Source of the DNA: an uncultured Verrucomicrobiales bacterium
GTDB taxonomy: Bacteria > Verrucomicrobiota > Verrucomicrobiia > Verrucomicrobiales > Akkermansiaceae
DNA: 64,000 bases
Direction: 5' to 3'
Assembly (NCBI GenBank): GCA_963934155.1
Contig: CAWVXI010000001.1
Coordinates: forward strand, 52,174 to 116,173
Part shown: positions 1 through 64,000 of the stretch, one piece after another
Position numbering within the stretch: the stretch's first letter is position 1
Layout: each line of letters begins with the position of its first letter
Translations under genes and position numbers: made by a program
Notes under the pieces: model-generated
Database searches by the model: none
What the model saw: only the letters and a program-made list of their open reading frames with translations
What the model was told of the DNA's origin: nothing

Positions 1-381
1 CTTCTCAGCGGACTCGTTGGCCTCAGCAAGTCCGCGCTCACGCATCGATACAATTTTGTCATAGGTTTTCATCGCCTGGTCATAAATGCCTGGATCTTTG
101 CCGAAGTCTTTTTTCATCAGTGCGGTGATGAGCCCTTTGATGTAAGCTTCTTTATCGATGTCATCTGCAATGAACCCATAGGAGGCAAACTGCTCGCCAT
201 TCTGGAACCCTAGTCCGTAGCTCATGTCTTGCTTTGCCGATATTTTGTCAGTTGCGGTTAGGTCTGAGATATCGATAGGTAGTTGTATTTTGTCCTGAGC
301 GAGGAGTGTGGAGGAGCCGGCGCAGAGGCATGCTGCCACGGCGGTTATCGTGAGTAGTGTGTTTTTGGATAGGGTGTGCAT
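1..381 (-). CDS. FKBP-type peptidyl-prolyl isomerase (Mip/FkpA-like), 5' part only, runs off the window
   Basis: My own minus-strand translation from the ATG at 381 gives MHTLSKNTLLTITAVAACLCAGSS (signal peptide), then MSYGLGFQNGEQF...DIDKEAYIKGLITAL. This is typical of the FKBP N-terminal dimerisation domain. The frame stays open to position 1. Confidence 0.5.
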   Translation of the reverse strand, partial: MHTLSKNTLLTITAVAACLCAGSSTLLAQDKIQLPIDISDLTATDKISAKQDMSYGLGFQNGEQFASYGFIADDIDKEAYIKGLITALMKKDFGKDPGIYDQAMKTYDKIVSMRERGLAEANESAEK

Positions 382-383
382 GG

Positions 384-1745
384 TTATTGGTCTAGATCGT
401 AGATTTTTTTTGGCTCTGGAATGATGACGTCGCAATCAGGTAGCTTTTCAGCCAACTGGTCACGGAACCATTCGCTTGCTCCGATGTCTCCGTGAACGAG
501 GAACATTTTTCTCGGTGCGACCTTAAGCATGTAGGCTAGCAACGCCTCTCTGTCGGAATGCCCGGAGAAATCAAATATCTTCATATCGCAGTTAAACTGC
601 ACCGGGGTAAGGTCAGGGCTGAGCTCTATTACGTCGCCTTGCTTTGAGGCTCGGATCGCGCCAGCAGGGGAGTCCGGAGCGGCGTAGCCTACAAATAGTA
701 ATGAGTTTTTAGGATTAGAGATGAATCCGTGAGCAAAGCCATTAGAGATGGTTTTCTCGGTCATCATACCGCTCGATAGCGCGTAGATGGCGCCTGGTTG
801 ATAGACGACCGGTTTGCGTGAGCCTTTCTTAGAGGCCGCGCGCACATCCATGTCTCTAAAGATCTGGAATCCAGGCATCTGGCGTGGCGTAGTGTCTGCG
901 AATTCATCGAAAAGGATGGTCATCTTAGTGCTAAGGCCACCGATAAATACTGGCGTTTTTTCAGGGATTCTGCCGCTCTCTTTGAACTTGTGCAGCATTG
1001 TCAATAGTTCTTGAGTCTTGCCCATAGCGAAGACAGGAATCAGCGCTGATCCACCACCTTCAAGAGTTTTCAAGATAGCATCGCAAAGCTTCTGCTCCTC
1101 TTTTTCTCTCTCGTAGGCTGGATCACGCGGTACCGATCCACGGGTGGTCTCGATGATTAGGGTGTCTATTCCTTCCTCTGGGAATTTCGCCCCAGTGATG
1201 AGCGTTTGATCCTCGAAGTTAATATCGCCGGTATAGAATACCCGCTGATCATCCTTTTCCACCATCACACCGGAAGATCCGAGAATGTGCCCGGCATCGT
1301 AAAGCTGGGCGGAGGTGTCCATTGTGATATCGATTCTCTCGCCATAGTCACGCTTGCGCCAGCGTGTCTCTAGTCTATCAAGTTCACGGTGTCCGTAGAG
1401 TGGATATTCGGTGATGCCTAGCTCGGTTCGCTTGCTCTGCATGACGTTCACGGAGTTGTGCAGTAGGGCGTCTGTTAGTCCTGCCGTAGCTGCTGTCATA
1501 TAGACTTCTGCGTCTGGTTGATCACGCATCAATACCGGTAGTGTTCCTGCATGGTCGAGGTGACTATGGGTGAGGAAAATGGCATCCACTGAGTTATGCT
1601 GGAGTTCATCATACTGAGGGATCGCTTCCCCGGCTTCTTGCTTAGGATGCATTCCTGCATCGAATACTATTTTACAATCGCCCGTGTCTAACATGTAACT
1701 GTTAGAACCTATCTCCGTGTCTCTTAATAGACTTTGAAAAATCAT
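384..1745 (-). CDS. MBL-fold metallo-hydrolase of the beta-CASP (RNA-metabolising, CPSF/RNase J-like) type
   Basis: The 453-aa ORF carries the HSHLDHAG metallo-beta-lactamase motif. Its length and C-terminal HGD-type region fit beta-CASP enzymes. Confidence 0.75.
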   Translation of the reverse strand: MIFQSLLRDTEIGSNSYMLDTGDCKIVFDAGMHPKQEAGEAIPQYDELQHNSVDAIFLTHSHLDHAGTLPVLMRDQPDAEVYMTAATAGLTDALLHNSVNVMQSKRTELGITEYPLYGHRELDRLETRWRKRDYGERIDITMDTSAQLYDAGHILGSSGVMVEKDDQRVFYTGDINFEDQTLITGAKFPEEGIDTLIIETTRGSVPRDPAYEREKEEQKLCDAILKTLEGGGSALIPVFAMGKTQELLTMLHKFKESGRIPEKTPVFIGGLSTKMTILFDEFADTTPRQMPGFQIFRDMDVRAASKKGSRKPVVYQPGAIYALSSGMMTEKTISNGFAHGFISNPKNSLLFVGYAAPDSPAGAIRASKQGDVIELSPDLTPVQFNCDMKIFDFSGHSDREALLAYMLKVAPRKMFLVHGDIGASEWFRDQLAEKLPDCDVIIPEPKKIYDLDQ

Positions 1746-1934
1746 TATGGAATGAGCATCTATATTGTCTCAGTAAAAGCGAGAATAAAAAGTGGCTCAG
1801 CGAGCCGTTGACTAGTCATTGGCTGATTGGTTATTGGCAGGATTCTCTGTATCGGATGATGAAACGATGTTATTTCAGAACGTTTCATCGTGCTGGACCA
1901 ATGACGTGACAGAGGCAGCATAACGGTGGGATGG

Positions 1935-3764
1935 CTAAATCTGGTCTAGCTGCAACTTTTTCCAACCCAGAATAGCTTCCCAGATCATCCAGATCTCTAA
2001 TACAATAGTAGCCAGTCCCATTCCAACGAGTAACCATTGGCCTTGTTCAATCCAGCTTAGGTTAGATCCTATCGCTGCTACGAATACTTGATAGAGCATC
2101 GCCCAAGCGGGGATGATGAGCATGAAGACAGTAGGGATGGCGACGAACCAGATGGGTAGATTTTTGCGTTTCATCCAGAAGAGGATCACTAGGAATGCCA
2201 GTCCAGCAAGAAGCTGATTCATCGCGCCGAAGAGTGGCCAGAGGATCACTCCGCCAGAGCCAAATTTTCCTAGCAGACCATCTGAGCCAGGCAGTGCTGG
2301 AATAGAGGCGATGCCGAATGCGATGACAATAGCGATGATTGTCACGAAGTGTTTATTGGTGAGCGGGTGAGGTTTGGTTCTTTCTTGGTCTCCTCTAGTT
2401 ATGAAACAAGCAATCAATTCCTGCATTACATATCTCTGAAGTCGGCAGGCAGTGTCGAGAGTGGTGGCTGCAAATGATGCGACAAAGACTCCCATGAGAG
2501 CGAGGGAGAATCCCTTGCTAAAACCGAGCGCCGTGAGGAAATTACTCGCGCCAACTACGAAGGCACTGACCTTAGCTCCAAGGCCTTTTGAACTCCCCCA
2601 GTCTGCGTATTTTGTATTCCAGGCATCGATTCCTGTGAGAATTGTTCCATCGGGAGTAGTGAATCCTAGCCCCAGTCCAGCGACACAAGCGAGGATCACT
2701 AGCACGGCGAGAAATCCCTCTGTGAGCATGGAGCCGTAGCCTACGAACTTGGCATCGGATTCACATTTAAGTTGTTTCGATGAGGTGCCTGAAGAGACCA
2801 GACAGTGGAAACCAGAGATAGCTCCGCAGGCGATGGTGACGAATAAAAAGGGAAAGATCAGAGGTAAGTTTTTTGCCGTGACATTTTCTTCAATGGCAGG
2901 CGCGACAATTTCTAACGGAGGGCGCACACCATCAATAGGGCTACCGCCATAAATCCCCGCATAAACGAGTCCGATGACAACCAGACCGAGTGCGGAAATG
3001 AGCTGTAAGGAGTTAATATAGTCTCGAGGCTGCAAAAGAGTCCAGACGGGCAACACTGAAGCGACGTAGGAATAGACTAACAGGACACCGACCCAGGTCA
3101 TTAGCGACCAGTTACTGAGCATCTCATTAAAACCATGCACCTGCCCGATGTCGCCATAGATGACGGAAACATACATCACAACTAGTGCGATGATTGAGGG
3201 GATGAGGATATTGAAGCCTTTTTTATGAGCGAGTGTACCGATGATCAGAGCGAGAGGGATTTGGATCATACATGGAGTGATTGCCGCTGGGAACATCCGG
3301 AAAACAACCGCGATCACTAGCCCAAAAATTGCCAGCACTAATGTTAGCGCCATGAAAAGAATCAGCAGAAACAAAAATCTTACCCGTGGGGTGATGACTT
3401 TACCTGCGACATCGCCGACGGTCTGCCCTTTATTTCTGAGCGAAACCACCAGCGCCCCAAAATCATGAACCGCACCAATAAAGATAGAACCAAACAGCAC
3501 CCATAGCAATGCTGGAACCCAGCCCCACATTACAGCGAGTGCTGGTCCTACGATAGGCCCAGTTCCCGCGATAGAGGTGAAGTGATGGCCGAAAACGATG
3601 CCTTTCTTCGTCGGGACAAAGTCCTCACCATCTTCAAGTTCCACTGAAGGGACACGGGCATTTTTATCAAGTTTGAAAATTTTCTCACCGAGCCATTTCC
3701 CGTAAGTATTGTAAGCGATAATGTATAGGATCAGCGATCCCAGCGCGATAGCGAGCGTTTGCAT
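1935..3764 (-). CDS. cstA: Carbon starvation protein A (CstA-family peptide/pyruvate transporter)
   Basis: The 609-aa polytopic membrane ORF has an N-terminus (AYNTYGKWLGEKIF) and overall architecture typical of CstA. Confidence 0.8.
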   Translation of the reverse strand: MQTLAIALGSLILYIIAYNTYGKWLGEKIFKLDKNARVPSVELEDGEDFVPTKKGIVFGHHFTSIAGTGPIVGPALAVMWGWVPALLWVLFGSIFIGAVHDFGALVVSLRNKGQTVGDVAGKVITPRVRFLFLLILFMALTLVLAIFGLVIAVVFRMFPAAITPCMIQIPLALIIGTLAHKKGFNILIPSIIALVVMYVSVIYGDIGQVHGFNEMLSNWSLMTWVGVLLVYSYVASVLPVWTLLQPRDYINSLQLISALGLVVIGLVYAGIYGGSPIDGVRPPLEIVAPAIEENVTAKNLPLIFPFLFVTIACGAISGFHCLVSSGTSSKQLKCESDAKFVGYGSMLTEGFLAVLVILACVAGLGLGFTTPDGTILTGIDAWNTKYADWGSSKGLGAKVSAFVVGASNFLTALGFSKGFSLALMGVFVASFAATTLDTACRLQRYVMQELIACFITRGDQERTKPHPLTNKHFVTIIAIVIAFGIASIPALPGSDGLLGKFGSGGVILWPLFGAMNQLLAGLAFLVILFWMKRKNLPIWFVAIPTVFMLIIPAWAMLYQVFVAAIGSNLSWIEQGQWLLVGMGLATIVLEIWMIWEAILGWKKLQLDQI

Positions 3765-4070
3765 TGCTTAGCCCTATAGGACACTTCAACTACTGACAAT
3801 GGTAAAATCCTATAGCGACGGTCATTAGAAGTTTTATTTCGTATTGTTTTTGGTAAAGATTATTAATCACTCTAACCAGTGTGTATGATTGGTTCTTCGT
3901 AAATTTTTATGGAGACAGTTTGAGCTTTCCGCAAAAGAATAGTATTCTGGTTCGGTAGTTTTCAAAGTTTCTAAAGCATCTACTTTACTATTAATGCAGA
4001 AATATTTGTGCATGGCGGATAGACTGCGCTGTAATGAATAGCCATTATGCTTTACTGGAAGTATTCTACT

Positions 4071-5468
4071 TTAAGTGATGATTTCTGGAATAGGACCTTC
4101 CTGATCGAGGCCGCCTTTCATTAGACCGGGATCAAAGTCACCGTAATGCTTAATCGGATCACCATAGGCGTTGAGGACACTTGTCCACCAGTTGCCAATG
4201 GTTTTATGATTTTGCTTGCCGTAGCCTGGGAATTGGATGTATCGCCCTGGAAGTTTTAGTTTATTTCCACAACCTCCGACGATGACCATAGGCCAACTGT
4301 CTAGTTTGCCGTGGTGTCTGTCTCCAGAAGGACTGACGTAGATGATCATGGTGTTATCGAGCATGTTACCATTGCCTTCTGGAACGCTTTTGAGCTTTTT
4401 GGCCAGGTGAGCAATAATTTCAAAGTGATGGCTGCGGATGGTATTTCGGCATTCATAGCCTGTCTTCCCTTCAGTGCCTTCATTGTGTCCAAAGCCGTGG
4501 ACACTTCCTCCGGAAAGACCTAGACCTTTATAAACTGTAGCACTGTTGTCGATTTTCATCGTCGCTACATTGGTGACTCCCGAAATCAACGCTGCGGCTA
4601 TCAGATCAAAGTGAGCTTCCTGACGGCTTTCCATCATATCTGAAGTGTACTTATCTGTGACCTCTGGTACGTGTTTCTCGAGACTTGCTTTGAGGGCGTC
4701 GATTTTTACATCTTGGCCCTGGAGTCCTTCAAGTGCAGACAAATAGTGATCTAGCTTTGCTCTTTCCTCTGGAGGGAGAGCTTTTTTAGTCTTTTTGATG
4801 TCGGCATGCATGAAATCCAAGAGATTCTTTTTACAGGTTAATTTCTGTTTAGCATACTTATCATTGGTGGCCACTGTGCCGAAAAACTGCTCAAAGACAA
4901 TATCTGGTGAAGCCTGGAAAGGAATGGTTTTCTGGGGGCCAGCAGCTGAAATGTCTGGATAGACAACTCCTTCAGTAACACGAGTACCCCATCCACCTGT
5001 CAGTCCAGTTGCCATGTGGTTGATCGCTGCGGGATTCATTGTCGCTAGCATAGAATCCACTGTGGCGCGCTTGGGAAGGGGAGCGCCTTTCTCACCTGGT
5101 GCTCTCCAAACGCCTAATGCTCCGTAGTTACCCGTATGTCCACCAGAGCACATTTTGCCAGAAAGTCCCTGAACGATAGATAGATAGTCTTTTAACGGCT
5201 CTAAAGCCTTCATGGATGGATCAAGAGTCTGCTTGTCGAGAGAGACATTGATGTATTTATCATTGTCTTTCAAAAGAGGTTTGAGCGATGGCGACTCAAT
5301 TTCATTTGGCATAATACCGCTACTCACGACTACGAAGACAAAACGCTTCGGTAGCTTGCTTTCATCTCCTTGAGCATTCAGTTTTAACTGAGCAAGGACA
5401 GGAGATAGCAGTGAGTAGCTCGACCCGAGTGTGAGACCTTTTAGTATATTTCTTCGTGAGTACGACAT
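4071..5468 (-). CDS. DUF1501 domain protein (sulfatase-fold, Tat-signal)
   Basis: It has a twin-arginine leader (MSYSRRNILKGLTLG). Its size and its pairing with the upstream DUF1592-type gene are typical of Planctomycetes/Verrucomicrobia. Confidence 0.8.
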   Translation of the reverse strand: MSYSRRNILKGLTLGSSYSLLSPVLAQLKLNAQGDESKLPKRFVFVVVSSGIMPNEIESPSLKPLLKDNDKYINVSLDKQTLDPSMKALEPLKDYLSIVQGLSGKMCSGGHTGNYGALGVWRAPGEKGAPLPKRATVDSMLATMNPAAINHMATGLTGGWGTRVTEGVVYPDISAAGPQKTIPFQASPDIVFEQFFGTVATNDKYAKQKLTCKKNLLDFMHADIKKTKKALPPEERAKLDHYLSALEGLQGQDVKIDALKASLEKHVPEVTDKYTSDMMESRQEAHFDLIAAALISGVTNVATMKIDNSATVYKGLGLSGGSVHGFGHNEGTEGKTGYECRNTIRSHHFEIIAHLAKKLKSVPEGNGNMLDNTMIIYVSPSGDRHHGKLDSWPMVIVGGCGNKLKLPGRYIQFPGYGKQNHKTIGNWWTSVLNAYGDPIKHYGDFDPGLMKGGLDQEGPIPEIIT

Positions 5469-5498
5469 GTTATTTTATTTGTTAGTGTTTAGAAAATA

Positions 5499-8150
5499 CT
5501 AATTTGATTCTAAATCTAGACGTTTTCTGTAGATGAATGAATCGGATGTTAGCAGGGAGATCAGCAGTTCCTTAAAACTGCCGTCATTGTTCATGTATGC
5601 TTTTTCAGCTCTAATGAGTGTTTTTGAGTCAGTAAGGAGTTCATTACGACCCATCCAGTAGCGGAAAGTATGTCGAATGATGCTCTGCTGGACTTTCTTA
5701 GATTCCGCGAGACGGTTGATGAGTTCATAAGCATTTTTGACATCTCCGTCGAGTTTCTTATCGCCTGTTCCGTCTAGATAACCTTTAGAGTTTATTGGTT
5801 TTGTCACAAAGATACCTTTAATTTTGGGAAGCCCTTCCATATCTTCTTTTTCTCTCCATTTTCCAAAATCATCAAAGACTTCAAAAGGGTATCCGAGCGG
5901 ATTCATTTTGACGTGGCATTTCCAGCACTGTTTAGCCTCGGTTAAAGAATACCGCTCTCTTAGAGTCTGATGATGGTCTTCTGGGATAGTAGCATCTACT
6001 GTAATAGGGACATCAGGAATCGTTCCAGCGAGTAAGTATTCTCTGATCCATTTACCTCTTCTCACCGGGTCAGTGTGTGAATTTAGCGAATGGGCTATCA
6101 GCCAACTAGGATGGGATAGAATTCCTATGCGTTTACCCTTTGCTAAAACGAATGGCTGCTCTATGGGGAAATCCCATTTTCTAGCTGGTAGGTTATAAGC
6201 TAACAAATAATTAGACCTTTCAATTTTGACACGGTCTCCAAACGACTGGATTCCCAGTTTTTCACATTCATCCATGTGTTTCATTGTCGATTTTAGCATA
6301 TTGCCATTAAAATGATTAAACATTTTATGTAGAGACTGAACGAATTTTTTATGCTCTTTAATCAACTCGTTAGCGTTCTTTTTCCAATTTTTATCTTTGA
6401 AAAAAGCATGCATTTTTTGATAAGCCTCAATTTCGATTTTCACTGCTTTATTATCACCGCTGTGGGCTACAAAGTATTCATTTGTTGTTAGTAGTTTCTT
6501 AAAAACATTCTTATCTTCATTGAGTATATGCCGAATAAGCACATCAGTATCATTGACGTATCTCTGGGCGTAGTTGAAAAAAGTGTATCCCTTGGCAAAT
6601 CTTTTATCATCTTTGAATATGTGGGGTGCGTGGTGATAGCCAAAAAACTCCTGGAAAAAGCGTAGTATGCGAGGTTTATCGATGCTGCTGTCTTCGAGTA
6701 GTCTAGTCACCTCCCGCTTTACATCCTCCCTTATGGTAAGCTTTCCGTTCTGTGCTGCCTCAAGGAGCAGTTGATCCGGTTTTTGGTCAGTCAGAGCATA
6801 AGAAATGGCATAGGCTAATTCTGTCGGGGATAGCATGGTGCGACCATCGCCCACCGGCTTACCTAGGCCAAGTTCTGAACGATAGATGAATTTAGGGCTG
6901 CACAATATAGCGATTAAAGAATTGCGCAGTCCAAAATAAGGACCCGCATCTTTAATGCCATTTTGCATGAAATCCGTGTATTTTGTTAGGTCCTCTTGAC
7001 TGGCGTCCTGCTGAATGGTGCGCTCAAAATGATATTTGATGGCGGCCTCCATCATCTCTTTTGTTGGCTTACCGTCAGCAAGAATAATGTCTCGATATAC
7101 TTGCGGTGTTTTTAATCTGTATTTCCGATTGATTTCTCCATGCATGCCTCGGACATATCGAGGGTTCTTTCCGTCTTTAATCATCTGAGCAATGACATCC
7201 GCCTGCTTTTTAATCACTTTGGCGCGATCAGCATTCCAATCATCCATGGTTTTCCCCTGAGCTTTATAGTCCATTTCGATGAAAGCCATCAATAAGGTGC
7301 TATCGACAATGAAGACCGCATTTCGATGTAAGGTATCAAAAGTCGCTGAATCGGCGTAAAATAGTGAGGCGTAATCAGAGATTCCCTCACCACCACCTTT
7401 ATTAAAGGGTTGGTTGATCTTGTTCAGTTCGCCGATCGTAGCTTTGGGGTTTTGATGGACTCCAAATACGGTTCTTATGGAATTATTAAATTGATAGGGG
7501 CTGCGTCTCCATAAGCGTGCGGGTGAAAAAGCTTCTACTTTGATTTCGCCTGAAAATAATTTTTCATGATCAACGTAATTGGCATAATGGGGCTTGCTGA
7601 TTTTTTCGGCAAGTCGAGATGCTTGATGCTTATCCAGCTCTGTTGATACCCACTTGAATAAAGAATCTCTTTCCTTGCTGGTAGGTTGCGATTTCTTTTT
7701 AGGGGGCATGTGCTTTAAATAGACCTGTTCTTGCATCTTGTTAAATACATCAAGGCGTTCAGGAAGCGCCAGAGAAGCAAGGTTATCTAGTCGGATATTT
7801 CCTTTCTGAATAGCATCATCATGGCAGTTAAAACAGTATTCTGAAAGCATATCATCATGACGCTCACTCATCTTAAAATGTGTGATTACTGGCTCAGCGT
7901 GCTTTTCTTGAGCTTGCGCCTTTAGCTGATTTACTTTATTCGCATGTTTTGGTTTTACTTCCGTATTTACTAATTGGAATTCATCAACGGTCGCTAGCAC
8001 TTCTTTATGAGAATCTGTCTGGGATGGTTTTTTTAAAAAGGAGGGTGAGAAGTAGCCAAAGACAAAAGAAGACATCAAGAATAGCGATGCGATCACTAGC
8101 TGTAAGCTTTTTTTGTTAACTTTTTCTTTGCTGGAGATTTCTTTACACAT
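5499..8150 (-). CDS. DUF1592/DUF1588-family protein with a PSCyt (planctomycete cytochrome c-like) CxxCH motif
   Basis: The 883-aa ORF contains CFNCHDD (a CxxCH motif) near the N-terminus and CWKCHVKMNPLGYPFE near the C-terminus. It sits directly upstream of the DUF1501 gene. Confidence 0.75.
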   Translation of the reverse strand: MCKEISSKEKVNKKSLQLVIASLFLMSSFVFGYFSPSFLKKPSQTDSHKEVLATVDEFQLVNTEVKPKHANKVNQLKAQAQEKHAEPVITHFKMSERHDDMLSEYCFNCHDDAIQKGNIRLDNLASLALPERLDVFNKMQEQVYLKHMPPKKKSQPTSKERDSLFKWVSTELDKHQASRLAEKISKPHYANYVDHEKLFSGEIKVEAFSPARLWRRSPYQFNNSIRTVFGVHQNPKATIGELNKINQPFNKGGGEGISDYASLFYADSATFDTLHRNAVFIVDSTLLMAFIEMDYKAQGKTMDDWNADRAKVIKKQADVIAQMIKDGKNPRYVRGMHGEINRKYRLKTPQVYRDIILADGKPTKEMMEAAIKYHFERTIQQDASQEDLTKYTDFMQNGIKDAGPYFGLRNSLIAILCSPKFIYRSELGLGKPVGDGRTMLSPTELAYAISYALTDQKPDQLLLEAAQNGKLTIREDVKREVTRLLEDSSIDKPRILRFFQEFFGYHHAPHIFKDDKRFAKGYTFFNYAQRYVNDTDVLIRHILNEDKNVFKKLLTTNEYFVAHSGDNKAVKIEIEAYQKMHAFFKDKNWKKNANELIKEHKKFVQSLHKMFNHFNGNMLKSTMKHMDECEKLGIQSFGDRVKIERSNYLLAYNLPARKWDFPIEQPFVLAKGKRIGILSHPSWLIAHSLNSHTDPVRRGKWIREYLLAGTIPDVPITVDATIPEDHHQTLRERYSLTEAKQCWKCHVKMNPLGYPFEVFDDFGKWREKEDMEGLPKIKGIFVTKPINSKGYLDGTGDKKLDGDVKNAYELINRLAESKKVQQSIIRHTFRYWMGRNELLTDSKTLIRAEKAYMNNDGSFKELLISLLTSDSFIYRKRLDLESN

Positions 8151-8309
8151 TAATGATTTAATATTTGTTTACTTTAAACTTCCTTCAACTCTTCGCAAGA
8201 ATTTAAGCTTTAGCGATCTGCCCCTATTTTTCGTTAGTTTGATTATACGTGAAAGAAAGATGCTGGAATTACGATTTCATTAATTAGAGGTATCCCATAT
8301 TAGTATTAT

Positions 8310-8690
8310 TTATTCCTCTAGATGCTCATCATCAGCTTCATCCTGATCCTCTGGATGGTCTTCATCTTTGATGATCTCGCCTTGTTCTAGGGCTGAGATG
8401 CGCAGGTGTTCTTCCTCGTGGGAGATGATTTGTAGGGTGGCGTTGATGCCTTCGCGGACGGCGGCGGCTTTGAGAACATTGCGGATAGCGCTGGCGGTGA
8501 AGCCGTTTTTTCCTATGAGAATCGGAACGTCTTGCTCGGCGACGATGAGCCGGAAGCGGATGTGAGTCTCGCTGGCTTCCGCGACCCTGAGCTGCGCTTG
8601 TTCTGGGTGGTTGATGAATTGGAGCGCGATGAACTGGAGGAAGTTGCGCATTTGTTCCGTGACTTCTTGCATGTGTCTATTGTGGGACAT
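8310..8690 (-). CDS. KH-domain RNA-binding protein (KhpA/UPF0109-like) with an acidic tail
   Basis: LIGKNGFTASAIRNVLKAAA matches the KH GXXG-type core. I moved the start to the internal Met (MSHNRHMQEV) because the longer ORF overlaps the divergent pyrF start. Confidence 0.65.
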   Translation of the reverse strand: MSHNRHMQEVTEQMRNFLQFIALQFINHPEQAQLRVAEASETHIRFRLIVAEQDVPILIGKNGFTASAIRNVLKAAAVREGINATLQIISHEEEHLRISALEQGEIIKDEDHPEDQDEADDEHLEE

Positions 8691-8769
8691 GTGCGGTGAT
8701 CTGCAATGATATTTATGATCGTTGTATTTGAGCTTGTAAGATTTGGCTCTAGGAAAGATGATCTGCAGC

Positions 8770-9567
8770 ATGCGCTATGGAGAGAAATTACAGCAGAGAA
8801 TGAAGGCAACGGGGTCGAGATTGTGTGTGGGCTTAGATCCTAGACCTGATCTTGATGGAGGAGGGATTGAGGAAGTGCCGGAGTTTTTGGATCGGGTGGT
8901 GGGGGAGACTTGGGAGTATGCAGCGGCGTTTAAGCCGAATATGGCTTACTTTGAAGCGATGGGGGTTCGTGGCTTGGAAATTTTAGAGAACTTGCTAGAG
9001 AAGATGCCTAAGGAGGTGCCAGTGATTTTGGATGCTAAGCGGTCGGATATTGGTGAGACGCAGAAGTATTATGCGAAGAGTTATTTTGAGAACTGGGATG
9101 TGGATGCGGTGACGCTGAATCCCTTTCTAGGATATGACACGCTGGAGCCATTTCTGGACTGGGAAGGCAAAGGGATCTACGTGCTTGCGGTGACATCGAA
9201 TCCCGGGAGCGCGGACTTTATGAGGCAGAAACTGGATGCCTCCCATGGAGACAAATACGTTTTCGAGCTGGTGCAGGATATCTGTATCCGCGCTGCGGCT
9301 GAGGGGCGTAAGACTGATGTGGGAATGGTGGTGGGTCTGACGAATGCGAGTGCGGATGTGTTAGAGAGGGTGAAGGATTTTCCTCTATTGATACCCGGGT
9401 TGGGTGCGCAGGGTGGAGATCTAGGGAATATGGCAGGGAAGGGGAGAACAGCACCGGATACGATCAATGTCTCGCGTGGGATCACTTATAAGGAGATGGA
9501 GAAAAGTTTTGGGCAGAAGGCGAGGGAGTGGGCGGATAAGATAGCGGCTGCATATCCAGTATCCTAA
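8770..9567 (+). CDS. pyrF: Orotidine 5'-phosphate decarboxylase (type 2)
   Basis: SRLCVGLDPRPD, ILDAKRSDIGET and LIPGLGAQGG are hallmark PyrF motifs. The start is taken at the ATG at 8770 (MRYGEKL). Confidence 0.85.
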   Translation: MRYGEKLQQRMKATGSRLCVGLDPRPDLDGGGIEEVPEFLDRVVGETWEYAAAFKPNMAYFEAMGVRGLEILENLLEKMPKEVPVILDAKRSDIGETQKYYAKSYFENWDVDAVTLNPFLGYDTLEPFLDWEGKGIYVLAVTSNPGSADFMRQKLDASHGDKYVFELVQDICIRAAAEGRKTDVGMVVGLTNASADVLERVKDFPLLIPGLGAQGGDLGNMAGKGRTAPDTINVSRGITYKEMEKSFGQKAREWADKIAAAYPVS

Positions 9568-9574
9568 ATAGAAA

Positions 9575-10633
9575 ATGTTAGATTCTCTCCGACTTCAAAA
9601 TTTCCGTTGTTTCGATGCTCTTTCAATAGATCTGGCGGAAGGCGGAGCTTTGTTTGTGGGGGATAACGCCCAGGGGAAGACCTCTATCCTTGAGGCCGTC
9701 TGTGTGCTGATGCGGCTGAGTTCACCGAGGTCGAAGCGGATGCAGCCAATGGTGAAATTTGATGCTGAACATGGCTTTGGCGTAGCTGGAGATGCTGGTG
9801 ATAGGGCACTACGGGTAAGTTTTACCAGAGGCAAGGCAACGATGTCTGTGGATGGCGAGGAACTAAATACCCAGACGGAATACTTGCAGAATAGCGGGCT
9901 GTTGGTGTGGATGGGGAATGAAGATGTGGAGCTGGTGAAGGGGAGCGGTGGTGTCAGACGGCATTATTTAGATTTTCTCTGCTCGCAGATAGATGCTGGC
10001 TATCGGGTGGCGCTGAGTAGGTATCGGAGAGTTTTAAAAGCGAGGAATTTGCTGTTGAAGGATGGTGGGAATAGAGACCAAGAAGTGAATGCTTATGGGG
10101 GGTTACTCATCGAGTATGGGGATCTGTTAGGTTCTGTTAGAGAACAAGTGGTGGCTGAGCTTTTGCCGAAGGCGGCAGAGGTGCAGGTGGCGATCAGTGG
10201 GGTGGATGAGAAGCTGGGGATGGAGTATGTTTCAGGTAGTGGTGGTGATATGAGAAGCGCGCTGGAGGCTACTTATGAGAGCGAGCGCAGACAGCGACAG
10301 ACGCTGGCTGGACCGCACCGTGATGAGGTGAAACTGCTCATCAATGGGATGTCCGCGAGCGATTACGCCAGCGAAGGACAGCAGCGGACGATGGCGCTGG
10401 CGCTGAAGCTAGCTCAGGGTGAAATTTTGAGAGAGAGAGGGCAGAAATTCCCTATCTATTTATTAGATGATATTTTTGGTGAGCTGGATTCGACCCGTAG
10501 GAATGCTCTGATGGATTACTTGCCTAAGGATGCTCAGAAGCTGATCACGACAACGAATGTGGACTGGTTAAGTGATGATCTAGGACTCGATACATGGAGT
10601 AGGTATCATGTGCATCAGGGAGGTGCCTCTTGA
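9575..10633 (+). CDS. recF: DNA replication and repair protein RecF
   Basis: LRLQNFRCF, the Walker A motif GDNAQGKTSILEA, the signature SEGQQRTMALALKLA and the Walker B motif YLLDDIFGELD are all present. Confidence 0.85.
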   Translation: MLDSLRLQNFRCFDALSIDLAEGGALFVGDNAQGKTSILEAVCVLMRLSSPRSKRMQPMVKFDAEHGFGVAGDAGDRALRVSFTRGKATMSVDGEELNTQTEYLQNSGLLVWMGNEDVELVKGSGGVRRHYLDFLCSQIDAGYRVALSRYRRVLKARNLLLKDGGNRDQEVNAYGGLLIEYGDLLGSVREQVVAELLPKAAEVQVAISGVDEKLGMEYVSGSGGDMRSALEATYESERRQRQTLAGPHRDEVKLLINGMSASDYASEGQQRTMALALKLAQGEILRERGQKFPIYLLDDIFGELDSTRRNALMDYLPKDAQKLITTTNVDWLSDDLGLDTWSRYHVHQGGAS

Positions 10634-11316
10634 TGGGTGTATCTCCTTTTCCCGAGACTACTAAAATTCTAGCTCCACAGATCGTGGAGGCTAGAGTGGA
10701 TCATCAAGCATTTGAGACCTTGCTGAGACCTTGTGAGGTTTCTCGCTGCAAGGCGACTTGTTGTTACGATGGGGTTCATGTTTCTGATGAAGAGGCTGCG
10801 TATATTCAGAGCGTTGTTAGAGGTAGTTTTTCTGGTCTGTTAGATTCTGAGTCAGTGATTGTTCCCACTGATAAGGGGCAAAAGACGGCGACACGTGAGG
10901 CGATGGACAGTGAACTGGCGGATGATTTTCCAGCGCATTTTGCGAAGACTCGATGTGTCTTTTTAGATCATGAGGGATACTGTGGCTTGCAGAAACTAGC
11001 GATCATTGAGGGAGTGGATCCATGGCAGCATAAGCCACTGACTTGCTGGATGCATCCACTGGTTCTGGTGCCGGCTGGGAAATGGGAGGATCGACCTGTT
11101 TTAACGATTGTGAATGCACAGAATGATCCTCAGAAATCAGGCAGCTACGCGGGTTATGCATCGTGCACTCATTGTGGAGGGGCAGATGCTGGTGGGCAGC
11201 CTGCTTGGCAGGTGTTAGAGGTGGAGTTAAAGCGCTTAGGAGAACTCTGTGGAAGAGACATTTATGGTGAACTCAGTGCCGAGGAGGTGGAATGGGTGAT
11301 AGACGAAAATGCGTGA
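10630..11316 (+). CDS. Cys-rich hypothetical protein (possibly DUF3109-like)
   Basis: The 228-aa ORF overlaps the recF stop by 4 nt (ATGA). It has CKATCCYDG and CTHCGG cysteine clusters. The family assignment is from memory only. Confidence 0.55.
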   Translation: MMGVSPFPETTKILAPQIVEARVDHQAFETLLRPCEVSRCKATCCYDGVHVSDEEAAYIQSVVRGSFSGLLDSESVIVPTDKGQKTATREAMDSELADDFPAHFAKTRCVFLDHEGYCGLQKLAIIEGVDPWQHKPLTCWMHPLVLVPAGKWEDRPVLTIVNAQNDPQKSGSYAGYASCTHCGGADAGGQPAWQVLEVELKRLGELCGRDIYGELSAEEVEWVIDENA

Positions 11317-11433
11317 ATGAGCCCCTAAATTTAGCTATCTTTTTTCCTAAAAAAGATTATTTTACGAGTAATAACATCTAGGGTTTAGATGTCAGTTATG
11401 AAAAAAAGTGAATAGAACTCTATAACAACCTAA

Positions 11434-11901
11434 ATGAAATTAGCCTCTTCGAGCCTACTAAATAACTATGTTGAACTTCGTCCAAGCCCGCTCCATGGAT
11501 TTGGACTCTTTGCTAAAAAGGATATACCCAAAGACACCATCTGGTGGAAATCCAAACGATCCAATGTACTACTACTAAATCATTCTCATTACAGGACCCT
11601 CCAGGAGTCTCATGTGAATGACACTATGGATAATTTGCTAAATATTGCTAGTTTCTATGGTTATTACTCGGCGAAACTAGATAGTATAGTCATCTGTTTA
11701 GACAACGCGAGATATGTGAATCACTCGCATGTGCCAAACTCGGGAGCTCCTAGTAATGGTGATCCCTTGTCTTCGGTCAGCCTCAGAGACATCTATGCAG
11801 GTGAAGAAATTACTGAAGACTATGCGAACTACGATGCGTGTCCTTGGTCGAAAATCACCTGTTCAGATTCCTTCATCACCTACAGGGACTCTGTGGCCTA
11901 G
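11434..11901 (+). CDS. SET-domain protein (putative lysine methyltransferase)
   Basis: GFGLFAKKDIPKDT is an N-SET GxG motif. ARYVNHSHVPN is a variant of NHSCxPN. GEEITEDY matches the GEELxxDY motif. Confidence 0.7.
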   Translation: MKLASSSLLNNYVELRPSPLHGFGLFAKKDIPKDTIWWKSKRSNVLLLNHSHYRTLQESHVNDTMDNLLNIASFYGYYSAKLDSIVICLDNARYVNHSHVPNSGAPSNGDPLSSVSLRDIYAGEEITEDYANYDACPWSKITCSDSFITYRDSVA

Positions 11902-12232
11902 AATCAAATGAATTAGTCGAAACAGTATCTGATAGATATGCATGGTGACATCATCCGTTACCATGCATTTTTATTTTCATCATGGGATGGATTTTATTTC
12001 CTAAATGGAACCTTGCGTAAAGGGGGTATCGTTCATATGGATTAATACCACTCCGCAATGAAAAAGAGACGAATAAAGGTTTCTGAGATTGAAGAAAATG
12101 TGCTTCGCGGGTAGTAAAAGTTCCGGTTGATTTCCCCAAATAACTGAGGATTAAAGCAGATAGAAAGGGAAAGCCCCGTCTCCCCCTTCAGATGTGAAAC
12201 ACAAGCCAAAATACTTCATGAAAACCATTTGA

Positions 12233-12457
12233 AAACCATTTGGCTTATTTGTTTTGCGGAGCGGTATTACACCGATGATTTTAGAGAATAATGTGCAAGC
12301 ATTATTTCTGGTGCCAATGTTGATCAGCTTGGGTGTGGGAACTCTGGCTTCAGCCGTAGTTATACTCTTCATTATTCCCGCAGCTTGCACTCTAACAGAA
12401 ACTGTTGAAGCCTTCGGTGCCGATGCGACGGTGGATCCTGATGAACGGGAGAAATAA
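12233..12457 (+). pseudogene. Relic of the C-terminal end of an RND (AcrB-type) efflux permease
   Basis: GITPMILENNVQALFLVPMLISLGVGTLASAVVILFIIPA matches the last TM helices of RND pumps (consensus-like ...SVQAQFLIPMAISL...). Only about 70 codons are left of a protein that is normally about 1000 aa. Upstream frames (about 12040-12230) hold stop-riddled scraps. Confidence 0.55.
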
Positions 12458-12471
12458 TTTTTTAGTGGAAT

Positions 12472-13239
12472 TTAGGGGAGTTTCCAAGTGGCTCTATATT
12501 TCTTAGAGTCATCGGCAGTGAGCAGAACGTATACGGGGTTCTTACTAGGATCGATTTTTGAAATCATCGTCTTTAACTGAGTTTCTGGCATGGTAGTGCA
12601 ACCAGCGGTGGGCTTACTGCCGCCACCTCTCCAAATGTGGAAGAATATAGAGCTTCCTGCATCAGGGGTAGCGCGTTGTTTTGAGGTCCCTTCGTTGTGT
12701 GCGATGAAGAGTTTGAGTGAGTGGGCGTTGTCACCTTGGCGCATCTGAGCCTTTTTTTCCCACTTCGTTTTTGGCTGATGAGGAAGGAGGATATGCCGGT
12801 TATAATATGGTGATTGAGGGTCTTCCACCCAGAGGTCTTTGGTAGTTATTTGTTTGTAGGGAAGGGTGGCGAGTTTTTTTACCATGGGAGCATATCCGAA
12901 TACAAAGCCTGATTCGGAGCCAATTCTAAACATGCCTGCTGGTGAGCGACCATCGCCTTCTTTTTTTCTAACACCTTCCATATTTCTGGGGTGGAGACCT
13001 ATTCCCCAAGCAAGTCCATTTCTCCCAAGCCGACCTTTCCAAGCTGCGCCAATCTTTAGCCAGCCAGCCCCATTTTTCTCGAACATGGAGAGGGTAACGT
13101 GAGATGAGTTCTTACTGGGCGCGATTCCGAAAATGAGCTGCAGAGTATCCGCTGGCAGCTGAGCAGAGCTGACAGGAATGGTGATCAAATAAATGAATAT
13201 GAAGAATACACGTTTGAGTTTTAGAGGGAAGTGGTTCAT
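12472..13239 (-). CDS. L,D-transpeptidase (YkuD-fold) family protein, secreted
   Basis: It has a signal peptide. The catalytic-type motif is IFFHIWRGGGSKPTAGCTTM (His ... GC). Confidence 0.7.
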   Translation of the reverse strand: MNHFPLKLKRVFFIFIYLITIPVSSAQLPADTLQLIFGIAPSKNSSHVTLSMFEKNGAGWLKIGAAWKGRLGRNGLAWGIGLHPRNMEGVRKKEGDGRSPAGMFRIGSESGFVFGYAPMVKKLATLPYKQITTKDLWVEDPQSPYYNRHILLPHQPKTKWEKKAQMRQGDNAHSLKLFIAHNEGTSKQRATPDAGSSIFFHIWRGGGSKPTAGCTTMPETQLKTMISKIDPSKNPVYVLLTADDSKKYRATWKLP

Positions 13240-13399
13240 TTATTTGCTTGTTGGATTTTGTAGTAAAATAATTTTTATTGTTACTTTTATAGCATAGTAT
13301 GATTCTAGAGTAAATAAGTGTTCTGTACTGAATGCTGTAATTTTAGCATTTTTAAAGTTGCGTGATTTCTTTGCTTGGTATAAGTTTCAATTGACACAC

Positions 13400-13720
13400 A
13401 TGAAAACTATAGTCTTATTCCCCATTGTTCTAGCCGTCGTATTGATCATGAGTTCTTGTGGTTCCTCTCCAGAAGAAGAGCCCGTGATCAAACTTCCTAT
13501 TCCAGCTCTGCCCACAGAATTGACGCAGCCAGTGAGTTCTAACCAGACAGCAATCCCTGTAAACTCGGCTATTCCTTTGGCAAATCGTGTTGCTGGAAGA
13601 CCCGGATTTGTGTTTAATCCTTACAACCAGAATATGGTAGAGGTAAATGGGATGCCCTCAGGAACAAAAGTCCGTGACCCACAAGACCCTGATCCTAGCC
13701 ATATTTTTGTGGTTCCTTAG
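13400..13720 (+). CDS. Small lipoprotein, member of a PGFV..PY...IFxVP C-terminal motif family
   Basis: The lipobox is IMSSCGSS. The C-terminus is RPGFVFNPYNQNMVEVNGMPSGTKVRDP...IFVVP. It is a paralogue of the ORF at 14246-14533. The start is at the ATG at 13400. Confidence 0.6.
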   Translation: MKTIVLFPIVLAVVLIMSSCGSSPEEEPVIKLPIPALPTELTQPVSSNQTAIPVNSAIPLANRVAGRPGFVFNPYNQNMVEVNGMPSGTKVRDPQDPDPSHIFVVP

Positions 13721-13793
13721 GTGAGGTTTTATCTTTCTATATAGCGTGTTTTTTTTCATAAAAACGTTTACCAAGTGTTGTCTGCAACGTTAG

Positions 13794-14164
13794 GTGTCTA
13801 ATCGGATAGCAGATGATGGCATCGAGGGCGTGTGCTATCCGCTCGTCGCAGACATCAATAAAACAGACTCTGAAGAATATGATGTTCTAGCAGGTCATAC
13901 TGATGTGAACGGAAATGGTGATTATGTTGTGGAGAGCGAGATGGTTGCTTACCGTGGGCTTTTCCTCATTGATCTGGATGGCAAAGTCCGTCATCAGGTG
14001 GTGAATGATATGCCACTAGGTCGCTCTATCCGTGAGTGTCTTCGTATTATCGATGCACTCCAGCATTTTGAAGCACACGGAGAAGGATGCCCTATGGATT
14101 GGGAAAAGGTGTAGCAACGATGACAGCAGACCATGCTGGAGTGAATGCTTACCTTTCTAAGTAA
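13794..14164 (+). pseudogene. 2-Cys peroxiredoxin (AhpC/Prx) relic: N-terminal half missing and 3' end frameshifted
   Basis: YPLVADINKT..YDVL, AYRGLFLIDLDGKVRHQVVNDMPLGRSIRECLRIIDALQHFEAHGEGCP is the C-terminal half of a typical Prx. No room remains upstream for the peroxidatic-Cys half. After WEK the frame breaks, and the conserved tail GVATMTADHAGVNAYLSK continues in the -1 frame to the TAA at 14162-14164. Confidence 0.75.
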
Positions 14165-14185
14165 TTATTTTCTAACAGAATCAAA

Positions 14186-14224
14186 AAGAAAGCCTACTTG
14201 GATCACTTCAGGTAGGCTTTTTTG
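14186..14224. terminator. Bidirectional rho-independent terminator between convergent genes
   Basis: The stem is AAAGCCTAC (14188-14196) paired with GTAGGCTTT (14211-14219). It is preceded by an A-run and followed by a T-run. Confidence 0.65.
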
Positions 14225-14245
14225 ATTTTGAAAAATGATGACTAC

Positions 14246-14533
14246 CTATGGAAGTTTAAAGATCTTCATCGTGGTATTGTTTGGCTTGCCTGTCTCTGGA
14301 TCGATTTCGATCGTTGATGGATCTCCAGCGATCTGACCGCTCTTAAATCCCTTCGCTACGATTGGGTTGTATGGCCGGAATGGGCTCACAAAATGATCCT
14401 TAATAACAATCCCCGTCGTGGGGTCAACCATTGGCTTAGCCACAGGATAATTATTACCTCCGGTATTAGAGCATGAGGAAAAAATAACTGTGGTACTCGC
14501 AGCTAATAATGAAAGTAATAATTTATGGTTCAT
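14246..14533 (-). CDS. Small lipoprotein, paralogue of 13400-13720
   Basis: The lipobox is IFSSCSN. It has HFVSPFRPYNPIV..GFKSGQIAGDP and a terminal KIFKLP. The start is moved to the internal ATG at 14533 (MNHKLLL). Confidence 0.6.
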   Translation of the reverse strand: MNHKLLLSLLAASTTVIFSSCSNTGGNNYPVAKPMVDPTTGIVIKDHFVSPFRPYNPIVAKGFKSGQIAGDPSTIEIDPETGKPNNTTMKIFKLP

Positions 14534-14648
14534 AGTGACTAACCTAAATTGAGTGGTGGGTATTTCAAGAGGAATTTTTGGAGGATTTCTGTGATAGGAA
14601 AGAAGCAATGGTCTAAGTTAGTCTATAAAATTAGTTTTACCGAGGAGC

Positions 14649-15485
14649 TTAGAGCCCGATAAGAGAAGTGATGAGCAGCCATATTTTTTTTGGTTTAGAC
14701 AGAGTGTAACGGTGGTTGAACACCTTGAAGTTGTCTGCCTGCATTTTCTTGAGAATACGGTAGTAGATCTTGCGCATGGCTTCTGAGGAACGCAGGGCCT
14801 TGGCATCTTGCTGGTGGAAGCTTTTCTCTGCTTCTATATAATAATATTCAGCGCGTTCTGAGATATACTGCATCATGGCGATAAATCTGCCGTCGTGAAC
14901 TCTACCCACGAGGTCGCGTTCGGAGTATTGGAAGCGGATCATGTCGTTCTCAGGGATATAGATGCGGAGGTTGTCTGAGAGATCCTCTCCGACATCGCGG
15001 AGGATATTAGTTAGCTGGAGGGCATGTCCTAGATTGATAGCGTATTTCTCTGAATCTGGATGCTGACAGCCGAAGATTTTAATAGAAATGAGTCCCACAC
15101 AGGAGGCGACTTGGTAGGTGTAATTCTTTAACTCTTTCCATTCAGCAAAGCGCCTAGAGGGCTGTAGGTCTGAGCGGCAGCCGGCGATGAGGTCAAGAAA
15201 TAGTTGGTTATCGATTTTGTAGCGATCTCTGATTTCTAGGATACTTTGTTGAGTCTGGGAGAGTGATTTCTTGTTGATTGAGTGATCGTTGAAACATGCT
15301 TCCCAGCTATTTAGCCCAGTGATTTTTTCATCCATGGGGATGTCTGGTGAGTCTGCTAAATCATCTACTATACGGCAGAATGCGTAGAGACTGACCATAT
15401 CAAGTCGCCGTTGTTTAGGCAGACAGGCAAATGCAAATGCCAGATTCGACTTGGCATTTTTGGTGATTTGCTTGGCTTCTGACAT
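14649..15485 (-). CDS. Squalene/phytoene synthase family protein (HpnD/CrtB-like)
   Basis: YAFCRIVDDLAD and NILRDVGEDL are the two Asp-rich motifs of the family. The start is taken at MSEAKQI (15485) to avoid overlapping lepB. Confidence 0.75.
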   Translation of the reverse strand: MSEAKQITKNAKSNLAFAFACLPKQRRLDMVSLYAFCRIVDDLADSPDIPMDEKITGLNSWEACFNDHSINKKSLSQTQQSILEIRDRYKIDNQLFLDLIAGCRSDLQPSRRFAEWKELKNYTYQVASCVGLISIKIFGCQHPDSEKYAINLGHALQLTNILRDVGEDLSDNLRIYIPENDMIRFQYSERDLVGRVHDGRFIAMMQYISERAEYYYIEAEKSFHQQDAKALRSSEAMRKIYYRILKKMQADNFKVFNHRYTLSKPKKIWLLITSLIGL

Positions 15486-15495
15486 AGGCGATTCG

Positions 15496-16764
15496 TTACT
15501 TGATTTTGCCCCAGTGACTACTACCAAATGGCCAGAGTGATAGGAACGCGGGACCGACGACGTTGTATTCTTTCACTGAATCCCATACACGCGAGTCCGA
15601 AGACTTATAAGAATTATCACCCATTGCCCAGTATTCTGAGAGCCCAGTTGATGGTTTATAGTCGAGCTGCTTTTCGATGATCCCCATTAGCTTGTAGCCA
15701 TTGTATCCATCTTTGAGTGATTGTACGCGCAAGATGCCTCGATCATCGGCGTTTTGTCCGTCACGGATCAGGATTCCACCATCCGGGTAGTCTGGATTAT
15801 CATGCTCCACTGGCTGGATAATGATATTCTGACCGGGGGTGGCGATGAGTCGCTTGATGTAGTGCGAGGGTGGAGTCTTGTTAACTCTGTTTGATTCTTC
15901 GATGTATTCGATGCCTCGGGTATCGAATACGAAGACTTCGTCCTGCTTAGGGCTTCTGAAGTGGTAGGAGACTTTATCCACGAGGATGAGATCTCCCGAC
16001 TCGGTGTAGCCTGCTAGCAGTTTGGCTCCAGCTTCGATGTCGTATTTGTTAAAAATAGGTAGACCGAAATCTCGAGAGCCTCTGAAGTAGGCGTCTGCAC
16101 GGTCATCGATGGACTTACGCTTGAGTATTGCCCATGAGGCGGGGTCTTGTTTCTTGATAAGACCATCATAAAGCTTGGTGAGTCCTGCTTGCTCTAGTGA
16201 AGTTGCAGAGCCGGAGAAGGTTTCTATCTGACCACTAGAGAACTGGACCCTGACGCGTGGGAAGAAGTGTAGGGATTGATAGTCCGTGATGGCGACGATT
16301 TTGGAGTTACTATTCGCGGTGAGTGAGAAGTAGTTTCTCCCATGCGTGGCCTGCTGCACTATTCTTATAGGAAATGATGGCCATTCTTTTTCTGCCTTTA
16401 TTCCGCCGGTGATACCATTGAGTGCTGGATACATCGAGTTAGTAGGGATACGGAATGGCTGGAGGAAATAGGCCCTGATACCGAGCGCCACGACGATAGC
16501 GACGAAGAAGACTTCGATGTTTTCTTGGAAGGCATTTGGGCTACGGTATTTCGGAAGTGCTTGCTCGCAGGTTTTCTCTAGGAGTCTGCCTGCTTCAAGG
16601 GCTTTTTCTTTGTCGCTAGCTTTGATGGCAAACTTGAGATCGGTACGGCGTGATTCTATCTCAGTGACACGATCTGGTTCTAGTAGATCTCGTTTATAAT
16701 TGAGAAATTTCATTGAGCCCTTGTGGAGAAGAAGGGCTTGTTTTTTCCATTTTGGTTTAAACAT
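15496..16764 (-). CDS. lepB: Signal peptidase I, unusually long form
   Basis: The protein has RIPTNSMYPAL (catalytic Ser box) and GDNSYKSSDSR (box E). The start is at the ATG at 16764 (MFKPKWKK). The ORF-track extension upstream looks non-coding. Confidence 0.75.
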   Translation of the reverse strand: MFKPKWKKQALLLHKGSMKFLNYKRDLLEPDRVTEIESRRTDLKFAIKASDKEKALEAGRLLEKTCEQALPKYRSPNAFQENIEVFFVAIVVALGIRAYFLQPFRIPTNSMYPALNGITGGIKAEKEWPSFPIRIVQQATHGRNYFSLTANSNSKIVAITDYQSLHFFPRVRVQFSSGQIETFSGSATSLEQAGLTKLYDGLIKKQDPASWAILKRKSIDDRADAYFRGSRDFGLPIFNKYDIEAGAKLLAGYTESGDLILVDKVSYHFRSPKQDEVFVFDTRGIEYIEESNRVNKTPPSHYIKRLIATPGQNIIIQPVEHDNPDYPDGGILIRDGQNADDRGILRVQSLKDGYNGYKLMGIIEKQLDYKPSTGLSEYWAMGDNSYKSSDSRVWDSVKEYNVVGPAFLSLWPFGSSHWGKIK

Positions 16765-17010
16765 TATTTTTGAATCATGTGGTTTGCTTCGGCAGGAGAG
16801 TGGTGCTGATGTGGGGAGATTGCCAGAATATTTTGAGCTAATTTCAGCATTGAATGGGTAAGATACAATCGAGTAGGTAATTGTTTTGTGAAAAGAGGGC
16901 TTTACGTAACGAGAAATTATGGCATATCTGTGTTGACTCCTAGCCAAATTAGACACTGTTTTTCTGATCTGGCTTAGGCATAAAACAAAATAAAAAATTT
17001 AGATAATATT

Positions 17011-17427
17011 ATGGATATACAAATAGCAACTCTCTGTGACTTCGCCGCAGACTATAATGGCAAGATGGTAATTACTGGAACATTTGACACGCTTGCTGGT
17101 AAGGTCATGCCTCTCGTGCATCCCAGTTGCGTATTGGCGATGCGGCTGTGCATCACTCCTGAAGACAGTGGTAGCCATTCATTCTCAGTGAACATTATCG
17201 ATGCGGATGGAAAACCTCTTGATGGCAAGATGCCGATCGAGGCTGACATGCCTATCGAGCTTCCTGAAAATGTGCCATTCATGACACGTAACCTTATTCT
17301 TAATCTACAAGGACTCAAATTCCCAGAAGACGGAGTATATTCTATCGATATCAGTGTGGATGAAGAACTCGTATCACGTATCCCTCTCCGTATTGTGGAA
17401 ATGGATGAAGAAAGCCAGCCAGCTTAA
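17011..17427 (+). CDS. Hypothetical protein
   Basis: The 138-aa ORF has good coding appearance. I recognise no motif with confidence. Confidence 0.5.
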   Translation: MDIQIATLCDFAADYNGKMVITGTFDTLAGKVMPLVHPSCVLAMRLCITPEDSGSHSFSVNIIDADGKPLDGKMPIEADMPIELPENVPFMTRNLILNLQGLKFPEDGVYSIDISVDEELVSRIPLRIVEMDEESQPA

Positions 17428-17475
17428 TTCACCATAAAGTGGTTGAATTATTTTGAAACTAACTATTCATAAGTA

Positions 17476-18291
17476 ATGATGAGCGAACGAGGAGAGTTAT
17501 CTTATAATTCCGTCCTGATCACTGGTGCCTCAGGAGGTATTGGAGAAGAGTTTGCTCGTCAACTTGTGTCCCGTTGTCAGCAGATGATCTTGGTGGCTAG
17601 ACGGGAAGACCGGTTGCGTGAGCTGGCTGCAGATTTGAAACAGCAAAACCCTAGTCTGGATGTATTGTATTTTGCAGTGGATCTTATTTCTTCCAGTGAT
17701 AGGGAGAAATTTTTCTCTATGCTAGATAGTAATGGAGCTAGACCAGATCTACTGATTAACAATGCAGGGATGGGTGACTATCAACGATTTGCTGATTCCG
17801 AATGGGAGAAAATAAATAGTATGATGCAGTTGAATATGACTGCACTGACCCATCTAACACACAGACTCATCCCGCAAATGCGTGAGCGTGGCCCAGGTGG
17901 TGGAGCGATTATAAATGTGAGCTCTTTGGCGAGTATCTTGCCGATGCCAGAGTTTGCTGTCTATGCAGCCACGAAGGCTTATGTGACCAGCTTTTCTGAG
18001 GCACTAAGGTTGGAACTAAAAGGCGATGATATCCCAGTGATGGCACTTTGTCCGGGACCAGTACACACCGAGTTTGGCTCAGTGGCCATGCCTGCGGATG
18101 CGAAGGAACTACCGGGAAGAGAGATGTTTTATGTAGATAAGTCCGTGGTAGTGAGACAGGCACTCATTGGATTGGCCCGGAATAAGGCACGTGTTTATCC
18201 TGGATGGAAGGTGGCACTCGCCGCGGCTGCGATTTCACTTTTGCCACTGGCTGTATTACGGCTGGCTATGGCTAAGCGCTTAAATGATTAG
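17476..18291 (+). CDS. SDR-family oxidoreductase
   Basis: TGASGGIGEEFA is the Rossmann motif. NNAG and the YAATKAY catalytic motif are also present. Confidence 0.85.
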   Translation: MMSERGELSYNSVLITGASGGIGEEFARQLVSRCQQMILVARREDRLRELAADLKQQNPSLDVLYFAVDLISSSDREKFFSMLDSNGARPDLLINNAGMGDYQRFADSEWEKINSMMQLNMTALTHLTHRLIPQMRERGPGGGAIINVSSLASILPMPEFAVYAATKAYVTSFSEALRLELKGDDIPVMALCPGPVHTEFGSVAMPADAKELPGREMFYVDKSVVVRQALIGLARNKARVYPGWKVALAAAAISLLPLAVLRLAMAKRLND

Positions 18292-18298
18292 TTGAGCA

Positions 18299-18670
18299 AT
18301 GGCAGACTTTAGTCACATAGATGGCGTGAGAGTGGTGGTGGATGATGTGGTTTACATGCCTTCATTGCCTTGTCCACCAGATAAACCGTATCCATTTATC
18401 TACTTTATTTCTATTTATAATGAATCAGATAAAAAAATACAGATTCTTGGCCGCAAATGGCTAGTAATTGAGGGGGGTGGCGAATGTGTCGTTGTAGAGG
18501 GTAGTGGAGTGATCGGTGAGAATCCTACACTAAATCCAGGGGAGATTTTTAGCTATAACAGTTACCACGTGGTGGCCAGTTCAGGAGAGGCCGCTGGTGC
18601 TCTTTATGGTGTGGCAGATGGAGAGAGATTCATGGTAGTGATCCCTGAGTTTACGCTGAACTGTCCTTAG
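18299..18670 (+). CDS. apaG: ApaG (DUF525) protein
   Basis: The size is right (123 aa). YFISIYNESDKKIQILGRKWLVIEGGG...GENPTLNPGEIFSYNSY is typical of ApaG. Confidence 0.75.
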   Translation: MADFSHIDGVRVVVDDVVYMPSLPCPPDKPYPFIYFISIYNESDKKIQILGRKWLVIEGGGECVVVEGSGVIGENPTLNPGEIFSYNSYHVVASSGEAAGALYGVADGERFMVVIPEFTLNCP

Positions 18671-18726
18671 TTAATTCTGTTGTTTGCGAGCGTCAAGATA
18701 GGTCAGTTCTCTAATGTTTTATTAAA

Positions 18727-19833
18727 TTAGAAGAGATCGAGGTTATTAGTATTTTCTTTGTCGTTGTTAGTGCGATCAATGACTACGTTTGCCTTTGCCA
18801 TCTCTGGATTGATGTGGGCGAGGGGCTTGATGAGGTTCGCGGGGAGTGGAAACTGCTTTTCCTGAATACCTGGAGCAAGTTCTGGAGCAGTTTGGTAAGC
18901 TTGTTTCATCATTTCAAACTTGGCGTCGATATTATCGATATGATGTAAGATCTGCGCCTCTGGGGTCCGCGGCAGAGTGGGGGAGCCAAACTCGTAGGTG
19001 CCGTGATGTGAAGCGACTAAATGGAGTAGATGAATCCGCACCTCGTCATTAGTAGGGGTAAGTTTCCCCCAAGTGTCTGTTGTTTCTACGCAGCTGGAAA
19101 TCATCTGGTCCCAGAGCTTATCCACGAGGCTGATCCCGAGCGGTATGTGGCCTAGCATTTCTCCCTGCATGTCATATGGCTGGGTGAACCCACGCTCAGG
19201 GTATGAGTTCTCCCAAAGCTTTCCCGAGTCATGGAAAAGCACACCAGCGATGAGCAAGTCTAGGTTCAGTTCCGGGTAAACGCTACTGAGAGCAACTGCG
19301 GAGCGCATCATCTGAGCAACGTGCTCAAGCATGCCGCCGCGGCGGGCATGGTGGTTCTTGCGTGCGGCTGCGGTTCGCCGAAATTTTTCACCGTGCTGAT
19401 CTAGAAACATTGCGCAGAGCTGATTCAGCCTAGGGTCGCTGATGCTAGTGGTAAGTTTTACGATGTCGTTCCAGTCGCGAGTCTGGATCTTGCTGGTCTC
19501 TGGGTCTCCAATAAGAAAATTCTGAATTTCGCCCTCATTAAGCAGGCGGAATTGCCAGCGGGAAGCATCGATGCCGTATTGGTTTTGAATCCAGTCGCCT
19601 TCGAGACGAATAAATGCGTCTAGCTCGATGCTCTGGATAGTAGCAAACTGTGGGAGATTCTCCCAGATCTTGAGCGAGAATTGATCAATAGCATCTGTTA
19701 GAGTAATCTGGAGGTATGGTTTGCCTGACTTTGTCGTCTTAGTGACGCGCTTCTGAAGCTGGGTATCTACGGTGGCAGTTGTGGGGTTTTCGCCCGTGTT
19801 CTGCTTGAGTTCGGAAATGGTGTAGTGAGACAT
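18727..19833 (-). CDS. OB-fold plus HD-domain phosphohydrolase (YhaM-like 3'-5' exoribonuclease family)
   Basis: An N-terminal OB-like region is followed by HHARRGGMLEHV and LFHDSGK HD motifs. Confidence 0.65.
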   Translation of the reverse strand: MSHYTISELKQNTGENPTTATVDTQLQKRVTKTTKSGKPYLQITLTDAIDQFSLKIWENLPQFATIQSIELDAFIRLEGDWIQNQYGIDASRWQFRLLNEGEIQNFLIGDPETSKIQTRDWNDIVKLTTSISDPRLNQLCAMFLDQHGEKFRRTAAARKNHHARRGGMLEHVAQMMRSAVALSSVYPELNLDLLIAGVLFHDSGKLWENSYPERGFTQPYDMQGEMLGHIPLGISLVDKLWDQMISSCVETTDTWGKLTPTNDEVRIHLLHLVASHHGTYEFGSPTLPRTPEAQILHHIDNIDAKFEMMKQAYQTAPELAPGIQEKQFPLPANLIKPLAHINPEMAKANVVIDRTNNDKENTNNLDLF

Positions 19834-19857
19834 AGCGAGAGTTTTTAAGCCAACGAT

Positions 19858-20583
19858 CTAAGGGATGACGATGATTTCATCACCCACTTTCACATCCACA
19901 GGGCCACCGAAAAATGACTCAGCGATTGGATCTGCATAACCTATTTCACCGCTCGCGATATTGCCTAATTTTATGCGTCCAATGATACCGCCTGCAGTTC
20001 CCCTGCGGATACCTAATACCTGACCAGTGACGAGGTTCTGAGCGAGCACGAGATCGAGAACGATAATACCGCTCTTTGGATCATAAACTTTCACTCTGGC
20101 CATGACAAGAGCTTGAGCTATCTCCGCCGCTCTGTCTTCCTCCGGTTTTTTTCGGATTTGGAGTTCCTTCTGGATAGCACCTGCTTCTGCTTGAAGGATG
20201 CTGTTTTCAGATTTTTGCTGAGACTGCTGTTCTTTCAGCTTGGCATTTTCGGCTTTCAGCTTCAAGTTTTCCGTCAAGGCTACGTCAGAAGACCCCAGTT
20301 GAGATGAAGCTTCTGAATTTACAGTTGTAGGAGGATTAACGAAGGCTACGTTTGGAGCTGGCGCAGTAGGGACTGGGTTGATGTATGGAGCTCCTAGGCT
20401 CTGCTTGGTATTGCCAGCAGCGCGTTCGCTTTTAATGGCGTTTTCCAGTCTTACTTTCTCCAGCTCTAATTTAAGATCGCTAAGGGATTTTTCTTTATCT
20501 CCTCCTTGAGTAGAGTAGGAGTGCACGAGGGCAGCGACGAGGAGCGCAAACGTGGCGCAAATGAGTGTTCTCACAGTATTCAT
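19858..20583 (-). CDS. Secreted coiled-coil hypothetical protein
   Basis: The start is taken at MNTVRTLICATFALLVAALV (signal peptide). The middle is a long Lys/Glu/Gln heptad-like region. Confidence 0.5.
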   Translation of the reverse strand: MNTVRTLICATFALLVAALVHSYSTQGGDKEKSLSDLKLELEKVRLENAIKSERAAGNTKQSLGAPYINPVPTAPAPNVAFVNPPTTVNSEASSQLGSSDVALTENLKLKAENAKLKEQQSQQKSENSILQAEAGAIQKELQIRKKPEEDRAAEIAQALVMARVKVYDPKSGIIVLDLVLAQNLVTGQVLGIRRGTAGGIIGRIKLGNIASGEIGYADPIAESFFGGPVDVKVGDEIIVIP

Positions 20584-20698
20584 GGCGGTAGCTTGTGTGC
20601 TTTTTAAGTAATACGAAAGGTTAAAATCGTAAAAATGAGCAATTTTTACAATCAGACTTGAGCCGAAGCTAGGTTTAGCACAGACTCGAAGCGTGAGC

Positions 20699-21538
20699 AT
20701 GAAGGTATCAGTTTTAGGCAGCGGGAGTGGTGGGAATACCACGGTGATTTCTTGTGCCAGTGGCGTTTATTTGATCGATGTGGGACTCAGTGCCAAACAG
20801 ATAGTCTTAAGGCTGGAGCAACGCGGGATAGATCCAGATGCACTGGCTGGAATATTTCTCACTCATGAACACAGCGACCATGCGCGTGGACTAGATGTCT
20901 TCATGCGTAAGCGAGATATCCCTGTCTATGCGAATGCCCTGACGAAGGAAGCACTGGAGTGGGGGATAAAGAGCGAGATCCGCTGGAAGGTATTCCAGAC
21001 TGGTCAGCCATTTGAGATTAGTGATCTATCAGTGACCGCTTTTCCCATCCCTCATGATGCCGCTGAGCCCGTAGGATTTATAATAGAAAGCAGCACGGCT
21101 AGGTTTGGGCTGTTGACAGACGTGGGATACATCACTCAGTCGATGAGAGTCCACCTGAAAGGCTCGGACGCATTATTTATAGAGGCGAATTATGATGAGG
21201 ATCTTTTAGAAGCAGATACTAAGAGACCCTGGGCTACTAAGCAGCGTATCTCCTCCAGGCACGGACATCTATCAAACACCCAGGCGGGTGAACTCATCGC
21301 AGATGTAGGATGCGAGAAACTTAGTTGTGTTCTGTTAGGGCATTTGAGTAGCGACTGTAATAATGCAAAAGTGGCGACTGAAACGGTCCGACCCCTGTTA
21401 CTTGCGCTAAAGGTGGAAGACCTCATCTGTGCGGATCAACATCATCCAACGGAATGGTTTGAATTTGGGATTAAACCAACTGAAAATGAGGGTTTGATAG
21501 CCCTCAGCGGGGATTTGAGGCAGACGGATTTATTCTAG
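20699..21538 (+). CDS. MBL-fold metallo-hydrolase (YycJ/PhnP-like)
   Basis: The protein has MKVSVLGSGSGGN and HEHSDH motifs. Confidence 0.8.
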   Translation: MKVSVLGSGSGGNTTVISCASGVYLIDVGLSAKQIVLRLEQRGIDPDALAGIFLTHEHSDHARGLDVFMRKRDIPVYANALTKEALEWGIKSEIRWKVFQTGQPFEISDLSVTAFPIPHDAAEPVGFIIESSTARFGLLTDVGYITQSMRVHLKGSDALFIEANYDEDLLEADTKRPWATKQRISSRHGHLSNTQAGELIADVGCEKLSCVLLGHLSSDCNNAKVATETVRPLLLALKVEDLICADQHHPTEWFEFGIKPTENEGLIALSGDLRQTDLF

Positions 21539-21599
21539 GAGGCAAGCTGAGCGGATTGAAAGTCATTGTCAAATGATGATGCGAGTGTAAGATAATGGT

Positions 21600-22214
21600 A
21601 TGAAAAATAAATGTATCGCTCTCCTTATTTGTTCACTTGTTTCTTTTAGTGTATCATCCTGCGTGCTTCCAGACAGTGGGCTGTCAACTTATTCCAGTTC
21701 TAGCTATAGCGTCTTACCCACAGGCTATAGAACAGTGTATGTGGGTGGAGATCCCTACTATCACTCAAGAGATTCTTGGTATCGACGAGGTAATGACAGA
21801 TACATCAGCTGTCCTCGTCCGCATGGATATAGTGGTAGCATAGGATCTAGCTATAATGGTCGATATGGGAATAATTATGGTCTTGTTCAGCTTCCTAGCG
21901 GATACAGCACGGTCTCTTTTGGAGGTCAGACTTTTTACAATAACGGTAGTAGCTGGTATAATAGAAATGGCGGTCGTTACCATCAATGTTCAGCACCAAG
22001 GGGATACTATAACCACCATTCAAACCGAGGGTCTAGCTACAACCCACGTAATCACTCGAGCCATCATAATAGTAATCACTCATCTTACTCGCATCAGTCA
22101 ACGAGGTCAACGAGGTCAGATCACCCGCGTCATTCAAGCGACAGGAGTAGCTCTAACAGCCCAAGTCGATCTAGCGTTTATAAGGGTGACCTGAAGCGCG
22201 CTGCACGAGATTAA
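21600..22214 (+). CDS. Lipoprotein with two internal repeats and a Ser/His/Asn/Arg-rich tail
   Basis: The lipobox is VSSCVLP. The repeats are LPTGYRTVYVGGDPYYHSRDSWYRRGNDRYISCPRPHGY and LPSGYSTVSFGGQTFYNNGSSWYNRNGGRYHQCSAPRGY. Confidence 0.6.
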   Translation: MKNKCIALLICSLVSFSVSSCVLPDSGLSTYSSSSYSVLPTGYRTVYVGGDPYYHSRDSWYRRGNDRYISCPRPHGYSGSIGSSYNGRYGNNYGLVQLPSGYSTVSFGGQTFYNNGSSWYNRNGGRYHQCSAPRGYYNHHSNRGSSYNPRNHSSHHNSNHSSYSHQSTRSTRSDHPRHSSDRSSSNSPSRSSVYKGDLKRAARD

Positions 22215-23092
22215 TTCATTGATTGGGTGATTCTAGTTTGCTTACGCTTAGCGAAAACAGGATTAAACAAGTTCGCGAGGATGATCGTGCCTGCTCCTAT
22301 AAAAAATAGTGGGTGTAGTTTCTCATGTTCGGCGAAAAATACTGCTGCTAAAATAATGCCATACACTGGCTCAAAATTCATTGCCAGCGTGGACTCATAG
22401 GCGCTGAAGGACTTGAGCAAATTAACATATAGTGAGAAGGCATACACCGTACAGACTGCGGCAAGAACGACCAGCCATAGCCAGTCCATACCGATCGGGA
22501 CGAAGTGCGAATACTCTGCATCTACGATGATGCTAAATAGCGCACAGGCGATCATCGCTCCTAGCATCTCATAAAATGTGATACTTTCTGCAGCGGCACC
22601 TTTTCTGACCAGTGACTTATTGATTACCGGGAAGATGGCAGCAAATAATGCCGAGAGTATCCCACAGAGTAGTCCTGACAGATGTCCTCTTTCGACTCCC
22701 GCAATGAGAATAATTCCAGGGATGATCAGCAGACCGAGCCAGATCTCATGCTTATAGGGGAGTCGTTTTTCCTGTATTGCTTCCGTCGCTGCCGTGAAGA
22801 GTGAGGCTGTGGCCATCCCTGTGAGACAGATGGAAATGTTAGCCAGGTTCACTGCTCCAAAAAACGTCATCCAGTGTGCGCCCAGAATGAGGCCAGTGAA
22901 TAGCGCCACTCGTTTAAACTTAAAGGTAATTATTTCCCCTCTGATCCAGAGCCCTAAAAGAACTGCTGCTATCCCAGTCCGCCAGATGACGAGCGAATAA
23001 GCCGGGAGAGTGATAAGCTCACCTAGTACAGCGGTGAAAGCCGCAATGAAGACAATGAGCTGTAACTTAAAATAAGGTTTTTTATCAGTCAT
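22211..23092 (-). CDS. DMT-superfamily (EamA-like) transporter
   Basis: The 293-aa ORF has about 10 predicted TM helices arranged as two EamA-like halves. Confidence 0.65.
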   Translation of the reverse strand: MTDKKPYFKLQLIVFIAAFTAVLGELITLPAYSLVIWRTGIAAVLLGLWIRGEIITFKFKRVALFTGLILGAHWMTFFGAVNLANISICLTGMATASLFTAATEAIQEKRLPYKHEIWLGLLIIPGIILIAGVERGHLSGLLCGILSALFAAIFPVINKSLVRKGAAAESITFYEMLGAMIACALFSIIVDAEYSHFVPIGMDWLWLVVLAAVCTVYAFSLYVNLLKSFSAYESTLAMNFEPVYGIILAAVFFAEHEKLHPLFFIGAGTIILANLFNPVFAKRKQTRITQSMN

Positions 23093-23290
23093 CTAATAGA
23101 CACAGACGCTTTCCAGCGCATTAATATTGATTGGTTATGATGATCACATTAAAGGATAGATTCTTATTATTAAAGAGCGCAATACAGTTTTTTCATCTTT
23201 TCCTCCCGATAGTTGCCAAATCCGAGCAACTAGTCCATTCTCCAAATATGTCAGAAGAACAGAATCCTCCAGCTTAAATAGAAATGACTC

Positions 23291-24181
23291 ATGAGCATTG
23301 AACGATTGATCGATTCCTTTATCCTCTACCTCGCCACGGAGAGAGGGCTATCTGCATCGTATCAGCTGTCAGTTAGGCAGACTCTAGAAAAGCTCTCTTT
23401 ATGGATGGAACAGAAAAAGCTTAGCCCCAATGATGTGGGGACCGAGGAGCTAGCAGATTTTCTAGCCAGTCGGAAGAAAGAGGGACTAGCCGCATCATCA
23501 CTGCGCATCACCGTTGTGCATCTCAAGGTCTTTTGGAGGTTTATCTCTGGCAGAAATTACGTGATGGTTGATGTAGCCGAGCCGCTCCTAGCTCCTAAGC
23601 CAAATGCCACACTACCAGACTCAGTGCATCAGTCATCGATTGAGAAACTATTAGAAGGAATAGATACCATGAAATTCTTAGGCAAGCGTGACCGCGCTAT
23701 CCTAGAGCTCTTCTACGCCTCCGGTCTCCGTCTATCCGAGGTCTGTGGAGCCAGACTGGAAAATCTAGACACAGATGACGGCTTCATCCGCGTGACCGGA
23801 AAGGGGAATAAAACGCGTATCGTCCCCGTGGGGATCCAGGCCAGGGACTGTATAGAGCGGTATGTGAAATTAGAGCGTCCCGGGCTTCTGAAGCCTAAGT
23901 CATCATCCGAGATATTCCTCTCTGTCAGAGGTGGGGCACTCAGTCCTGAGCGAGTGCGAGCTATTGTGAAGCAGCGCGCCCTAGCTGCCGGGATTGATTC
24001 TAAAATATACCCACACCTCCTTCGTCACTCCTTCGCAACTCACCTCCTACAGAACGGTGCAGATCTCCGCGTGATCCAGGAAATGCTAGGCCACGCCGAT
24101 ATCTCCACTACCCAGATCTACACCCACGTAGACCAAAAACATCTCAAGGAAACCCATAAGAAATTCCATCCTAGAGGCTAG
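23291..24181 (+). CDS. Tyrosine recombinase XerC/XerD family
   Basis: LLRHSFATHLLQNGADLRVIQEMLGHADISTTQIYTHV carries the catalytic R..H..R..Y box, and the N-terminal SAM-like domain is present. I cannot separate XerC from XerD by eye. Confidence 0.85.
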   Translation: MSIERLIDSFILYLATERGLSASYQLSVRQTLEKLSLWMEQKKLSPNDVGTEELADFLASRKKEGLAASSLRITVVHLKVFWRFISGRNYVMVDVAEPLLAPKPNATLPDSVHQSSIEKLLEGIDTMKFLGKRDRAILELFYASGLRLSEVCGARLENLDTDDGFIRVTGKGNKTRIVPVGIQARDCIERYVKLERPGLLKPKSSSEIFLSVRGGALSPERVRAIVKQRALAAGIDSKIYPHLLRHSFATHLLQNGADLRVIQEMLGHADISTTQIYTHVDQKHLKETHKKFHPRG

Positions 24182-24335
24182 GTTTTAGTGTTCTCAAAAT
24201 CGATTGCTTTAGAGCACAGCTCTTAATACTCGATAAAATCTCTATCGTCTCTTTTGAATGACAATGAGGTATTATTTTCACAGTTATTCTAGATTGATAG
24301 CAATGTTCTAGGTATTTTATCTGGCATGTTCCTGT

Positions 24336-25445
24336 TTAGTAATCTTGCACAGGGCTGAACTTTGTCTCGCTGTTTTCATCAGTCCTTCTTGCCGCCTCTT
24401 CGCCGAGAGTATCGATCCGGAGCTGCATGACTTCTTCATCATACTTATCCCACAGCCTTCGCTCGAAGGCAGGGGACTGGACGATCTTTTTCTTCAGCTT
24501 CTCCACGCGGATGAGTGAGTCATCGATGGTGTGATTGGCAATTTTTTTAATGGCATCGAGAGCTAGCTCGGCGGAGTCAGTCTGGTGACAGATCATCGCC
24601 ATATCATTTCCCGCTTCTATCGACATCTGCACATCGGGGCCTCTTCCATACGTATTCACTATGGCTCCCATGTCCAAGTCATCGGTCATGATCACGCCTT
24701 CAAAACCGAGCTGATTTCGTAGTAAATGGGTCAGTAAATTCTTAGAAAACGACCCTGGAAGGCCTGGTGTGTCTGGGTCTAATGCTGAGAAGTGCGCGTG
24801 GCAGCTCATGATACTATCGAGCACAGGCATGAGTGCGGTGTAGGGAAGCAGGTCAGATTTCATCAGCTCTTCCTTGCTCTTAGTGACAAAGGGCAGCTCA
24901 TGGTGCGGATCCACATCCGCTAGTCCGCAGGATGGAAAATGCTTGGCGCAGGAGAGTACTTTGCCGTGGCGAAGGTTGCTATTAAAGATACCCGCATTGG
25001 TGATTACTTGCTGCGAATCAGTGCCGTAGCAGCGGCCCTGCATCGCATTATCAGAATTGTCATCGTAGGAGATGTCCAGCACTGGGCAAAGATTCATATT
25101 CACTCCGAGCTGGCGTAAAATATCTGCGGTGATCATACCGTGTCTGGCGATTAGCCCAGCTACCTTCTTTATATTGCCTGCCTCTCGCAGCTGCTGGGCA
25201 GATGGAGGTTCATTGGCTATTGAGCGGGTGCGGGTGACTCTGCCACCTTCTTGATCTATAGTGATCAGCGGCTCAATCTCGCACACTTCTTTGAGCGAGT
25301 CTGTGAGTGCGCGGAGCTGTTCAGCCGATTCCACATTTCTGCCAAAGATGACAAAGCCACCGGGCTGGATTTTCTTGAAAAGTGAGAGTTCATCAGAGGA
25401 AAGTTTTAGTCCCTTGACTCCAAGTAATAATAACTGTCCGTGCAT
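24336..25445 (-). CDS. nagZ: Beta-N-acetylhexosaminidase (GH3, NagZ-like)
   Basis: IDQEGGRV, KHFPSCGLADVDPHHELP and MTDDLDMGA motifs are present. Confidence 0.8.
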   Translation of the reverse strand: MHGQLLLLGVKGLKLSSDELSLFKKIQPGGFVIFGRNVESAEQLRALTDSLKEVCEIEPLITIDQEGGRVTRTRSIANEPPSAQQLREAGNIKKVAGLIARHGMITADILRQLGVNMNLCPVLDISYDDNSDNAMQGRCYGTDSQQVITNAGIFNSNLRHGKVLSCAKHFPSCGLADVDPHHELPFVTKSKEELMKSDLLPYTALMPVLDSIMSCHAHFSALDPDTPGLPGSFSKNLLTHLLRNQLGFEGVIMTDDLDMGAIVNTYGRGPDVQMSIEAGNDMAMICHQTDSAELALDAIKKIANHTIDDSLIRVEKLKKKIVQSPAFERRLWDKYDEEVMQLRIDTLGEEAARRTDENSETKFSPVQDY

Positions 25446-25529
25446 GATACGATTACTTTGTGCGGTGCATAGAAAATTGCAAGTTTAGCTTTGCTTTTGA
25501 CTCAAGAAGCACCATTTTAGACGAGGATT

Positions 25530-26060
25530 ATGGAAGCAGAGAGAACAAAGCTGAAAAACACAGAGAAGAGTAACGCAGGATCGTACTATCTCGCGGGCAT
25601 CGGACTAGCGGTGGCGCTTGTGGGTGCCGTGTTTGTCTATTTATTAGGGAGTAGTTTTTTCCAAGCCAGCGAGACCAGAGAGTGGCAGGAGACTCCTTGC
25701 CTAGTAATCAGGTCTGCGGTGAAGGAACGTTCAGCGAAGAACATCACTAGGGAATTCAGCTGGAATGTGGAATATAATTATGATTTTGGTGGTAGGTCGT
25801 ATTCCAGTAAATTTCACACCCCGCGCGCGGCGAAATGGAGCTCGTCTAAGAAGTCTAGCGAGGGACTCATCAGACAATACCCTGAGAATAAAAAAGCAAT
25901 CTGCTACGTGAATCCAGCCGCGCCATCCCAGGCGATACTTAAGCATGATAGCAAGGGTGGAGGCTACAGTATTTGGTTTCCCATGCTCTTCGTGATAGGT
26001 GGACTAGGCATTACGGTGAGTGCGCTGAGAGGATTAAAATTTAAATCCATCCGATGCTGA
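25530..26060 (+). CDS. DUF3592-like membrane protein
   Basis: A beta-rich domain is flanked by two TM helices (WQETPCLV ... ICYVNPAAPSQAIL). The family call is from memory. Confidence 0.5.
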   Translation: MEAERTKLKNTEKSNAGSYYLAGIGLAVALVGAVFVYLLGSSFFQASETREWQETPCLVIRSAVKERSAKNITREFSWNVEYNYDFGGRSYSSKFHTPRAAKWSSSKKSSEGLIRQYPENKKAICYVNPAAPSQAILKHDSKGGGYSIWFPMLFVIGGLGITVSALRGLKFKSIRC

Positions 26061-26671
26061 GCACCAAGCAAATAATGTGCCGTGTGTACAGTGGGATCTT
26101 GGTAGTCATCTGGATACTAGCACCCTATGTTATTTTACAACACGTGGAGATTTCTCCCGTGCTGTGGATACCCCAGCTCGCTATCGATAGAGCGATCCCT
26201 GTCAACTTTCAGAGTATCTGGATTTACTACTCATTTTATCTTCTGTTAGGTTTAGTGGGACTCACCGTAGAGAAGAAATTATTTATCCAATACCTCTATA
26301 CGATCGGTTGGGTGACAGCAGTCTCTCACGCGGTATTCCTATTCATGCCCAATGGTGTCCTGCGCACTGACATCGACTTCCAGTCCGCCCCAGCTATTTA
26401 CCAGATGCTAGCCAGCCTGGATCTTCCGAGAAATGCAATGCCTTCACTTCACGCATCGCTTTCTGTAGTCGCCGCTATCGCCGTCCAGTTCTCTCAAGTA
26501 TTCCCCAGATGGAGTAAACCCTTGGTCTGGCTCTGGGTGCTGGTGATCTTCTGGTCCACGATCGCCCTTCGCCAGCACGTCTCGCTGGATCTTATGGCAG
26601 GTATCATGATCGCAGCCACCGTTTGGTGGAGAGTTTCTAAGAGCAGCGAGCTGAAACACCATAGAGTGTGA
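26054..26671 (+). CDS. PAP2-superfamily membrane protein (PAP2_C / sphingolipid-synthase-like motif set)
   Basis: The polytopic protein has MPSLHAS and RQHVSLD (variants of PSxH ... HxxxD). It overlaps the upstream gene by 7 nt. Confidence 0.55.
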   Translation: MLSTKQIMCRVYSGILVVIWILAPYVILQHVEISPVLWIPQLAIDRAIPVNFQSIWIYYSFYLLLGLVGLTVEKKLFIQYLYTIGWVTAVSHAVFLFMPNGVLRTDIDFQSAPAIYQMLASLDLPRNAMPSLHASLSVVAAIAVQFSQVFPRWSKPLVWLWVLVIFWSTIALRQHVSLDLMAGIMIAATVWWRVSKSSELKHHRV

Positions 26672-26822
26672 GGTGATTTCAGGGCATTTACAGGAGGCTA
26701 TATTAGAGTCTGAAATGGTGTGGCTACCTGAAATTCACCAACGTAGTGTCGAGGTAGTTGATTATTTATGAATTTTGGTCTTGATATATTTTTCAAAGAC
26801 CTTAGTTCTTGCAACACTAATT

Positions 26823-27110
26823 ATGGGACAACAATACAATAAAGTTTTAAAGAGAAAGCGTCGTAAGGAATACCTACGTCGCAAAAAGGCACTAGCTAAC
26901 TCTACCGTGGCTGTGAAGAAGAGCAAGCCAGCTGCTAAGAAGGCCGCACCAGCGAAGAAAGTTGTTGCTAAGAAAGCCGCGAAGAAGGTTGCTGCTAAGA
27001 AAGCACCAGCCAAGAAAGCTGCCGCTAAGAAAGCACCAGCGAAAAAAGCTGCTGCTAAGAAGGCACCAGCCAAGAAAGCCGCTAAGAAGGTGGAAGAAGA
27101 GGAGAAGTAA
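26823..27110 (+). CDS. Histone-H1-like Lys/Ala-rich DNA-binding protein
   Basis: The sequence is MGQQYNKVLKRKRRKEYLRRKK, followed by AKKAAPAKK/AAKKAPAKKAAAKK tandem repeats. The start is at the ATG at 26823. The minus-strand ORF 26762-27073 is its mirror artefact. Confidence 0.7.
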   Translation: MGQQYNKVLKRKRRKEYLRRKKALANSTVAVKKSKPAAKKAAPAKKVVAKKAAKKVAAKKAPAKKAAAKKAPAKKAAAKKAPAKKAAKKVEEEEK

Positions 27111-27138
27111 TTTCAGTCTTCTAGGAATAGATTTACCG

Positions 27139-27179
27139 AGCCAGTCTTACCGTATGACGCGTGAGATTGGCTTTTTTTT
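27139..27179 (+). terminator. Rho-independent terminator after the H1-like gene
   Basis: AGCCAGTCT (27139-27147) pairs with AGATTGGCT (27164-27172) over 9 bp, including one G-T pair. An 8-T run follows. Confidence 0.7.
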
Positions 27180-27197
27180 CACTAAAATAGCGGGGAA

Positions 27198-27593
27198 ATG
27201 GATAAAGTTCTTATCGTTGATGGTCACAGTGCCATTTTTTCGACCCCACAACTAGCGCAGAGCCACATGCAGCATGCGACTAGAACTCGGCTTGAGCTGA
27301 TCCGTGAGCTCACTCACTTTCAGGATATATCTGACTACCATGTGGTGTTGGTCTTTGATGGCAAAGGGGAGAAGCTCGATACTGTGATGCGGCAGGATTT
27401 AGATATTCTGGTTATGTACAGTAGGACAGATCAGACAGCGGATGCTGTGATCGAGAGGATCGTGGCGCAGCATGCCGAGAAATTTGATGTGGAGGTTGCA
27501 TCGAATGATCGCTATGTGCTCGATACGATTTCTGTTTTTGGAGCTTTTCCGATGAGTATTCGTAGAATGTGGGAACTGATCGATTCTGTTTGA
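27198..27593 (+). CDS. NYN-domain (YacP-like) protein
   Basis: The protein has VDGHSAIF, VVLVFDGKG and TADAVIERIV. Its size is typical of YacP/DUF901. Confidence 0.65.
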   Translation: MDKVLIVDGHSAIFSTPQLAQSHMQHATRTRLELIRELTHFQDISDYHVVLVFDGKGEKLDTVMRQDLDILVMYSRTDQTADAVIERIVAQHAEKFDVEVASNDRYVLDTISVFGAFPMSIRRMWELIDSV

Positions 27594-27643
27594 AAGTGGT
27601 TATTTAGTATTCTTTTTTGATTAATTTGCGTTGATGAACTATC

Positions 27644-28222
27644 ATGGTCTGTGATACAGAAAGGGGTAAATTTATGACTGATAAACAAATACTACAGCAG
27701 ATCCGAGAGAGTGAGCATTTTAGAGTTCTAAGTGAGGCATTTAAGCGGATGACAGAGTTGGATCTATGGTTGGATTCAGTGGATCAAGATGATCCTAGAT
27801 CTATGGATGAGTTATCTGGTGAATATTATTCTATCCTCTCGAAAGAGCTAGGCCTGAAAGATCAACTAGAGGTCTCACACCAGTCAATGCGTGAGTCCAC
27901 ACTCGGTAAGCACGTGAAGTACGCAGAGGGTATTTCTGGTTTGATTCACTTTTTGGTGCCTATCCATAGTAGTGAGCGTGAGATTGGGTTCCTACGCTGC
28001 GGTGGTCTTAAAGATGCCTACCGAGGTGTCTTGAAATTCATGAATTTCTCCCAGGAGCTGAAAGATCAAGATGTCGATATAGAGAAAATAGTAGAGCTTG
28101 AGGCTGCATTTAAGAATATACCTAATCTCCATGGCGAGGATCTGGCTGAGGCGACTAGCTGGCTAGCTCACAGAGCAAAGGAGATAGACAAGGAAATCAC
28201 AGAGATAAAGAACGCAGGCTAG
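27644..28222 (+). CDS. Hypothetical protein
   Basis: The ORF is 192 aa. The start could be the ATG at 27674. I recognise no confident motif. Confidence 0.45.
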   Translation: MVCDTERGKFMTDKQILQQIRESEHFRVLSEAFKRMTELDLWLDSVDQDDPRSMDELSGEYYSILSKELGLKDQLEVSHQSMRESTLGKHVKYAEGISGLIHFLVPIHSSEREIGFLRCGGLKDAYRGVLKFMNFSQELKDQDVDIEKIVELEAAFKNIPNLHGEDLAEATSWLAHRAKEIDKEITEIKNAG

Positions 28223-28346
28223 TAAACGCGTATTGTAACGTATTATAGCAAGATATACGGAGTCTTTTCAAAGGTACTGTATCAGATGTTAGGGGTGAGT
28301 TTCGTGAGAGAGTTTTCCCTTTCTAACAGTCCTACCCAAAAGCTAA

Positions 28347-29599
28347 CAAGATAAATACTGCAGAATCGCATCACCAGCCGGAATTTATAAATTAGCCATT
28401 CTCACCGAGGAGGATACGGAACTCTCAGACAAGGGTGCTCTCATTGCCTACTCAGGTGATAAAACTGGGCGGTCACCGAAAGATAAGCGGGTGGTGAAGT
28501 CCCCAGAAAGCGAAGATTCTATCTGGTGGGGTGAGGTCAATATCCCCATGGATGCGGCGCAATTTGAAATTAACAAAGAGCGCGCGCTCGATTACTTAGG
28601 GATTCAAGAGCCACTCTACGTGCTGGATGCATTCGCTGGTTGGAACCCAAACCATCGCTTGAAAGTGCGGGTGATTTGTTCGCGGCCATACCACGCGCTG
28701 TTCATGCACAACATGCTCATCAGACCCACGGATGAGGAACTTGCAGACTTTGGTGAGTCAGATTTCACCATTCTCAATGCGGCTAAGTTTCCTGCGAATG
28801 GACACACAGAAGGGATGAGTTCTAAGACGTCAATTGATCTCACTATAGAGGCAAGAGAAATGGTCATTCTTGGCACTGACTATGCTGGAGAGATGAAGAA
28901 GGGAGTCTTCACAATGATGAGCTACTTGATGCCAAAGGTAGGGAACTTGTCGATGCATTGTGGCGCTACGGCAGCAAAGGATAGCGAAGACTCGATGGTG
29001 CTATTCGGTCTCTCTGGCACAGGTGAAACCACGCTTTCTGCAGATACTAGTAGAAGACTGATCGGGGATGATGAGCATGTCTGGACAGATGATGGTATTT
29101 TCAATATCGAGGGTGGCTGTTATGCTAAGGCGATTGATTTAACAGAAGAATTTGAGCCAGAGATTTTCCACGCCTTACATTTCGGTGCGGTGCTAGAAAA
29201 TGTTACCATTGATGATCACCATCAGGTGAATTTTGAAGACACAAGCATCACGCAGAATAGCCGTGGTGCTTATCCTGTTGAGTTTATTTCTAATGCTAAA
29301 ATACCCTACGTAGCGGGGCAGCCCACTGATGTGGTGTTCCTAACATGTGATGCCTTTGGTGTGCTTCCTCCGGTGGCAAAACTTACCCCTGAGCAGGCGG
29401 CGCATCACTTTATTTCTGGCTACACAGCAAAAGTGGCGTTCCGTCAGATGTGTTAGATCCAAGTATATCATGGCCAGACCATAGTGAGTATGAAAAAACT
29501 GCGGCGTATCTAGCAGGGTTGTTCATCGAGAACTTTAAGCAATTTGAAGCTGGGGTGGCACCAGAAATCCTCAAGGCTGGACCAGTTCAAGGACACTAA
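28347..29599 (+). pseudogene. pckA: ATP-dependent phosphoenolpyruvate carboxykinase, decayed (no start, internal deletion with frameshift, Walker Lys replaced)
   Basis: The frame is open from 28347 with no ATG. GDKTGRSPKDKRVV, ILGTDYAGEMKKG and LIGDDEHVW..FNIEGGCYAK are clear PckA motifs. GLSGTGETTLS has Glu (GAA, 29025-29027) where GLSGTGKTTLS is invariant. After SGYTAK, at about 29430, the frame breaks. The C-terminal block GVPSDVLDPSISW...LFIENFKQF...AGP continues in the +2 frame to the TAA at 29597-29599, so roughly 150 or more codons are missing. Confidence 0.8.
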
Positions 29600-29693
29600 A
29601 AATAACTAGTTGATGAATCAGATAGTTCTAAAGAGAGTAAGGATCTACAGGTAGTGTGAGAGTATATTCCAACTTCAATACTAGTGACTTATC

Positions 29694-30533
29694 CTAGGCT
29701 CTGGATCTTCTCAAGATAAAGCCGACAAAAGCAAGGCCAACTAAAGCGGAAGAGCTGGGTTCTGGGACTGCAGCACTGCCATTAAGTGCAATAAAATCAT
29801 TAATCTCAGTTTCATAGGAACTCAGCTGGATATGATAGCCGATGTCAGGATCTTGAGTGTTATCTATAGCAGACATGATGCCGGCGATCTGCCAATTACT
29901 GCCATTATTATAAAACACACCTCCACCAGAATCGCCACCTGTCGCGTGTCCTTCGCCACTGGTGGCGGTGTCGTAATCTGTTGTGATCATTCTTGTAGGC
30001 CTCCCAGATACACTGGCTGCCTGATTTATTTCTTCTACGTTATTCGTTCCCCACCGTTTTGTTCCTCCACCAAAGCCGATCATGGTTAAAGCTTCACCAA
30101 CACGAGGAAAAGGACCAGTACTAGGAGGGCCAGCAACAGTGCCGATATTCAAAGTAGGCAGTCCTAGTATCGTAGTTTCTATGCGAAATAGTCTCAGGTC
30201 AGTATCACCTGTTGTAACCACACTATCAATAGTGAAAGTATCTTGTAGATCTAAAATATAGTTATTGTCTGAATTATATGTTGTTCCATTATAAGTCACC
30301 GAAGTAGAGCCTGAAGGAAATACATGCCTTGCGGTAAGAACCCAACCACCACCTATGTAAACCCCAGATGCACTGCCAACTCTGACGACATTCTCCCAAG
30401 GCGCACCTGAAGCGGGTGCTGTTTCATGAATTGATAGGTCTCCTCCTGTAGGGGTCAATACAGCCACAGCGTGAGCTACATGGAGTGAAGCTATTATAAA
30501 AATAGGGGTTAGTAGTTTAGCAAAAATTTTCAT
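29694..30533 (-). CDS. Trypsin-like serine protease with a PEP-CTERM sorting signal
   Basis: It has a signal peptide, WVLTARHV (His box), GGDSGGGVF (Ser box), and a C-terminal VPEPSSSALVGLAFVGFILRRSRA. Confidence 0.8.
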   Translation of the reverse strand: MKIFAKLLTPIFIIASLHVAHAVAVLTPTGGDLSIHETAPASGAPWENVVRVGSASGVYIGGGWVLTARHVFPSGSTSVTYNGTTYNSDNNYILDLQDTFTIDSVVTTGDTDLRLFRIETTILGLPTLNIGTVAGPPSTGPFPRVGEALTMIGFGGGTKRWGTNNVEEINQAASVSGRPTRMITTDYDTATSGEGHATGGDSGGGVFYNNGSNWQIAGIMSAIDNTQDPDIGYHIQLSSYETEINDFIALNGSAAVPEPSSSALVGLAFVGFILRRSRA

Positions 30534-30829
30534 TTTTATTAAATTGAAGTTTTACCATTATTAGTCAATAAAATAAGTTCACGCTATGTATGCTTATGGT
30601 ATTATTTTAATCTGTATCAGCTGTGATTTTTCAGGGGTGTTCATTACGGAAGCGATGAATCGGATAGTGAATTTTCATACCGTTTTTGTTTAATACCACT
30701 TTACTGGTGTGGCTAGTCACTAAACAGGTATAGAAATAGTCACCAATACTAGCGTTGCTAGGGGTCCAAGAAATAGTTGTAGCTTCGAGTGGTGGGTCTG
30801 CGGTCAATTTTAACTACAGCGAGACACAA

Positions 30830-32893
30830 TCAATGCATCTGCAATTCATGCGCATGCAGGAACCAGCGACGTTTGTCACAGGCCTTCCCTAGCGGTGTCT
30901 TTTGGCATCGCTTGACTAGCGCTTGATAGTATTTATCGGCTACCTTAGGGTCAGCTCTGGTCCAGTCGCCGGCTTGCCAGAGGAGTTTGGCCGCGTGGCT
31001 ATCGTTTTTAGGTAGTAGGATGGCAGCGCGGTAGAGGAGCTCCGCCGCATTTCTTTCTGTGGTAGATATGGGAGAAATTCTTATGTAATTTTGTTTGATA
31101 CGTTTTAGCTCATCAGGGGTGATTTTAGGGGTGAATTCTTTAGCTGATGGTAGTGGCTTAGCATAAGAGTCTGTTCTATCATATTTTTCATGCATCTTCC
31201 TACCAGCGGCGGAAACTCTAATGAATGGTCGGCAGCCGTTTTCGAGATAGAAGAGATCTCTTCCGTGCATGCGATAAATGCGTGAGGCTGAAACCAGCGC
31301 TTGCGCCCGTTTCTTCTTAGGCAGTGCTTTATTAATACCGATTCTATATAGATCTATGTATTTGTTATAAACCTTGAGGTCATCATCGGTCGCGAAGGTT
31401 TTGGCGTCCTTGAAATACTCATGGCGTATTAGCTTTCGAGTGAGTAGTGCTTTGATCCAATCGGATCTCTGGGCTATTTTAGAATTTCTAACATAATCTA
31501 ACAACTCGACAGGGCTGAGCAGAGTCTCGGCGATGTAGGCTGCGTCAACCTTGTTATCTACAGTCAGAAAGAGATCGAGCGCTTTGCCGTAATGTTTGAG
31601 ACCTAGTTCCACACAGGCATATTCTGAGTAGAGGTTGAAATACCGATTATTGGCTATTGTACCCGCCGCTCGATAGCTTCCGTAGTAGTCGGGTCTTTGG
31701 TATTCTTCACCCACACCCTCCAGATGAATGTTCTCAATAGTTTGACGATAGAGTTCAGCCGCCTTAGTGAGTTTACCTTTGATGGTGTTGAGTTTGGCTT
31801 GTTTCCAGAGTGATTCAGTGCTTGGTTTCTTCATCGATTTTAAACAAAGGTCCATTGATTTTTCATCATGGATGGAGTCTGCTATGGTTGCACAAATACC
31901 TAGTTCTTTGTCGATGTCGATACGCTTAGATTCTCTTAGAGACTTAATCCAGAGGGAGAGATTTTTTCTATTCTCTTGATTAGGGATCTCAGCTTGTTGA
32001 TGCACGTAGTGTTTGAAATGGCTTAAGATGAAATAGCTGAGCGCAATAGAATGATCCTTGTTTTTAGCGAGTGTTTTAAAGATCGCTGTCGGGTTTTCAT
32101 GATGTTCTTTAAGTGCTTGGGAGAAGACTTCGCTGATGTCGTTAGCCGCAGATACAGAATCGATTGTTTCGTCTTTTCCTCTTTTGATATAAATATTTAG
32201 AGCTGTCGTGTAATCTCCGCCTCTGAGTGAGAAAAATGCAGTCCAGTCTCTGTCTGTGACTTTAATAGAGTCAGGAAATCCGTCTTTCTTATACTGCTTG
32301 ACCTTAGCATACCATTGCATCGCTTCACCATCGGCAGTGGACGTCCGCGCTAGCATCCAAGCTACCCAAATGGTTTTGTATTTACGTTCTCCTTCAGGAA
32401 GGTCGAGCAGGTTTTTCCATTGTTCTCTGGCCTTATCAGATAGACCAGAGCGGTAGGCGACAGCTCCTCGGAGGTAGATAGAAAACTCCTTGGGGATAGC
32501 ATCTAGTGTCGCCTTATCTAGCCAGGATTTTGGTCGTTCGATTGCTAGATCACTTGCTGGCTGGTCCCAGGCTGCGATGATCATGTCTGAGCGGATAGCA
32601 GAGTAGGCATCAAACACGTTTTTAGCTAAGTTAGGAGCTGCTTTTTTTAGATCTGTAATGTCAGCATCATACGTAGCGCGCAGTCGCTTGGGGAGATTCT
32701 CTAGATGGCTATGAACATTTCTTTCCTTTTTATTGTGAGGAAACATCAGATCCACTCCTGTAGCTGGGCTCTGGATCACTGTGGACTTATAATTAAGCAG
32801 ACGGGTTGAGTAGTGTGGGCCGCAAGCAATGAGTATGGCAATACCAGCGATGAAAACGAGGACCATAGGGGTAAGTTTTTTTGAAGTTTTCAT
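30830..32893 (-). CDS. Large lipoprotein of unknown function (helical/TPR-like appearance)
   Basis: The 687-aa ORF has an LIACG lipobox. Its start overlaps the stop of the upstream gene by 4 nt (ATGA). Confidence 0.55.
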   Translation of the reverse strand: MKTSKKLTPMVLVFIAGIAILIACGPHYSTRLLNYKSTVIQSPATGVDLMFPHNKKERNVHSHLENLPKRLRATYDADITDLKKAAPNLAKNVFDAYSAIRSDMIIAAWDQPASDLAIERPKSWLDKATLDAIPKEFSIYLRGAVAYRSGLSDKAREQWKNLLDLPEGERKYKTIWVAWMLARTSTADGEAMQWYAKVKQYKKDGFPDSIKVTDRDWTAFFSLRGGDYTTALNIYIKRGKDETIDSVSAANDISEVFSQALKEHHENPTAIFKTLAKNKDHSIALSYFILSHFKHYVHQQAEIPNQENRKNLSLWIKSLRESKRIDIDKELGICATIADSIHDEKSMDLCLKSMKKPSTESLWKQAKLNTIKGKLTKAAELYRQTIENIHLEGVGEEYQRPDYYGSYRAAGTIANNRYFNLYSEYACVELGLKHYGKALDLFLTVDNKVDAAYIAETLLSPVELLDYVRNSKIAQRSDWIKALLTRKLIRHEYFKDAKTFATDDDLKVYNKYIDLYRIGINKALPKKKRAQALVSASRIYRMHGRDLFYLENGCRPFIRVSAAGRKMHEKYDRTDSYAKPLPSAKEFTPKITPDELKRIKQNYIRISPISTTERNAAELLYRAAILLPKNDSHAAKLLWQAGDWTRADPKVADKYYQALVKRCQKTPLGKACDKRRWFLHAHELQMH

Positions 32894-34161
32894 GGGGTAG
32901 AAATTTTTATTGATGGTGCGTTTTCGTTGAACCTAAATGAGCCTAAATGAATAGTTTCCCCGGGAGCGATAGGGTAGGGAGAAGTCTTTTTCCATTGAAT
33001 GGTGATGCCTTTACTTCTCTCAAAATGTTCAGTAGAGAAGTGATCTGTTAGATGGCTAGCGATACAGAATCCCTGCCAGTCGAGACGAATACTCAATGGC
33101 CAATCGAGCCGCTGCTTACTGTTGTTCGTCATCAGGAGTTGCTGTAAACCGTCTTTTGTGGTGATGATCGCTAGATCGAGTTCGGCAAGTGTAGGATACT
33201 CACCATGCCGCACTTTTTGAAAGGTATCCCAGGTCCAGTTCATACGGTCTGTGCTGACGGGGAGGCGGTACCAGATGATCCCTTGCATGAGCATTGGTCG
33301 TTGTTCCTGCCAACGCTGGATGAGGAGTGAGAGTTGAAATGGATCAGCACTAGCAACTTCGTAGCTGGTCTGCTGATAGTGACCTTCTGAAGCGATACTA
33401 AGGACTGTTCCATCTTGGCCATAGTTAATCGCATGGCGATATGTTGGTAGTGCAATGAGGAAGGGTTTGCCTAGTTCAGCACAGGCAAGTGCCGTCTTGT
33501 GAGCGTGATCAGGATTACACAGCGCTCTACCTTTTCCATGACCAGAGACACCGTGGACCTGCATGATGTAGCGGGCCAACCCAGTCTGTTGAAGCAGTGC
33601 GGCGAACTCTGGATAATTTAGCCAGTCTGGAAGACAGGTGATCTCTATTGTTTTGTCAGGGAATTGGTTCTTAAGATGGATGAGTAGCTTGGTGTAATCC
33701 GCGAGTTTTTTGGACGGGCAGTCGTAGTCAATCTGGATTGATTTAGCATCACCAGCATAGGTTGTGAGGAATTGTGAGATCTGCTCAGAAGCAGATTCTG
33801 ACCAGCGAGATTTCGCTGAATTGGCATGGATGCGGAATGCTAAGCCATATTCCCCAGGATGCTCACGGGCGTGCTGGAGAGGATGCGGGAATGGCTGACA
33901 GGTCCATTCACCACCAAGGTAAGAAATTTCCGCCGCAAGAAAAACAGTGTGATCGAATTCAGGTGCGTGAGTCATCACCGCAGACTTCACCTCATCAGTC
34001 CAAATCCGCTGCCAGACGTAGACTTCCTGAGAGATGTCGCCATTAGTGAACTCAATAGAGGTAAGTTTTTTATGATCGCATGAGGAGAAGTGAAACAACG
34101 AAAACAGCCCAAGAAAAAGTAGGTAGGTTAAGTAAAAATCTCTTTGAAGCAGCAACGGCAT
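32890..34161 (-). CDS. Lipoprotein of unknown function (possibly DUF3142-like, low confidence)
   Basis: The 423-aa ORF has an FSSC lipobox. The motif VYVWQRIWTDEV is reminiscent of DUF3142, recalled from memory only. Confidence 0.5.
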   Translation of the reverse strand: MPLLLQRDFYLTYLLFLGLFSLFHFSSCDHKKLTSIEFTNGDISQEVYVWQRIWTDEVKSAVMTHAPEFDHTVFLAAEISYLGGEWTCQPFPHPLQHAREHPGEYGLAFRIHANSAKSRWSESASEQISQFLTTYAGDAKSIQIDYDCPSKKLADYTKLLIHLKNQFPDKTIEITCLPDWLNYPEFAALLQQTGLARYIMQVHGVSGHGKGRALCNPDHAHKTALACAELGKPFLIALPTYRHAINYGQDGTVLSIASEGHYQQTSYEVASADPFQLSLLIQRWQEQRPMLMQGIIWYRLPVSTDRMNWTWDTFQKVRHGEYPTLAELDLAIITTKDGLQQLLMTNNSKQRLDWPLSIRLDWQGFCIASHLTDHFSTEHFERSKGITIQWKKTSPYPIAPGETIHLGSFRFNENAPSIKISTP

Positions 34162-34227
34162 ACTGTGGATACGAGATTTACTATCGTTACCTTACAAGTA
34201 ACATAGAGGTTATTCGCTAGCCGTAAA

Positions 34228-35109
34228 TTAGAAAGAGATCTCTAGTGCGCCGGATTTGATGGCGTCCATTTGGAGGGATTCCATGAGATCGAGGTTCGAG
34301 GGGATGCGGGCGAGGGGAGATTGGTGTTTTAGGGCGGCGTTGTGCCAGAGTGAGAAATGCTTGCTGTAGGTCTTTTTGTAGTCGCGCAACACGCTGGGTT
34401 CGATGCGGTGCGAGTGGCGGTTGTTAGACTCGGCATCGATGAATTCATAGTTCCCTTGCCAATCTGGATTCGCCTCTGACTGAGAAAACGGACAGAGAAT
34501 AATCATCGACCCCTGCCGTTGAGTGAAGTGCCGGATCACCGGACTCGCATCGCCTGGGAAGAGCAGGTCGCTGATGAACACCCGGATGGTGTTCGGCCTT
34601 AGTGGAACGTTTTCTAGATTTGGTGCTTGGTTCGGGTGCTCGTCTTTCAGTTCGGCGGAAGTGTGATACCATTGATCGCTGAGCACCGCTTCGACAGGGA
34701 GTTGTCGGTGACTGCCTCCCTTGATTAAATGGATATTAGTCGCCGCTCCAGCCTGTATGGCAGTGCTAACGATGGTGTAGAAAATCTCCGCCACACGAAT
34801 CGCCTTCTCTTCCTCAAAAAACATCGAGTCCGAGACATCCAGCACGATGTCAACTATAGGGCGAACCTCTTCACGATAGAGCTTCATCGTGTAGTTTCCC
34901 GAGCGCGCGTATGCCTGCCAGTTGATATGCCGTGGATCATCGCCTGGCACGTAGTTTCGGTGGTCTTGGAAATCTAGTGATGACCCAGACCCCGCACCTG
35001 AAAATTCACCAGCCATACCTCTCCAGACTCGCGAACGTAGCGGCAGGGAGACGTTCTCTGCGCAGACAGTGGCTTTGATTCTAGCTTGCTTTAGCTGTGC
35101 GGCGGTCAT
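34228..35109 (-). CDS. DUF58 (VWA-like) protein, the usual MoxR partner
   Basis: LDFQDHRNYVPGDDPRHINWQAYARSGNYTMKLYREE matches the DUF58 signature. The VWA-like segment begins VLDVSDSM. Confidence 0.8.
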   Translation of the reverse strand: MTAAQLKQARIKATVCAENVSLPLRSRVWRGMAGEFSGAGSGSSLDFQDHRNYVPGDDPRHINWQAYARSGNYTMKLYREEVRPIVDIVLDVSDSMFFEEEKAIRVAEIFYTIVSTAIQAGAATNIHLIKGGSHRQLPVEAVLSDQWYHTSAELKDEHPNQAPNLENVPLRPNTIRVFISDLLFPGDASPVIRHFTQRQGSMIILCPFSQSEANPDWQGNYEFIDAESNNRHSHRIEPSVLRDYKKTYSKHFSLWHNAALKHQSPLARIPSNLDLMESLQMDAIKSGALEISF

Positions 35110-35112
35110 CGC

Positions 35113-36612
35113 TTATTTACTTTCTGTTAGGTTCTTTTCAGCTTCGATGATGCCTTGAGCTTGTTGGTCATTATTTCTGATGTGTTTCCAGTAATTACTT
35201 GAAGTGATAAAGCATGCTACCCAGTAGATGAAGAACGTGGGTAAGGCGATTAAGTGCGCGACACCCTCAGTACTACTACGCTCAAAGATATTTAATTGCA
35301 CCGGTGGCAGCCAACAAAAGGCGCTGTAGATACCGTGTGATCTAGTCTCCTCCGCTATCGCGACAACAAGTAGCCATAGAATACCCGTAGCGACAACTCC
35401 TCCGAGGTAGAAGACGAATAGCAGGTGGGTGTTTCTGAAGAAAATGCGTGTGAGCAAAAGAGGGAATACGAGGCAGGAAAAGCAGATGCAGGTGATGGTC
35501 ATCATTTCTTGTCTGATATTATCATCATAGAAAGAATAGCTGTGGTTTGCCGTATAGAAAAGTGAAGATAATAATGTTAGAGCAAAAAGGATCATCACAA
35601 AATTAAGCCCAGATGCCCATCCAGGGTAGAGGAGATAACTAGCTATTTTCCCGAGGATCCCTTTTCTAACAAATGGCACACTCACAGTCGCGGTTGTGAA
35701 AGGATGCTCAGTGAGCGTAATGATACTGATAGGGACGGAGAGCAAAAGCATGATGATAGGTGCTGCTGCGCTCAAGTCTCGATCACTCACCCAGATGACA
35801 ATCGCTAACAGCACGATAATTCCCAAACAGATGAGCCTTCTCGGGGTGGAGCGGTTTTCTGAAATGGGTGCGATGCTGCCGGCTCCGTAGTCGAGCGCGA
35901 GCCAGCCACTATAGATCATTCCTAAAACAAGTAATAAATAGAGTGAGAGCATTCCAGGGCTCTGAAATGAACAGAGCTCAATAACCATGCGATAGCCGAA
36001 AGAATTTCCGAATAGACCAACCACTCCCATTCCGATAAAAAAGGCGCTACCCAGTCCGATCAGGCCACGTAGGATCAGCGAGGGAAGAGATGATATGCCG
36101 ATAAACACTGCGGTAAAGCCGGCTGAGGCGAGGAAAATCGTGAATAGAATCATCAACTCCGCAAACAATTGCATGCCGCCGAAAAAGTAACGTAAGATGA
36201 GATACGGTGTCACTGCTGCGATGATGAGAGCCGACTGCGACACCAGCGAAATCCATTTCCCAAACACGATCCGCCAAGCAGAGAGCTTAGTGATCACCAT
36301 GAGATCGATGGTGTTTTCCTTGATCTCAGATCCTATCGCTGAGATAGCTCTGAGTGGCTGGAGAACACAGGTCGCAAGCCCAATGCAAATAAACACCGAG
36401 GTCGAAATATCGTTGCCTGTGTTGTTGTATGAAGAGGAAAATGAATGACCTAAAATCAGCACACCCAAGATCACCTGGATAGCGATGAAGAGGATCATGA
36501 AGGACACGCCTTTGAGTCCTTGGCGTAGTTCCTTGACGAGCATCGGCGAGAGCCTGTCCGAGAAGTCTGAAGTCTTCAGGATGGCGGGGTGAATGGTGGA
36601 TTCTTCTGGCAT
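35113..36612 (-). CDS. Polytopic membrane protein, presumed permease partner of the adjacent ABC ATPase
   Basis: The 499-aa ORF has about 12 hydrophobic helices. It lies 96 nt downstream of the ABC ATPase and 3 nt upstream of DUF58. Confidence 0.6.
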   Translation of the reverse strand: MPEESTIHPAILKTSDFSDRLSPMLVKELRQGLKGVSFMILFIAIQVILGVLILGHSFSSSYNNTGNDISTSVFICIGLATCVLQPLRAISAIGSEIKENTIDLMVITKLSAWRIVFGKWISLVSQSALIIAAVTPYLILRYFFGGMQLFAELMILFTIFLASAGFTAVFIGISSLPSLILRGLIGLGSAFFIGMGVVGLFGNSFGYRMVIELCSFQSPGMLSLYLLLVLGMIYSGWLALDYGAGSIAPISENRSTPRRLICLGIIVLLAIVIWVSDRDLSAAAPIIMLLLSVPISIITLTEHPFTTATVSVPFVRKGILGKIASYLLYPGWASGLNFVMILFALTLLSSLFYTANHSYSFYDDNIRQEMMTITCICFSCLVFPLLLTRIFFRNTHLLFVFYLGGVVATGILWLLVVAIAEETRSHGIYSAFCWLPPVQLNIFERSSTEGVAHLIALPTFFIYWVACFITSSNYWKHIRNNDQQAQGIIEAEKNLTESK

Positions 36613-36618
36613 GAAAAA

Positions 36619-36649
36619 GTTTTAAGAGTTTTAAGTTTTAAGTATTAAG
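36619..36649. repeat. Tandem GTTTTAAG-type units (CTTAAAAC on the coding strand) directly 5' of the permease ATG
   Basis: The units are gttttaag (36619-26), gttttaag (36628-35), ttttaag (36636-42) and tattaag (36643-49). The start codon is at 36612-36610. Confidence 0.6.
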
Positions 36650-36708
36650 TCCTGGGTTGTGTGCTTGGGCTGATGTGGTCGGTAAGCTTACGCTTCCATC
36701 TTTTTGCG

Positions 36709-37647
36709 TTATTGCTGTTTCTCTAGGATATCGATGAATGCGTCTTCAAGATTCCGCTGTTCTTTATGGAATTCAATGATTGGTAAGCCGTCCTTCACCA
36801 TTCGGCGCAGCACATCGGCCGCCACTTCCGGGTCTTCTGAGTCCACCCGTATCCTGCCACCGCGCTTGCGGTCTTCTATGAATTCCACATAAGGCGAAGT
36901 CACCGCCCAGTCCGCGAGCTTAGTTATATCACCCACCACCTGGACATCATAAAAGAAGCCACCAGTGGAGTCTGATCCATGCAGCAGCGACTCCGCATCA
37001 CCGTGGTGGACGATCCTGCCATCGTTGATAAATAACAACGAGTCACACATTTCACCCAGCTCGGAGAGGATGTGTGATGAGATGAAAATAGTCTTTCCCT
37101 CCTCTGCCAGAATCCGGATCAGGTGCTTCAGCTCAACCCGTGCCTTTGGGTCTAGTCCGGCTGCTGGCTCATCTAGGATGAGGATTTGCGGATCATGGAT
37201 CAGCGCGCGTCCGAGACAGAGTCGCTGGGTCATGCCTTTTGAGAGCTTGTTAGAGAGGCGGTCCGCGAGCGGAAGGAGGTCTGCGAACTCCATCACTTCC
37301 TGAATCCGCATCTGCCTTTCCTTACCTTTGTATCCCAGTGCACGCGCATAGAAATCTAGATACTCTAGCACCGTCATGTGGTCGTAATTCCCAAAATGAT
37401 CTGGCATCCAACCCAGCAGAGACCGAACTTTAGCCGGGTGGTTGACCACGTTGATACCACAGATTTCCACCGAGCCCATCGTCGGGTAATCTAGTGTGGC
37501 GAGCATCCGCATGGTGGTGGTTTTCCCTGCGCCATTGGCTCCGATAAATCCACACACGGAGCCGTGCGGTACTTCAAAGCTGAGACCATCGACCGCCTTG
37601 AGCTTGCCGAAATAGCGATAGAGGTTTTTGACTGAAATTGCTGACAT
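36709..37647 (-). CDS. ABC transporter ATP-binding protein (ABC-2/NatA-like)
   Basis: The motifs are Walker A GANGAGKTT, signature LSKGMTQR and Walker B ILILDEPAAGLD. Confidence 0.85.
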   Translation of the reverse strand: MSAISVKNLYRYFGKLKAVDGLSFEVPHGSVCGFIGANGAGKTTTMRMLATLDYPTMGSVEICGINVVNHPAKVRSLLGWMPDHFGNYDHMTVLEYLDFYARALGYKGKERQMRIQEVMEFADLLPLADRLSNKLSKGMTQRLCLGRALIHDPQILILDEPAAGLDPKARVELKHLIRILAEEGKTIFISSHILSELGEMCDSLLFINDGRIVHHGDAESLLHGSDSTGGFFYDVQVVGDITKLADWAVTSPYVEFIEDRKRGGRIRVDSEDPEVAADVLRRMVKDGLPIIEFHKEQRNLEDAFIDILEKQQ

Positions 37648-37653
37648 GTAGAA

Positions 37654-37688
37654 GTTTTAAGATTAAAGTTTTAAGTTTAAAGTGTAAG
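37654..37688. repeat. A second block of tandem GTTTTAAG-type units, directly 5' of the ABC ATPase ATG
   Basis: The units are gttttaag (37654-61), gttttaag (37668-75), tttaaag (37676-82) and tgtaagg (37683-88). The start codon is at 37647-37645. Confidence 0.6.
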
Positions 37689-37690
37689 GC

Positions 37691-39529
37691 TTACCTGACA
37701 ACCGGTCCGGTGATGATAGATTCGGTACGGTTCCACTTGATGGAATCTAGGGTGCTGATGGCAGGAGCCTCATCGGTGATCGCGATGAAGTGGTTCTTGC
37801 GTTTGCTTAGGGTGTCTAGTTTTGCTTGGAGTTTAGTGGACATGTTGGCGTGGTGCTTGTGGATCAGCTTGAGCGTATCTACAGGAGTGCTAGGGGTAAG
37901 TTTTTTTGAGTCGCCAGCTGCGATGTTAGAGGCCTCCCATGCCTGACCTGACTCATCAATGTAGATCAGCGATTGGATTTCATAGTCGAATGATGAGTTC
38001 ACTACTGGAGCCCCTACGCTGCTTTTGAGAGTGATTCTGCTACGTGTAGAAATGATGCTTTCTAGGTAGTGACCATGCACCGAGCGCGACTGGAACCAAT
38101 CGCCAGATGCGGCGAGTCCGTTCTCGCCATGTTTCGCTGTGTAGTTCGCTGACCCGCCGCCGTTCTCCCTTGTGACTCGAGAGAAGCGCGATGGTGAAAC
38201 CGGAACAGGGGACATGTAAGTGGGCGCTGAAGTTTCAAATGATCCACCGAGAATGACTCCTGTGCGGGCAACTTGTTCTTGCCAGATATAAGCTTTATTT
38301 TCGCCACCATCTGCCCGCACCTCGATGAGCTGAACGCGCTGGCCGTAGCCCCCGAACCCATCCTGAATAATAATCAGCAGCACCAGCAATAAACTAGCAC
38401 CGAGCGCGATGATAGGAGTCGTGATAAACAAGCGATGCCGCTGGCCTGCCTTAGCAAAGACGAATAGGTTCAATGGTCCCACGAGGACACCAAAGGCGAT
38501 GAGAATGAGGATGAGATAAACGGGAGAAAAGTTGAGCTTGCCGAGTGCTTTCTGAAGTGACCAAGCCCCTGAGCCAGTGTAATCAGATTCGTAGTTATCA
38601 TTGATGGCTCGAATTTTAGCGGATTTATTTTTCGGGATATTAATGATTTTCGAAGCTTGGTTTACATCGAGGGACATTATCGTAGCCAGCGGCATTATCG
38701 TCACGTTTCCAAAGGAACGGTCGATTCTAGTCTTACTGATGTTATCATCAGAATCATCTATTTTAAGCGATTTGAAATTTGAGGCTGCATTGAGCTTATA
38801 AATCAGAATATTTCCTCCTAGGCGGTTCCATTCTAAGATGGCATTTTGTACTCCAGCGGGCATTTCTCGCCAGTCGTCATCGGTGCAAATGATGGCATCA
38901 AACCCACTGTAGGCTCGCCAGTCCTCAGACATGTTAGAGGGGGTGAACTCAGAGGTGTATTCCTCATTGCCACTTCTGTATCCTCTGGAGCTAGCTGGGA
39001 TGAGGCTGTTAAATTTAGAGCTATGCTGCACGAAGAGTTCTGTGCTGAGTAGGGTTGCAGGCTGATCCATATGCTGATTGCAGCTCATGCTGTCAGGTAT
39101 TGTTTTTCCATCGGAGGTCAGCTTGATCGAGAGTGTGGAGGCTGCCTTGTCTGTATGGGATTTTGGGATAGAGGTGACCACAGGGACCAGGATATCATAG
39201 GTCTTAGTGCTCTCAGGCGGGCAGCTGTAGCTAAATTTGGATGTTAGGGTAGGGTGGTCACTATTTCTTCCAAAAGAATAGTCACCCTTAGCTTCCGAAT
39301 TAAAATCCAGCTTCCATTCTTTCTCAAACTTAGTGCCATTCTTCAGGGTCAGCCTTAATGGCATGTAACCACTGCTGGGGAGTGAGCCAACAAGTGGTGA
39401 AAGCGTTGCTGTGGTCTTATTTTTTTTATCGTCAGAATGATTGATGAGTTCGCGCTGGGCGTGGAGTTCCGCACTCGTTACGAATAAGATGAGTAGCAGG
39501 GCAGTGAGTGATTTCTTAAACTGGATCAT
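37691..39529 (-). CDS. Large membrane protein of unknown function (signal peptide, central TM hairpin)
   Basis: The 612-aa ORF has a signal peptide and two central TM helices (VYLILILIAFGVLVGPLNLFVF and LFITTPIIALGASLLLVLLIII). The stretch FDAIICTDDDWREMP..ILEWNRLGGNILIY is faintly reminiscent of GATase1-like/ABC-auxiliary domains. Confidence 0.55.
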   Translation of the reverse strand: MIQFKKSLTALLLILFVTSAELHAQRELINHSDDKKNKTTATLSPLVGSLPSSGYMPLRLTLKNGTKFEKEWKLDFNSEAKGDYSFGRNSDHPTLTSKFSYSCPPESTKTYDILVPVVTSIPKSHTDKAASTLSIKLTSDGKTIPDSMSCNQHMDQPATLLSTELFVQHSSKFNSLIPASSRGYRSGNEEYTSEFTPSNMSEDWRAYSGFDAIICTDDDWREMPAGVQNAILEWNRLGGNILIYKLNAASNFKSLKIDDSDDNISKTRIDRSFGNVTIMPLATIMSLDVNQASKIINIPKNKSAKIRAINDNYESDYTGSGAWSLQKALGKLNFSPVYLILILIAFGVLVGPLNLFVFAKAGQRHRLFITTPIIALGASLLLVLLIIIQDGFGGYGQRVQLIEVRADGGENKAYIWQEQVARTGVILGGSFETSAPTYMSPVPVSPSRFSRVTRENGGGSANYTAKHGENGLAASGDWFQSRSVHGHYLESIISTRSRITLKSSVGAPVVNSSFDYEIQSLIYIDESGQAWEASNIAAGDSKKLTPSTPVDTLKLIHKHHANMSTKLQAKLDTLSKRKNHFIAITDEAPAISTLDSIKWNRTESIITGPVVR

Positions 39530-39546
39530 GGAGAAAATTTGTTAGA

Positions 39547-40554
39547 TTAAGTTGATTTGATCGTCTTAGGCGTGGACCTATCTTGACCAGGTATTTCCTT
39601 CAGAAGATTCATCACCACATCGTTCGTAGTGATGCCCTCTACCCGAGCATTATAGTCTAACAGAATCCTGTGTCGGATCACCGCCGGGGCGACATATGCC
39701 ACATCCTCGAATGAGGCGTGGGTGCGCTCATTGATCAGGGCGCGTGCTTTAGCGGCAGAGGCCAGCGAGAGCGCAGCACGTGGGCTAGCTCCGTATTTCA
39801 CATTAGCCGATGCAGCGGACTGCCCCGGATGCGTGGCATCCACTAGTCTGGCAATATAGTTAGCCACCACATCAGGCAGGTAAATCTTCCTCACTAGCCT
39901 GAGTAAAGTCTCCAGCGTGCCAGCATCCATGATGGTATCGACATACGGCTCGGTCCCGAGCTCACGCGATGTCACTATCTTCTGCAGCGTAGCAACTGAG
40001 TTCCGCGTGACCTCAAGCTTAAACAAAAACCGATCCAACTGAGCCTCCGGCAGCGGATAAGTTCCTTCCAGTTCGATGGGGTTCTGGGTAGCCAGCACGA
40101 AAAACGGACTCGGCAGCGGATGCGTCTCACCAATGACCGTGACCCGCTGTTCCTGCATCGCTTCTAATAGTGCAGACTGGGTTTTAGGAGAAGCTCGGTT
40201 GATCTCATCAGCCAGCATGATGTTGGTGAATAGTGGGCCGGGCTGAAATTTAAACTCCCTGCGGCCATCAACCTCCTGCAACACTGGATTTCCCGTGATG
40301 TCTCCGGGCAGGAGGTCTGGGGTAAATTGAATCCGCTTGGTATCCAGCCCCAGAGTCTTAGACAGCCCCTTGACCAGTTCCGTTTTCCCCAGCCCTGGCA
40401 GTCCCTCGAGTAAAATATGACCACGAGCCAGTAGCCCAGTGATGACGAGATCAATCAGTTGTTCCTGACCGAAGAGAACTTGGTTTAGCGCAGTATTAAG
40501 TGAGCGGATGTGCTTGGCGGCATTGGTGACTTCAGTTTCTGATGCGTATTCCAT
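39547..40554 (-). CDS. MoxR-family AAA+ ATPase
   Basis: GLPGLGKTELVK is Walker A. LADEINRASPKTQSALLEAMQE is Walker B plus the MoxR signature. The start is taken at MEYASETE (40554). Confidence 0.85.
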   Translation of the reverse strand: MEYASETEVTNAAKHIRSLNTALNQVLFGQEQLIDLVITGLLARGHILLEGLPGLGKTELVKGLSKTLGLDTKRIQFTPDLLPGDITGNPVLQEVDGRREFKFQPGPLFTNIMLADEINRASPKTQSALLEAMQEQRVTVIGETHPLPSPFFVLATQNPIELEGTYPLPEAQLDRFLFKLEVTRNSVATLQKIVTSRELGTEPYVDTIMDAGTLETLLRLVRKIYLPDVVANYIARLVDATHPGQSAASANVKYGASPRAALSLASAAKARALINERTHASFEDVAYVAPAVIRHRILLDYNARVEGITTNDVVMNLLKEIPGQDRSTPKTIKST

Positions 40555-40833
40555 AATAAGTAATCTAGGCAGGTGCGCCTGATGATAGATCAGTTTTAAA
40601 AATGAAAAAACCAAATGATCAAACGACGCTTAATAAATAAGAAATACAGCCTGAACTGGCAAGAATTAATTTGAGGTATCTTTCTGCTACTAAGCGAGAA
40701 GAATCGGGCTATTTTACGGGTGATTTTTGAAGAGCTGAAACTCATTCGCTTTTTGAGAAGCCTTTCTATGATGAGGAGGTTCGTGATTCTCAGACTCCTA
40801 TTCAGCTTATGGGATTGCTTTTTCCGTGCTTCA

Positions 40834-41106
40834 TCACATCAGCCAAATACCAACTGCGGTGACTAATGTGCTGATAATGAAAACAACGGCGAGAGAAAAA
40901 GAGGAAGAACTACGATCACGAAACGCATCTGAAATACCTCTGCTGAAGCCAAGGATGAATGAGAACAAACCGCCTAAAAGAAATACATCTGCCCATTGCC
41001 ATACTGCAACTTCGTTACTGTCATCCCTGGAAAATGCGAGTCCTATAGCGGAAAGAGAGGCTAAAATACCACCTAATATAGCGAGTATCAGTCCTAGCGA
41101 TTCCAT
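40834..41106 (-). CDS. Small membrane protein (3 TM), hypothetical
   Basis: The 90-aa ORF has hydrophobic segments. The opposite-strand ORF 40826-41137 is less protein-like. Confidence 0.45.
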   Translation of the reverse strand: MESLGLILAILGGILASLSAIGLAFSRDDSNEVAVWQWADVFLLGGLFSFILGFSRGISDAFRDRSSSSFSLAVVFIISTLVTAVGIWLM

Positions 41107-41275
41107 TTTAGTTATGGGAGTTCATTTAATGGGTTGATTTTGAGTAGATTATCTAACAAAAGTGTCCTGCAGAGGGGGGGATGTGGACGAAGAGAGTAAT
41201 GACTGGAGTTGTGATTGGGCTTTGTAGCTCATAGTCCTTAGGTGTCGGATAATGTGATTGTTCGCTTTGTTTGCT

Positions 41276-41941
41276 TCAGACCCAATGGAGTTTATCTTGA
41301 CGTTCGCGATAAACAATCCCTAGGACTCTGGCATTGGTCATTAATGAATATGATGTGACAACTGCCATTACCAGTGTTCCTAGAATGAAATTTCCTTGAA
41401 AAATACTCCCTATCAAAACCTCTGTTAAGTAAACTAGGCAAAGCATTAAAATACCAATCCAATAAATCCAACCGCCTCGAAATATAGATGGAATGACAAT
41501 ATGCGGGCTACAGCAACCAATAGAACCTAATATCACTACGGATAAGATAGCCATAGGGAAGTAAATAATCCCCAGAGCCAATAGAACTACTGATATCAAT
41601 GACTCGGAATCACCAGATAATATAAAATAGCGATAAGCAAAATAGGGGGTGAACGAGACTATTACTACCGTGAAGACCTGAAGCATAGGCGAAATCATAT
41701 CCTCAATAATATTTGATGTTTCAGGGAATTCAGGAGCTTCTTTACCACCGGTAGCGGTGGATTTTATTATTTGATAGAATATTGCGCAAAAATATCCAGT
41801 AAATAAGATTGAAGCAATTATTCCAAACAAAGGAGCAAAGCTAGCTAATGCAGCAAGAACCGATAGGATAGCACAAGTGATGAGGATGGATTTACCGCTA
41901 CCACGATAAGCGTAGGTTAGGATGTCTATAATGGGATTCAT
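41276..41941 (-). CDS. Polytopic membrane protein, hypothetical (DUF4013-like impression)
   Basis: The 221-aa ORF has about 6 TM helices. The family guess is from memory only. Confidence 0.5.
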   Translation of the reverse strand: MNPIIDILTYAYRGSGKSILITCAILSVLAALASFAPLFGIIASILFTGYFCAIFYQIIKSTATGGKEAPEFPETSNIIEDMISPMLQVFTVVIVSFTPYFAYRYFILSGDSESLISVVLLALGIIYFPMAILSVVILGSIGCCSPHIVIPSIFRGGWIYWIGILMLCLVYLTEVLIGSIFQGNFILGTLVMAVVTSYSLMTNARVLGIVYRERQDKLHWV

Positions 41942-42046
41942 CTTTTTTATTTGTTTGGCTTCATCCTGTTGGTGTCTCCTACAGAGAAACTCTATTAGTT
42001 AGTTTATTATTTATAGAGGAAGAGCAGAGAATGTATATTATAACAT

Positions 42047-42121
42047 TTCCCCAGCCAGCTTTGCTGCACTTTCAAATCATTCCATCAAACGATCAATCCA
42101 GTATCACTGTGAGGATGGTAT
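42047..42121. repeat. Left copy of a 66-nt perfect / about 75-nt near-perfect inverted repeat (partner at 54112-54187)
   Basis: I checked base by base that 42056-42121 equals the reverse complement of 54112-54177. Beyond that there are one mismatch and one 1-nt indel. Confidence 0.9.
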
Positions 42122-42123
42122 TA

Positions 42124-42357
42124 TCACCCTATATCACCAGATATGCAGAAGAAGAATCCGAAAAATTTAGGGAATAAAGCACCTAAAATTGTTCCTGTGA
42201 CTAAACTGGGTAAACAGAACATAAATAGTTCACTCAAAGGTAATAATGGTATCGACAAAGAAGTCGTTGCTACGAGTGTTAGCGAAATAATGAGACAGAA
42301 AATAACTCCTCCTAATATTCCAAACAGTTTATTTGATAGAGTTGTCATTTTTAGCAT
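42124..42357 (-). CDS. Small membrane protein, hypothetical
   Basis: The 77-aa ORF has two or three hydrophobic helices. Its stop codon abuts the inverted-repeat copy. Confidence 0.4.
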   Translation of the reverse strand: MLKMTTLSNKLFGILGGVIFCLIISLTLVATTSLSIPLLPLSELFMFCLPSLVTGTILGALFPKFFGFFFCISGDIG

Positions 42358-42507
42358 AGCGTCTTAGCATAACCAACCCAACGGAGGGGGCGAACGTGGA
42401 CGAAAAGGTTGATGGATTAGTTAGAGAAAAACTTGTCAGAAAGCGCGCCGATGGGTTAGGATGCAGCGATTTAGGGTTAGGCATTTTTACGAGTTTAATT
42501 GTGTTGA

Positions 42508-43104
42508 TTATAGACTACTTGAAAACGGTCTGTGCATATATGGAATATCATCAATATCAGTATACTTCCCACCAACAATGGCTTTCTTATTATTTAAAAG
42601 AGTTATTCCCTTATGTGGAGGATAACCGTATTGCGGCTTTTTGCCATAACCTAGTAGCAGATATCTAACTTCGTATTCATTAGCTGCTACCTTGATAAAC
42701 AGTATATTTCTAAAGGCTGGTAAAGCATCACTTATATCTTCACTGATAAAGATATGACCTTCATCAGAGGTCTGAATTTGTAGATTTGAACCGAGGGCGT
42801 CGTCCCATTGTTTTGTGAAGGCACTTTCTGCTATGATCTTTGAATTCTTATTTGATAAATGAAGAACATAGTGGGATGAAGTAGGATCTCGTTGTCCAAG
42901 TAACTTGGCTGTAGAATAGTCCGTTTTATCCATGAGGCTTTCACCTAACTTTAATTGTAGATAACTACTCGAATTGGGTATCAGAATTATATTACTATTT
43001 TTGTTCAAGATTGGATGTTCAGACATAGGAGTGAGGTCTTCTTCATTAATTGAAGAACAACTTACTAATATTCCGCTGAACAATATTATTACCGAGAATT
43101 TCAT
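42508..43104 (-). CDS. Lipoprotein, hypothetical
   Basis: The 198-aa ORF has the lipobox ILVSCSS. It lies in the AT-rich region. Confidence 0.55.
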   Translation of the reverse strand: MKFSVIILFSGILVSCSSINEEDLTPMSEHPILNKNSNIILIPNSSSYLQLKLGESLMDKTDYSTAKLLGQRDPTSSHYVLHLSNKNSKIIAESAFTKQWDDALGSNLQIQTSDEGHIFISEDISDALPAFRNILFIKVAANEYEVRYLLLGYGKKPQYGYPPHKGITLLNNKKAIVGGKYTDIDDIPYMHRPFSSSL

Positions 43105-43114
43105 TATTTCATCA

Positions 43115-43286
43115 AGATTCTATGGCTGAAGCTTGTTGTGAGCCGTGCCATTGTAAAAAAGGATGATGAACTTAGGGTTTTCGTGGGCGATCTCTCTGAC
43201 ACGAGGTCGGAGAGACCTATCCAACATGATTATCAATAATCATACCCAGCGGGCGACCACTAGGGAGTGCAAGCCAATGTCTCATC
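43115..43286 (+). ncRNA. Candidate bridge-RNA-like leader of the IS110-type element (speculative)
   Basis: This is 172 nt of conserved non-coding sequence 5' of the transposase stub. It has several hairpins: ATGGC..GCCAT around GCTTG-ttg-TGAGC, then TCTCTC..GAGAGA, then the ATGATTAT-ca-ATAATCAT palindrome at 43226-43243. The same region in copy D is 46921-47092. Confidence 0.25.
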
Positions 43287-43549
43287 ATGAAAGAACTCTA
43301 CTACATCGGACTAGACGTGCACAAGGACACAGTTGGCACTGTCATCATTCGGCTCCTTCGTATAACATTAAACGTCACCAAGACCCCCCACTAGTGTAAC
43401 AACCCGCTAAGGCAGAAAACGGAATCAAAATAGTATAACTAACGGCCACCCAGAGCCTTCGACCCTGGGCTCGTGTCATCACGTGCGTAGCTATACGGGA
43501 CAACAACCGATCACTTCGATGTTCGCTACCGTTCAATCAAAGCTATCTT
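43115..43549 (+). mobile_element. Type-1 repeat copy A: internally deleted IS110-family element (94-nt shared module, leader, transposase N- and C-terminal stubs, right end)
   Basis: The ATG at 43287 gives MKELYYIGLDVHKDTV, the canonical IS110/DEDD transposase N-terminus. It is fused directly to ..RLLRITLNVTKTPH, a C-terminal-type tail. Copy A is near-identical to copy D (46921-47408). Confidence 0.75.
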
Positions 43550-44955
43550 TGAGGTTCTACTTTCTGTGACTTCCGCTTTGTCATCAACTGTGCCCCGATC
43601 CGTTTTTTCCATGCGTTGAGTTTCTCTTTCAATTTAGCAGTTACTTCGGGCATAGTGTCAGCCAGGTTTCTTTGTTCACCTGGATCTTTAATCAAATCAT
43701 AGAGTTCAAAGGCATTTGCTTGGTCATAAGCAGACCTTTCAAACCATTCGATCAATTTGTAGCGCCCCATTCGGACGGCACCTTGTGGACCTAGGCCTAG
43801 GCTGTGATAATGTGGGAAATGCCAATAAACTGCTTCACGAGTTAGTTTCGCCCCCGAATCCTTCAAGAGAGGAAGAAAATTGATACCGTCAACATCCTTG
43901 GCTGTGGAAGATCCACCGGCAATGGCTGTGATAGTAGGAAAGAAATCATTACTTATCACAACCTCTCCGCACTCACTTCCGGGGGTGATGACACCCGGCC
44001 ATTTGATAATTAGCGGCATGCGAATGCCGCCCTCATAGAGATCACCTTTGCTGCCCCTGAACGGCTTGCCATTCTTGGGTCCCAATTGTCCATTATCTGA
44101 ATAGAAAAATACTATCGTATTCTTTTCAAGTCCCAGTTTTTCTAGTGTCATTAGGATGGTGCCCACGCTCTTATCCAGTGTCTCAAGCATCGCTGCCTGC
44201 TTAGGGTTGTTTCTTTTGTTCGTTTTTGCCTCAGGCTTCGTGGCATATTTCTCAACAAGAGCTTTTTTCTCGATTTCCGGAGAGTGAATGCTGTTGTGCG
44301 TCACGTAGCAGAAAAAAGGCTTGTTCTTGTTGTTCTGAATAAAAGCAATGGATCTTTCCGTGATTTCCCGAACATGATGCCAGTCTTCGTCGTACATGCT
44401 TTTCGGGCCAGCGCCTGGCTTGTGGGTTGTTAGTACATCATCAAAGCCCTGCGAGCCGGGGTCTCCGGGTCGACCGGGTTTGTATTTCTTGTCTACATTC
44501 AAATGCCATTTTCCGAAATGCCCGGTTACATATCCGGCGTTTTTCAGGGATTCCGCGATGGTGACCTCTTTGAGAGGAAGGTGTTTCTGCCAGTCCGGCG
44601 TAATGAGTTTTTTGTCTTTTGGATTCCCTCCCGGAATAAAGTCGGTGAGGTGAAGGCGAGCAGGATATTTGCCCGTCATGATACTCGCCCTTGTAGGCGA
44701 ACAGATAGGTGCGGCCGCATAGGCATTAGTAAATCTCACCCCTTCTTTTACCAGTCGATCAATATTTGGAGTCTCGTAAAATTTGCTACCATAAGAGCTC
44801 AGTTGATAGCGGCCAAGGTCATCCGCTAGTATGAAAACAATATTGGGCTTGGTTCTTCCATCATCCGCAAGTCCATACGCACAATACGGAAATGCAAGCA
44901 GAACAACACTGAATGCTTTTAGGAATGATCTATAATTAGTGAGAATGTTACTCAT
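43543..44955 (-). CDS. Sulfatase (formylglycine-dependent arylsulfatase family)
   Basis: It has a signal peptide and the CSPTRASIMTG (C-x-P-x-R) motif. DDLG and GKWH motifs are present, and the length is 470 aa. Confidence 0.85.
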   Translation of the reverse strand: MSNILTNYRSFLKAFSVVLLAFPYCAYGLADDGRTKPNIVFILADDLGRYQLSSYGSKFYETPNIDRLVKEGVRFTNAYAAAPICSPTRASIMTGKYPARLHLTDFIPGGNPKDKKLITPDWQKHLPLKEVTIAESLKNAGYVTGHFGKWHLNVDKKYKPGRPGDPGSQGFDDVLTTHKPGAGPKSMYDEDWHHVREITERSIAFIQNNKNKPFFCYVTHNSIHSPEIEKKALVEKYATKPEAKTNKRNNPKQAAMLETLDKSVGTILMTLEKLGLEKNTIVFFYSDNGQLGPKNGKPFRGSKGDLYEGGIRMPLIIKWPGVITPGSECGEVVISNDFFPTITAIAGGSSTAKDVDGINFLPLLKDSGAKLTREAVYWHFPHYHSLGLGPQGAVRMGRYKLIEWFERSAYDQANAFELYDLIKDPGEQRNLADTMPEVTAKLKEKLNAWKKRIGAQLMTKRKSQKVEPQR

Positions 44956-44979
44956 GAGTATTCTTTCTGTATTGTGTCG

Positions 44980-45183
44980 AGATTTTATGGCTGAAGCTTG
45001 TTGTGAGCCGTGCCATTGTATAAAAGGATGATGAGCTTAGGGTTTTCGTGGGTGATCTCTCTGACACCAGGTCAATTCCGATGATCGCTTTGAATGGCTT
45101 ATCTGAGGTATTTTTATTGATTTTCATCACAAGGTAGAAACGCAGATCACTGGAGTGACCTCGACTACCTTCTCATTCTATCT
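44980..45183. mobile_element. Type-2 repeat copy B (94-nt shared module plus an opposite-strand transposase N-terminal stub)
   Basis: The shared module is at 44980-45073. The minus-strand ATG at 45127 gives MKINKNTSDKPFKAIIGIDLVS. The right end is ...ccttctcattctatct. Confidence 0.65.
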
Positions 45184-45186
45184 GGG

Positions 45187-45486
45187 CTATTTTTTTCTTT
45201 GGAGTCCGAAGTTCGGGTGGCGCTTGTCGTGTCTCAAAACTGCTATCCGGATGAGAGTAGAATCAGCTTCATACAAAAAATGATATGGAAATGTCCTTAG
45301 TTGAACTCTCCTCAAACCTCCATCTGAAAAATGATGCCCTGTTGGATTCTGCTCTATCTTACAAATTGCGGACTCTATCTCATCGAAAAAACGATCACCA
45401 AGTTTAGTGCCACCTTCTTGATCATAGTGACTCATTGCTGAGCTAAGATCTTTCTGGATGAGTCTGTGATATATAAAATCTGCCAT
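45187..45486 (-). CDS. Type II toxin, RelE/ParE family
   Basis: The 99-aa ORF contains FPYHFLYEADSTLIRIAVLRHDKRHP, typical of ParE/RelE. It lies 1 nt downstream of the antitoxin gene. Confidence 0.75.
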   Translation of the reverse strand: MADFIYHRLIQKDLSSAMSHYDQEGGTKLGDRFFDEIESAICKIEQNPTGHHFSDGGLRRVQLRTFPYHFLYEADSTLIRIAVLRHDKRHPNFGLQRKK

Positions 45487-45487
45487 A

Positions 45488-45697
45488 CTAACGACCTAAG
45501 CTCGCTTTGATCTGACTCCAGGAGCGTCTAGATGAAGGGTCAGCCTTCATCTCTTCGATTCTTCTCTTAGCTTCCAGTGAGCCATCATCTATATCTGATA
45601 GCACTGCTGGTAATGTTGCTAATAGATCAGCGACAAGTGAAGCTCGTTCATCTTCAGGCAATGTCATAGCACCTGCTTGTATTTCTGCTATATTCAT
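45488..45697 (-). CDS. Antitoxin (addiction module component, TIGR02574-like)
   Basis: The 69-aa ORF contains MTLPEDERASLVADLLATL ... EAKRRIEEM ... SWSQIKASL. Confidence 0.65.
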   Translation of the reverse strand: MNIAEIQAGAMTLPEDERASLVADLLATLPAVLSDIDDGSLEAKRRIEEMKADPSSRRSWSQIKASLGR

Positions 45698-45845
45698 ATT
45701 TCAAGCGTAGCATAATAAAACCGAAAAGCTATATTATTTTCAGCGTCCTAGCGTAGTCAATCCCACGGAGAGAGCGATGGTGAACGAAGGTGTTGAGGTT
45801 GTAATTGTGTGAAAAGCTCCGACGAAAATGCGCCCATGGTGTTGG

Positions 45846-46370
45846 CTACTGCGTCTTCGCTTTAGTTGCTAGCTTTTTCCATTTTTCTCGACTAAGAAAT
45901 GCATGTTCTTCTCTGAGTATTCCAAACTTCTCTGGTTTGTGATAGATCATCCATATTGCAAGTGATCGGTTCTGTTTTGGAAACGCCTTATAGTGTGGAC
46001 ACATTGAATCGGGATGATCGATAATATCTAATGTAATCTTATCTCCTACCTTAATATTCTTAGAAATAGGTTGAACTACTTGCAGAGTAAATCGATGGAT
46101 GAATCGTAACTTATAGTAAATGGTCTCTTTGGGTTTATCTGCTTTGTATGCTTCATTTTGGATTTCTTTAAACTGTTTAGAGGTGATTTTGTATGGGCGA
46201 CCATCTAGTAGAAACTTCTTTTCAACTTTAACGATGTAACCTTCAAATGTCTTTGCTGAATCTTCATATTTATCAAGTAGCTCATTAGTTATTGGTGTGA
46301 GAGAAGAACCTGAAAAGGCAACTACTGTAGAGCATATAATCGTAAGGATAGTTATATATAATATTTTCAT
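45846..46370 (-). CDS. Secreted hypothetical protein
   Basis: The 174-aa ORF has a signal peptide. I recognise no motif. Confidence 0.5.
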   Translation of the reverse strand: MKILYITILTIICSTVVAFSGSSLTPITNELLDKYEDSAKTFEGYIVKVEKKFLLDGRPYKITSKQFKEIQNEAYKADKPKETIYYKLRFIHRFTLQVVQPISKNIKVGDKITLDIIDHPDSMCPHYKAFPKQNRSLAIWMIYHKPEKFGILREEHAFLSREKWKKLATKAKTQ

Positions 46371-46379
46371 TTTTTAGCG

Positions 46380-46585
46380 AGATTCTATGGCTGAAGCTCA
46401 TCTTGAGCCGCGCCATTGTAAAAAAGGATGATGAGCTTAGGGTTTTCGTGGGCTATTTCTCTGACACGAGGTCAATTCCGATGATCGCTCTGAACTGTCT
46501 GTCTTGTGTATTATTACTTGTTTTCATAAGATAGGTAGAATCGCAGATTACTGGAGTGACCTCGACTACCTTCTCATTCTATCTT
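46380..46585. mobile_element. Type-2 repeat copy C
   Basis: The shared module is at 46380-46473. The minus-strand ATG at 46527 gives MKTSNNTQDRQFRAIIGIDLVS. The right end is ...ccttctcattctatctt. Confidence 0.65.
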
Positions 46586-46586
46586 G

Positions 46587-46910
46587 TTAGAATCGATTTT
46601 TAAAATACAATTCAATATATGGTCGAGAATAGCTATATAAATATGCGGTATATATGAAACTACTTATTCCCGCGCCCACTCCTGCAAATACTCCCATCAT
46701 AACACTTCTCGGTAAAACAGGGTATTCGTTATAAAGGCAATGACCGAGCCATATTCCTGCACCGCAAAACAGCAGCATAAGGAACGAAGCACAAGGAATC
46801 AGTCTAGTTCGAGGAACAGATTTGTAGATAGCATTCCACGAAATTTTCCGTTCCTCTTTCGATAACCCCTTAAATTCAGGGATATCGTTATATGTCCAAA
46901 ATATCTTCAT
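46587..46910 (-). CDS. Small membrane protein (2 TM), hypothetical
   Basis: The ORF is 107 aa and has two hydrophobic helices. Confidence 0.45.
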   Translation of the reverse strand: MKIFWTYNDIPEFKGLSKEERKISWNAIYKSVPRTRLIPCASFLMLLFCGAGIWLGHCLYNEYPVLPRSVMMGVFAGVGAGISSFIYTAYLYSYSRPYIELYFKNRF

Positions 46911-46920
46911 TATATTGTCG

Positions 46921-47408
46921 AGATTCTATGGCTGAAGCTTGTTGTGAGTCGTGCCAGTGTAAAAAAGGATGATGAGCTTAGGGGTTTCGTGGGCTATTTG
47001 TCTGATACGAGGCCGGAGAGACCTATCCAACATGATTATCGATAATCATACGCAGCGGGCGACCACTAGGGAGTGCAAGCCAATGTCTCATCATGAAAGA
47101 ACGATACTCCATCGGACTAGACGTGCACAAGGACACAGTTGCCATTGCATCAATAAAATAAACTTCTCGCGCAGAGGCGACCTATCACAGCACTTGTGGT
47201 TCGGCAATCGGCTCCTTCGTATAACATTAAACGTCATCAAGAATCCCCACTGGTGTAACAACCCGCTAAGGCAGAACACGGAATCAAAATCGCATCACTA
47301 ACGGCCACCCAGAGCCCTCGACCCTGGGTTCGTGTCATCACGTGCGTAGCTATAGGGGACAACAACCGATCACTTCGATGTTCGCTACCGCTCAATCAAA
47401 GCTATCTT
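46921..47408 (+). mobile_element. Type-1 repeat copy D: internally deleted IS110-family element, retaining about 55 nt more of the transposase gene than copy A
   Basis: The ATG at 47093 gives MKERYSIGLDVHKDTVAIASIK, followed by a stop. A later frame reads RLLRITLNVIKNPHW. The 18-nt perfect palindrome atgattatcgataatcat is at 47032-47049. Confidence 0.75.
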
Positions 47409-47420
47409 GTTAGCTTTGTA

Positions 47421-47813
47421 TTATTCTTTCCTTGAGCGCTGATAAATCGTGATTCTTAGATCTGCACCGCACTTCGAAATCTGATGTATAACCTCGCTCG
47501 TCAAATCTGAATTAAAAGCCCCCTCAGGGAGATAGGATTCGTAGCCTATATCGAATACTCTTCGGTTCGCACGAGTCCAAGTAGAATGTGCCTCTTCAGT
47601 TAAACTGTTAATAGCTCTGCAAAAAGAAGCTATGATAGAATTAGGATCATTTCGAGATTCCTCATCTTCTATCTCGAAGGTCGCCATAAATCCATTATCT
47701 ATCGAGTCGTTGTAGAGCACAATAGCTCCAGCCGTAACTAACTCGCGACATAGGCGATCCAATGATTCAGAAGATTCGACTTCAAGGTCAACGTTGATGA
47801 ATGCTGAGGGCAT
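47421..47813 (-). CDS. Hypothetical cytoplasmic protein
   Basis: The ORF is 130 aa and acidic. I recognise no motif. Confidence 0.45.
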   Translation of the reverse strand: MPSAFINVDLEVESSESLDRLCRELVTAGAIVLYNDSIDNGFMATFEIEDEESRNDPNSIIASFCRAINSLTEEAHSTWTRANRRVFDIGYESYLPEGAFNSDLTSEVIHQISKCGADLRITIYQRSRKE

Positions 47814-48079
47814 ATTTTTAAGCGTACAGTTTATGAGTGCACCCTAATTGATATGAATTAGGGTGTGTAGGGTTAAGTTTTGTGATTTTTTTTAACTTTC
47901 ATAGGTTTCTTACGATGAGTTAGTTCACTTTGTTATTTTGTTCGTTTTAAGTCAATAGGGTTTTAGTTAGGGTCGGTTGGTGTCCTTGTTTCGATGGATA
48001 ATCGATATGATGCTTTAGCCTATCGATCTTTCTATGAGCTTAAATGACTCAGCGGGGGCTGGCGGGTTCTTGCTGCTTT

Positions 48080-49489
48080 CTAGGTGGCGAGCTCCTCGGC
48101 GGGGTAGGTCCAAATCTCACTCAGGGTAGGATGATAGTGGGGGATCTCTAACAGTTGGCGGGCAGTGGCACCAAATGACATCGCTACCACGATCTCATGG
48201 ATGAGCTCAACCGCTTCCGGCCCGATGACTGCTCCGCCGATGATTTTACCTGTTTCCTCGGCTACGATGAGCTTCACGAATCCGTGCTCACTGCCGTGCA
48301 CCATGGATTTCCCGTGGTCGTTGAATGGGTAGTCTGCGGTCTTGTAGTTGATGTTTGCCGCGCGGGCCTCTTTCTCTGACATGCCGACTGCTGCGATCTG
48401 TGGCTCGGTGAAGATGCCATAGAGCGAGAGCTGGTAATCCACTTTAATCGGGTCTGAGGTGTCGTTATTTAGCTGTTTGAGAATATTCCCTGCCGCAGCT
48501 TCTGCTTGGATGATGGCCAGATGCACCACGTCTAGCGGGCTACAGACGTCGCCGGCAGCGTAAATGTGTGCTTGGCTGGACTGCATGGTTAGGTCAACTT
48601 TTATTTTGCCTTTAGCTAGCTCTATATCGGCTAGGTCACAGCCTAAGTTTTTTGTATTTGGACTTCTACCTAGGCCACAGAGGATTTCATCTGAGCTCAC
48701 TTGTGTGGGGTGATTCTGATGGTTAAAATGCACCGTCTTTTTGCCTTCAGTGTCTGTGGTGACGCGCTGGATGTCAGTGTCGCAGAAGATGTTTACTCCG
48801 AGCGCTTCGAGGGCTACTTGGATTTCTTTAGCGATGTCTTGATCCATGGTTGAGAGTAGTTGATCACTACGCTGAATGATGGTCACCTCAGTCTGACATG
48901 CGGCATAGTAGTAGGCTAGCTCTAGGGCTATGGCGCCGCCTCCTAAGATGGTGATTGATTTGGGTAATGATTGAGCGGTGAGGACATCGTCACTTGTGAG
49001 GAATCCCGTTTCAGCTAGTCCTGCTATCTCGGGGATAAATACTGTAGATCCATTAGCGATGATGAAATGAGATGCGGTGAGAATTTGGCTGGCACCATTT
49101 TTTTGTGAGACGGAGATGGTGTGTGGGTCTGTAAAATTAGCGGTGCCTCTGATGAGGTCAAATTTTCCATTGACTAACTGCTCTTGTCGATAGCCTTTAA
49201 ATTCATCGATTAGTTGGTTTTTTCTCTCAATGACGGCCTTCGTATTGATCTGTGGATTCTCTAGCGTGATACCAAATTTCTCCGCTTCTAGAATCTGATT
49301 AAACCTCTTGGCGGACTCAATAATCGCCTTGCTGGGCATGCACCCTCTCAGAATACATAGCCCACCTAATTCATCAGCCCCGTCGATGATCGCTGTCTTT
49401 ATCCCTTCGTCACTGAGTAACCTTGCCGCTGCGTAGCCTGCACTTCCGCCTCCGATGACGATGACCTGATAATCTGATTTTTTTTGCAT
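48080..49489 (-). CDS. Class I pyridine nucleotide-disulfide oxidoreductase (dihydrolipoyl dehydrogenase / glutathione reductase / MerA-like family)
   Basis: GGGSAGYAAA is the FAD motif. GGLCILRGCMPSK is the redox-active CxxxxC. The C-terminal dimerisation region carries HYHPTLSE. Confidence 0.8.
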   Translation of the reverse strand: MQKKSDYQVIVIGGGSAGYAAARLLSDEGIKTAIIDGADELGGLCILRGCMPSKAIIESAKRFNQILEAEKFGITLENPQINTKAVIERKNQLIDEFKGYRQEQLVNGKFDLIRGTANFTDPHTISVSQKNGASQILTASHFIIANGSTVFIPEIAGLAETGFLTSDDVLTAQSLPKSITILGGGAIALELAYYYAACQTEVTIIQRSDQLLSTMDQDIAKEIQVALEALGVNIFCDTDIQRVTTDTEGKKTVHFNHQNHPTQVSSDEILCGLGRSPNTKNLGCDLADIELAKGKIKVDLTMQSSQAHIYAAGDVCSPLDVVHLAIIQAEAAAGNILKQLNNDTSDPIKVDYQLSLYGIFTEPQIAAVGMSEKEARAANINYKTADYPFNDHGKSMVHGSEHGFVKLIVAEETGKIIGGAVIGPEAVELIHEIVVAMSFGATARQLLEIPHYHPTLSEIWTYPAEELAT

Positions 49490-49699
49490 GGTTTGATGCT
49501 ACTCGTTAATGAGTGTAATACAAGTGAATGTCTCATCTGTAATCAGGTATTAGTTTGGATGCTGGTGATGGTTAACAACGTTTTATTTCAATGAAAAATG
49601 ATCATAGCGTGCTTGAATTGTTATTTTTGATAAAAGGGACGCATTGTTGGCGTTTTTCTCTATGTCAAGTGGGCTGCTTTATGCTATTAAATAAAAAAG

Positions 49700-50380
49700 A
49701 TGGACAAATCGGGAGACAATGGTGCGGAAAAAAAGCAGAAAAGAGAGGAGAGAGATAAAATGCTCTCTCATGGTTTCGCGAAGACTAGGAAGAGTCTGAT
49801 CGCTAGGCTTGATAATTGGGAGGACCAACGTACCTGGGATGATTTTTATCAGACGTATTGGCGGCTGATCTATTCGGTGGGGCTTAAGTCTGGGCTGCGT
49901 TCTGAGGAAGCATTTGACTGTGTGCAGGAGACAATTTTATCGATCGCGAAGCAGAGTAAGAAGAAGATGTATGACCCTGAGCAGGGGTCATTCAAGACAT
50001 GGCTGATGAATATGACGCGCTGGCGTATCAATGATCAATTCCGTAAGCGCAAGAAGGACACGGCAATGTCTATTGGATTTGAGGCTGATGATGGTAGGAA
50101 AACAGCCATTATTGACAGAGTCGAAGACCCTAAGGGGGATACTCTGGATAGACTTTGGGATGTGGAGTGGAAACAAAATTTAGCTGAGGCGGCGCTAGAT
50201 AAGGTGAAGGGGCAAGTCTCGCCAAAGCAATACCAGATATTTGACTACTACGTGGTGAAGCAATGGGATGCGAAAAAGGTGCAAGATATCTTAGGTGTGA
50301 GTATGGCGCAGGTTTATCTGGCCAAGCATCGGGTGGGATCTGTGCTGAAAAAAGAGATCGCCAAGCTAGAAAAGCTCTAA
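49700..50380 (+). CDS. ECF-type RNA polymerase sigma-70 family factor
   Basis: The region 2-like stretch is DFYQTYWRLIYSVGLKSGL..AFDCVQET. The region 4 HTH is ILGVSMAQVYLAKHRV. The real start may be the Met at 49760. Confidence 0.7.
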   Translation: MDKSGDNGAEKKQKREERDKMLSHGFAKTRKSLIARLDNWEDQRTWDDFYQTYWRLIYSVGLKSGLRSEEAFDCVQETILSIAKQSKKKMYDPEQGSFKTWLMNMTRWRINDQFRKRKKDTAMSIGFEADDGRKTAIIDRVEDPKGDTLDRLWDVEWKQNLAEAALDKVKGQVSPKQYQIFDYYVVKQWDAKKVQDILGVSMAQVYLAKHRVGSVLKKEIAKLEKL

Positions 50381-50395
50381 TTTACCACTGATAAT

Positions 50396-53017
50396 ATGGC
50401 GTCCATGATCAGATCCGAGATACACATTCCAGACCACGAGGTGCTGCGCAAGATCGGCGGTGGTGCTTATGGTGAAGTGTGGATGGCACGTGGCGTGACC
50501 GGTGCTCTAAGGGCAGTGAAGGTGGTGTGGAGAGAGGACTTCGAGGATGAGCGTGGCTTCGAACGCGAGTTCGAGGGGATTTTAAAGTTTGAGCCTATTT
50601 CGCGGGATCACCCGGGGCTGGTGAATATTTTGCATGTAGGACGCGGTAATGATAGCGAAAATCCATTTTACTATTATGTGATGGAGCTGGGCGACGATGT
50701 GCATAGTAGCAGAGAGTTTAACCCCGTGGAGTATCAAGCGCGGACGCTGCGAAGTGATCTAAAGGCGAGTGAGGGAGTTCCGCTGGATGTGGGCTTCTGT
50801 ATTGATGTCGGGCAGCGACTAGCTGAGTCACTGCAGTATTTGCATGAGAAGGATCTAGCGCATCGTGATGTGAAGCCAGCAAATGTTATTTTTGTGGAAG
50901 GTAAAGCTAAGCTGGCTGATATAGGATTGGTGGCGGCGAGAGGTCAGCAGACATTTGTGGGCACTGAGGGCTTCGTCCCGCCTGAGGGTCCTGGATCTGG
51001 GCAGGCGGATATTTATAGCCTAGGCAAGGTTCTCTATGAAATGGCCACGGGTAAGGATAGATTACAGTTTCCTGAACTCCCAGAAGAGCTTGCAGAGGGG
51101 ACGAACAAGAAGCACTGGGTAGCACTCAATGAGTTGATCTGTAATATTTGTGACCCAAAGTTGAGTAAGAGGACGATCAATACAGCTCAGAAACTTGCGG
51201 AATCCTTAGCAAAAATAAAACAGGGCAAGAAGATCCGTATAGAGGCTAAGAGTGGAACACTTAGGACAGCGTTAGCCATACTGCTTTTTGGTGGTGCAAG
51301 CTTTGGGGTCTATTATTCCAAGCCCTGGCAGGCGTCTGAGACGCTTGTTTCTGGTGGTTCTGGTATTCCACTAAGCTCAGTGGTGCAGCCTGAGCCTGAG
51401 CCTAAATATCAGTTCAAGGTTTGCTCAGTACAGTTTATCTCACATCCTAATCATGCAGAAATCACTGGGCATGGGAAGGATCAGTATTACGAGACCAATA
51501 CCGAATTTATCGAGTATCCACCGGGGACGGCGTTGAATTTAGTATTTAAACGTGATGGCTACCGGCCTAAGTCAGTAGAGTTTATGGTGCCAGATAAGCA
51601 GTTTGAGTTTTTTCAAGTGACTCTAGATACATTCCTACCACCGAAGGTAAACCAGGTCTGGGTGGACTCCGAGGGGGCTCGTTATTTCCCGCGGGTGGAC
51701 TTCCATGAATCAGGATTTGTGCGGAATGAGCATTTCAAGAGATTTCTGGAGACGAAGGTGAAGGTGGATCCTTTCAGCGTAGAGAATTTTAGTGAGCGAG
51801 GAGAGAAGGTGTCGATCGTGATGATGACGGCTAATACGGCGCAGAAATATGTATCGTGGCTAGAAAAAGAGGCGAAATTGCAAGGTCTGTTAGAGTATGA
51901 TCAGTACATCGTTTACCAGCAAGATAGAAGCCTAAAAGTAGGCGCTGCGGATAAGCTAGAGGAGAAAAAGAAGAGACAACAGTTTGCCACAAAATGCATC
52001 GCAAAGATGATTCCATTCGCGACGCTAGAGCTCACGAGCACGCCAGCGGGTGCTGATGTTTACGTTGATGATGAATGGGTGGGTGTGACGCCGATGTTGC
52101 AGCCTAGACTGAGGCCAAAGAAGGTGAAGGTAGAATTTAACCTGGATGGATATAAGGCGAACGTGCAGCAGATCGAGCTGTCAGATAATGAGCTGAAGCC
52201 AGTCTCTGTAAATCTAAAGCAGAATAACGGAGTGGTGTTTAATCAGGAATGGATGAATGGCCTGAAGGTAAAGATGGTTCCATTCGATGATGGGAAACTG
52301 GCCTCTAGCTGGGAGGTAAGAGTGAAGGATTACAACCAGTTTACTAGGGCTACTGGTCACCGACTACCTAACAATCCGTTGTTTCCTCAGAAGCCAGATC
52401 ACCCGGTGGTGGGGGTGAATAGATCTGATGCGGTGACATTTTGTAAATGGCTCACTGAGAAGGAAAGAAAGGAAGACAGGATACGTCCACGGCATGAATA
52501 TAGACTTCCTACTGATGTGGAATGGAGCTTATTCTGCGGGCTGGCTGATGAGCTAGGGGCGAGTCCTGGAGGTAGATCTTACTTTGCTCAAAATAATCCT
52601 GAACTGATAGACACATATCCGTGGGGCAAGATATTTCCACCGGAAATGAAGGTGGCGAATTTAGCGGATAAGGCCGCGGCAAAGGCAGTTGGCATCCCAG
52701 ATGAAAGAGTTATTGCCGGTTATGCTGATGGCTTCACAAATACTGCACCAGTGGGCTCATTTGAGCCGAACAAACTAGGGATGTATGATATATCAGGGAA
52801 TGTATTCGAGTGGATACAGGATTCCTACAGAGAGGATGGAGATCTAGATCTTGGCGTAGTCAGAGGTGGGAGCTGGGCCACATTTCAGGCTAAGGATCTT
52901 AGGTCTTGGAGTCGATTCCCCATCAGCAAATACATGCGTGATAATCAGTATGGTTTCAGAGTGGTCTTAGTGGAAACCGCTGAAGAAGTGGAAACCACAC
53001 AAGAAGACGAAGAATGA
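50396..53017 (+). CDS. Ser/Thr protein kinase with a TM segment, PEGA-like domains and a C-terminal FGE/SUMF1-like domain
   Basis: The kinase motifs are GGGAYGEVW, AVK, HRDVKPANV, DIGL and GTEGFVPPE. A TM helix (ALAILLFGGASFGVYY) follows. TSTPAGADVYVDDEWVGVTP is PEGA-like. The C-terminal NVFEWIQDSY...VVRGGSW is the FGE-sulfatase fold. Confidence 0.85.
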   Translation: MASMIRSEIHIPDHEVLRKIGGGAYGEVWMARGVTGALRAVKVVWREDFEDERGFEREFEGILKFEPISRDHPGLVNILHVGRGNDSENPFYYYVMELGDDVHSSREFNPVEYQARTLRSDLKASEGVPLDVGFCIDVGQRLAESLQYLHEKDLAHRDVKPANVIFVEGKAKLADIGLVAARGQQTFVGTEGFVPPEGPGSGQADIYSLGKVLYEMATGKDRLQFPELPEELAEGTNKKHWVALNELICNICDPKLSKRTINTAQKLAESLAKIKQGKKIRIEAKSGTLRTALAILLFGGASFGVYYSKPWQASETLVSGGSGIPLSSVVQPEPEPKYQFKVCSVQFISHPNHAEITGHGKDQYYETNTEFIEYPPGTALNLVFKRDGYRPKSVEFMVPDKQFEFFQVTLDTFLPPKVNQVWVDSEGARYFPRVDFHESGFVRNEHFKRFLETKVKVDPFSVENFSERGEKVSIVMMTANTAQKYVSWLEKEAKLQGLLEYDQYIVYQQDRSLKVGAADKLEEKKKRQQFATKCIAKMIPFATLELTSTPAGADVYVDDEWVGVTPMLQPRLRPKKVKVEFNLDGYKANVQQIELSDNELKPVSVNLKQNNGVVFNQEWMNGLKVKMVPFDDGKLASSWEVRVKDYNQFTRATGHRLPNNPLFPQKPDHPVVGVNRSDAVTFCKWLTEKERKEDRIRPRHEYRLPTDVEWSLFCGLADELGASPGGRSYFAQNNPELIDTYPWGKIFPPEMKVANLADKAAAKAVGIPDERVIAGYADGFTNTAPVGSFEPNKLGMYDISGNVFEWIQDSYREDGDLDLGVVRGGSWATFQAKDLRSWSRFPISKYMRDNQYGFRVVLVETAEEVETTQEDEE

Positions 53018-53078
53018 TGCGGAAACCTCGTTTATCAGTTGACTAAATATGGCCAACCACTAGTAACTCATCTCATCT

Positions 53079-54065
53079 ATGAAAGATCCTATTACAGTAT
53101 CCGTGACAGGAGCAGCGGGCCAGATTGGCTACGCACTGCTCTTCCGTATTGCCTCTGGCTCTATGTTTGGTTCAGATCAACCAGTGAACCTTCGCTTGAT
53201 AGAGATCGAGCCAGGGATGAAAGCACTCCAGGGTGTGGTGATGGAGCTCGATGACTGTGCATTTCCTACTCTCAATGAAATCGTAGCGACGAGTGATCTC
53301 AATGAAGGATTCAAGGGCGCCAACTGGGCGCTACTCGTAGGCTCAGTACCGCGTGGTCCGGGGATGGAACGTAAGGATCTACTTGGGATCAATGGAAAAA
53401 TCTTCACTGGTCAGGGACAAGCAATTGCGGCAAATGCTGCTAGCGATGTACGCACGCTCGTGGTGGGTAACCCATGCAATACAAATTGCCTCATCGCGAT
53501 GAATGCAGCAAAGGGGATTCCCAATGATCAGTTTTTTGCAATGACGAGACTGGACGAAAACCGCGCTAAATCTCAGCTCGCCACGAAAGCTGGCGTGCAT
53601 AACAGTGCGGTTTCCAATCTTTGTATCTGGGGTAATCACTCAGCAACTCAGTATCCGGACTATACGAATGCTAAAATCAACGGGGTGCCAGTGACTGAGG
53701 TTATCAGTGACACGGAATGGCTTCAGGGTGAGTTCATCGCTACTGTGCAACAGCGCGGTGCAGCGATCATTCAGGCACGTGGTGCATCATCCGCGGCATC
53801 TGCCGCTAATGGTGTGGTGGACACAGTTCGCAGCCTTACTAATCCGACTCCGGACGGTGACTGGATGAGCGTGGCAATCTGCTCAAATGGTGAATATGGA
53901 ATCGATGCGGGGCTTATCGCTTCTATGCCGATCCGCACAAGCGATGGCAAGACCTGGGAAGTGGTAGAGGGCGTAGAGATCAATGATTTCTCACGTCAGA
54001 AAATAGATGCCACCGTACAAGAACTCCGCGAGGAGAAAGAGGCAGTGTCAGATCTACTGGGATAA
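53079..54065 (+). CDS. mdh: Malate dehydrogenase
   Basis: The motifs are [30 protein letters not shown] and [11 protein letters not shown]. Confidence 0.85.
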
Positions 54066-54111
54066 TATTTTTATCCCAGCGAAGGTCAATGAGGACATGC
54101 GTTAATGGTTT

Positions 54112-54187
54112 ATACCATCCTCACAGTGATACTGGATTGATCGTTTGATGGAATGATTTGAAAGTGCAGCAAAGCTGACTGGGGGAA
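54112..54187. repeat. Right copy of the inverted repeat (partner at 42047-42121)
   Basis: 54112-54177 is the exact reverse complement of 42056-42121. It lies 47 nt downstream of the mdh stop. Confidence 0.9.
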
Positions 54188-54365
54188 GAGCAAAGCAATA
54201 TCACTGTTCAAATGGTATTAACACAGAACATTCAGTTTTTTCTCATGAAAAAGATAAACTGATTTGTTCTTTTTGATCAATTTAGCACAGAGATCACTAG
54301 CTGGGATAAACTGATTACGGCATATGATACTTGCTAAATTTTAAGCATCCGTGTTTTCTTAGTTC

Positions 54366-55298
54366 ATGCAGATTCTCCACAATATTACCGAGCTTCAGTC
54401 GCTGGATGGTTCCGTTCATCTCGCGCTTGGCGTGTTTGATGGTGTGCATGTAGGGCATCAAGAAGTAATCCTCAATGCAGTGAACTCTGCTAAGCTAACT
54501 GGGGGCAAAGTAGGTGTGGTTACCTTTGAGCCTCACCCGGTTAGAATATTGGCACCAGATAGGGCGCCAAGAAGGATTTTAGCATCGATCGAACACAAAG
54601 CGGATTTACTAGCATCGATGGGGGTGGATTTCCTCTGTGTGCAGGAGTTTACCTTAGATTTCGCAGCGCGCGAGGCGAAGGGGTTTATCGATGATCTGGT
54701 GAGTTATAGTAAGGATCTGAAGACGATCGCAGTGGGTGAGGACTGGATATTTGGTAGAGCACGTGGAGGAAATGTGAGTAAGCTCAGGGAGTGGGGCGCT
54801 GAAATGGGCTTTATGGTTACCGCTGCGGCACCGGTGATGATGAATGGTGAGAGGGTGAGCAGCACCAGGGTGAGGCAGGCCGTTAGAGATGGGAATTTAG
54901 AAGCGATTAGAACGATGCTCGGTAGACCCTATAATGTTGTAGGAACGGTGATAGAGGGGAAAAAACTAGCCAGACAACTAGGCTTCCCTACAGCGAATGT
55001 AGTGGTGCATAATGAACAACTACCACCCGATGGTGTGTGGTCTCTGAGAGTGAAATTTCGGGGTGAGTCATACGACGGGATAGGGAATTTGGGAAGGAGA
55101 CCTACGGTGGAGCAGGAGGGTGCGCGGAGATTATTAGAGATTCATGTGTTTGGATTTGATGGTGATCTCTATGAGGAAACGATCGATGCAGAATTTGTGA
55201 GCTATATTCGTAAGGAAAAGAAATTTAGTTCGATTGATGAACTTAAAGCTCAGATAGAAGTTGATGTGGAGCTGGCCAAGCTTCGTTTAGTGAGGTGA
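54366..55298 (+). CDS. ribF: Bifunctional riboflavin kinase / FAD synthetase
   Basis: It has the GVFDGVHVGHQ motif, and GFPTANV and E.H.F.F.GDLY motifs in the kinase half. Confidence 0.85.
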   Translation: MQILHNITELQSLDGSVHLALGVFDGVHVGHQEVILNAVNSAKLTGGKVGVVTFEPHPVRILAPDRAPRRILASIEHKADLLASMGVDFLCVQEFTLDFAAREAKGFIDDLVSYSKDLKTIAVGEDWIFGRARGGNVSKLREWGAEMGFMVTAAAPVMMNGERVSSTRVRQAVRDGNLEAIRTMLGRPYNVVGTVIEGKKLARQLGFPTANVVVHNEQLPPDGVWSLRVKFRGESYDGIGNLGRRPTVEQEGARRLLEIHVFGFDGDLYEETIDAEFVSYIRKEKKFSSIDELKAQIEVDVELAKLRLVR

Positions 55299-55906
55299 TT
55301 AATATTGGCAAAGCAAGTTGGATTCAGTATAAATTAACGATGAAAATGTTTTATATTTTACTATTGGTGGGATTAGTTGGCTATATCGCCTATCCGTTTT
55401 TACCGCCTAAGCTGCTTGGGATTTCTAAGAGGGAGGTTGATGATAGCTTAGAGCCTGTGCGTGAGACAGAAGTTAAACTAGTGGAATCAGTAGTAATTCC
55501 TGATAAGCTGTTAATTGAAGTGGAGTCTAAGCTGGAGCCTGAGGTGGAGAAGATTGCTTCACATAAGATGGCTAAGAAGGATGAATTACCTGAAATAAAG
55601 AAAGAGCCTGAGGAACAAGCTGAAGAGGAAGTAATAGTCAAAGCCCGTAAACTGGACGAAACTGACTTTAAGATCATCATCACAAATGGAGTTGAAGCTG
55701 GGGGCTGTATCGATTTTCGGAAAGATAATATCATCAGCTGGACGCTTAAAGAACAGGCGATCAGCCTGCAAGGATCTCAGTATGAAGGTGAAATAAGCAT
55801 CGAGGTGGGAAGCTTATTTGGTCCTCAGCTTAGGCGCGCAAAAGTAGTGATTAAAGACGAAGTGATCACCTCGTGGGAGTGGCTGGTGGTTGATCCAATA
55901 GAATGA
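55295..55906 (+). CDS. Membrane-anchored acidic hypothetical protein
   Basis: The 203-aa ORF overlaps the ribF stop by 4 nt. It has one TM helix followed by a Glu/Lys-rich region. Confidence 0.5.
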   Translation: MINIGKASWIQYKLTMKMFYILLLVGLVGYIAYPFLPPKLLGISKREVDDSLEPVRETEVKLVESVVIPDKLLIEVESKLEPEVEKIASHKMAKKDELPEIKKEPEEQAEEEVIVKARKLDETDFKIIITNGVEAGGCIDFRKDNIISWTLKEQAISLQGSQYEGEISIEVGSLFGPQLRRAKVVIKDEVITSWEWLVVDPIE

Positions 55907-55909
55907 GAA

Positions 55910-57895
55910 TTAATCTTCGTCGTCGGCTTTCTTTTTCTTCATTCTCCTGCGTTTCTTTTCTTCATCTTTAACAGCATCGTCTTGAACTTCTTTTGCGTCC
56001 TCTTCTTTTTTCTTTTTCTCTTTCGCTTCTTTTTCTGAGCGGCGTTCCTCTGTTTTAAGAGCAATTGCTGCTTTGTGCGCGCCTTGGGTGTCAGGATAAA
56101 GTTTTGTGAGCTGTAATAAGAACTTACCTCTAATCGAAGCACGTAGATTCATCGCCCATTCATAGTATTCTTCAGCTTCGTTCTCGCGCAGTTTGTTCTC
56201 AGTGCGCTCCCAGTTTCTGTTTTCTGTGAGATCATTACGCAGCTTAACGAGTTGAACACGAGTGGGTTCGTAGGCGTAGTGTCTTTCTAGGAGGCTTAGA
56301 TATTTATCTGACTGATTAGTCACTCCAGCGCGGATACTTTGTTCAGCTTGCTTGAGTGTGCTTTGGTAATTTCTCTGATGCAGGGTGTAGATCTCAGATT
56401 TGGCTCTCTCCGCATCTTTCTTCATGATCCAGCCCATTTCCCGGTTTCCTTGAATGAGTAGGTTTCGCTTCTTGGCGTTGAGGATGATGATGGTTTCGAT
56501 TAAGGCGAGGTTATTGAGCCCGAGCACTTTGTCACCATCCCATCCACCTCCGCGCGGTTCTTCAAAGTTGTAGGGGGCTATTTTAGGATGCACATAGTGG
56601 ATGAGGTCGTTGTCCTCCCAAGCTACAGTGAGTCGCCATTTAATGTATTTCAGGTATTCATCGTATCCTTTAGGGCTTCCGTGTGCGAGACAGAGCGCAG
56701 AGAAAATAGTACCCTGTGATGGCGTGGCGTGGATGTAGCGGAAGGATTTATAATTATTTTCTAGCATCTGGATAATGTTTTCCCCCACCTGTGGCTCCCA
56801 GCGAGAAAGCCCCAGTGAGAGACCAAAGGCCGATGTTCTGAATGCAGAATTACTGATGCCTCCCTTGTAGGCACTGCCGCCGTAGTTTATGTTGTTAGAG
56901 TTCAGTCGAGATGGTGAGCCGAGGATGCGATCAAAGCTCTTGTTTCTGCTTTCATTATCGATGGCTACGAGGCACTGGGCACAGGCTGACCAGGCTAGCT
57001 GGCAGAGTACGCTGGATGCGCCGAAGTTGTCGCTATCATAGGTTCCTGATGTGTATTTGTGACCAGTCCCACCTGTGGGGCCGACACATTTTGTGAGTTC
57101 AAGGGAGAGTTCTTCCAGTTTGCGATAAGCTTGCATATCGCCTGTGGCCCAAAAGTATTCTGAGAGGAAGATGGTGTTCATCGCCAGTCCCCAGGTCCAA
57201 GTGTAATCTTTGATATCGATACATGCTTTGGCACATTTTCTTATTTCTGTCAGGTGCTTCGGATCGCCAGTGCTGAGTAATGCTAGTCCTGCTTGGCAGC
57301 TTAAGTATTGGCTGCCGGCTCCGTTTTTCCAGACTCCTGCTCGAGATTGATTGTCCTTGAGGAGTTTCAGCACCCGGGATTGGAGCTCCTTCGCTTTTTC
57401 ACCAGTTAGACCATGAGAAGTCTCGAAGCTACCTCGGTTTTTCTTGAGTTTGATAGTGATTGGCATCGTTTCACCATCGCGGATGATTTCTAACTCTAGC
57501 TTCATGTTGCCTCCCTCCGCTTCATCCAGTTGATGACCGAAGATGACAATCGGTCCTTCATCCTGAGTGCTGTCAATGGTACCTAGCTTCTTACCATTTA
57601 CAGAAATGATCTGGTCCCATTGTTTGAGTCCGCTTTGTCTAGCAGATCCAGATTGATGAGTTTGATAGATAAATAAGCCGGGCTGATATTTCATTGAGAA
57701 TGCATGACCACCTAACTGACCGAGTGGAGAGAATAACACATCACCTCTGAAAATGAGTCTGAGACTGAGATCAATATCGATCTCATATTTATGCACCACT
57801 TCTATGATTGCAGCTTCTGGGTCGAACTGTTCAACCTCTTTGGCGAAGCTGAGATTAGAGAAAAGAGTAAGAAGAGCGAGGGCGCTTAATTTCAT
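55910..57895 (-). CDS. Secreted protein with a PDZ-like segment, an alpha/alpha-toroid-like region and a Lys/Glu-rich tail
   Basis: It has a signal peptide. GLKQWDQIISVNGKKLG is PDZ-like. The long helical-repeat part is followed by a C-terminal EKEAKEKKKKEEDAKE... tail. The domain calls are tentative. Confidence 0.55.
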   Translation of the reverse strand: MKLSALALLTLFSNLSFAKEVEQFDPEAAIIEVVHKYEIDIDLSLRLIFRGDVLFSPLGQLGGHAFSMKYQPGLFIYQTHQSGSARQSGLKQWDQIISVNGKKLGTIDSTQDEGPIVIFGHQLDEAEGGNMKLELEIIRDGETMPITIKLKKNRGSFETSHGLTGEKAKELQSRVLKLLKDNQSRAGVWKNGAGSQYLSCQAGLALLSTGDPKHLTEIRKCAKACIDIKDYTWTWGLAMNTIFLSEYFWATGDMQAYRKLEELSLELTKCVGPTGGTGHKYTSGTYDSDNFGASSVLCQLAWSACAQCLVAIDNESRNKSFDRILGSPSRLNSNNINYGGSAYKGGISNSAFRTSAFGLSLGLSRWEPQVGENIIQMLENNYKSFRYIHATPSQGTIFSALCLAHGSPKGYDEYLKYIKWRLTVAWEDNDLIHYVHPKIAPYNFEEPRGGGWDGDKVLGLNNLALIETIIILNAKKRNLLIQGNREMGWIMKKDAERAKSEIYTLHQRNYQSTLKQAEQSIRAGVTNQSDKYLSLLERHYAYEPTRVQLVKLRNDLTENRNWERTENKLRENEAEEYYEWAMNLRASIRGKFLLQLTKLYPDTQGAHKAAIALKTEERRSEKEAKEKKKKEEDAKEVQDDAVKDEEKKRRRMKKKKADDED

Positions 57896-57901
57896 AGTCA
57901 G

Positions 57902-58945
57902 TTAGTTGAGTGAGATGTATCTGTCTTGTTTCTTAACGATGCGGCCGATTTCAACTGCACATAAGGTATTGTGTGCTTTAAGAACCTCTAACACAGCGGA
58001 GACATTTTTCTGAGGTACTGAGATGAGTAGCCCGCCAGATGTCTGGGCGTCAGCTAAGAGAAGCTGCATTTCAAGGGAGGTGCCATTTACCTGAACATGC
58101 GGTAGCACGGTGGATAAGTTCTTTTTGGTGCCTCCTGGGACGATGTCATTCGCAATCAGCGCGTGGACGTCATCAGAAATGGCAGGGATACTCGCGCAGT
58201 CTAGTTCGGCGGTGACTCCTGAACTAGCACAGATTTCCTTGAGATGACCGAGCAGTCCGAATCCTGTGACATCGGTACAGGCATTGATGAGATCTTGCTC
58301 AGCCAGGTCAGCACCAGGGGTATTGAGGGTGACCATCGATTTTACGGCTATATCGTTTAGCTCTTCGCTGCATTTACCTTGCTTGATAGCGGTTGAAATA
58401 ATGCCAGTTCCAAGTGGTTTCGTCAGGATCAGAACATCGCCAGCCTTTGCATGTGCATTTGCTGTGTAGCGATCTGGATGGACAAGGCCTGTAACAGATA
58501 GCCCATAGATAGGCTCAGGGTTTTTAATCGTGTGGCCACCCACAAGCGAACAGCCTGCTAGCTTTACCATATCGGCACCGCCTCGGAATATAGCTTGTAT
58601 TTCAGCGGTATTAAGAATGGTGTCTGGCATACCTGCTATTGCCATCGCTGTGATCGGTCTGCCACCCATAGCATAGACATCCGACAGCGAGTTCGCAGCG
58701 GCTATTTGGCCAAACAGATATGCATCATCGCATATGGGGGTGAAGAAATCGAGCGTCTGCACCAGTGCAGTTTCAGCGTTCAGTAGGTAGACGCCAGCGT
58801 CATCAGCGGTAGCTGACCCTACAAGTAAATTAGGGTCATTTGACTGTGGTAAATCCCGCAAAACTTGCGAGAGAGATTCAGGATCTAGCTTAGATGCTCA
58901 ACCGCCACAGGCGACGAGTGATGTGAGTTTGGTTGGTTCTGGCAT
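57902..58945 (-). CDS. selD: Selenide, water dikinase (selenophosphate synthetase) with an in-frame UGA (probable selenocysteine) at codon 16
   Basis: The ORF-track piece 57902-58861 is clearly SelD (AIR-synthase fold; DDAGVY, GGHT). Reading upstream in the same frame gives the ATG at 58945 and MPEPTKLTSLVACGG-TGA-ASKLDPESLSQVL. The TGA at 58900-58898 sits exactly where SelD proteins carry the catalytic Cys/Sec. Confidence 0.75.
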
Positions 58946-59075
58946 GCTTATAATAGTGAAGTTTAGTTAATTCTTTTCTCTACGGTGATTTTTACATTAA
59001 TTTATCTTTAAACCAATGATTATTTTCAACTTGTAGAGATCCACGCATCATGTATTATTTAGTGATTAACCTATT

Positions 59076-59957
59076 ATGTATGATTTAGAGATTATCGAAT
59101 GTAAACCTTCAAAGTGGTTCAAAACCCGCGCTATTGCAGTGGGTCTCATGTTGACATTTTTTTCATTATGGTTCTTCAAGGATGGATACTGGAGCTACCG
59201 TGAAAAAAATGCTGAAGTTGTGATCAAGCAAGTTTTCTTGGGTGAAAATGAAGATCCTGCTAAAAAAGTGGATTTTGCTGTGAAAGCGGCCGATGAGTTT
59301 AATAAGAAGGAATACACCCCAGAAACTTGGGCTGCTTTTGCTAAGGAACAGTTAGTTAGTGTGCCTGAGAACAAAAACATCTTGCCGCGAGATCATGACT
59401 ATGGAGCTAAATGGCCGGAGGAAATAGTCAATGGCTACGAAGCATTGAAAATGGGAGAACAGAAGGATATGCACGGCATGTGGAGTAAATACACGAGTCG
59501 AACTGGGTTACCTATTGAGCCGAATGAGGAAATTTTTGATGAAGATACAATAGAGAACCAATTTATTACTTGTGGAGTCTGTGTGGCAATACTCTTGGTG
59601 GCTGTTTTCTTCAGTATCAGAGTCATGAGGCGTAGTATGAAAGTGACTGCCACAGGCTACTCACCAGCAGGAGGTTATGAGATCCCCTTCACTTCTATGC
59701 GTAAGATAGATAAAAGAAAATGGGACACGAAAGGTTTAGCCGTGATCCATTACGAAGAAGATGGTGTGACTATAAAGACTAAAGTGGATGGAATGGTTTA
59801 CGGCCAGTTTAGAGAAGAAGATGGAGCGCCAGCGGAGGCTTTGTTCACACAAATCATGGAGAATTTTAAGGGTGAAGTGATCGAATTTGTCAGTGATGAC
59901 GTTGATGATGAGGAGGCCGAACAAGCCGAGGAAGAAACAAAAAAAGAAAGTATCTAG
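59076..59957 (+). CDS. Membrane protein, hypothetical, with an acidic C-terminus
   Basis: The ORF is 293 aa and has two TM helices. Confidence 0.5.
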   Translation: MYDLEIIECKPSKWFKTRAIAVGLMLTFFSLWFFKDGYWSYREKNAEVVIKQVFLGENEDPAKKVDFAVKAADEFNKKEYTPETWAAFAKEQLVSVPENKNILPRDHDYGAKWPEEIVNGYEALKMGEQKDMHGMWSKYTSRTGLPIEPNEEIFDEDTIENQFITCGVCVAILLVAVFFSIRVMRRSMKVTATGYSPAGGYEIPFTSMRKIDKRKWDTKGLAVIHYEEDGVTIKTKVDGMVYGQFREEDGAPAEALFTQIMENFKGEVIEFVSDDVDDEEAEQAEEETKKESI

Positions 59958-60059
59958 GGTCTGAGATGATTTACAAAATTCGTAGTTGCCAAACCATCGT
60001 GACAGTAGTAAAAATCTACATCCGTTAGAGAAATAACGTAAATAAAACATACACATATA

Positions 60060-60296
60060 ATGTCTGAATCAATCGAACAAAAAGTTAAAGAAATCATCGT
60101 TGAGCAACTCAATGTAACTCCAGACCAGGTTAAGAACGAAGCAAAATTCATCGACGACCTCGGTGCTGATTCACTTGATACAGTCGAATTAGTCATGGCT
60201 TTCGAAGAAGAGTTTGGCATCGAAGTGCCTGACGAAGAAGCTGAGAAACTCATGTGCGTGAACGACATCGTCACTTATATTAAGAAAGTTTCATAA
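60060..60296 (+). CDS. acpP: Acyl carrier protein
   Basis: [21 protein letters not shown] carries the phosphopantetheine-attachment Ser. The protein is 78 aa. Confidence 0.9.
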
Positions 60297-60323
60297 TTAA
60301 GAATAATACCCAAGACTTTATCG

Positions 60324-60356
60324 AAGGTGGCTCATTTAGGTGATGCCACCTTTTTT
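60324..60356 (+). terminator. Rho-independent terminator after acpP
   Basis: AAGGTGGC (60324-60331) pairs with GCCACCTT (60345-60352). A T-run follows. Confidence 0.7.
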
Positions 60357-60377
60357 GATACAGAAGTTAGATCTTTT

Positions 60378-60902
60378 ATGCCTGATAAAGTAGACATACA
60401 ATACGCGATGGAGCATACCCATGTTCTGCGTGAGCCCGACAGGAGGATAGACACCTTTGGTAGCTCTAGATTTCATTTTATCATTCTTTCGGAGATGATG
60501 GATGAGGTGGGGAAAGTCATCGTCAGACGGGGGACTGTAGAAGCCTATAAACCACAAATCATCAAACCTAAGCACTATTCATCTGTTGAGCTAGAAGGTT
60601 TTGATGATAAGGCGCGCGATTTTTTAGATTGGCTTAAAGAGAATAATATTGAGCCAGTTTACTTTCAGTATGGCTTTAACTTTAGACGTACAGAAGTGAG
60701 TTCAGAAATGATCACTGGTGCCTATGAGACAGTGAAAGCGCAAATTTTGGATAAAGTACACACAGATGATGATCCCATGATGGCTGTCATGGAAGCAATT
60801 GAAGATACTTGGGAGATTGGTTTGCTGAAATTTTCGGTTGATATGATCCAGAAATCTCAGGGAATTAATCAATTTGATTTTAAACGTAAAGGGTTAATTT
60901 AG
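60378..60902 (+). CDS. Conserved hypothetical protein
   Basis: The ORF-track start at 60327 lies inside the acpP terminator hairpin. The first ATG is at 60378 (MPDKVDIQYAMEH). Confidence 0.5.
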   Translation: MPDKVDIQYAMEHTHVLREPDRRIDTFGSSRFHFIILSEMMDEVGKVIVRRGTVEAYKPQIIKPKHYSSVELEGFDDKARDFLDWLKENNIEPVYFQYGFNFRRTEVSSEMITGAYETVKAQILDKVHTDDDPMMAVMEAIEDTWEIGLLKFSVDMIQKSQGINQFDFKRKGLI

Positions 60903-60905
60903 AGA

Positions 60906-61838
60906 ATGAGACTTCATACTCTGATCAGATTAATTGCAGCTATCATCGTTCTCACCGTGGTAGTGATCACACTTTTTGTCATTTCTAAATACTTCGGCCT
61001 CACTGATGACTCAATACCTTCTAATATCGTAGGAGCAGATGGGATTAATAAACTGGTCTCGAAAAAGCCCACTAAAGATGATCTCGTAGTGATCGACTCT
61101 GTGAGAAGAAAGCTGAATAGTAAGAACACTCCTGAAATCGTATTGGGAAATCCTGCATTTGAGATAGCTCGCGCCATGCTCAAACAAGGGGAGTATGATG
61201 ACGCGCGATTCAAGCTAGAGGAAATTATAGTTAAGTATCCCGATACTCCAGCTGAAAGAGAGGCCTTTCGAGTGCTTGGCGAGATGAGGCTAGATGACCT
61301 GTTTGAGCATAGGCCAGACGATAGTAAATTTATCTACAACGTAAAGCGCAACGATAGCTATCTTAAAATAGTAGGGGAGTTTAATACCAATTTAGATATT
61401 CTCATGTATCTCAACGGGCTGACTAGGATCGATCGTCTCCGGCCTGAGGACAAGCTTGTGATTATGCCCCTAGAACTTTCTTTAAGGATCATTCCCCGTC
61501 TGAACCAGCTCTTTTTAGTCGATGAGAGTGGCGATGTGATCAAATTTTACGAACCCGTAGTGGATATGGCGATGCCTAAAAAGAGCAGTGAATCAGATAA
61601 GGTCACTACATCTATAGAAAGTATCAGAGCTTATAAGGGGAAGGTTAGAGTGAGTATTACTCGTGGAGACTATCGTGAAGCGTCCAAAAGAATCCAAATT
61701 CTTAATCCAAATATAGAAATTATCAGTGAGGATATTGAGGTAGATAAAAGCTTCCGAGGCATCATCCTTACTAAGGCCGACATGGAAGAGCTCGCGCTAC
61801 TTCTTAGAAGATCAAATACTGTTGAGATTCGTTATTAA
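60906..61838 (+). CDS. LysM-domain membrane-anchored protein
   Basis: It has an N-terminal TM helix. YNVKRNDSYLKIVGEFNTNLDILMYLNGL is LysM-like. Confidence 0.6.
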   Translation: MRLHTLIRLIAAIIVLTVVVITLFVISKYFGLTDDSIPSNIVGADGINKLVSKKPTKDDLVVIDSVRRKLNSKNTPEIVLGNPAFEIARAMLKQGEYDDARFKLEEIIVKYPDTPAEREAFRVLGEMRLDDLFEHRPDDSKFIYNVKRNDSYLKIVGEFNTNLDILMYLNGLTRIDRLRPEDKLVIMPLELSLRIIPRLNQLFLVDESGDVIKFYEPVVDMAMPKKSSESDKVTTSIESIRAYKGKVRVSITRGDYREASKRIQILNPNIEIISEDIEVDKSFRGIILTKADMEELALLLRRSNTVEIRY

Positions 61839-61878
61839 AACCATTGCGCTACCTTAAAAATCGTTGCAAAATACCACT

Positions 61879-62847
61879 ATGAGCATGAAACCGTTAGAGT
61901 TTGAAAAGCCAATCGCCGATCTTGAGAGCGAAATCCTCAAGCTGAAAACCCAATCAGACACGCAGGATATCGACCTCAGTACTGAGATCTCGTCTATGGA
62001 GCAAAAGCTCACTAACCTGAAAAGTGTGATCTATGATAACCTTACCCCATGGCAGCGAGTTCAGATCGCAAGACATCCTAATCGTCCATTTATGCTAGAT
62101 TATTTAGCTTATGGGTTCACAGATTTCGTAGAGCTCCATGGCGATCGCCATATCGGGGATGACCGCGCTATGCCAGGAGGATTTGCCAAAATTGGTGGTC
62201 AGAAAGTAGTCGTTATTGGTCATCAGAAAGGACGCGATACTAAGGAAAATTTACTCAGAAACTTCGGTAGCGCACATCCTGAAGGCTATAGAAAGGCACT
62301 CAGACTCATGAGGCTAGCAGAGCGTTTCAAGCTCCCTGTTGTGTGCATGATCGACACCCCAGGGGCATTCCCTGGGATTGGCGCTGAAGAGAGAAATATT
62401 GCCGAAGCCATCGCATTCAACCTCAAAGAAATGATGAACCTCAAGACTCCGGTTATCGCTTGTGTTCTAGGGGAAGGTGGATCAGGTGGAGCACTTGGTA
62501 TCGGAGTGGCAGACCGCGTCATGATGATGGAAAATGCTTATTATTCAGTCATTAGCCCAGAAGGTTGTGCCGCGATTCTCTGGAAGCACAGACAGCATGC
62601 ACCAGAAGCTGCTGAAGCGATGAAGATAGCAGCGCCAGATCTGGGTAAACTAAACCTTATTGATGAAGTCATTCCCGAACCAAGAGGAGGCGCTCACCAC
62701 GATCATGTGAAATCTGCTACCAATTTCCGCGATGCCGTTCTCGCGCAGATCAAGCAAGTCCAATCTCTCTCTACTGAAGATATGCTAGACCAGCGCTACC
62801 AGAAATTCAGAAAATTCGGTGAATGGAATGGCGATGCGATAGCTTAG
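61879..62847 (+). CDS. accA: Acetyl-CoA carboxylase carboxyltransferase subunit alpha
   Basis: LEFEKPIADLE, ARHPNRP, IDTPGAFPGIGAEERN and GEGGSGGALG motifs are present. The start is at the ATG at 61879. Confidence 0.85.
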   Translation: MSMKPLEFEKPIADLESEILKLKTQSDTQDIDLSTEISSMEQKLTNLKSVIYDNLTPWQRVQIARHPNRPFMLDYLAYGFTDFVELHGDRHIGDDRAMPGGFAKIGGQKVVVIGHQKGRDTKENLLRNFGSAHPEGYRKALRLMRLAERFKLPVVCMIDTPGAFPGIGAEERNIAEAIAFNLKEMMNLKTPVIACVLGEGGSGGALGIGVADRVMMMENAYYSVISPEGCAAILWKHRQHAPEAAEAMKIAAPDLGKLNLIDEVIPEPRGGAHHDHVKSATNFRDAVLAQIKQVQSLSTEDMLDQRYQKFRKFGEWNGDAIA

Positions 62848-62907
62848 TCCACAAGCATCTGAAAATTACAAATCCCACCTAGTTCTAGAGAACTAAGAGT
62901 AAGGTGG

Positions 62908-64000
62908 CTAAAATAAATCCATCTGCGGTGAATCCGCATTTGGCATCGTTTGTCTCGTGTTCTTAGGCTTCGGCTTGTCTTTTGCTTCTGGTTTGGATGA
63001 ATTCATCTCCAAGTGTGAAAGAATATCTTTAGCCCTATTCACGATACTCGGTGGAAGACCCGCGAGCTTGGCAACCTGGATTCCGTATGACTTATCGGCC
63101 GTCCCAGGTAGAATTTTTCTTAGGAAAATAATATCATCATTCCACTCTCTTACCGCCACATTATAGTTCGCCACGGCCTTGCGCGTATTGGCAAGATCCG
63201 TAAGCTCGTGATAGTGCGTAGCGAAAAGTGTCCGGGCTTTAATCTCATCATGTAGGTGCTCAGCCACTGACCAGGCTATCGATAAGCCATCAAATGTCGC
63301 CGTCCCTCTGCCTATCTCATCTAGGATCACTAGTGAGCGTTCTGTTGCATTGTTAATGATTAGTGAAGTCTCATTCATTTCCACCATAAATGTGGACTGT
63401 CCACGAGCAAGATCATCACTCGCACCCACTCGACAGAATATCCGATCTGTTAGACCAATATGCGCCGTCTCCGCAGGCACATAAGCACCGATCTGAGCCA
63501 TCAAAGTGATCAGTGCCACTTGACGAATATAGGTAGATTTACCTGCCATGTTAGGACCTGTCAGAATGAGTAGGTTAGAGTCTTCTGGGGCTAAGAAGGT
63601 ATCATTAGGTACAAATTTTTCATCCACAAGAGTCTGCTCTAGCACTGGATGCCTACCTTCAATGATCTGCAAGTGTGTGGACTCATCAAGCATCGGTCGC
63701 GTGTGCCCATGCAGCTGCGCCGTCTCCGCTAGTCCGAGTAAAACATCGAGCGTAGCCAGTGCATCCGCCGTCGATTGTAAGTCATCGATATGCTCACACA
63801 TCTGGTTGCGGAGCTTTGTGAATTCCTCTAGCTCCAGCTGCTTAGAACGCTCCTCAGCTCCCAGCACCTTATTCTCCACTTCTTTTAACTCAGGGGTGAT
63901 AAAGCGTTCGGCATTTGCCATCGTTTGCTTGCGCGTGTAGTCATCTGGCACTTTATCAGCTTTGGATTTAGTGATCTCGATGAAGTAACCAAAAACATTG
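62908..64000 (-). CDS. mutS: DNA mismatch repair protein MutS, C-terminal part (runs off the window)
   Basis: It has the Walker A motif [13 protein letters not shown], plus STFMVEM, DEIGRGT and THYHEL. The frame stays open upstream of 63951 (..[19 protein letters not shown]) to the window edge. Confidence 0.85.

Follow-up and report, generated by a model that had tools for sequence, protein, structure and literature searches.

Among the described systems closest to the locus analysed here, Bat-type (Bacteroides aerotolerance) operons follow the gene order MoxR…DUF58-BatA-VWA. More generally, MoxR-vWA pairs have been proposed to act on membrane-associated partners (PMC3495828, PMC5898192). In the operon that joins such a pair to a YebA-like transglutaminase, the vWA protein is proposed to recruit a client that MoxR remodels at the membrane (Zhang and Aravind 2012, PMC3495828), and the archaeal and actinobacterial DUF4350 (arCOG01314)-MoxR-vWA system is predicted to serve secretion or membrane remodelling (Makarova, Galperin and Koonin 2015, PMC5898192).

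The locus studied here lies in a 64-kb window (the whole stretch of DNA that was analysed). It resembles the transglutaminase operon in genetically tying a cytoplasmic MoxR-vWA pair to a polytopic inner-membrane protein, but it has no transglutaminase-like domain, and its membrane partners are an ABC permease and a 612-aa protein, here called X612. With the DUF4350 system, which also encodes Ig-like, 2-4-TM proteins, occurs on haloarchaeal plasmids as well and is predicted to form an envelope or secretion machine, it shares a MoxR and a DUF58-type vWA protein encoded together with a membrane-anchored protein that has an extracytoplasmic flavodoxin-like domain. The archaeal loci, however, have no ABC ATPase or permease inside and differ in gene order and strands, and X612 shows no significant sequence similarity to haloarchaeal DUF4350 or DUF1616 proteins. 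An MRP-type MoxR (AAA_3), a DUF58 vWA-like partner and a predicted envelope location are common to this locus and the Bat-type operons of the MRP subfamily, but here three genes, for X612, an ABC ATPase and a permease, stand between MoxR and DUF58. To our knowledge these three genes are not known from described Bat loci.

Gene layout of the locus

The real unit is an operon-like module of five minus-strand genes, kept across the Verrucomicrobiales, and its products probably build one uncharacterised envelope machine. It begins with an MRP-type MoxR AAA+ ATPase of 335 aa (39547–40554; Pfam), followed by X612 (37691–39529), which we regard as an envelope protein of a new family from its AF2 model and the lack of a family match. 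Next come an ABC ATPase of the DrrA/GldA/NodI type, typical of ABC-2 exporters (312 aa, 36709–37647; Pfam and NCBIfam), a polytopic permease of 499 aa with about 12 TM helices (35113–36612) and a vWA-like DUF58 protein of 293 aa (34228–35109; Pfam). Within this core the ORF list gives intergenic gaps of 17, 43 and 96 nt down to the permease, and DUF58 starts 3 nt past the permease stop. A promoter and terminator scan placed terminator-like sites in none of the core gaps, its scores over the locus being no better than those of shuffled controls for either kind of site.

Downstream on the same strand, after 66 nt, lies the gene for a 423-aa putative lipoprotein (32890–34161), which overlaps by 4 nt that for a 687-aa putative lipoprotein (30830–32893); a trypsin/PEP-CTERM protein (29694–30533; Pfam Trypsin and PEP-CTERM) follows after a further 296 nt. 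All ORFs, coordinates and gaps of the sequence-only reading were reproduced.

The MoxR-DUF58 pair and the ABC transporter

MoxR matches Pfam AAA_3 (5e-62, 208 bits) and AAA_lid_2 (3e-18) and carries Walker A (GLPGLGKT) and Walker B (LADEINR) motifs. Its longest ORF starts at a TTG at 40614, and we placed the start at the ATG at 40554 because the resulting 335 aa equal the orthologue length. The protein is cytoplasmic and about 80% identical between genera, and in most related loci its gene immediately precedes that of X612. The DUF58 protein (Pfam DUF58, 8e-14, above cut-off) is 54% identical between genera; since hydropathy reveals no hydrophobic segment, either TM or signal peptide, it is presumably cytoplasmic. 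Its MIDAS motif DxSxS (D91-V-S93-D-S95, 34825–34839, minus strand) was located by orthologue conservation, D91, S93 and S95 being kept in 97% or more of the 35 orthologues taken from related loci.

The ABC ATPase, about 79% identical between genera, matches Pfam ABC_tran (1e-26) and DrrA1-3_C (3e-4), and scores 222 bits with NCBIfam drrA and 218 bits with GldA, both below the equivalog cut-offs (402.6 for GldA). The permease matches nothing in Pfam, NCBIfam, PDB or any ABC-2 permease family in sequence searches. It is about 38% identical between genera, with a highly conserved N-terminal half (DFSDKLSPMLVKELRQG…), and its role was assigned from its position, its topology by hydropathy and the names given to orthologues by other annotators: 'ABC transporter permease' in NCBI/UniRef and COG1277-like in JGI. 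Almost every related locus with the ABC ATPase has the permease gene following it; one of them (L022) gave no permease match.

A DrrA/GldA-like ATPase, a polytopic permease and the lack of a substrate-binding-protein gene in the module recall GldA-GldF-GldG, the gliding-associated ABC transporter of Bacteroidota, and X612, like GldG, would be membrane-anchored with a large periplasmic part and an α/β domain that may have the GIFT/DUF4350 fold. The likeness is incomplete, however. The ATPase scores below the GldA equivalog cut-off, the permease has about 12 TM helices in 499 aa and matches no ABC-2 model, whereas GldF-type permeases have about 6, and X612 has a central TM hairpin in place of the terminal anchors of GldG and matches no GldG-type model. 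We know of no MoxR or DUF58 associated with GldAFG.

X612, a candidate hub of the module

X612 has no match in Pfam, NCBIfam or PDB sequences and appears, judging from sequence comparison, to represent a new family and the module's hub. The family counts 710 representatives at E<=1e-30, and relatives were found in 280 species genomes, of which the best 80 are Verrucomicrobiales; identity between genera is about 38%. The AF2 model of the whole chain has a pLDDT of 83.5 and a pTM of 0.84. X612 carries a cleavable signal peptide, not a lipobox: residues 1-24 (39458–39529, minus strand as all features below) include a model helix at 2-18 and end at a cleavage site read by eye as LHA/Q, whose flanking A24 and Q25 are invariant in the family alignment.

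The signal peptide is followed by a β-sandwich (residues 29-153, 39071–39445; DSSP of the model), and whole-chain Foldseek returned generic β-sandwich proteins only (μ-homology domains, arrestin, FXIII barrels). Residues 159-312 (38594–39055) form a flavodoxin-like α/β domain according to a sub-domain model (pLDDT 78.6) and Foldseek, with weak top matches (E 0.02-0.15) to GH42 proteins, the IFT52 N-terminal (GIFT) domain, flavodoxin and receiver domains. The GIFT domain is said to have been defined by Beatson and Ponting in 2004 from GldG and IFT52. DUF4350 was matched below threshold in 3 of 29 X612 members, and one UniRef entry in the family is named 'DUF4350 domain-containing'. The GH42 β-galactosidase trimerisation domain has been linked to GldG/DUF4350 (PMC5898192). 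The α/β domain is thus possibly GldG/DUF4350/GIFT-like as modelled, but with Foldseek E-values of 0.02 or worse and nothing found by hhalign against haloarchaeal DUF4350 proteins the link is weak.

A TM hairpin (residues 336-390, 38360–38524), recognised from the alignment, model and hydropathy, has helices at 336-360 and 367-390 joined by a short basic cytoplasmic loop; its motif NLFVFAKxGxRHRLFITTP, with invariant columns from P352 to P372, is better conserved than any other part of X612. The C-terminal β-rich domain (residues 395-609, 37703–38347; DSSP of the model, pLDDT mostly 80-94) is rich in invariant residues, e.g. Q417 E418 Q419 R422, D477 and Q480-S483. The model would place both large domains in the periplasm and only the invariant loop KxGxRHR in the cytoplasm.

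Conservation and variants of the core

The order MoxR-X612-ABC-permease-DUF58, on one strand and within 7.5 kb, recurs in 48 of the 63 species-level genomes of Verrucomicrobiales in which the flanking DNA was long enough, and the clustering of the five genes therefore exceeds chance. Inspection of each gene confirmed the order in Oceaniferula, Luteolibacter and three MAGs of Rubritalea-like or Akkermansiaceae type, whose flanks differ (TamB/TamA, ThrE, BatA/VWA, DUF455 with T2SS genes). The split of MoxR and DUF58 by an ABC ATPase/permease pair and a large novel membrane protein, as the sequence-only reading had described it, is thus borne out and conserved in many genera of the order. Its claim of novelty holds for the arrangement with the ABC pair, our literature search having found no published description of MoxR-X612-ABC-permease-DUF58, but the split itself is not unique: in haloarchaeal DUF4350-MoxR loci MoxR and DUF58 lie 1-2 genes apart on opposite strands.

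The canonical order is not kept in the other 15 of the 63 loci, so parts of the module can be encoded apart. Roseibacillus-type loci keep MoxR-X612 with no ABC, permease, DUF58 or BatA-like genes after them, and L053-type loci keep X612-ABC-permease without MoxR or DUF58. As X612 stays with either half alone, it looks like the link between the MoxR half and the ABC/permease half.

In Luteolibacter, Haloferula and Oceaniferula the core is followed by BatA/DUF7407 and VWA genes; 29 loci have a ~610-aa BatA/DUF7407 protein directly after DUF58, and 24 have a ~900-aa VWA protein further downstream. The module therefore looks like a Bat-type MoxR-DUF58 operon with an embedded ABC transporter, a variant of such loci and not, as had been supposed, something apart from them. 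Given this recreated Bat-type order, one could also argue that the real machine is the Bat-type complex, with MoxR, DUF58 and the BatA-like and VWA membrane proteins as its core, just as in other phyla, and that X612, the ABC ATPase and the permease are a lineage-specific accessory inserted into the operon, which might provide or take away a single component and would not serve as client of MoxR-DUF58. While conceivable, this seems unlikely to us: there is no BatA or VWA gene anywhere in the window (Pfam), the window and its nearest relatives lack BatA/B genes at the locus, and the closer relatives likewise have no BatA/VWA genes beside a module whose five-gene core is nevertheless intact. MoxR and X612, moreover, remain together in the Roseibacillus-type loci. 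Module loci scanned against Pfam contained no BatC/D/E-type (TPR or BatD) genes.

The separation of the halves in some loci would also suit two independent systems that are interleaved, a generic MoxR-DUF58 pair and an X612-ABC-permease transporter, in an order inherited without functional coupling; the evidence comes from one order, the Verrucomicrobiales, where shared ancestry alone could preserve it. We find this doubtful, as the flanks have often been reshuffled, yet the five genes stay ordered and close at about 38% identity of the membrane components, and X612 in broken modules stays with one half or the other instead of being lost at random.

Alternative functions and neighbouring genes

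Several of the MoxR-vWA pairs that have been studied mature metal centres, and several orthologues of the permease bear the JGI name 'ABC-type transport system involved in multi-copper enzyme maturation permease'. Both would fit a role in metal-cofactor or metalloenzyme maturation like that of NorQ/NorD, CoxD/E or NosDFY, in which the MoxR-vWA pair, jointly with a NosY-like ABC permease, would put a metal centre into a periplasmic enzyme. NosD-NosF-NosY in particular likewise combines an ATPase and a permease of the ABC-2 type with a distinct periplasmic protein that docks on the permease (for X612 a docking proposed here), and some module permeases are labelled COG1277 (NosY-like). We nevertheless hold this to be quite improbable. 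What JGI gives is a generic COG label; in none of the loci examined does the module contain or adjoin a candidate metalloenzyme, a metallochaperone or a NosD/NosL-like gene, nor are there N2O reductase or Cu chaperone genes near it; X612, modelled as β-sandwich and α/β, shows on inspection no NosD-like β-helix; and there is no significant sequence match.

The sequence-only reading had put three large unknown envelope proteins into the machine, and of these only X612 belongs there. The 612-, 499- and 687-aa proteins indeed match no Pfam or NCBIfam family, but the 423-aa protein, thought to have no recognisable one, is a DUF3142 protein (Pfam, 5e-29; 102 bits, cut-off 30). Putative lipoboxes were read by eye in the 423-aa (...HFSSC) and 687-aa (...ILIAC) proteins. 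Just 9 homologues of the 687-aa protein turned up among 5.8 billion proteins, and one of them gave a faint TPR_12 match. A seven-gene machine, with both lipoproteins as components or cargo, could draw on the shared strand, the 66-nt gap after DUF58 with no predicted terminator and the same adjacency to DUF58 in a close relative (L086). Comparative data have already largely refuted it, and we rate it as very improbable: neither lipoprotein has a homologue in the 85 related loci retrieved through X612, although some of these loci come from relatives whose X612 is 72-76% identical and extend several kb or more downstream, and in another relative (L087) the pair stands away from any MoxR module. 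The two genes form an independent overlapping unit, DUF3142 first, found beside the core only in the window lineage (the window and L086, the single close relative for which the gene context was read). The trypsin/PEP-CTERM protease was also rejected as a module part, having no homologue in the same 85 loci; all three genes are neighbours, not components.

An NTP-dependent conflict or defence system of the MoxR-vWA ternary type is scarcely credible, for while MoxR also matches Pfam bpMoxR (PF20030, 42.6 bits, cut-off 27), AAA_3 scores far higher, PADLOC gave generic P-loop matches only, neither an effector domain nor, in the model, a β-propeller was recognised, and order-wide conservation with a MoxR this similar between genera is unlike sporadic mobile defence islands.

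A proposed envelope machine

In weighing a machine we counted on its side the order kept despite X612 and permease identities of about 38%, the tight spacing, the ABC-2 exporter-type ATPase, the X612 topology, the tie of X612 to each half separately in variant loci, the precedent of MoxR-vWA pairs proposed to work on membrane-associated partners, the invariance of the DUF58 MIDAS and the weak fold matches of the X612 middle domain to GH42 and the IFT52 N-terminal (GIFT) domain. On the other side stood the permease without ABC-2 family similarity, the weak GldG link and the 15 of 63 deviating loci.

The dedicated envelope assembly or export machine with a MoxR-VWA chaperone that had been suggested from the sequence remains the best reading, without its seven-gene membership. 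In the form we favour, a GldAFG-like ABC envelope machine assembled or remodelled by the cytoplasmic MoxR-vWA pair, we give it an even chance of being right; we infer that its parts associate physically and are co-transcribed, as well as which client MoxR-DUF58 serves and in what direction and manner transport runs. The module would encode an ABC machine of the inner membrane, comparable in type to GldA-GldF-GldG or NosF-NosY-NosD, in which the cytoplasmic DrrA/GldA-like ATPase drives the polytopic, divergent permease. X612 would use its invariant TM hairpin to dock on this permease and would contribute the parts that work in the periplasm, namely the β-sandwich, the flavodoxin-like domain and the C-terminal β domain. 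The MoxR hexamer and its vWA adaptor DUF58, with intact MIDAS, would bind a cytoplasmic face of the membrane complex and assemble, remodel or gate it, as other MoxR-vWA pairs act on client complexes. The task of such a machine may be to export a component of the envelope or to pass force across the membrane.

Gene content of the cluster

The seven genes at 40554-30830, in which the sequence-only reading had seen signs of one envelope machine, were recovered in the ORF list of the window with all of the coordinates and gaps reported for them. Together with the protease gene downstream they lie on the minus strand, and the spacing, in gene order, is 17, 43, 96, 3 and 66 nt, a 4-nt overlap, and 296 nt before the protease. 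The longest moxR ORF opens with a TTG at 40614, and the ATG at 40554 that had been chosen as the start gives a product of 335 aa, matching the length of the orthologues. Judged by sequence, this product is a MoxR AAA+ protein of the MRP subfamily, with a Pfam AAA_3 core (E = 5.4e-62; 208 bits against a cut-off of 27), an AAA_lid_2 domain (2.7e-18) and, in the translation, intact Walker A (GLPGLGKT) and Walker B (LADEINR) motifs. The ABC ATPase matches ABC_tran in Pfam and is placed by NCBIfam in the DrrA/GldA/NodI exporter subfamily, at scores under the equivalog cut-offs. DUF58 (PF01882; 51.7 bits, cut-off 23.4) is devoid of any hydrophobic segment by hydropathy and carries a DxSxS MIDAS motif, whose D91, S93 and S95 are each kept in at least 97% of 35 orthologues. 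The protease combines Trypsin and PEP-CTERM matches. The 612- and 687-aa proteins, which had been described as being of no recognisable family, indeed match nothing in Pfam or NCBIfam, and nor does the 499-aa permease; the same description failed for the 423-aa protein, which belongs to Pfam DUF3142 (PF11340; 102.1 bits against a cut-off of 30).

Inside the 721-nt gap upstream of moxR lies a 90-aa ORF (40834-41106, minus strand) resembling a membrane protein with three TM helices; neither it nor a 221-aa membrane protein is conserved among the related loci. Scans for promoters and terminators gave counts not above those of shuffled controls, and an Rfam search of the whole window returned no matches.

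Conservation of gene order

Homologues of the 612-aa envelope protein (37691-39529, minus strand), here called X612, are numerous, and the named ones come from Verrucomicrobiae (Oceaniferula, Luteolibacter, Haloferula and Akkermansiaceae MAGs). A profile search puts the family at 710 representative clusters (50% identity) when the threshold is E ≤ 1e-30 and at 2694 when it is relaxed to E ≤ 1e-3, and a scan of one genome per species found relatives in at least 280 genomes. The best 80 of the 280 are Verrucomicrobiales, save a few evidently mis-binned MAGs, a restriction to be read within the scope of a scan whose taxonomic patterns are specific to the X612 hairpin. Some MAG contigs bearing these genes are labelled Cryomorphaceae, Thermodesulfobacteriota or 'Akkermansia muciniphila' (loci L006, JBLHQF010000130.1; L018, CAXMPP010000143.1; and L020, L066, L069, L070 and L072), the contigs with the last label apparently deriving from environmental samples; mistakes in binning or labelling are the probable cause.

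Gene order was compared by tblastn with the window proteins against 85 fetched loci, four being duplicates. In 48 of the 63 loci with enough flanking DNA, we found MoxR-X612-ABC ATPase-permease-DUF58 in the same order on one strand, and the order is also present in the called-gene tables of Oceaniferula spumae, Luteolibacter flavescens and three Rubritalea-like/Akkermansiaceae MAGs. Gene-order conservation was thus confirmed for the stretch from MoxR to DUF58 only, and on this comparative evidence these five genes alone form the conserved unit, hereafter the module. Its flanks vary between loci, with TamB/TamA, ThrE, DUF455 with T2SS genes, or BatA/VWA. Between genera, MoxR is about 80% identical, the ABC ATPase 79% and DUF58 54%; since X612 and the permease are each only about 38% identical, the five-gene order must have survived a long divergence.

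The two downstream genes behave differently. No homologue of the DUF3142 or the 687-aa protein was detected by tblastn in any of the 85 X612 loci, including relatives whose X612 is 72-76% identical and for which several kb or more of downstream sequence is available. The 687-aa family has only 9 members among 5.8 billion proteins, one of them with a faint TPR match. Both proteins have lipobox-like N-termini, and their genes, overlapping by 4 nt, recur as a pair: in the window (30830-34161, minus strand); after DUF58 in a close relative (L086, 4647-8002); and, with no module nearby, in a third locus (L087, 8754-12037), where a RecF/SMC-like gene lies on one side and a two-component system on the other. 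The comparison argues that the pair is an independent two-gene unit, a neighbour of the module rather than a component of it. The idea of three large envelope proteins in a single machine accordingly reduces to X612, and a seven-gene machine is rejected, as the pair is missing from the 85 loci and stands apart in L087; a false lead, namely the two lipoproteins, is thereby removed.

Other genes in the window

Elsewhere in the window, the gene for an ATP-dependent PEP carboxykinase looks broken. Its ORF (28491-29456, plus strand), which has a stop just upstream of its GTG start, spans only positions 47-361 of the 465 of PEPCK_ATP and ends just past …ISGYTAKVA; a PEPCK-type C-terminus (…LDPSISWPDHSEYEKTAAYLAGLFIENFKQFEAGV…AGP) follows about 30 nt farther on in a different frame (about 29480-29640, plus strand), with an estimated 100 or so codons missing in between. 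Either the gene is a pseudogene or the assembly is at fault here. At 50396-53017 (plus strand), an 873-aa protein fuses a Ser/Thr protein kinase to a PEGA and an FGE-sulfatase (formylglycine-generating-enzyme-like) domain, and the window also has a sulfatase gene, at 43543-44955. At 4071-8150 (minus strand), the gene for an 883-aa PSCyt/PSD protein (DUF1585/1588/1592/1595) precedes one for a DUF1552 (HXXSHH) protein; such pairs are characteristic of Planctomycetes and Verrucomicrobia, and this one is in keeping with an origin of the window in the PVC superphylum.

The permease and X612

Hydropathy gives the 499-aa permease (35113-36612, minus strand) about 12 TM helices joined by short loops, and its N-terminal half is very conserved. 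Comparison with ABC-2 models and PDB chains detected no similarity, and Pfam and NCBIfam gave no family-relevant match at E ≤ 1, ABC2_membrane_3 appearing in one of 29 permeases at E = 0.035. A weak match to SecY was discarded as noise from TM composition, and comparison of the N- and C-terminal halves detected no internal duplication. Its role as permease is putative, being taken from its constant adjacency to the ATPase, its topology and the names given by other annotators. As in an ABC-2 exporter, there is a DrrA-like NBD, a polytopic permease whose adjacency to it is conserved, and no substrate-binding protein. The likeness to GldAFG is limited: the ATPase scores 217.7 bits, whereas the GldA equivalog TIGR03522 demands 402.6, although both are of the DrrA/GldA subfamily, and GldAFG has a GldF-type ABC-2 permease and GldG (ABC_transp_aux), neither of which is matched by the permease or X612 in Pfam or NCBIfam. 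Nothing meaningful came from sequence and profile searches of the PDB with X612, the permease, DUF58 and the 423- and 687-aa proteins. Two protein families without a Pfam model are defined here, those of X612 and of the 12-TM permease.

An AlphaFold2 model of X612 built on 29 homologues (pLDDT 83.5, pTM 0.84) begins with a signal peptide, followed by a β-sandwich at residues 29-153 and an α/β domain at 159-312; a TM hairpin (helices 336-360 and 367-390) then leads to a C-terminal β-rich domain (395-609). The most conserved stretch is the hairpin with its short basic loop (NLFVFAKxGxRHRLFITTP), and by the predicted topology this loop would be the sole part of X612 to face the cytoplasm. Pfam and NCBIfam at E ≤ 1 gave only a chance match to MzrA (0.067) and YLATT (0.22), and Pfam found no bridging domain in atypical relatives (one of 894 aa, and others).

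A Foldseek search of the PDB with the whole model retrieved nothing beyond generic β-sandwich proteins, and these had low TM-scores. When the α/β domain was modelled separately (pLDDT 78.6), it gave weak matches only, to GH42 proteins (E = 0.02, the best), the IFT52 N-terminal domain (0.07), flavodoxin and receiver domains. The pfam08532-type trimerisation domain belongs to GH42 enzymes, and the GIFT domain was reportedly defined from GldG and IFT52 by Beatson and Ponting in 2004. DUF4350 gave a below-threshold match in 3 of the 29 X612 members (best E = 0.0055), and hhalign gave no significant match between X612 and two haloarchaeal DUF4350 proteins. GldG/DUF4350 has been tied to pfam08532, the trimerisation domain of β-galactosidase, which is of flavodoxin fold (PMC5898192). 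Given the weak fold matches and the negative profile comparison, we call the α/β domain flavodoxin-like in its predicted fold and regard kinship to GldG/DUF4350 as suggestive only.

Relation to Bat-type and other MoxR-DUF58 loci

Clustering the ORFs of all loci revealed a family of about 610 aa (BatA and DUF7407 in Pfam) directly after DUF58 in 29 loci, and a VWA family of about 900 aa farther downstream in 24. From these families in other genera, the ancestral locus looks like a Bat-type operon, MoxR…DUF58-BatA-VWA, with X612-ABC-permease embedded between MoxR and DUF58. One could thus also read the locus as encoding a Bat-centred complex to which the transporter is accessory. In a Bat operon, MoxR and DUF58 are adjacent and BatC/D/E genes are present, whereas here three genes separate MoxR from DUF58; BatA/BatB-type genes occur in the more distant genera, but a Pfam scan of the large ORFs in the 64 kb of the window revealed no BatA/VWA protein, and the Oceaniferula spumae, Luteolibacter flavescens and three Rubritalea-like/Akkermansiaceae MAG loci contain no BatD/TPR Bat genes. 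A family of about 440 aa without a Pfam match, absent from the window, occupies the position immediately upstream of moxR in 12 loci (L001, 7615-8934; L015, 7567-8886; and 10 others), often preceded, in the loci inspected, by a protein of about 490 aa with a faint squalene-hopene-cyclase-like repeat; both may be further components of an extended module. By hhalign, X612 is unrelated to BatA/DUF7407, the 900-aa VWA family and the 440-aa family.

The sequence-only reading knew of no described system in which an ABC ATPase/permease pair comes between MoxR and DUF58. Full-text literature searches likewise turned up no account of a MoxR/ABC/DUF58 module, but the split itself is not unique: on haloarchaeal plasmids, MoxR and DUF58 are on opposite strands at a distance of 1-2 genes, and DUF4350 is often the gene immediately upstream of MoxR. 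Profiles of X612 and the permease showed no significant match by hhalign to haloarchaeal DUF4350 or DUF1616 proteins, or to the other MoxR/DUF58-flanking genes of four plasmids. One such plasmid (Natrinema pallidum pNPA200, 1-11078; L090) carries a DUF4350-MoxR pair close to DUF58 and, some 5 kb away on the other strand, genes for an ABC ATPase/permease pair and a PGF-pre-PGF surface protein, which could be a loose parallel to the Verrucomicrobiales association.

Another reading is that two independent systems have been interleaved by descent, and the two halves do occur apart. Roseibacillus-type loci hold MoxR-X612 only, with a MarR-like gene on the opposite strand next in Roseibacillus persicicus. 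A second group retains X612-ABC-permease, as in L053, where the flanking genes are those for PurT, an aminotransferase and a Kdo transferase, and neither MoxR nor DUF58 is present. In a third, DUF58 is undetectable, and in one such locus (L059) opposite-strand genes directly follow the permease. X612 stays with either half, which points to it as the link between MoxR and the transporter; these variant loci are the best available evidence for that role.

A possible MoxR-coupled transporter

We consider it possible, at somewhat below even chances, that the five genes encode an undescribed, order-wide envelope machine, in which the MoxR/vWA pair is mechanistically coupled to the ABC transporter through the hairpin-anchored X612. 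An ABC-2-type assembly made up of the ATPase, the permease and X612 would have a layout like that of GldA-GldF-GldG or NosF-NosY-NosD, the permease serving as membrane engine and X612 as periplasmic part. MoxR and DUF58, both cytoplasmic, would act on its cytoplasmic face: the vWA MIDAS of DUF58 would latch onto an acidic ligand, for which the permease's invariant N-terminus, DFSD…E, is a candidate, and with this contact made the AAA+ ring of MoxR would assemble, remodel or gate the ABC complex, following the general logic proposed for vWA-plus-MoxR systems (PMC3495828, PMC5898192). The recurrent neighbours TamB/TamA, Kdo transferase and BatA/VWA fit an envelope role and prove nothing. A system for metallocentre maturation is a further rival to such a machine. 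A defence system is unlikely, as PADLOC gave no match to a defence system and the module is highly conserved; compared with the MoxR-vWA-β-propeller conflict system, Pfam detected no β-propeller or effector domains, and the distribution is order-wide, not sporadic.

What appears new, from comparison and prediction, is a MoxR-DUF58 locus of the Bat/MRP type in which an ABC transporter is embedded together with a new hub protein, X612. Operons of this Bat-like type are among the commonest bacterial gene clusters without a known client or mechanism, and the conserved order around the transporter and X612 makes the permease and X612 candidate clients, in an order with cultured members such as Luteolibacter, Haloferula, Oceaniferula and Roseibacillus. 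If the proposed coupling is true, this would be the first MoxR system with an ABC transporter complex as its client, and Bat-type MoxR-DUF58 systems would gain a concrete membrane partner.

Follow-up and report, generated by a model that had tools for sequence, protein, structure and literature searches.

The four repeat copies A to D, which stand between small genes of a marine verrucomicrobium, are very probably dead: we consider them to be fused left-end stumps of two or three IS1111-family elements that had settled in attC sites, with the attC sites themselves now erased. All four lie in the window, by which we mean the whole stretch of 64,000 nucleotides that was analysed (Table 1).

Results

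Repeat copies at gene boundaries

Four copies with a common 94-nt module, followed by one of two flavours, had been proposed, and this was borne out, with right ends (each taken as the last base of CTATCT) within 1 nt of those given before. The 64 kb contain exactly four occurrences of a 21-nt module core, always on the + strand, against 0.01 predicted from shuffles, and the flavours part exactly after module position 94. Copies A and D share 92-94% identity over two blocks, D having 53 additional nt, and B and C are ~88% identical. The tight spacing to starts and stops holds at all four copies: the outer end of the module lies 10, 24, 9 and 10 nt from an ATG (43104, 44955, 46370, 46910), the right end lies 3, 2 and 13 nt from a stop (45187, 46587, 47421), and the last 6 nt of copy A supply, as noted earlier, both the TAG (43543-43545) and the last Arg codon of the sulfatase. 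The arrangement of A to D was recovered in more than 10 independent metagenome assemblies at 99.4-100% identity and is therefore no assembly artefact. The family was also thought to fill four consecutive gaps, which is true of A to D but not of the toxin-antitoxin gap (45698-45845), where it is missing. This gap, 42358-42507 and 41107-41275 carry a second, attC-like repeat instead, which the original prediction did not mention.

Table 1. Repeat copies, their parts and the surrounding array (window coordinates)
Feature	Position	Strand	Basis
Copy A, whole	43115-43548		
Copy A, 94-nt module, IS-1 left end	43115-43208	+	same 94 nt precede full-length transposase genes in relatives
Copy A, remaining IS-1 left part (79-nt 5' leader, transposase codons 1-22)	43209-43345	+	tblastn; alignment to D and full-length copies
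Copy A, segment X, IS-2-like left end (AGATAGC + TTTGATTGAACGG...)	43346-43548	-	layout aligns with IS-2 left ends; empty/occupied comparison at copy D; ORF end 43543
Copy B, whole	44980-45183		
Copy B, IS-1 left-end module	44980-45073	+	
Copy B, first 110 nt of IS-2	45074-45183	-	layout identical to full-length IS-2 in L013, L024, L025, L031-L037
Copy C, whole	46380-46584		
Copy C, IS-1 left-end module	46380-46473	+	
Copy C, first ~110 nt of IS-2	46474-46584	-	full-length IS-2 at exactly the same junction in L013
Copy D, whole	46921-47407		
Copy D, IS-1 left end (module, leader, transposase codons 1-38)	46921-47204	+	tblastn; full-length IS-1 at the junction in L013, L026
Copy D, segment X, IS-2-like left end	47205-47407	-	empty site in L052/L054
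Cassette array, whole (small, unrelated, co-oriented ORFs split by attC-like repeats or scars A-D)	40615-48079	-	
Unoccupied attC-like repeat between 174-aa cassette and toxin-antitoxin cassette	45742-45858	-	nhmmer E = 1.8e-34; alignments
Unoccupied attC-like repeat between 198-aa lipoprotein cassette and next small ORF	42358-42475	-	nhmmer E = 3.4e-30

Integron context

From its sequence, the region at 40.6-48 kb appears to be an integron-type cassette array without an integrase of its own, in a marine Rubritalea (Verrucomicrobiota). Its G+C content (0.37-0.45) is below that of the flanks, and its other gaps hold attC-like palindromes of ~115 nt. In gene orientation the original attC sites, of ~125 nt, would have consisted of an R'' box GCTAAC, AAG, a conserved core and an R' box GTTAGCC; the nhmmer profile for the attC-like repeats was built from sites of the window and of two relatives' loci, L030 and L032. 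The terminal stem CCAACCCAACGG/CCGATGGGTTAGG of the repeat nearest the lipoprotein cassette folds. The window's own two sites are partly degenerate, and one of them folds no better than shuffles. No integron integrase was found in the 64-kb window, where the sole tyrosine recombinase is Xer-like. In Rubritalea profundi an integron integrase (TIGR02249, 335 bits; cut-off 265) lies divergently to a cassette array, and the first cassettes of that array and of the window are homologues (67%). We assign the attC sites from where they lie, their palindromic ends, their R-box-like motifs and the integron of R. profundi, rather than with the IntegronFinder covariance model.

Parent insertion sequences

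The 94-nt module is the left end of IS-1, an IS1111-family insertion sequence of ~1.72 kb. Full-length IS-1 in relatives has subterminal inverted repeats, a 3' non-coding region of ~430 nt and a 384-aa IS110-family transposase (PF01548+PF02371; 226 bits against the NCBIfam model 'IS110 family RNA-guided transposase', cut-off 140), and the module is found directly 5' of this transposase gene in five loci with different flanks (L013, L026, L027, L028, L030). The left end comprises a 6-7-nt extension (G)AGATTC, the subterminal inverted repeat TATGGCTGAAG and then a hairpin; at the right end, CTTCAGCCATA+TCA forms the other half of the inverted repeat, and TTGACA lies immediately internal to that end. 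These ends agree with the IS1111 rule, under which a subterminal inverted repeat is extended by 7 nt on the left and 3 nt on the right and a long non-coding stretch lies on the 3' side (PMC11187229). The second element, IS-2, likewise of IS1111 type, encodes a 363-aa transposase (206 bits in NCBIfam) and has the ends AGATAGA+ATGAGAAGGT and ACCTTCTCAT+GGA in nine full-length copies; joining these ends yields TTGACA-17 nt-TAGAAT. The two transposases are barely alignable (32% identity over 66 aa). In one of the five loci, L027, a group II intron reverse transcriptase gene directly adjoins IS-1.

Guide RNAs probably direct both elements to their targets. The 3' region of IS-1 contains a candidate guide AGGACGT, the complement of the right flank ACGTCCT, and 6 nt further TTAGCCA, identical to the left flank with 1 nt added; in a variant copy the 3' region contains ATGACGT and the flank is ACGTCAA. 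In two cases a 9-nt stretch of the IS-2 variable loop matches the right flank, and guide-to-flank matches are absent in five IS-2 copies compared.

Composition of the copies

Flavour B/C is the first 94 nt of IS-1 fused head-on to the first 110 nt of IS-2, and flavour A/D an internally deleted IS-1 fused to X, an IS-2-like left end. Translated IS-1 transposase is recognised by tblastn in copy A (aa 1-22 at 43287-43352, 77% identity), where an internal deletion ends the IS-1 part, and in copy D (aa 1-38 at 47093-47206, 87% identity). Transposase codons 1-17 (MKINKNTSDKPFKAIIGID) are contained in the IS-2 part of copy B, along with the extension AGATAGA, the subterminal repeat and a 5' hairpin; the window ORF 44948-45130(-) begins with the peptide that these codons encode. 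Copy C is followed by TGTTAGA, an R''-type box (TCTAACA) on the gene strand, and copy D by TGTTAGC, the R'' box GCTAACA. For segment X we found neither transposase similarity nor a full-length parent. Three or more internal junctions can be told apart among A/D-type copies. All B/C-type copies, which differ by 5-15%, have a single one, and it recurs in five or more contexts with different cassettes on either side. Sequences of all four window copies lack a complete transposase gene, a right end and a guide-RNA region; they are therefore dead, inert scars that should no longer be able to transpose.

Insertion points in attC

The insertion point of IS-1 is within the attC R' core, and the element runs antiparallel to the cassettes; that of IS-2 and X directly follows the R'' box. 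In L030, IS-1 is bordered on the right by an attC-like repeat; right flanks of IS-2 are attC-like hairpins, and its left flank always ends in AACA. At the X junction of copy D, the empty site in L052/L054 reads TAAtacaaaGCTAACA/AGTCGCTGCATCC... with an intact attC, and the occupied site in the window reads TAAtacaaaGCTAACA/AGATAGCTTTG.... Full-length IS-1 is located exactly at the copy D junction, beside a 107-aa gene, in L013 and L026, and full-length IS-2 exactly at the copy C junction in L013, where flank and 107-aa gene are also the same. The extent of each copy is exactly the interval between the IS-1 and IS-2 insertion points, and attC is missing at every copy. No locus was recovered in which full-length IS-1 and full-length IS-2 lie on either side of one intact attC.

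Discussion

We propose that the cassettes were first separated by attC sites, into which two kinds of RNA-guided IS1111-family element with DEDD transposases would have homed. IS-1 would land in the R' core, a few nt from the cut point of the integron integrase, and with its transposase gene antiparallel to the cassettes its left end would abut the short leader of the next cassette. IS-2, or its relative X (known by its left end only), would land directly after the R'' box in cassette orientation, so that its left end would abut the stop codon of the preceding cassette. Four attC sites may have been occupied at both ends, and a later deletion between the two left ends could have removed both transposase genes, the guide-RNA regions, the right ends and attC, with the product [IS-1 left end][IS-2 or X left end, inverted]. 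The module would be common to all copies because it is IS-1, there would be two flavours because there are two partners, and the copies would reach from ~10-25 nt before an ATG to near or into a stop because of the two insertion points. Independent deletions would not give a single B/C junction, and therefore an extra step must be assumed, most likely gene conversion that spread the junction into other doubly occupied sites.

The proposal that the elements home, like the IS1111-attC group, to a site recurring at gene boundaries was hence essentially correct, with the module as an IS1111 left end at the R' core. The repeat had been regarded as one element in two flavours; each copy in fact joins stumps of two distinct insertion sequences and has lost the attC that lay between them. 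One could still imagine live, non-autonomous MITE-like elements, moved into gene boundaries by transposases and guide RNAs of full-length relatives; the well-conserved outer ends and the recurrence of the B/C junction between different cassette pairs would fit. We regard this as highly unlikely, as both outer ends are left ends, of two elements with barely alignable transposases, and the right end, the junction -35 box and the guide region are all absent. Moreover, IS1111 insertion leaves its target undeleted, yet attC is missing and each copy runs exactly between the two insertion points, and the several internal junctions of A/D-type copies suggest decay rather than a defined mobile unit.

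The suggestion that the repeat supplies a promoter or 5' UTR found no support. If the module had been co-opted as promoter or leader of the downstream cassette, and hence kept beside start codons, one might point to its constant position 9-60 nt upstream of a co-oriented start, a TAGAAT hexamer at its outer tip on the gene strand, a hairpin at positions 8-37 kept through one-sided changes, and the outward promoters known in other attC-invading elements (PMC3001079). However, none of the four modules has a gene-facing sigma-70-type promoter or an acceptable -35 upstream of TAGAAT, and the hairpin coincides in part with the inverted repeat bound by the transposase, lacks compensatory changes and would form its wobble pairs only on the strand opposite the genes. 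Insertion in the R' core fully accounts for the position: cassettes with intact attC-like sites have similarly short spacing, and therefore the insertion site explains it. Co-option is thus a very improbable reading. Movement of repeat plus ORF as a unit was correct insofar as homologous recombination in the scars reshuffled cassettes between strains (L047, L020), but there is no sign of a dedicated mechanism. The array-like layout and the fact that strains differ in their cassettes exactly where the repeats lie (L047 vs window vs L012; L020) could suggest a new attC substitute used by some recombinase. We find this extremely unlikely: the repeats can be explained in full as insertion-sequence ends, the arrays come with no recombinase gene, the same array has true attC-like sites as well, and the L047 and L020 crossovers fall inside the elements at different positions in shared identical stretches, as in homologous recombination. 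The fused stumps that we propose would leave the cassettes between them no longer excisable through attC, and still serve as homology where recombination swaps cassette blocks between strains.

Comparison with known systems

This would be a parasite-on-integron interaction of a known kind, in a new host and a new form. IS-1 resembles the IS1111-attC group in its 384-aa DEDD transposase, its subterminal inverted repeats, to which 7 nt are added on the left and 3 nt on the right, the -35 box at its right end and its single orientation at one attC end. Degenerate footprints of such elements in chromosomal arrays were reportedly seen by Tetu and Holmes. Members named where PMC11187229 cites Tetu & Holmes 2008 and Post & Hall 2009 are ISPa21, ISPst6, ISKpn4 and ISPa25. 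An IS1111-type element in the arr-3 attC of the class 1 integron on K. pneumoniae pKP5362-1 shares with IS-1 the R' core position (GTT/AG..; GTT/AGAT in the Klebsiella element) and the antiparallel orientation, but its 384-aa transposase is only ~44% identical to that of IS-1. In contrast to the known group, the host is a marine verrucomicrobium with an array lacking an integrase, only stumps of left ends remain in the window, joined to a second element, and a second lineage (IS-2, X) targets the opposite R'' end in opposite orientation; for the known group only 'one end' of attC is mentioned (PMC11187229).

The array itself compares with CALIN (attC clusters lacking an integrase) and sedentary chromosomal integron arrays (Cury et al. 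2016, PMC4889954), and integrons have been reported in Verrucomicrobia. It likewise has co-oriented unrelated small ORFs, among them a toxin-antitoxin pair, ~115-nt palindromic repeats that are highly similar and directly follow the stops, lower G+C and no integrase nearby, and a sister species of its host has intI beside a homologous cassette. However, four attC sites are erased and replaced by insertion-sequence scars, and conservation of the repeat goes on for ~15 nt outside the inner palindrome, as far as a second R'-like box. In their transposase family the parent elements agree with the bridge-RNA/seekRNA recombinases (IS621, ISEc11; PMC11208160, PMC11187229), and their 3' regions hold guide-like segments matching flanks, known here from sequence alone; the window copies differ in having no guide region. 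Group IIC-attC introns are also mobile elements specialised on attC sites of cassette arrays (PMC3001079), but they are retroelements without similarity to repeats A to D.

Four repeat copies between small genes

The four copies, their common 94-nt module, the two flavours and the tight spacing to neighbouring genes described in the original prediction are genuine, as judged from the window sequence, alignments and ORFs. A 21-nt core of the module has exactly four matches in the window, all on the plus strand, where 0.01 would be expected by chance. Copies A and D are alignable end to end save for one 53-nt indel, copies B and C are likewise alignable end to end, and the flavours diverge exactly past module position 94. 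All adjoining ORFs lie on the minus strand. A distance of 9-24 nt separates each ATG from the module, and the stops are located 2-13 nt from the opposite end of the copies, except for the sulfatase stop, which falls within copy A. We found the identical layout in more than 10 independent Tara and JGI assemblies (99.4-100% identity). The source organism is a marine Rubritalea, as the malate dehydrogenase encoded in the window is identical to the one in a Rubritalea sp. MAG.

Coordinates of the repeat copies, attC-like repeats and recombinase genes, with the marker sequence for segment X
Feature	Position	Strand	Remark
Copy A	43115-43548	+	right end is last base of CTATCT
Copy B	44980-45183	+	right end is last base of CTATCT
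Copy C	46380-46584	+	right end is last base of CTATCT
Copy D	46921-47407	+	right end is last base of CTATCT
attC-like repeat, ~115 nt	42358-42475		module-free gap
attC-like repeat, ~115 nt	45742-45858		module-free gap
Degenerate attC-like repeat copy	near 41149-41262
XerC/XerD-type tyrosine recombinase, 296 aa	23291-24181	+	NF001399, 304 bits
Rubritalea profundi integron integrase, 431 aa	L055 7457-8752 (MQWA01000001.1)	-	~120 extra N-terminal residues relative to the model
Segment X			sequence marking a full-length parent, if followed by a transposase gene: AGATAGCTTTGATTGARCGGTAGCG

Two parent elements of the IS1111 family

Related loci were found by scanning metagenome contigs with the module core. 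The most informative one, L013, is syntenic with the window around a 107-aa gene. At the place of copy D it carries the module, then 47 nt and then a complete 384-aa transposase gene (IS-1), and at the place of copy C, on the opposite strand, an intact gene for a 363-aa transposase (IS-2); the start of this IS-2 (about 110-116 nt) is the second half of the B/C flavour. Both proteins and their homologues contain PF01548 and PF02371 (DEDD transposase), and both transposases score above the NCBIfam cut-off for 'IS110 family RNA-guided transposase'. Full-length IS-1 copies with the module as their left end also occur beside a barstar gene (L027), beside tgt (L028) and in the loci L030 and L026; as these surroundings are unrelated, the module travels with the element.

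The left end of IS-1 reads (G)AGATTC+TATGGCTGAAG and its right end CTTCAGCCATA+TCA, with TTGACA just within the right end; its stop codon is followed by ~430 nt of non-coding sequence. Nine full-length copies of IS-2 have AGATAGA+ATGAGAAGGT as the left end and ACCTTCTCAT+GGA as the right end; the IS-2 ends, when joined, give TTGACA-17 nt-TAGAAT, and the 3' non-coding region is again ~430 nt long. The IS1111 family is defined by exactly this set of features (PMC11187229): subterminal inverted repeats of ~11-13 bp, extensions of 7 (or 6) bp at the left end and 3 bp at the right end, a junction promoter, and non-coding sequence downstream of the transposase gene.

The contigs of L013 and L026, which are independent assemblies, end at the same base (3547 and 2039, respectively; ..cttctactttgt). 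The break lies ~100 nt short of the right end of IS-1, immediately ahead of TGTTCTC, which resembles the IS-2 left flank. The shared break point therefore suggests a further structural variant of IS-1 that branches there.

Composition of the scars

The B/C flavour consists of IS-1 positions 1-94 followed by IS-2 positions 110-1 (inverted), joined at a 5-nt microhomology, AGGTC. The A/D flavour is IS-1 with its 5' leader and first transposase codons, joined to the 204-nt segment X. What is left of the transposases in the window amounts to codons 1-22 (A) or 1-38 (D) of IS-1 and about 1-17 of IS-2. One chimeric window ORF of 60 aa, 44948-45130(-), opens with the N-terminus of the IS-2 transposase (MKINKNTSDKPFKAIIGIDL, about 17-20 residues) and continues as read-through of the module; gene callers may list it as a hypothetical protein. 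X can be aligned with the left ends of IS-2 by its terminal heptamer (AGATAGC) and by the layout of the first ~65 nt, and its insertion point is the same. Most probably X comes from the left terminus of a third element similar to IS-2, although a full-length parent did not turn up. A tblastn search with three transposases found no transposase remnant in X, and no right-end partner was found for its putative inverted repeat.

Other assignments of these segments were considered. One was that the module is the right end of IS-2, but that end actually reads ..TTGACAtACCTTCTCATGGA and has no similarity to the module. Another took the right part of A/D for the IS-1 right end, which in fact is ..CTTCAGCCATATCA. 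The module might also have been a conserved target beside which both elements insert. It moves with the IS-1 transposase into the barstar and tgt contexts, and it holds the left inverted repeat, both of which rule out this idea. Finally, the copies could have been MITEs, which would keep both ends of one parent and leave the target structure in place. They instead carry two left ends, each of another parent, and attC is absent at every scar copy. We thus describe them as scars of two left-end stumps standing where attC was.

A putative cassette array without its own integrase

The ~115-nt repeats of the module-free gaps are also present in L030, L032, L027, L031 and further related loci. They start at the stop of one ORF and end 15-50 nt ahead of the next start, and their ends form an imperfect palindrome, which gives long hairpins in better-preserved copies; the sites of L030, L032 and L033-35 fold well, whereas the window copies are degenerate. 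Judged by at least two imperfect palindromes, R''(RYYYAAC) and R'(GTTRRRY) boxes, a length of 57-141 bp and a position directly after ORFs, the window repeats and those of relatives fit attC sites in place, length and terminal stems, and GCTAAC/GTTAGCC boxes are present. The ORFs of the array are small, unrelated and co-oriented, include a toxin-antitoxin pair and have a G+C content down to 0.37-0.45.

Scanning most of the larger ORFs revealed no integron integrase in the window. The one tyrosine recombinase encoded there is Xer-like, scores 122 bits on the IntI model (cut-off 265) and lies 16 kb from the array. The genome of Rubritalea profundi (GCA_002954445.1) contains a homologue, at 67%, of the 130-aa first cassette; it adjoins an integron integrase gene of divergent orientation (TIGR02249, 335 bits against a cut-off of 265), with a 1.25-kb gap between the integrase and the cassette array. 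The R. profundi array has co-oriented small ORFs and sites between them that open with ..GCTAACAAGACGC.. and close with ..CTTTACGTTAGCCTAAAAA; their core differs from that of the window organism's sites, whereas the R''/R' ends are common. Integrons in Verrucomicrobia and attC clusters without an integrase (CALIN) are already known (PMC4889954). Taken together with the R. profundi integron and the array features, this leads us to read 40.6-48 kb as a putative integron-type cassette array without its own integrase.

Upstream of the first cassette lies a 266-nt gap (47814-48079) with a perfect 10-bp hairpin, CACCCTAATT-gatatg-AATTAGGGTG, and with ACGCTTAAAAATATG beside the ATG, which resembles the R' end of attC sites. 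This gap may be what remains of attI or of an earlier attC; beyond it stands a pyridine-nucleotide disulfide oxidoreductase gene and no integrase. Just outside the array, which bears a sulfatase cassette, genes for an ECF-type sigma factor and then for an 873-aa protein combining Ser/Thr kinase, PEGA and formylglycine-generating (sulfatase-modifying) parts are found at 49700-53017 (+). Such arrays attract several kinds of mobile elements: L027 carries a group II intron-type reverse transcriptase gene directly past the IS-1 right end (5586-7554) and, in the same array, an IS200/IS605-type Y1 transposase gene (1286-2431).

Insertion at both ends of attC-like sites

Flank motifs and orientation relative to the cassettes are constant at 13 of 13 distinct IS-1 left junctions and at all IS-2 junctions, and comparison of empty with occupied sites showed no target duplication. 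Every full-length IS-2 copy has ..AACA as its left flank, often as GCTAACA (an R''-type box), and its right flank starts with AG+CCGCAGTGGCAAC.., the start of the attC-like hairpin. Empty sites were looked up by means of the window's cassette proteins. Most contigs recovered were identical to the window; the informative homologue was a 130-aa protein 91% identical to that of the window, in L052/L054, which supplies the empty site for the X junction. Past its stop these loci read TAAtacaaaGCTAACA^AGTCGCTGCATCC... (^ marks the junction) and run on through an intact attC, whereas the window reads TAAtacaaaGCTAACA^AGATAGCTTTG...

At the opposite edge of the attC-like repeat in L030 lies the IS-1 right end (..TCA^ACGTCCTAGCATAGCTAACCCC..), and the left flanks of IS-1 are TTTTTAG(G/C)C. 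These flanks place IS-1 within the box GGACGT^TAGCC, which is intact in L032. The insertion point of IS-1 thus appears to be the R' core of the attC-like site, a few nucleotides from the integrase crossover point. About 50 nt past the attC abutted by IS-1, L030 also has a very divergent IS110-family gene (1868-3127 (+), 419 aa, Transposase_20 domain), which would be a fourth lineage at attC sites, in another orientation again.

IS-1 thus inserts at the R' end, pointing against the cassettes, and IS-2 and X insert at the R'' end, in the direction of the cassettes. With these orientations the left ends lie on the outside, that of IS-1 next to the following start and that of IS-2 or X next to the preceding stop, and deletion of the interior would leave them in the layout of the original prediction. 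Among the recovered loci, no attC with both full-length elements was found.

Possible guides in the 3' regions

The 3' regions of IS-1 and IS-2 contain short matches to both flank strands, with one covarying position. That of IS-1 holds AGGACGT, the complement of the right flank ACGTCCT, and 6 nt further on TTAGCCA, which is the left flank plus one base; order and overlap of these segments are as described for IS1111 seekRNAs. A variant IS-1 copy has ATGACGT in the 3' region and ACGTCAA as its flank. IS-2 has a conserved GAACAAG that spans the insertion point, and a 10-nt loop between GACTGCGA and GCATC, ~75-95 nt past the transposase stop, which varies among near-identical copies (TACTGCGAC, TGCAGCGTGG, TGCGCTGCCG and CGACGCGGCG in L024, L025 and L031-L037). 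For two cases the complement of this loop equals 9 nt of an attC right flank, one being the flank of another copy; five other cases gave no match to the right flank. On sequence grounds, the variation of the loop looks like natural reprogramming of a guide. The 3' regions would then carry guides that direct insertion. The window copies are without these regions, and an Rfam scan of the whole window gave no family at threshold.

Fate and probable spread of the scars

Having no transposase, no right end, no guide region and two ends from different elements, the scars should be immobile, and the cassettes between them are no longer excisable at attC. The original prediction had also allowed for a promoter in the repeat; a promoter and terminator scan of 40.5-48.2 kb revealed no outward sigma-70 promoter from the modules, with counts at shuffle level. 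A module hairpin that overlaps the inverted repeat is conserved by one-sided changes, without compensatory ones.

The scars act as homology for recombination. In the 35-kb contig L047, the window's sulfatase is joined to cassettes of L012, a locus with a Rubritalea-type array, via an element that resembles A in its right part and L012 in its left part and flank, and L020 is a recombinant of two B/C copies. All B/C copies share one internal junction, though the cassettes they separate differ and the copies diverge by 5-15%, and module variants are not partitioned by flavour; A/D-type copies have at least three different junctions. The single B/C junction and the unpartitioned variants argue against independent deletions or transposition and point to gene conversion or double crossovers, by which the junction spread from an existing scar to other doubly occupied sites.

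An exact-pattern scan over one genome per species gave one true match and seven chance matches. The true match, L005 (CAXMPP010000247.1), is a 2.4-kb contig in a Thermodesulfobacteriota MAG that is identical to part of the L012 array; this placement is probably a binning error.

It is conceivable, though we consider it unlikely, that the scars are more than debris, the loss of attC fixing cassettes and the scar homology allowing an integrase-independent shuffling of cassettes in the population by homologous recombination. If so, the identical B/C junction would reflect active spread of scars, by gene conversion or by residual RNA-guided activity on two left ends, and IS1111-type guide RNAs would have evolved for both attC ends, tracking attC diversity by reprogramming of the variable loop.

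Our findings imply that integron recombination sites can be invaded by RNA-guided insertion sequences and subsequently lost to them in Rubritalea, an abundant polar marine bacterium; IS1111-attC elements had been described in clinical settings, which are far removed from this host. Loss of attC fixes formerly mobile cassettes in the chromosome; those of this array encode a sulfatase, a toxin-antitoxin pair and several small proteins that are secreted or membrane-bound. The dispersed scar homology also offers sites where strains exchange cassette blocks. The parents might provide natural guide regions for both ends of one structured DNA site, as comparative material for bridge or seek RNA recombinases. 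For annotation, two-flavour intergenic repeats of this kind in cassette arrays should be read as insertion-sequence scars and not as new regulatory or recombination elements.

Comparison with the IS1111-attC group

Named members of the IS1111-attC group are ISPa21, ISKpn4 and ISPst6. The element compared here is an unnamed one of IS1111 type on an NDM-1 plasmid of Klebsiella pneumoniae (pKP5362-1, NZ_CP095763.1; L057 3375-4935), where it occupies the arr-3 attC between arr-3 and qacEdelta1 in a class 1 integron and is annotated only as 'IS110 family transposase'. Its ends are TAGACAT+AATGACTCCCC and GGGGAGTCAT+ACC. Like IS-1 it encodes a 384-aa transposase, with ~44% identity over 95% of the length, and it sits at GTT^AGAT; both this position and its antiparallel orientation relative to the cassettes agree with IS-1. 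The IS-2 transposase is only ~31% identical to any plasmid-borne relative. The suggestion that the repeats behave like the IS1111-attC group was right in kind: they are what is left of IS1111-family elements that homed to attC within a cassette array. The phenomenon itself is already known. New here are the phylum and two details, namely the different lineages at both ends of attC and the fused left-end scars that erase it.

Follow-up and report, generated by a model that had tools for sequence, protein, structure and literature searches.

Introduction

Insertion sequences of the IS1111 group are recognised by subterminal inverted repeats and a long non-coding region 3' of the recombinase gene, and it is in this region that their seek/bridge RNA is found (PMC11187229, PMC11208160). 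The IS110 group proper has its bridge RNA in the left end (PMC11208160). The members closest to the elements described here are those of the IS1111-attC group (ISPa21, ISPst6 and ISKpn4), which insert near the 5' end of attC-type hairpins according to the literature (PMC3001079). ISPpu9 is an IS110-family element whose non-coding modules (ssr9) also occur solo in the genome, the solo copies being the RNA gene itself (PMC12288879).

We analysed a 64,000-nt stretch of contig CAWVXI010000001.1 from an uncultured Verrucomicrobiales bacterium (hereafter the window), which contains four related repeats, A to D. A first-pass annotation had described A and D as internally deleted, MITE-like IS110-family elements that keep both termini and a leader of about 170 nt, a bridge-RNA candidate. 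Comparison with full-length relatives leads us to another view: A to D are decayed IS remnants of an ordinary kind, from known families, whose chimeric arrangement is unusual; quite probably, they are non-functional chimeric scars left by IS elements in a cassette-array-like region. In these solo copies, unlike those of ISPpu9/ssr9, what remains is an element end that lacks the guide RNA.

Results

Four truncated repeats between minus-strand genes

Each of the four repeats is intergenic, between successive minus-strand ORFs, and lies 8-25 nt upstream of the minus-strand start codon of the next cassette. A left module of about 92 nt is common to all four; it starts with AGATTCTATGGCTGAAGC and finishes with ..GACACGAGGTC, and the 3' terminus of all four copies is CTATCT(T). 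A and D are clearly copies of one repeat, as first proposed, being 92% identical over 242 nt and 94% over 204 nt. On the plus strand, the ATGs at 43287 and 47093 start MKELYYIGLDVHKDTV and MKERYSIGLDVHKDTVAIASIK (followed by a stop), respectively. In tblastn these stubs matched a full-length PF01548+PF02371 protein with 87% identity over 38 aa (E=7e-15), which upheld the reading of them as an IS110-family N-terminus. The stub of B and C is different from that of A and D: it is on the minus strand, reads MK(I/T)..AIIGIDL and runs into the shared module. In copy B the two parts are joined at a common AGGTC, and its stub is 100% identical over 20 aa (tblastn) to the minus-strand recombinase of the sister-strain contig L004 described below. 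The features are listed in Table 1, in which the left-end types are named AD and BC after the copies.

Table 1. Positions of the chimeric copies and of the intact attC-like hairpins in the window
Feature	Position	Strand	Basis
Intact attC-like imperfect hairpin, with neither IS inserted	42358..42473	+	Covariance model R1, 95 bits, E=1e-21
Copy A, AD-type left end / 5' non-coding leader	43115..43286	+	Same start base as full-length left ends
Copy A, recombinase stub, codons 1-16 (MKELYYIGLDVHKDTV)	43287..43334	+	Translation; tblastn with full-length L004 protein
Copy A, terminal ~208 nt of IS91-family 3' non-coding (putative oriIS-side) end	43346..43553	+	blastn versus L027
Copy B, first ~92 nt of AD-type left end, nothing more of AD-type	44980..45071	+	Pattern/sequence matches
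Copy B, BC-type left end (45183..45128) and first 20 codons (ATG 45127; MKINKNTSDKPFKAIIGIDL)	45068..45183	-	tblastn; left-end match
Second intact attC-like hairpin	45742..45858	+	R1, 89 bits, E=3e-20; blastn 87% to flank of the L015 element
Copy C, first ~92 nt of AD-type left end	46380..46471	+	Pattern/sequence matches
Copy C, BC-type left end and 20-codon stub (ATG 46527)	46468..46584	-	Full-length BC-type element at orthologous L004 position
Copy D, AD-type IS1111-group left end	46921..47092	+	Orthologous L004 site with full-length element
Copy D, recombinase stub of ~36 codons, in-frame stop at codon 23	47093..47199	+	tblastn; translation
Copy D, terminal ~209 nt of IS91-like 3' end	47200..47408	+	blastn versus L027 3' non-coding region

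As the first-pass annotation had stated, most of the recombinase gene is gone: in tblastn no part of the recombinase body was found in the window beyond N-terminal stubs of 16-38 codons. Copy D is the longer of the two, with about 50 nt more of the stub; the deletions had been called either independent or nested, and the second description applies. The left end of copy A holds the left subterminal inverted repeat TATGGCTGAAG, and its leader carries a 35-nt insert (43245-43279); the leader insert of the window copies was absent from every full-length relative examined. The AD-type right end, ..TTGACAAAACTTCAGCCATATC, and the right inverted repeat are missing from the window with up to 3 mismatches allowed, as is the AD-type 3' non-coding region (nhmmer with E up to 10; 3-mismatch patterns). 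Within the window each IS type keeps its left repeat alone, without the right repeat, and the description of A and D as MITE-like with both termini therefore fails.

Full-length relatives belong to the IS1111 group

An exact-pattern scan for the shared module returned one MAG contig (L001) and ten marine metagenome contigs (L002-L011); in a viral contig collection the 94-nt module gave 0 matches. One of these contigs, L004, comes from a sister strain and carries the locus orthologous to C-gene-D. It shares the 107-aa gene and the flanks with the window, and it has two complete IS110-family genes. At the position of D is a plus-strand gene (2041-3192; 384 aa) starting MKELYYIGLDVHKDTVAIASIKSTS, and at the position of C a minus-strand gene (418-1506; 362 aa) starting MKINKNTSDKPFKAIIGIDLGDTKH; both products contain PF01548+PF02371, and the two recombinases are distant kin (32% over 66 aa). 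Protein searches found thousands of relatives of each recombinase, and contigs were retrieved for a sample of them.

Full-length relatives with the AD left end were present on L004, L012, L013, L016, L017, L020 and L021, so that the full-length counterpart foreseen in the first-pass annotation does exist. The AD-type start base was the same as in A-D in at least six unrelated contexts (L012, L013, L016, L017, L020 and L021/L022). It had been left open whether the first 94 nt of the repeat belong to the element or to its target; they belong to the element, since the left end starts exactly at 43115 in A and 46921 in D. The AD-type element is about 1.9 kb long. Its left end starts (N)AGATTCTATGGCTGAAGC and includes a leader of 112-172 nt. 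The recombinase gene that follows has 374-400 codons; downstream of it are about 590 nt of non-coding DNA, and the right end reads ..CTTGACAAAACTTCAGCCATATC. Full-length relatives finish ..TTGACAAAACTTCAGCCATATC, with inverted repeats ATGGCTGAAG/CTTCAGCCAT; the subterminal repeats are AGATTC+TATGGCTGAAG (left) and CTTCAGCCATA+TC (right), the right boundary being placed to within 1-2 nt.

The BC-type element (L004, L023-L026) is about 1.6 kb long: its 57-nt left end starts AGATAGAATGAGAAGG.., its 3' non-coding DNA measures about 480 nt, and its right end is ..TTGACAAACCTTCTCATGGAAG. Its subterminal repeats are AGATAGA+ATGAGAAGG (left) and CCTTCTCAT+GGAAG (right), again with a right boundary placed to within 1-2 nt. 

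Of the full-length relatives, 8 have a perfect TTGACA at a distance of 16 nt from the right end, a sequence that might contribute to a promoter formed where the two ends join in the circle; there was no convincing -10 sequence in the left end. Subterminal repeats of the IS1111 group measure 7-17 bp, with terminal extensions of 6-7 bp on the left and about 3 bp on the right. DEDD domains, subterminal repeats, a 3' non-coding region and a target-matching guide (see below), all of them IS1111-group traits, occur in the full-length relatives. The AD-type and BC-type elements are new IS1111-group members aimed at attC-like hairpins.

The right part of copies A and D is IS91-like

The sequence RLLRITLNV in A and D had been read as a C-terminal-type tail of the recombinase, followed by a shared right end of the element itself. 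The right part has stops in all frames and finishes ..CAATCAAAGCTATCTT. With a 49-aa query including the RLLRITLNV frame, a search of 5.8 billion proteins gave one match, a spurious 71-aa hypothetical ORF, and the 'tail' was rejected as a protein. On the contig that carries this ORF, L027, the same sequence is the end of the non-coding DNA 3' of an IS91-family transposase gene (Zn_Tnp_IS91+Y2_Tnp), upstream of which lies a tyrosine-recombinase gene. Against this 3' non-coding region, copy A showed 79% identity over 209 nt and copy D (47187-47408) 82% over 222 nt (blastn). The 'tail' and the 'shared right end' are therefore foreign non-coding DNA, and so is the CTAT/CTATCTT end, to which matching leader loops had been envisaged.

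Two other origins of the right part were examined and rejected. As a diverged, collinear continuation of the recombinase it gave no more than shuffled sequence in tblastn and in local and collinear global alignment (z up to 2.2). As an inverted left end or 3' region of a BC-type relative it showed no significant similarity on either strand; the same held for the AD-type and BC-type elements at large, on either strand.

The terminus of the IS91-like fragment consists of a small palindrome, CAAAG-CTAT-CTTTG, followed by GGG at the boundary; subterminal palindromes are present but weak. Copy A reaches 43553 and is directly followed by GTTC (43554-43557). The tetranucleotide after the fragment is likewise GTTC in L011 and L003-4, and it is GCTC in L001-2 and GTTG in L027; GTTC or near-GTTC forms the right flank of five of the six A/D copies. 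The oriIS end of IS91-family elements abuts the tetranucleotide GTTC/CTTG (PMC13181058), and by sequence the tetranucleotide after the A/D right part matches the one beside this end. Taken together, these comparisons identify the right part of A and D as the last 125-230 nt of an unrelated rolling-circle element from the IS91 family. In copy A, the IS91-like end provides the last codons and the stop codon of a minus-strand sulfatase gene (43543..44955). Zn_Tnp_IS91+Y2_Tnp is carried by L027 and L017, and the IS91-like transposase gene is not in the window. Elsewhere in the window, an ORF at 23291..24181 is weakly like an IS91-associated integrase.

The predicted guide lies 3' of the recombinase gene

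The AD-type 3' non-coding region has a strongly conserved core, as seen in relatives with recombinases 72-99% identical to that of L004. This core folds into a consensus structure of 39 pairs with 93.8% of cells paired, and compensatory changes were present at 10 pairs; 0 of 500 shuffles reached the observed values, and in slid controls pairing fell to 23-40%. An unpaired NNGACGUU in this region is reverse-complementary to AACGTCNN, the target flank that directly adjoins the element on the right; NNGACGTT in the region is likewise complementary to this flank. The match between guide and flank comprised 7-8 contiguous nucleotides from the junction in 6 of 9 loci. Moreover, the variable seventh base of the guide covaries with the flank, being C in L015 alone and there on both sides. 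A guide for the left flank was not identified. The behaviour of guide and flank is like that of published IS1111 seek/bridge RNAs, and the predicted guide RNA of the AD-type element is encoded in the 3' non-coding region. Guide region, right end and recombinase body being absent from the window, copies A-D can neither guide nor catalyse recombination.

The leader folds onto the start codon and lacks bridge-RNA loops

The 172-nt leader upstream of the stub had been described as conserved, rich in hairpins and a candidate bridge RNA. Conservation and pairing were borne out by an alignment of ten leaders (A3): in a consensus of five helices, 94.8% of cells are paired and compensatory changes occur at eight pairs, values reached by 0 of 500 shuffles, and the slid controls gave 36-51% pairing. 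As a single sequence the leader folds unremarkably (z = -1.67), and in this respect the description did not hold. A 5' hairpin lies over the subterminal repeat, and a 10-bp hairpin has four covarying pairs. In a long-range helix (helix 3), GAUGAUGAG, about 120 nt upstream, pairs with CUCAUCAU(G), a segment that takes in two bases of the start codon, the first and the second. Counted by helix, four covarying pairs each fall in helix 3 and helix 5. Besides the 5' hairpin and the helix that closes over the start codon, the consensus has two inner hairpins.

Neither a two-loop bridge-RNA layout nor target- or donor-binding loops were present in the leader consensus. At E up to 10, Rfam yielded chance snoRNA/miRNA matches alone in 42000-48500, and in the full-length relatives it detected group II introns alone and no bridge-RNA family. 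The leader thus appears to be the 5' UTR of the element, not a bridge RNA. Fold-back inhibition of transposase translation is a feature of insertion sequences of the IS10/IS50 type. In those elements, as in the AD-type, an upstream leader segment is paired with the start-codon region, here as deduced from covariation alone; by analogy, the start-codon helix would restrain translation of read-through transcripts. An invariant single-stranded motif of the leader, CCTATCCAAC, resembles the junction of right end and flank, CCATATCAAC, and the leader may therefore take a minor part in end recognition.

It is thus highly improbable that A and D are mobilisable, guide-competent MITE-like units with both IS termini and a bridge RNA in the leader. 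Their stubs and left end are genuine, the leader helices are backed by covariation, and a left-end bridge RNA is what the IS110 group proper possesses. However, the right end is foreign and IS91-like, and the true right end with its subterminal repeat is absent; the parents have IS1111-group features, with structure and flank complementarity in the 3' non-coding region; the domain built by the leader helices closes over the start codon, without two internal loops; and no Rfam family matches. Had this reading held, the repeats would have been compact, recombinase-free bridge-RNA modules, which is not the case.

attC-like hairpins are the target of both IS types

The hairpin that adjoins full-length AD-type elements on their right is of the same kind as the one past the right end of BC-type elements. 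It is imperfect, about 115 nt long, with a bulged 14-bp stem in which 11 of the 14 pairs show compensatory changes. Its core-like motifs agree with the attC R''/R' boxes (RYYYAAC/GTTRRRY) at 6/7 positions, and no integron integrase was found among the Pfam-scanned ORFs of the window (mainly 37.7-58 kb); for these two reasons we call the hairpins attC-like, not attC. With the covariance model R1, two intact hairpins were detected in the window (Table 1). Short ORFs on the same strand include a ParE/RelE-like toxin with a small partner (a toxin-antitoxin pair). The minus strand of the 42.1-47.8 kb region looks like an integron-type cassette array without a nearby integrase.

The hairpin is the natural target region of both IS types. 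AD-type elements are antisense to the cassettes, with their right end against the hairpin, and BC-type elements occupy the opposite flank, convergent with the AD-type. On L024, the hairpin is accompanied by a BC-type element, and the AD-type target TTTTTAGGCT|AACGTCC on its other side is vacant. An IS91-family element can also occupy the flank used by the BC-type, the order on L017 being AD-type element, hairpin, IS91-like element. On L012 and L021, the hairpin is followed by a group II intron that runs antisense to the genes beside it; group IIC-attC introns sit likewise (PMC3001079).

In the window, each of A-D stands in place of a hairpin, starting at the AD-type left end and finishing at the far terminus of the element that is normally across the hairpin. 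That all copies lie close upstream of a minus-strand start codon could also mean that the left end is a domesticated one that serves the adjacent cassette genes, for example as a terminator or an outward promoter, the attC-like hairpin having been lost. A group IIC-attC intron has been shown to have an outward promoter, and promoters of this kind have been suggested for IS that target attC (PMC3001079); the 35-nt insert in the leader scores as a terminator-like hairpin on the minus strand. However, promoter-like sites in 42950-47500 numbered 10, compared with 9.5 expected from shuffles, no such site in the left end faces the cassette, and the position is fully accounted for by the target preference of the IS. 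We regard such domestication as very unlikely.

Origin of the chimeras

The simplest history of the arrangement, and a probable one, is as follows. IS of these types would insert at both flanks of one attC-like hairpin, and deletions at short microhomologies would then remove everything from the 5' part of the AD-type element to the far end of its neighbour. Such deletions would take away the recombinase gene and the right end of the AD-type element together with its 3' guide-RNA region, as well as the hairpin and most of the neighbour. Copies A and D consist of the AD left end, 16-36 codons and the final 125-230 nt of an IS91-like element, and copies B and C of the first 92 nt of the AD left end and an inverted BC-type left end with 20 codons. 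The microhomologies would be AGGTC for B/C, and CAGC.CTTG.TG, GCT and TCAAA for three classes of A/D junctions. The junction of D lies inside a hairpin of the IS91-like element, at CAGC.CTTG.TG, and copy A may be regarded as a D-like chimera that has lost about 50 nt more within the stub. In all three A/D junction classes, the distance from the ATG to the end of the copy is almost the same (302-316 nt); collinear homology, which could account for this, was not found.

Identical junctions recur at different loci. The B/C junction is the same at B, C, L001-1 and L007, although their BC parts come from two sub-lineages of only about 85% similarity, and A/D junction class i is present at both A and D. 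Simple independent decay would not lead one to expect this, and some copying process, gene conversion or mobilisation, is needed. Ectopic gene conversion between array junctions would explain the identical junctions; for A/D, mobilisation in trans from the kept oriIS end would explain them as well.

The latter process could be one in which a rolling-circle transposase acting in trans starts at oriIS and stops at the hairpin-rich IS1111 left end, so that A and D are non-autonomous hybrids copied as units. Such one-ended transposition would explain the occurrence of one junction at different loci. A and D hold at least 125 nt of the IS91-like oriIS end with the adjoining GTTC, and the right flank is GTTC or close to it in the proportion of copies given above; IS91 needs just 82 bp of the ori end and the tetranucleotide, and its termination fails in 1-10% of events (PMC13181058). 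In addition, L027 assembles as a circle of one 2721-nt IS91-like unit. However, the B/C chimeras have spread equally well without an IS91 part; the copies start exactly at the IS1111 left end, in its usual position 8-35 nt before a cassette start codon, which fits an origin in situ followed by gene conversion; no GTTC/CTCG-type terminator site is found at the left boundary; and the window has no IS91-like transposase. We consider it unlikely that A and D spread in this way. It is likewise unlikely that the chimeras as a whole represent a new hybrid, non-autonomous kind of element, copied whole by a rolling-circle or recombinase-guided event and made of an IS1111 left end whose partner is an oriIS end in A/D and another IS1111 left end in B/C. 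If they did, each copy would replace an attC-like site and 'freeze' a cassette in place. Scars of decayed insertions remain our preferred account of A-D.

Discussion

Likened by features, the elements described here come closest to the IS1111-attC group. They share with it the DEDD recombinase (PF01548+PF02371), subterminal inverted repeats (10-11 bp, with a short and asymmetric extension at the termini), a long non-coding region 3' of the gene that holds the guide and, for the AD-type, orientation-specific antisense insertion at one end of attC-type hairpins. There are differences as well. The AD-type 3' region, at about 590 nt, and also its left end, at 136-172 nt, are long; the AD-type inserts at the cassette-3' end of the hairpin, whereas a site near the 5' end is reported for the IS1111-attC group; and the BC-type is at the 5' end but in sense orientation. 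The hosts here are uncultured marine bacteria, and the window holds truncated chimeras alone.

With IS621 and the IS110 group, these elements have the recombinase superfamily in common, and RNA-guided target choice is indicated by the guide-flank covariation in the full-length relatives. Unlike in that group, the predicted guide is 3' of the gene and not in the leader, the leader is without target or donor loops, and the window copies are without a guide. As for IS91/ISCR elements, the right part of A/D corresponds to a terminal piece 3' of the transposase gene in L027; this element differs from them in the additional tyrosine-recombinase gene upstream of the transposase gene, only 125-230 nt of it are left in the window, and its oriIS was assigned by sequence.

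The guide/bridge (seek) RNA region having been lost from the copies, the finding in the window is largely an ordinary one. It carries a caution for annotation: a bridge RNA should not be concluded from an IS110-type N-terminal stub with a conserved leader, since the guide of the IS1111 group sits at the other end of the element. The full-length relatives provide a previously undescribed pair of marine IS1111-group elements that bracket one attC-like hairpin, and a natural example of covariation between guide and flank in a 3' seek/bridge RNA region. For the cassette arrays that harbour such elements, the decay of insertions can erase attC-like sites and thereby immobilise cassettes.

Organization of the cassette-array-like segment

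A stretch of the window (42100-47850) resembles a cassette array, with seven short ORF units spaced by the four IS chimeras (copies A to D) and two intact attC-like hairpins. No integrase was found in this segment. The array and several housekeeping genes (oxidoreductase, ECF sigma, kinase/FGE-sulfatase and malate dehydrogenase) lie between the arms of a 76-nt inverted repeat, which are 12 kb apart and 97% complementary; this repeat could mediate inversion.

Locations of the array units and other features
Feature	Location	Strand	Role
Membrane protein, 77 aa	in window 42100-47850	minus	array unit
Lipoprotein-like ORF, 198 aa	in window 42100-47850	minus	array unit
Sulfatase	in window 42100-47850	minus	array unit
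ParE/RelE-like ORF, 99 aa, and partner, 69 aa	in window 42100-47850	minus	array unit
Three ORFs, 174, 107 and 130 aa	in window 42100-47850	minus	array units
35-nt leader insert, copy A	window 43245-43279		
35-nt leader insert, copy D	window 47051-47085		
76-nt inverted repeat, two arms	window 42046-42121 / 54112-54187		
296-aa ORF	window 23291-24181	plus	
Lys/Ala-rich repeat	window 26922-27082		
Contig of the IS91-like unit	L027 1-2848		
Group II intron domains	L012 4812-5163; L021 2713-3062		
Third IS110-family gene	L015 1868-3127		
AD-type left end and stub	L008 929-1017 and beyond		

The leader, the 5' non-coding left end of the AD-type element, carries a 35-nt insert (CAGCGGGCGACCACTAGGGAGTGCAAGCCAATGTC) in all chimeric A/D copies, and all nine full-length relatives lack it. 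When scored on the minus strand, the insert resembles a terminator, a hairpin with a T-rich run after it.

The contig of the IS91-like element (L027) begins and ends with the same 127 nt and represents a single 2721-nt unit, in which a tyrosine recombinase accompanies a Y2 transposase; the assembly is circular or tandem. Its ori and ter ends are abutted, with ..CTATCTTTGGG, GTTG and AACAGAGCC in direct succession. A 296-aa ORF in the window, not adjacent to the array, is weakly similar to the tyrosine recombinase of this element (32% over 120 aa) and probably encodes a Xer-type recombinase. Elsewhere in the window, a 15-nt unit repeated eight times in register encodes a Lys/Ala-rich run (AKKAAAKK) of the kind typically found in nucleoid-associated or histone H1-like proteins.

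Other mobile elements at the attC-like hairpins, and a possible one at an AD-type stub

In L008, an AD-type left end and stub break off after ..CCTATCACAG, and the interruption consists of direct repeats (TGTCAAACTAAGG twice and CCCGTGCGGAATTG three times) that look like the terminus of another mobile element. On L015, ~160 nt past the attC-like hairpin that follows the AD-type element, there is a third gene of the IS110 family (419 aa, Transposase_20), which suggests a further IS110-type lineage linked to attC-like sites. Group II intron domains (Rfam RF02001 and RF01998) were found on two contigs directly after an attC-like hairpin, beside an AD-type IS and on the strand opposite to the adjoining genes. 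The same hairpin is therefore a meeting point for three kinds of mobile element.
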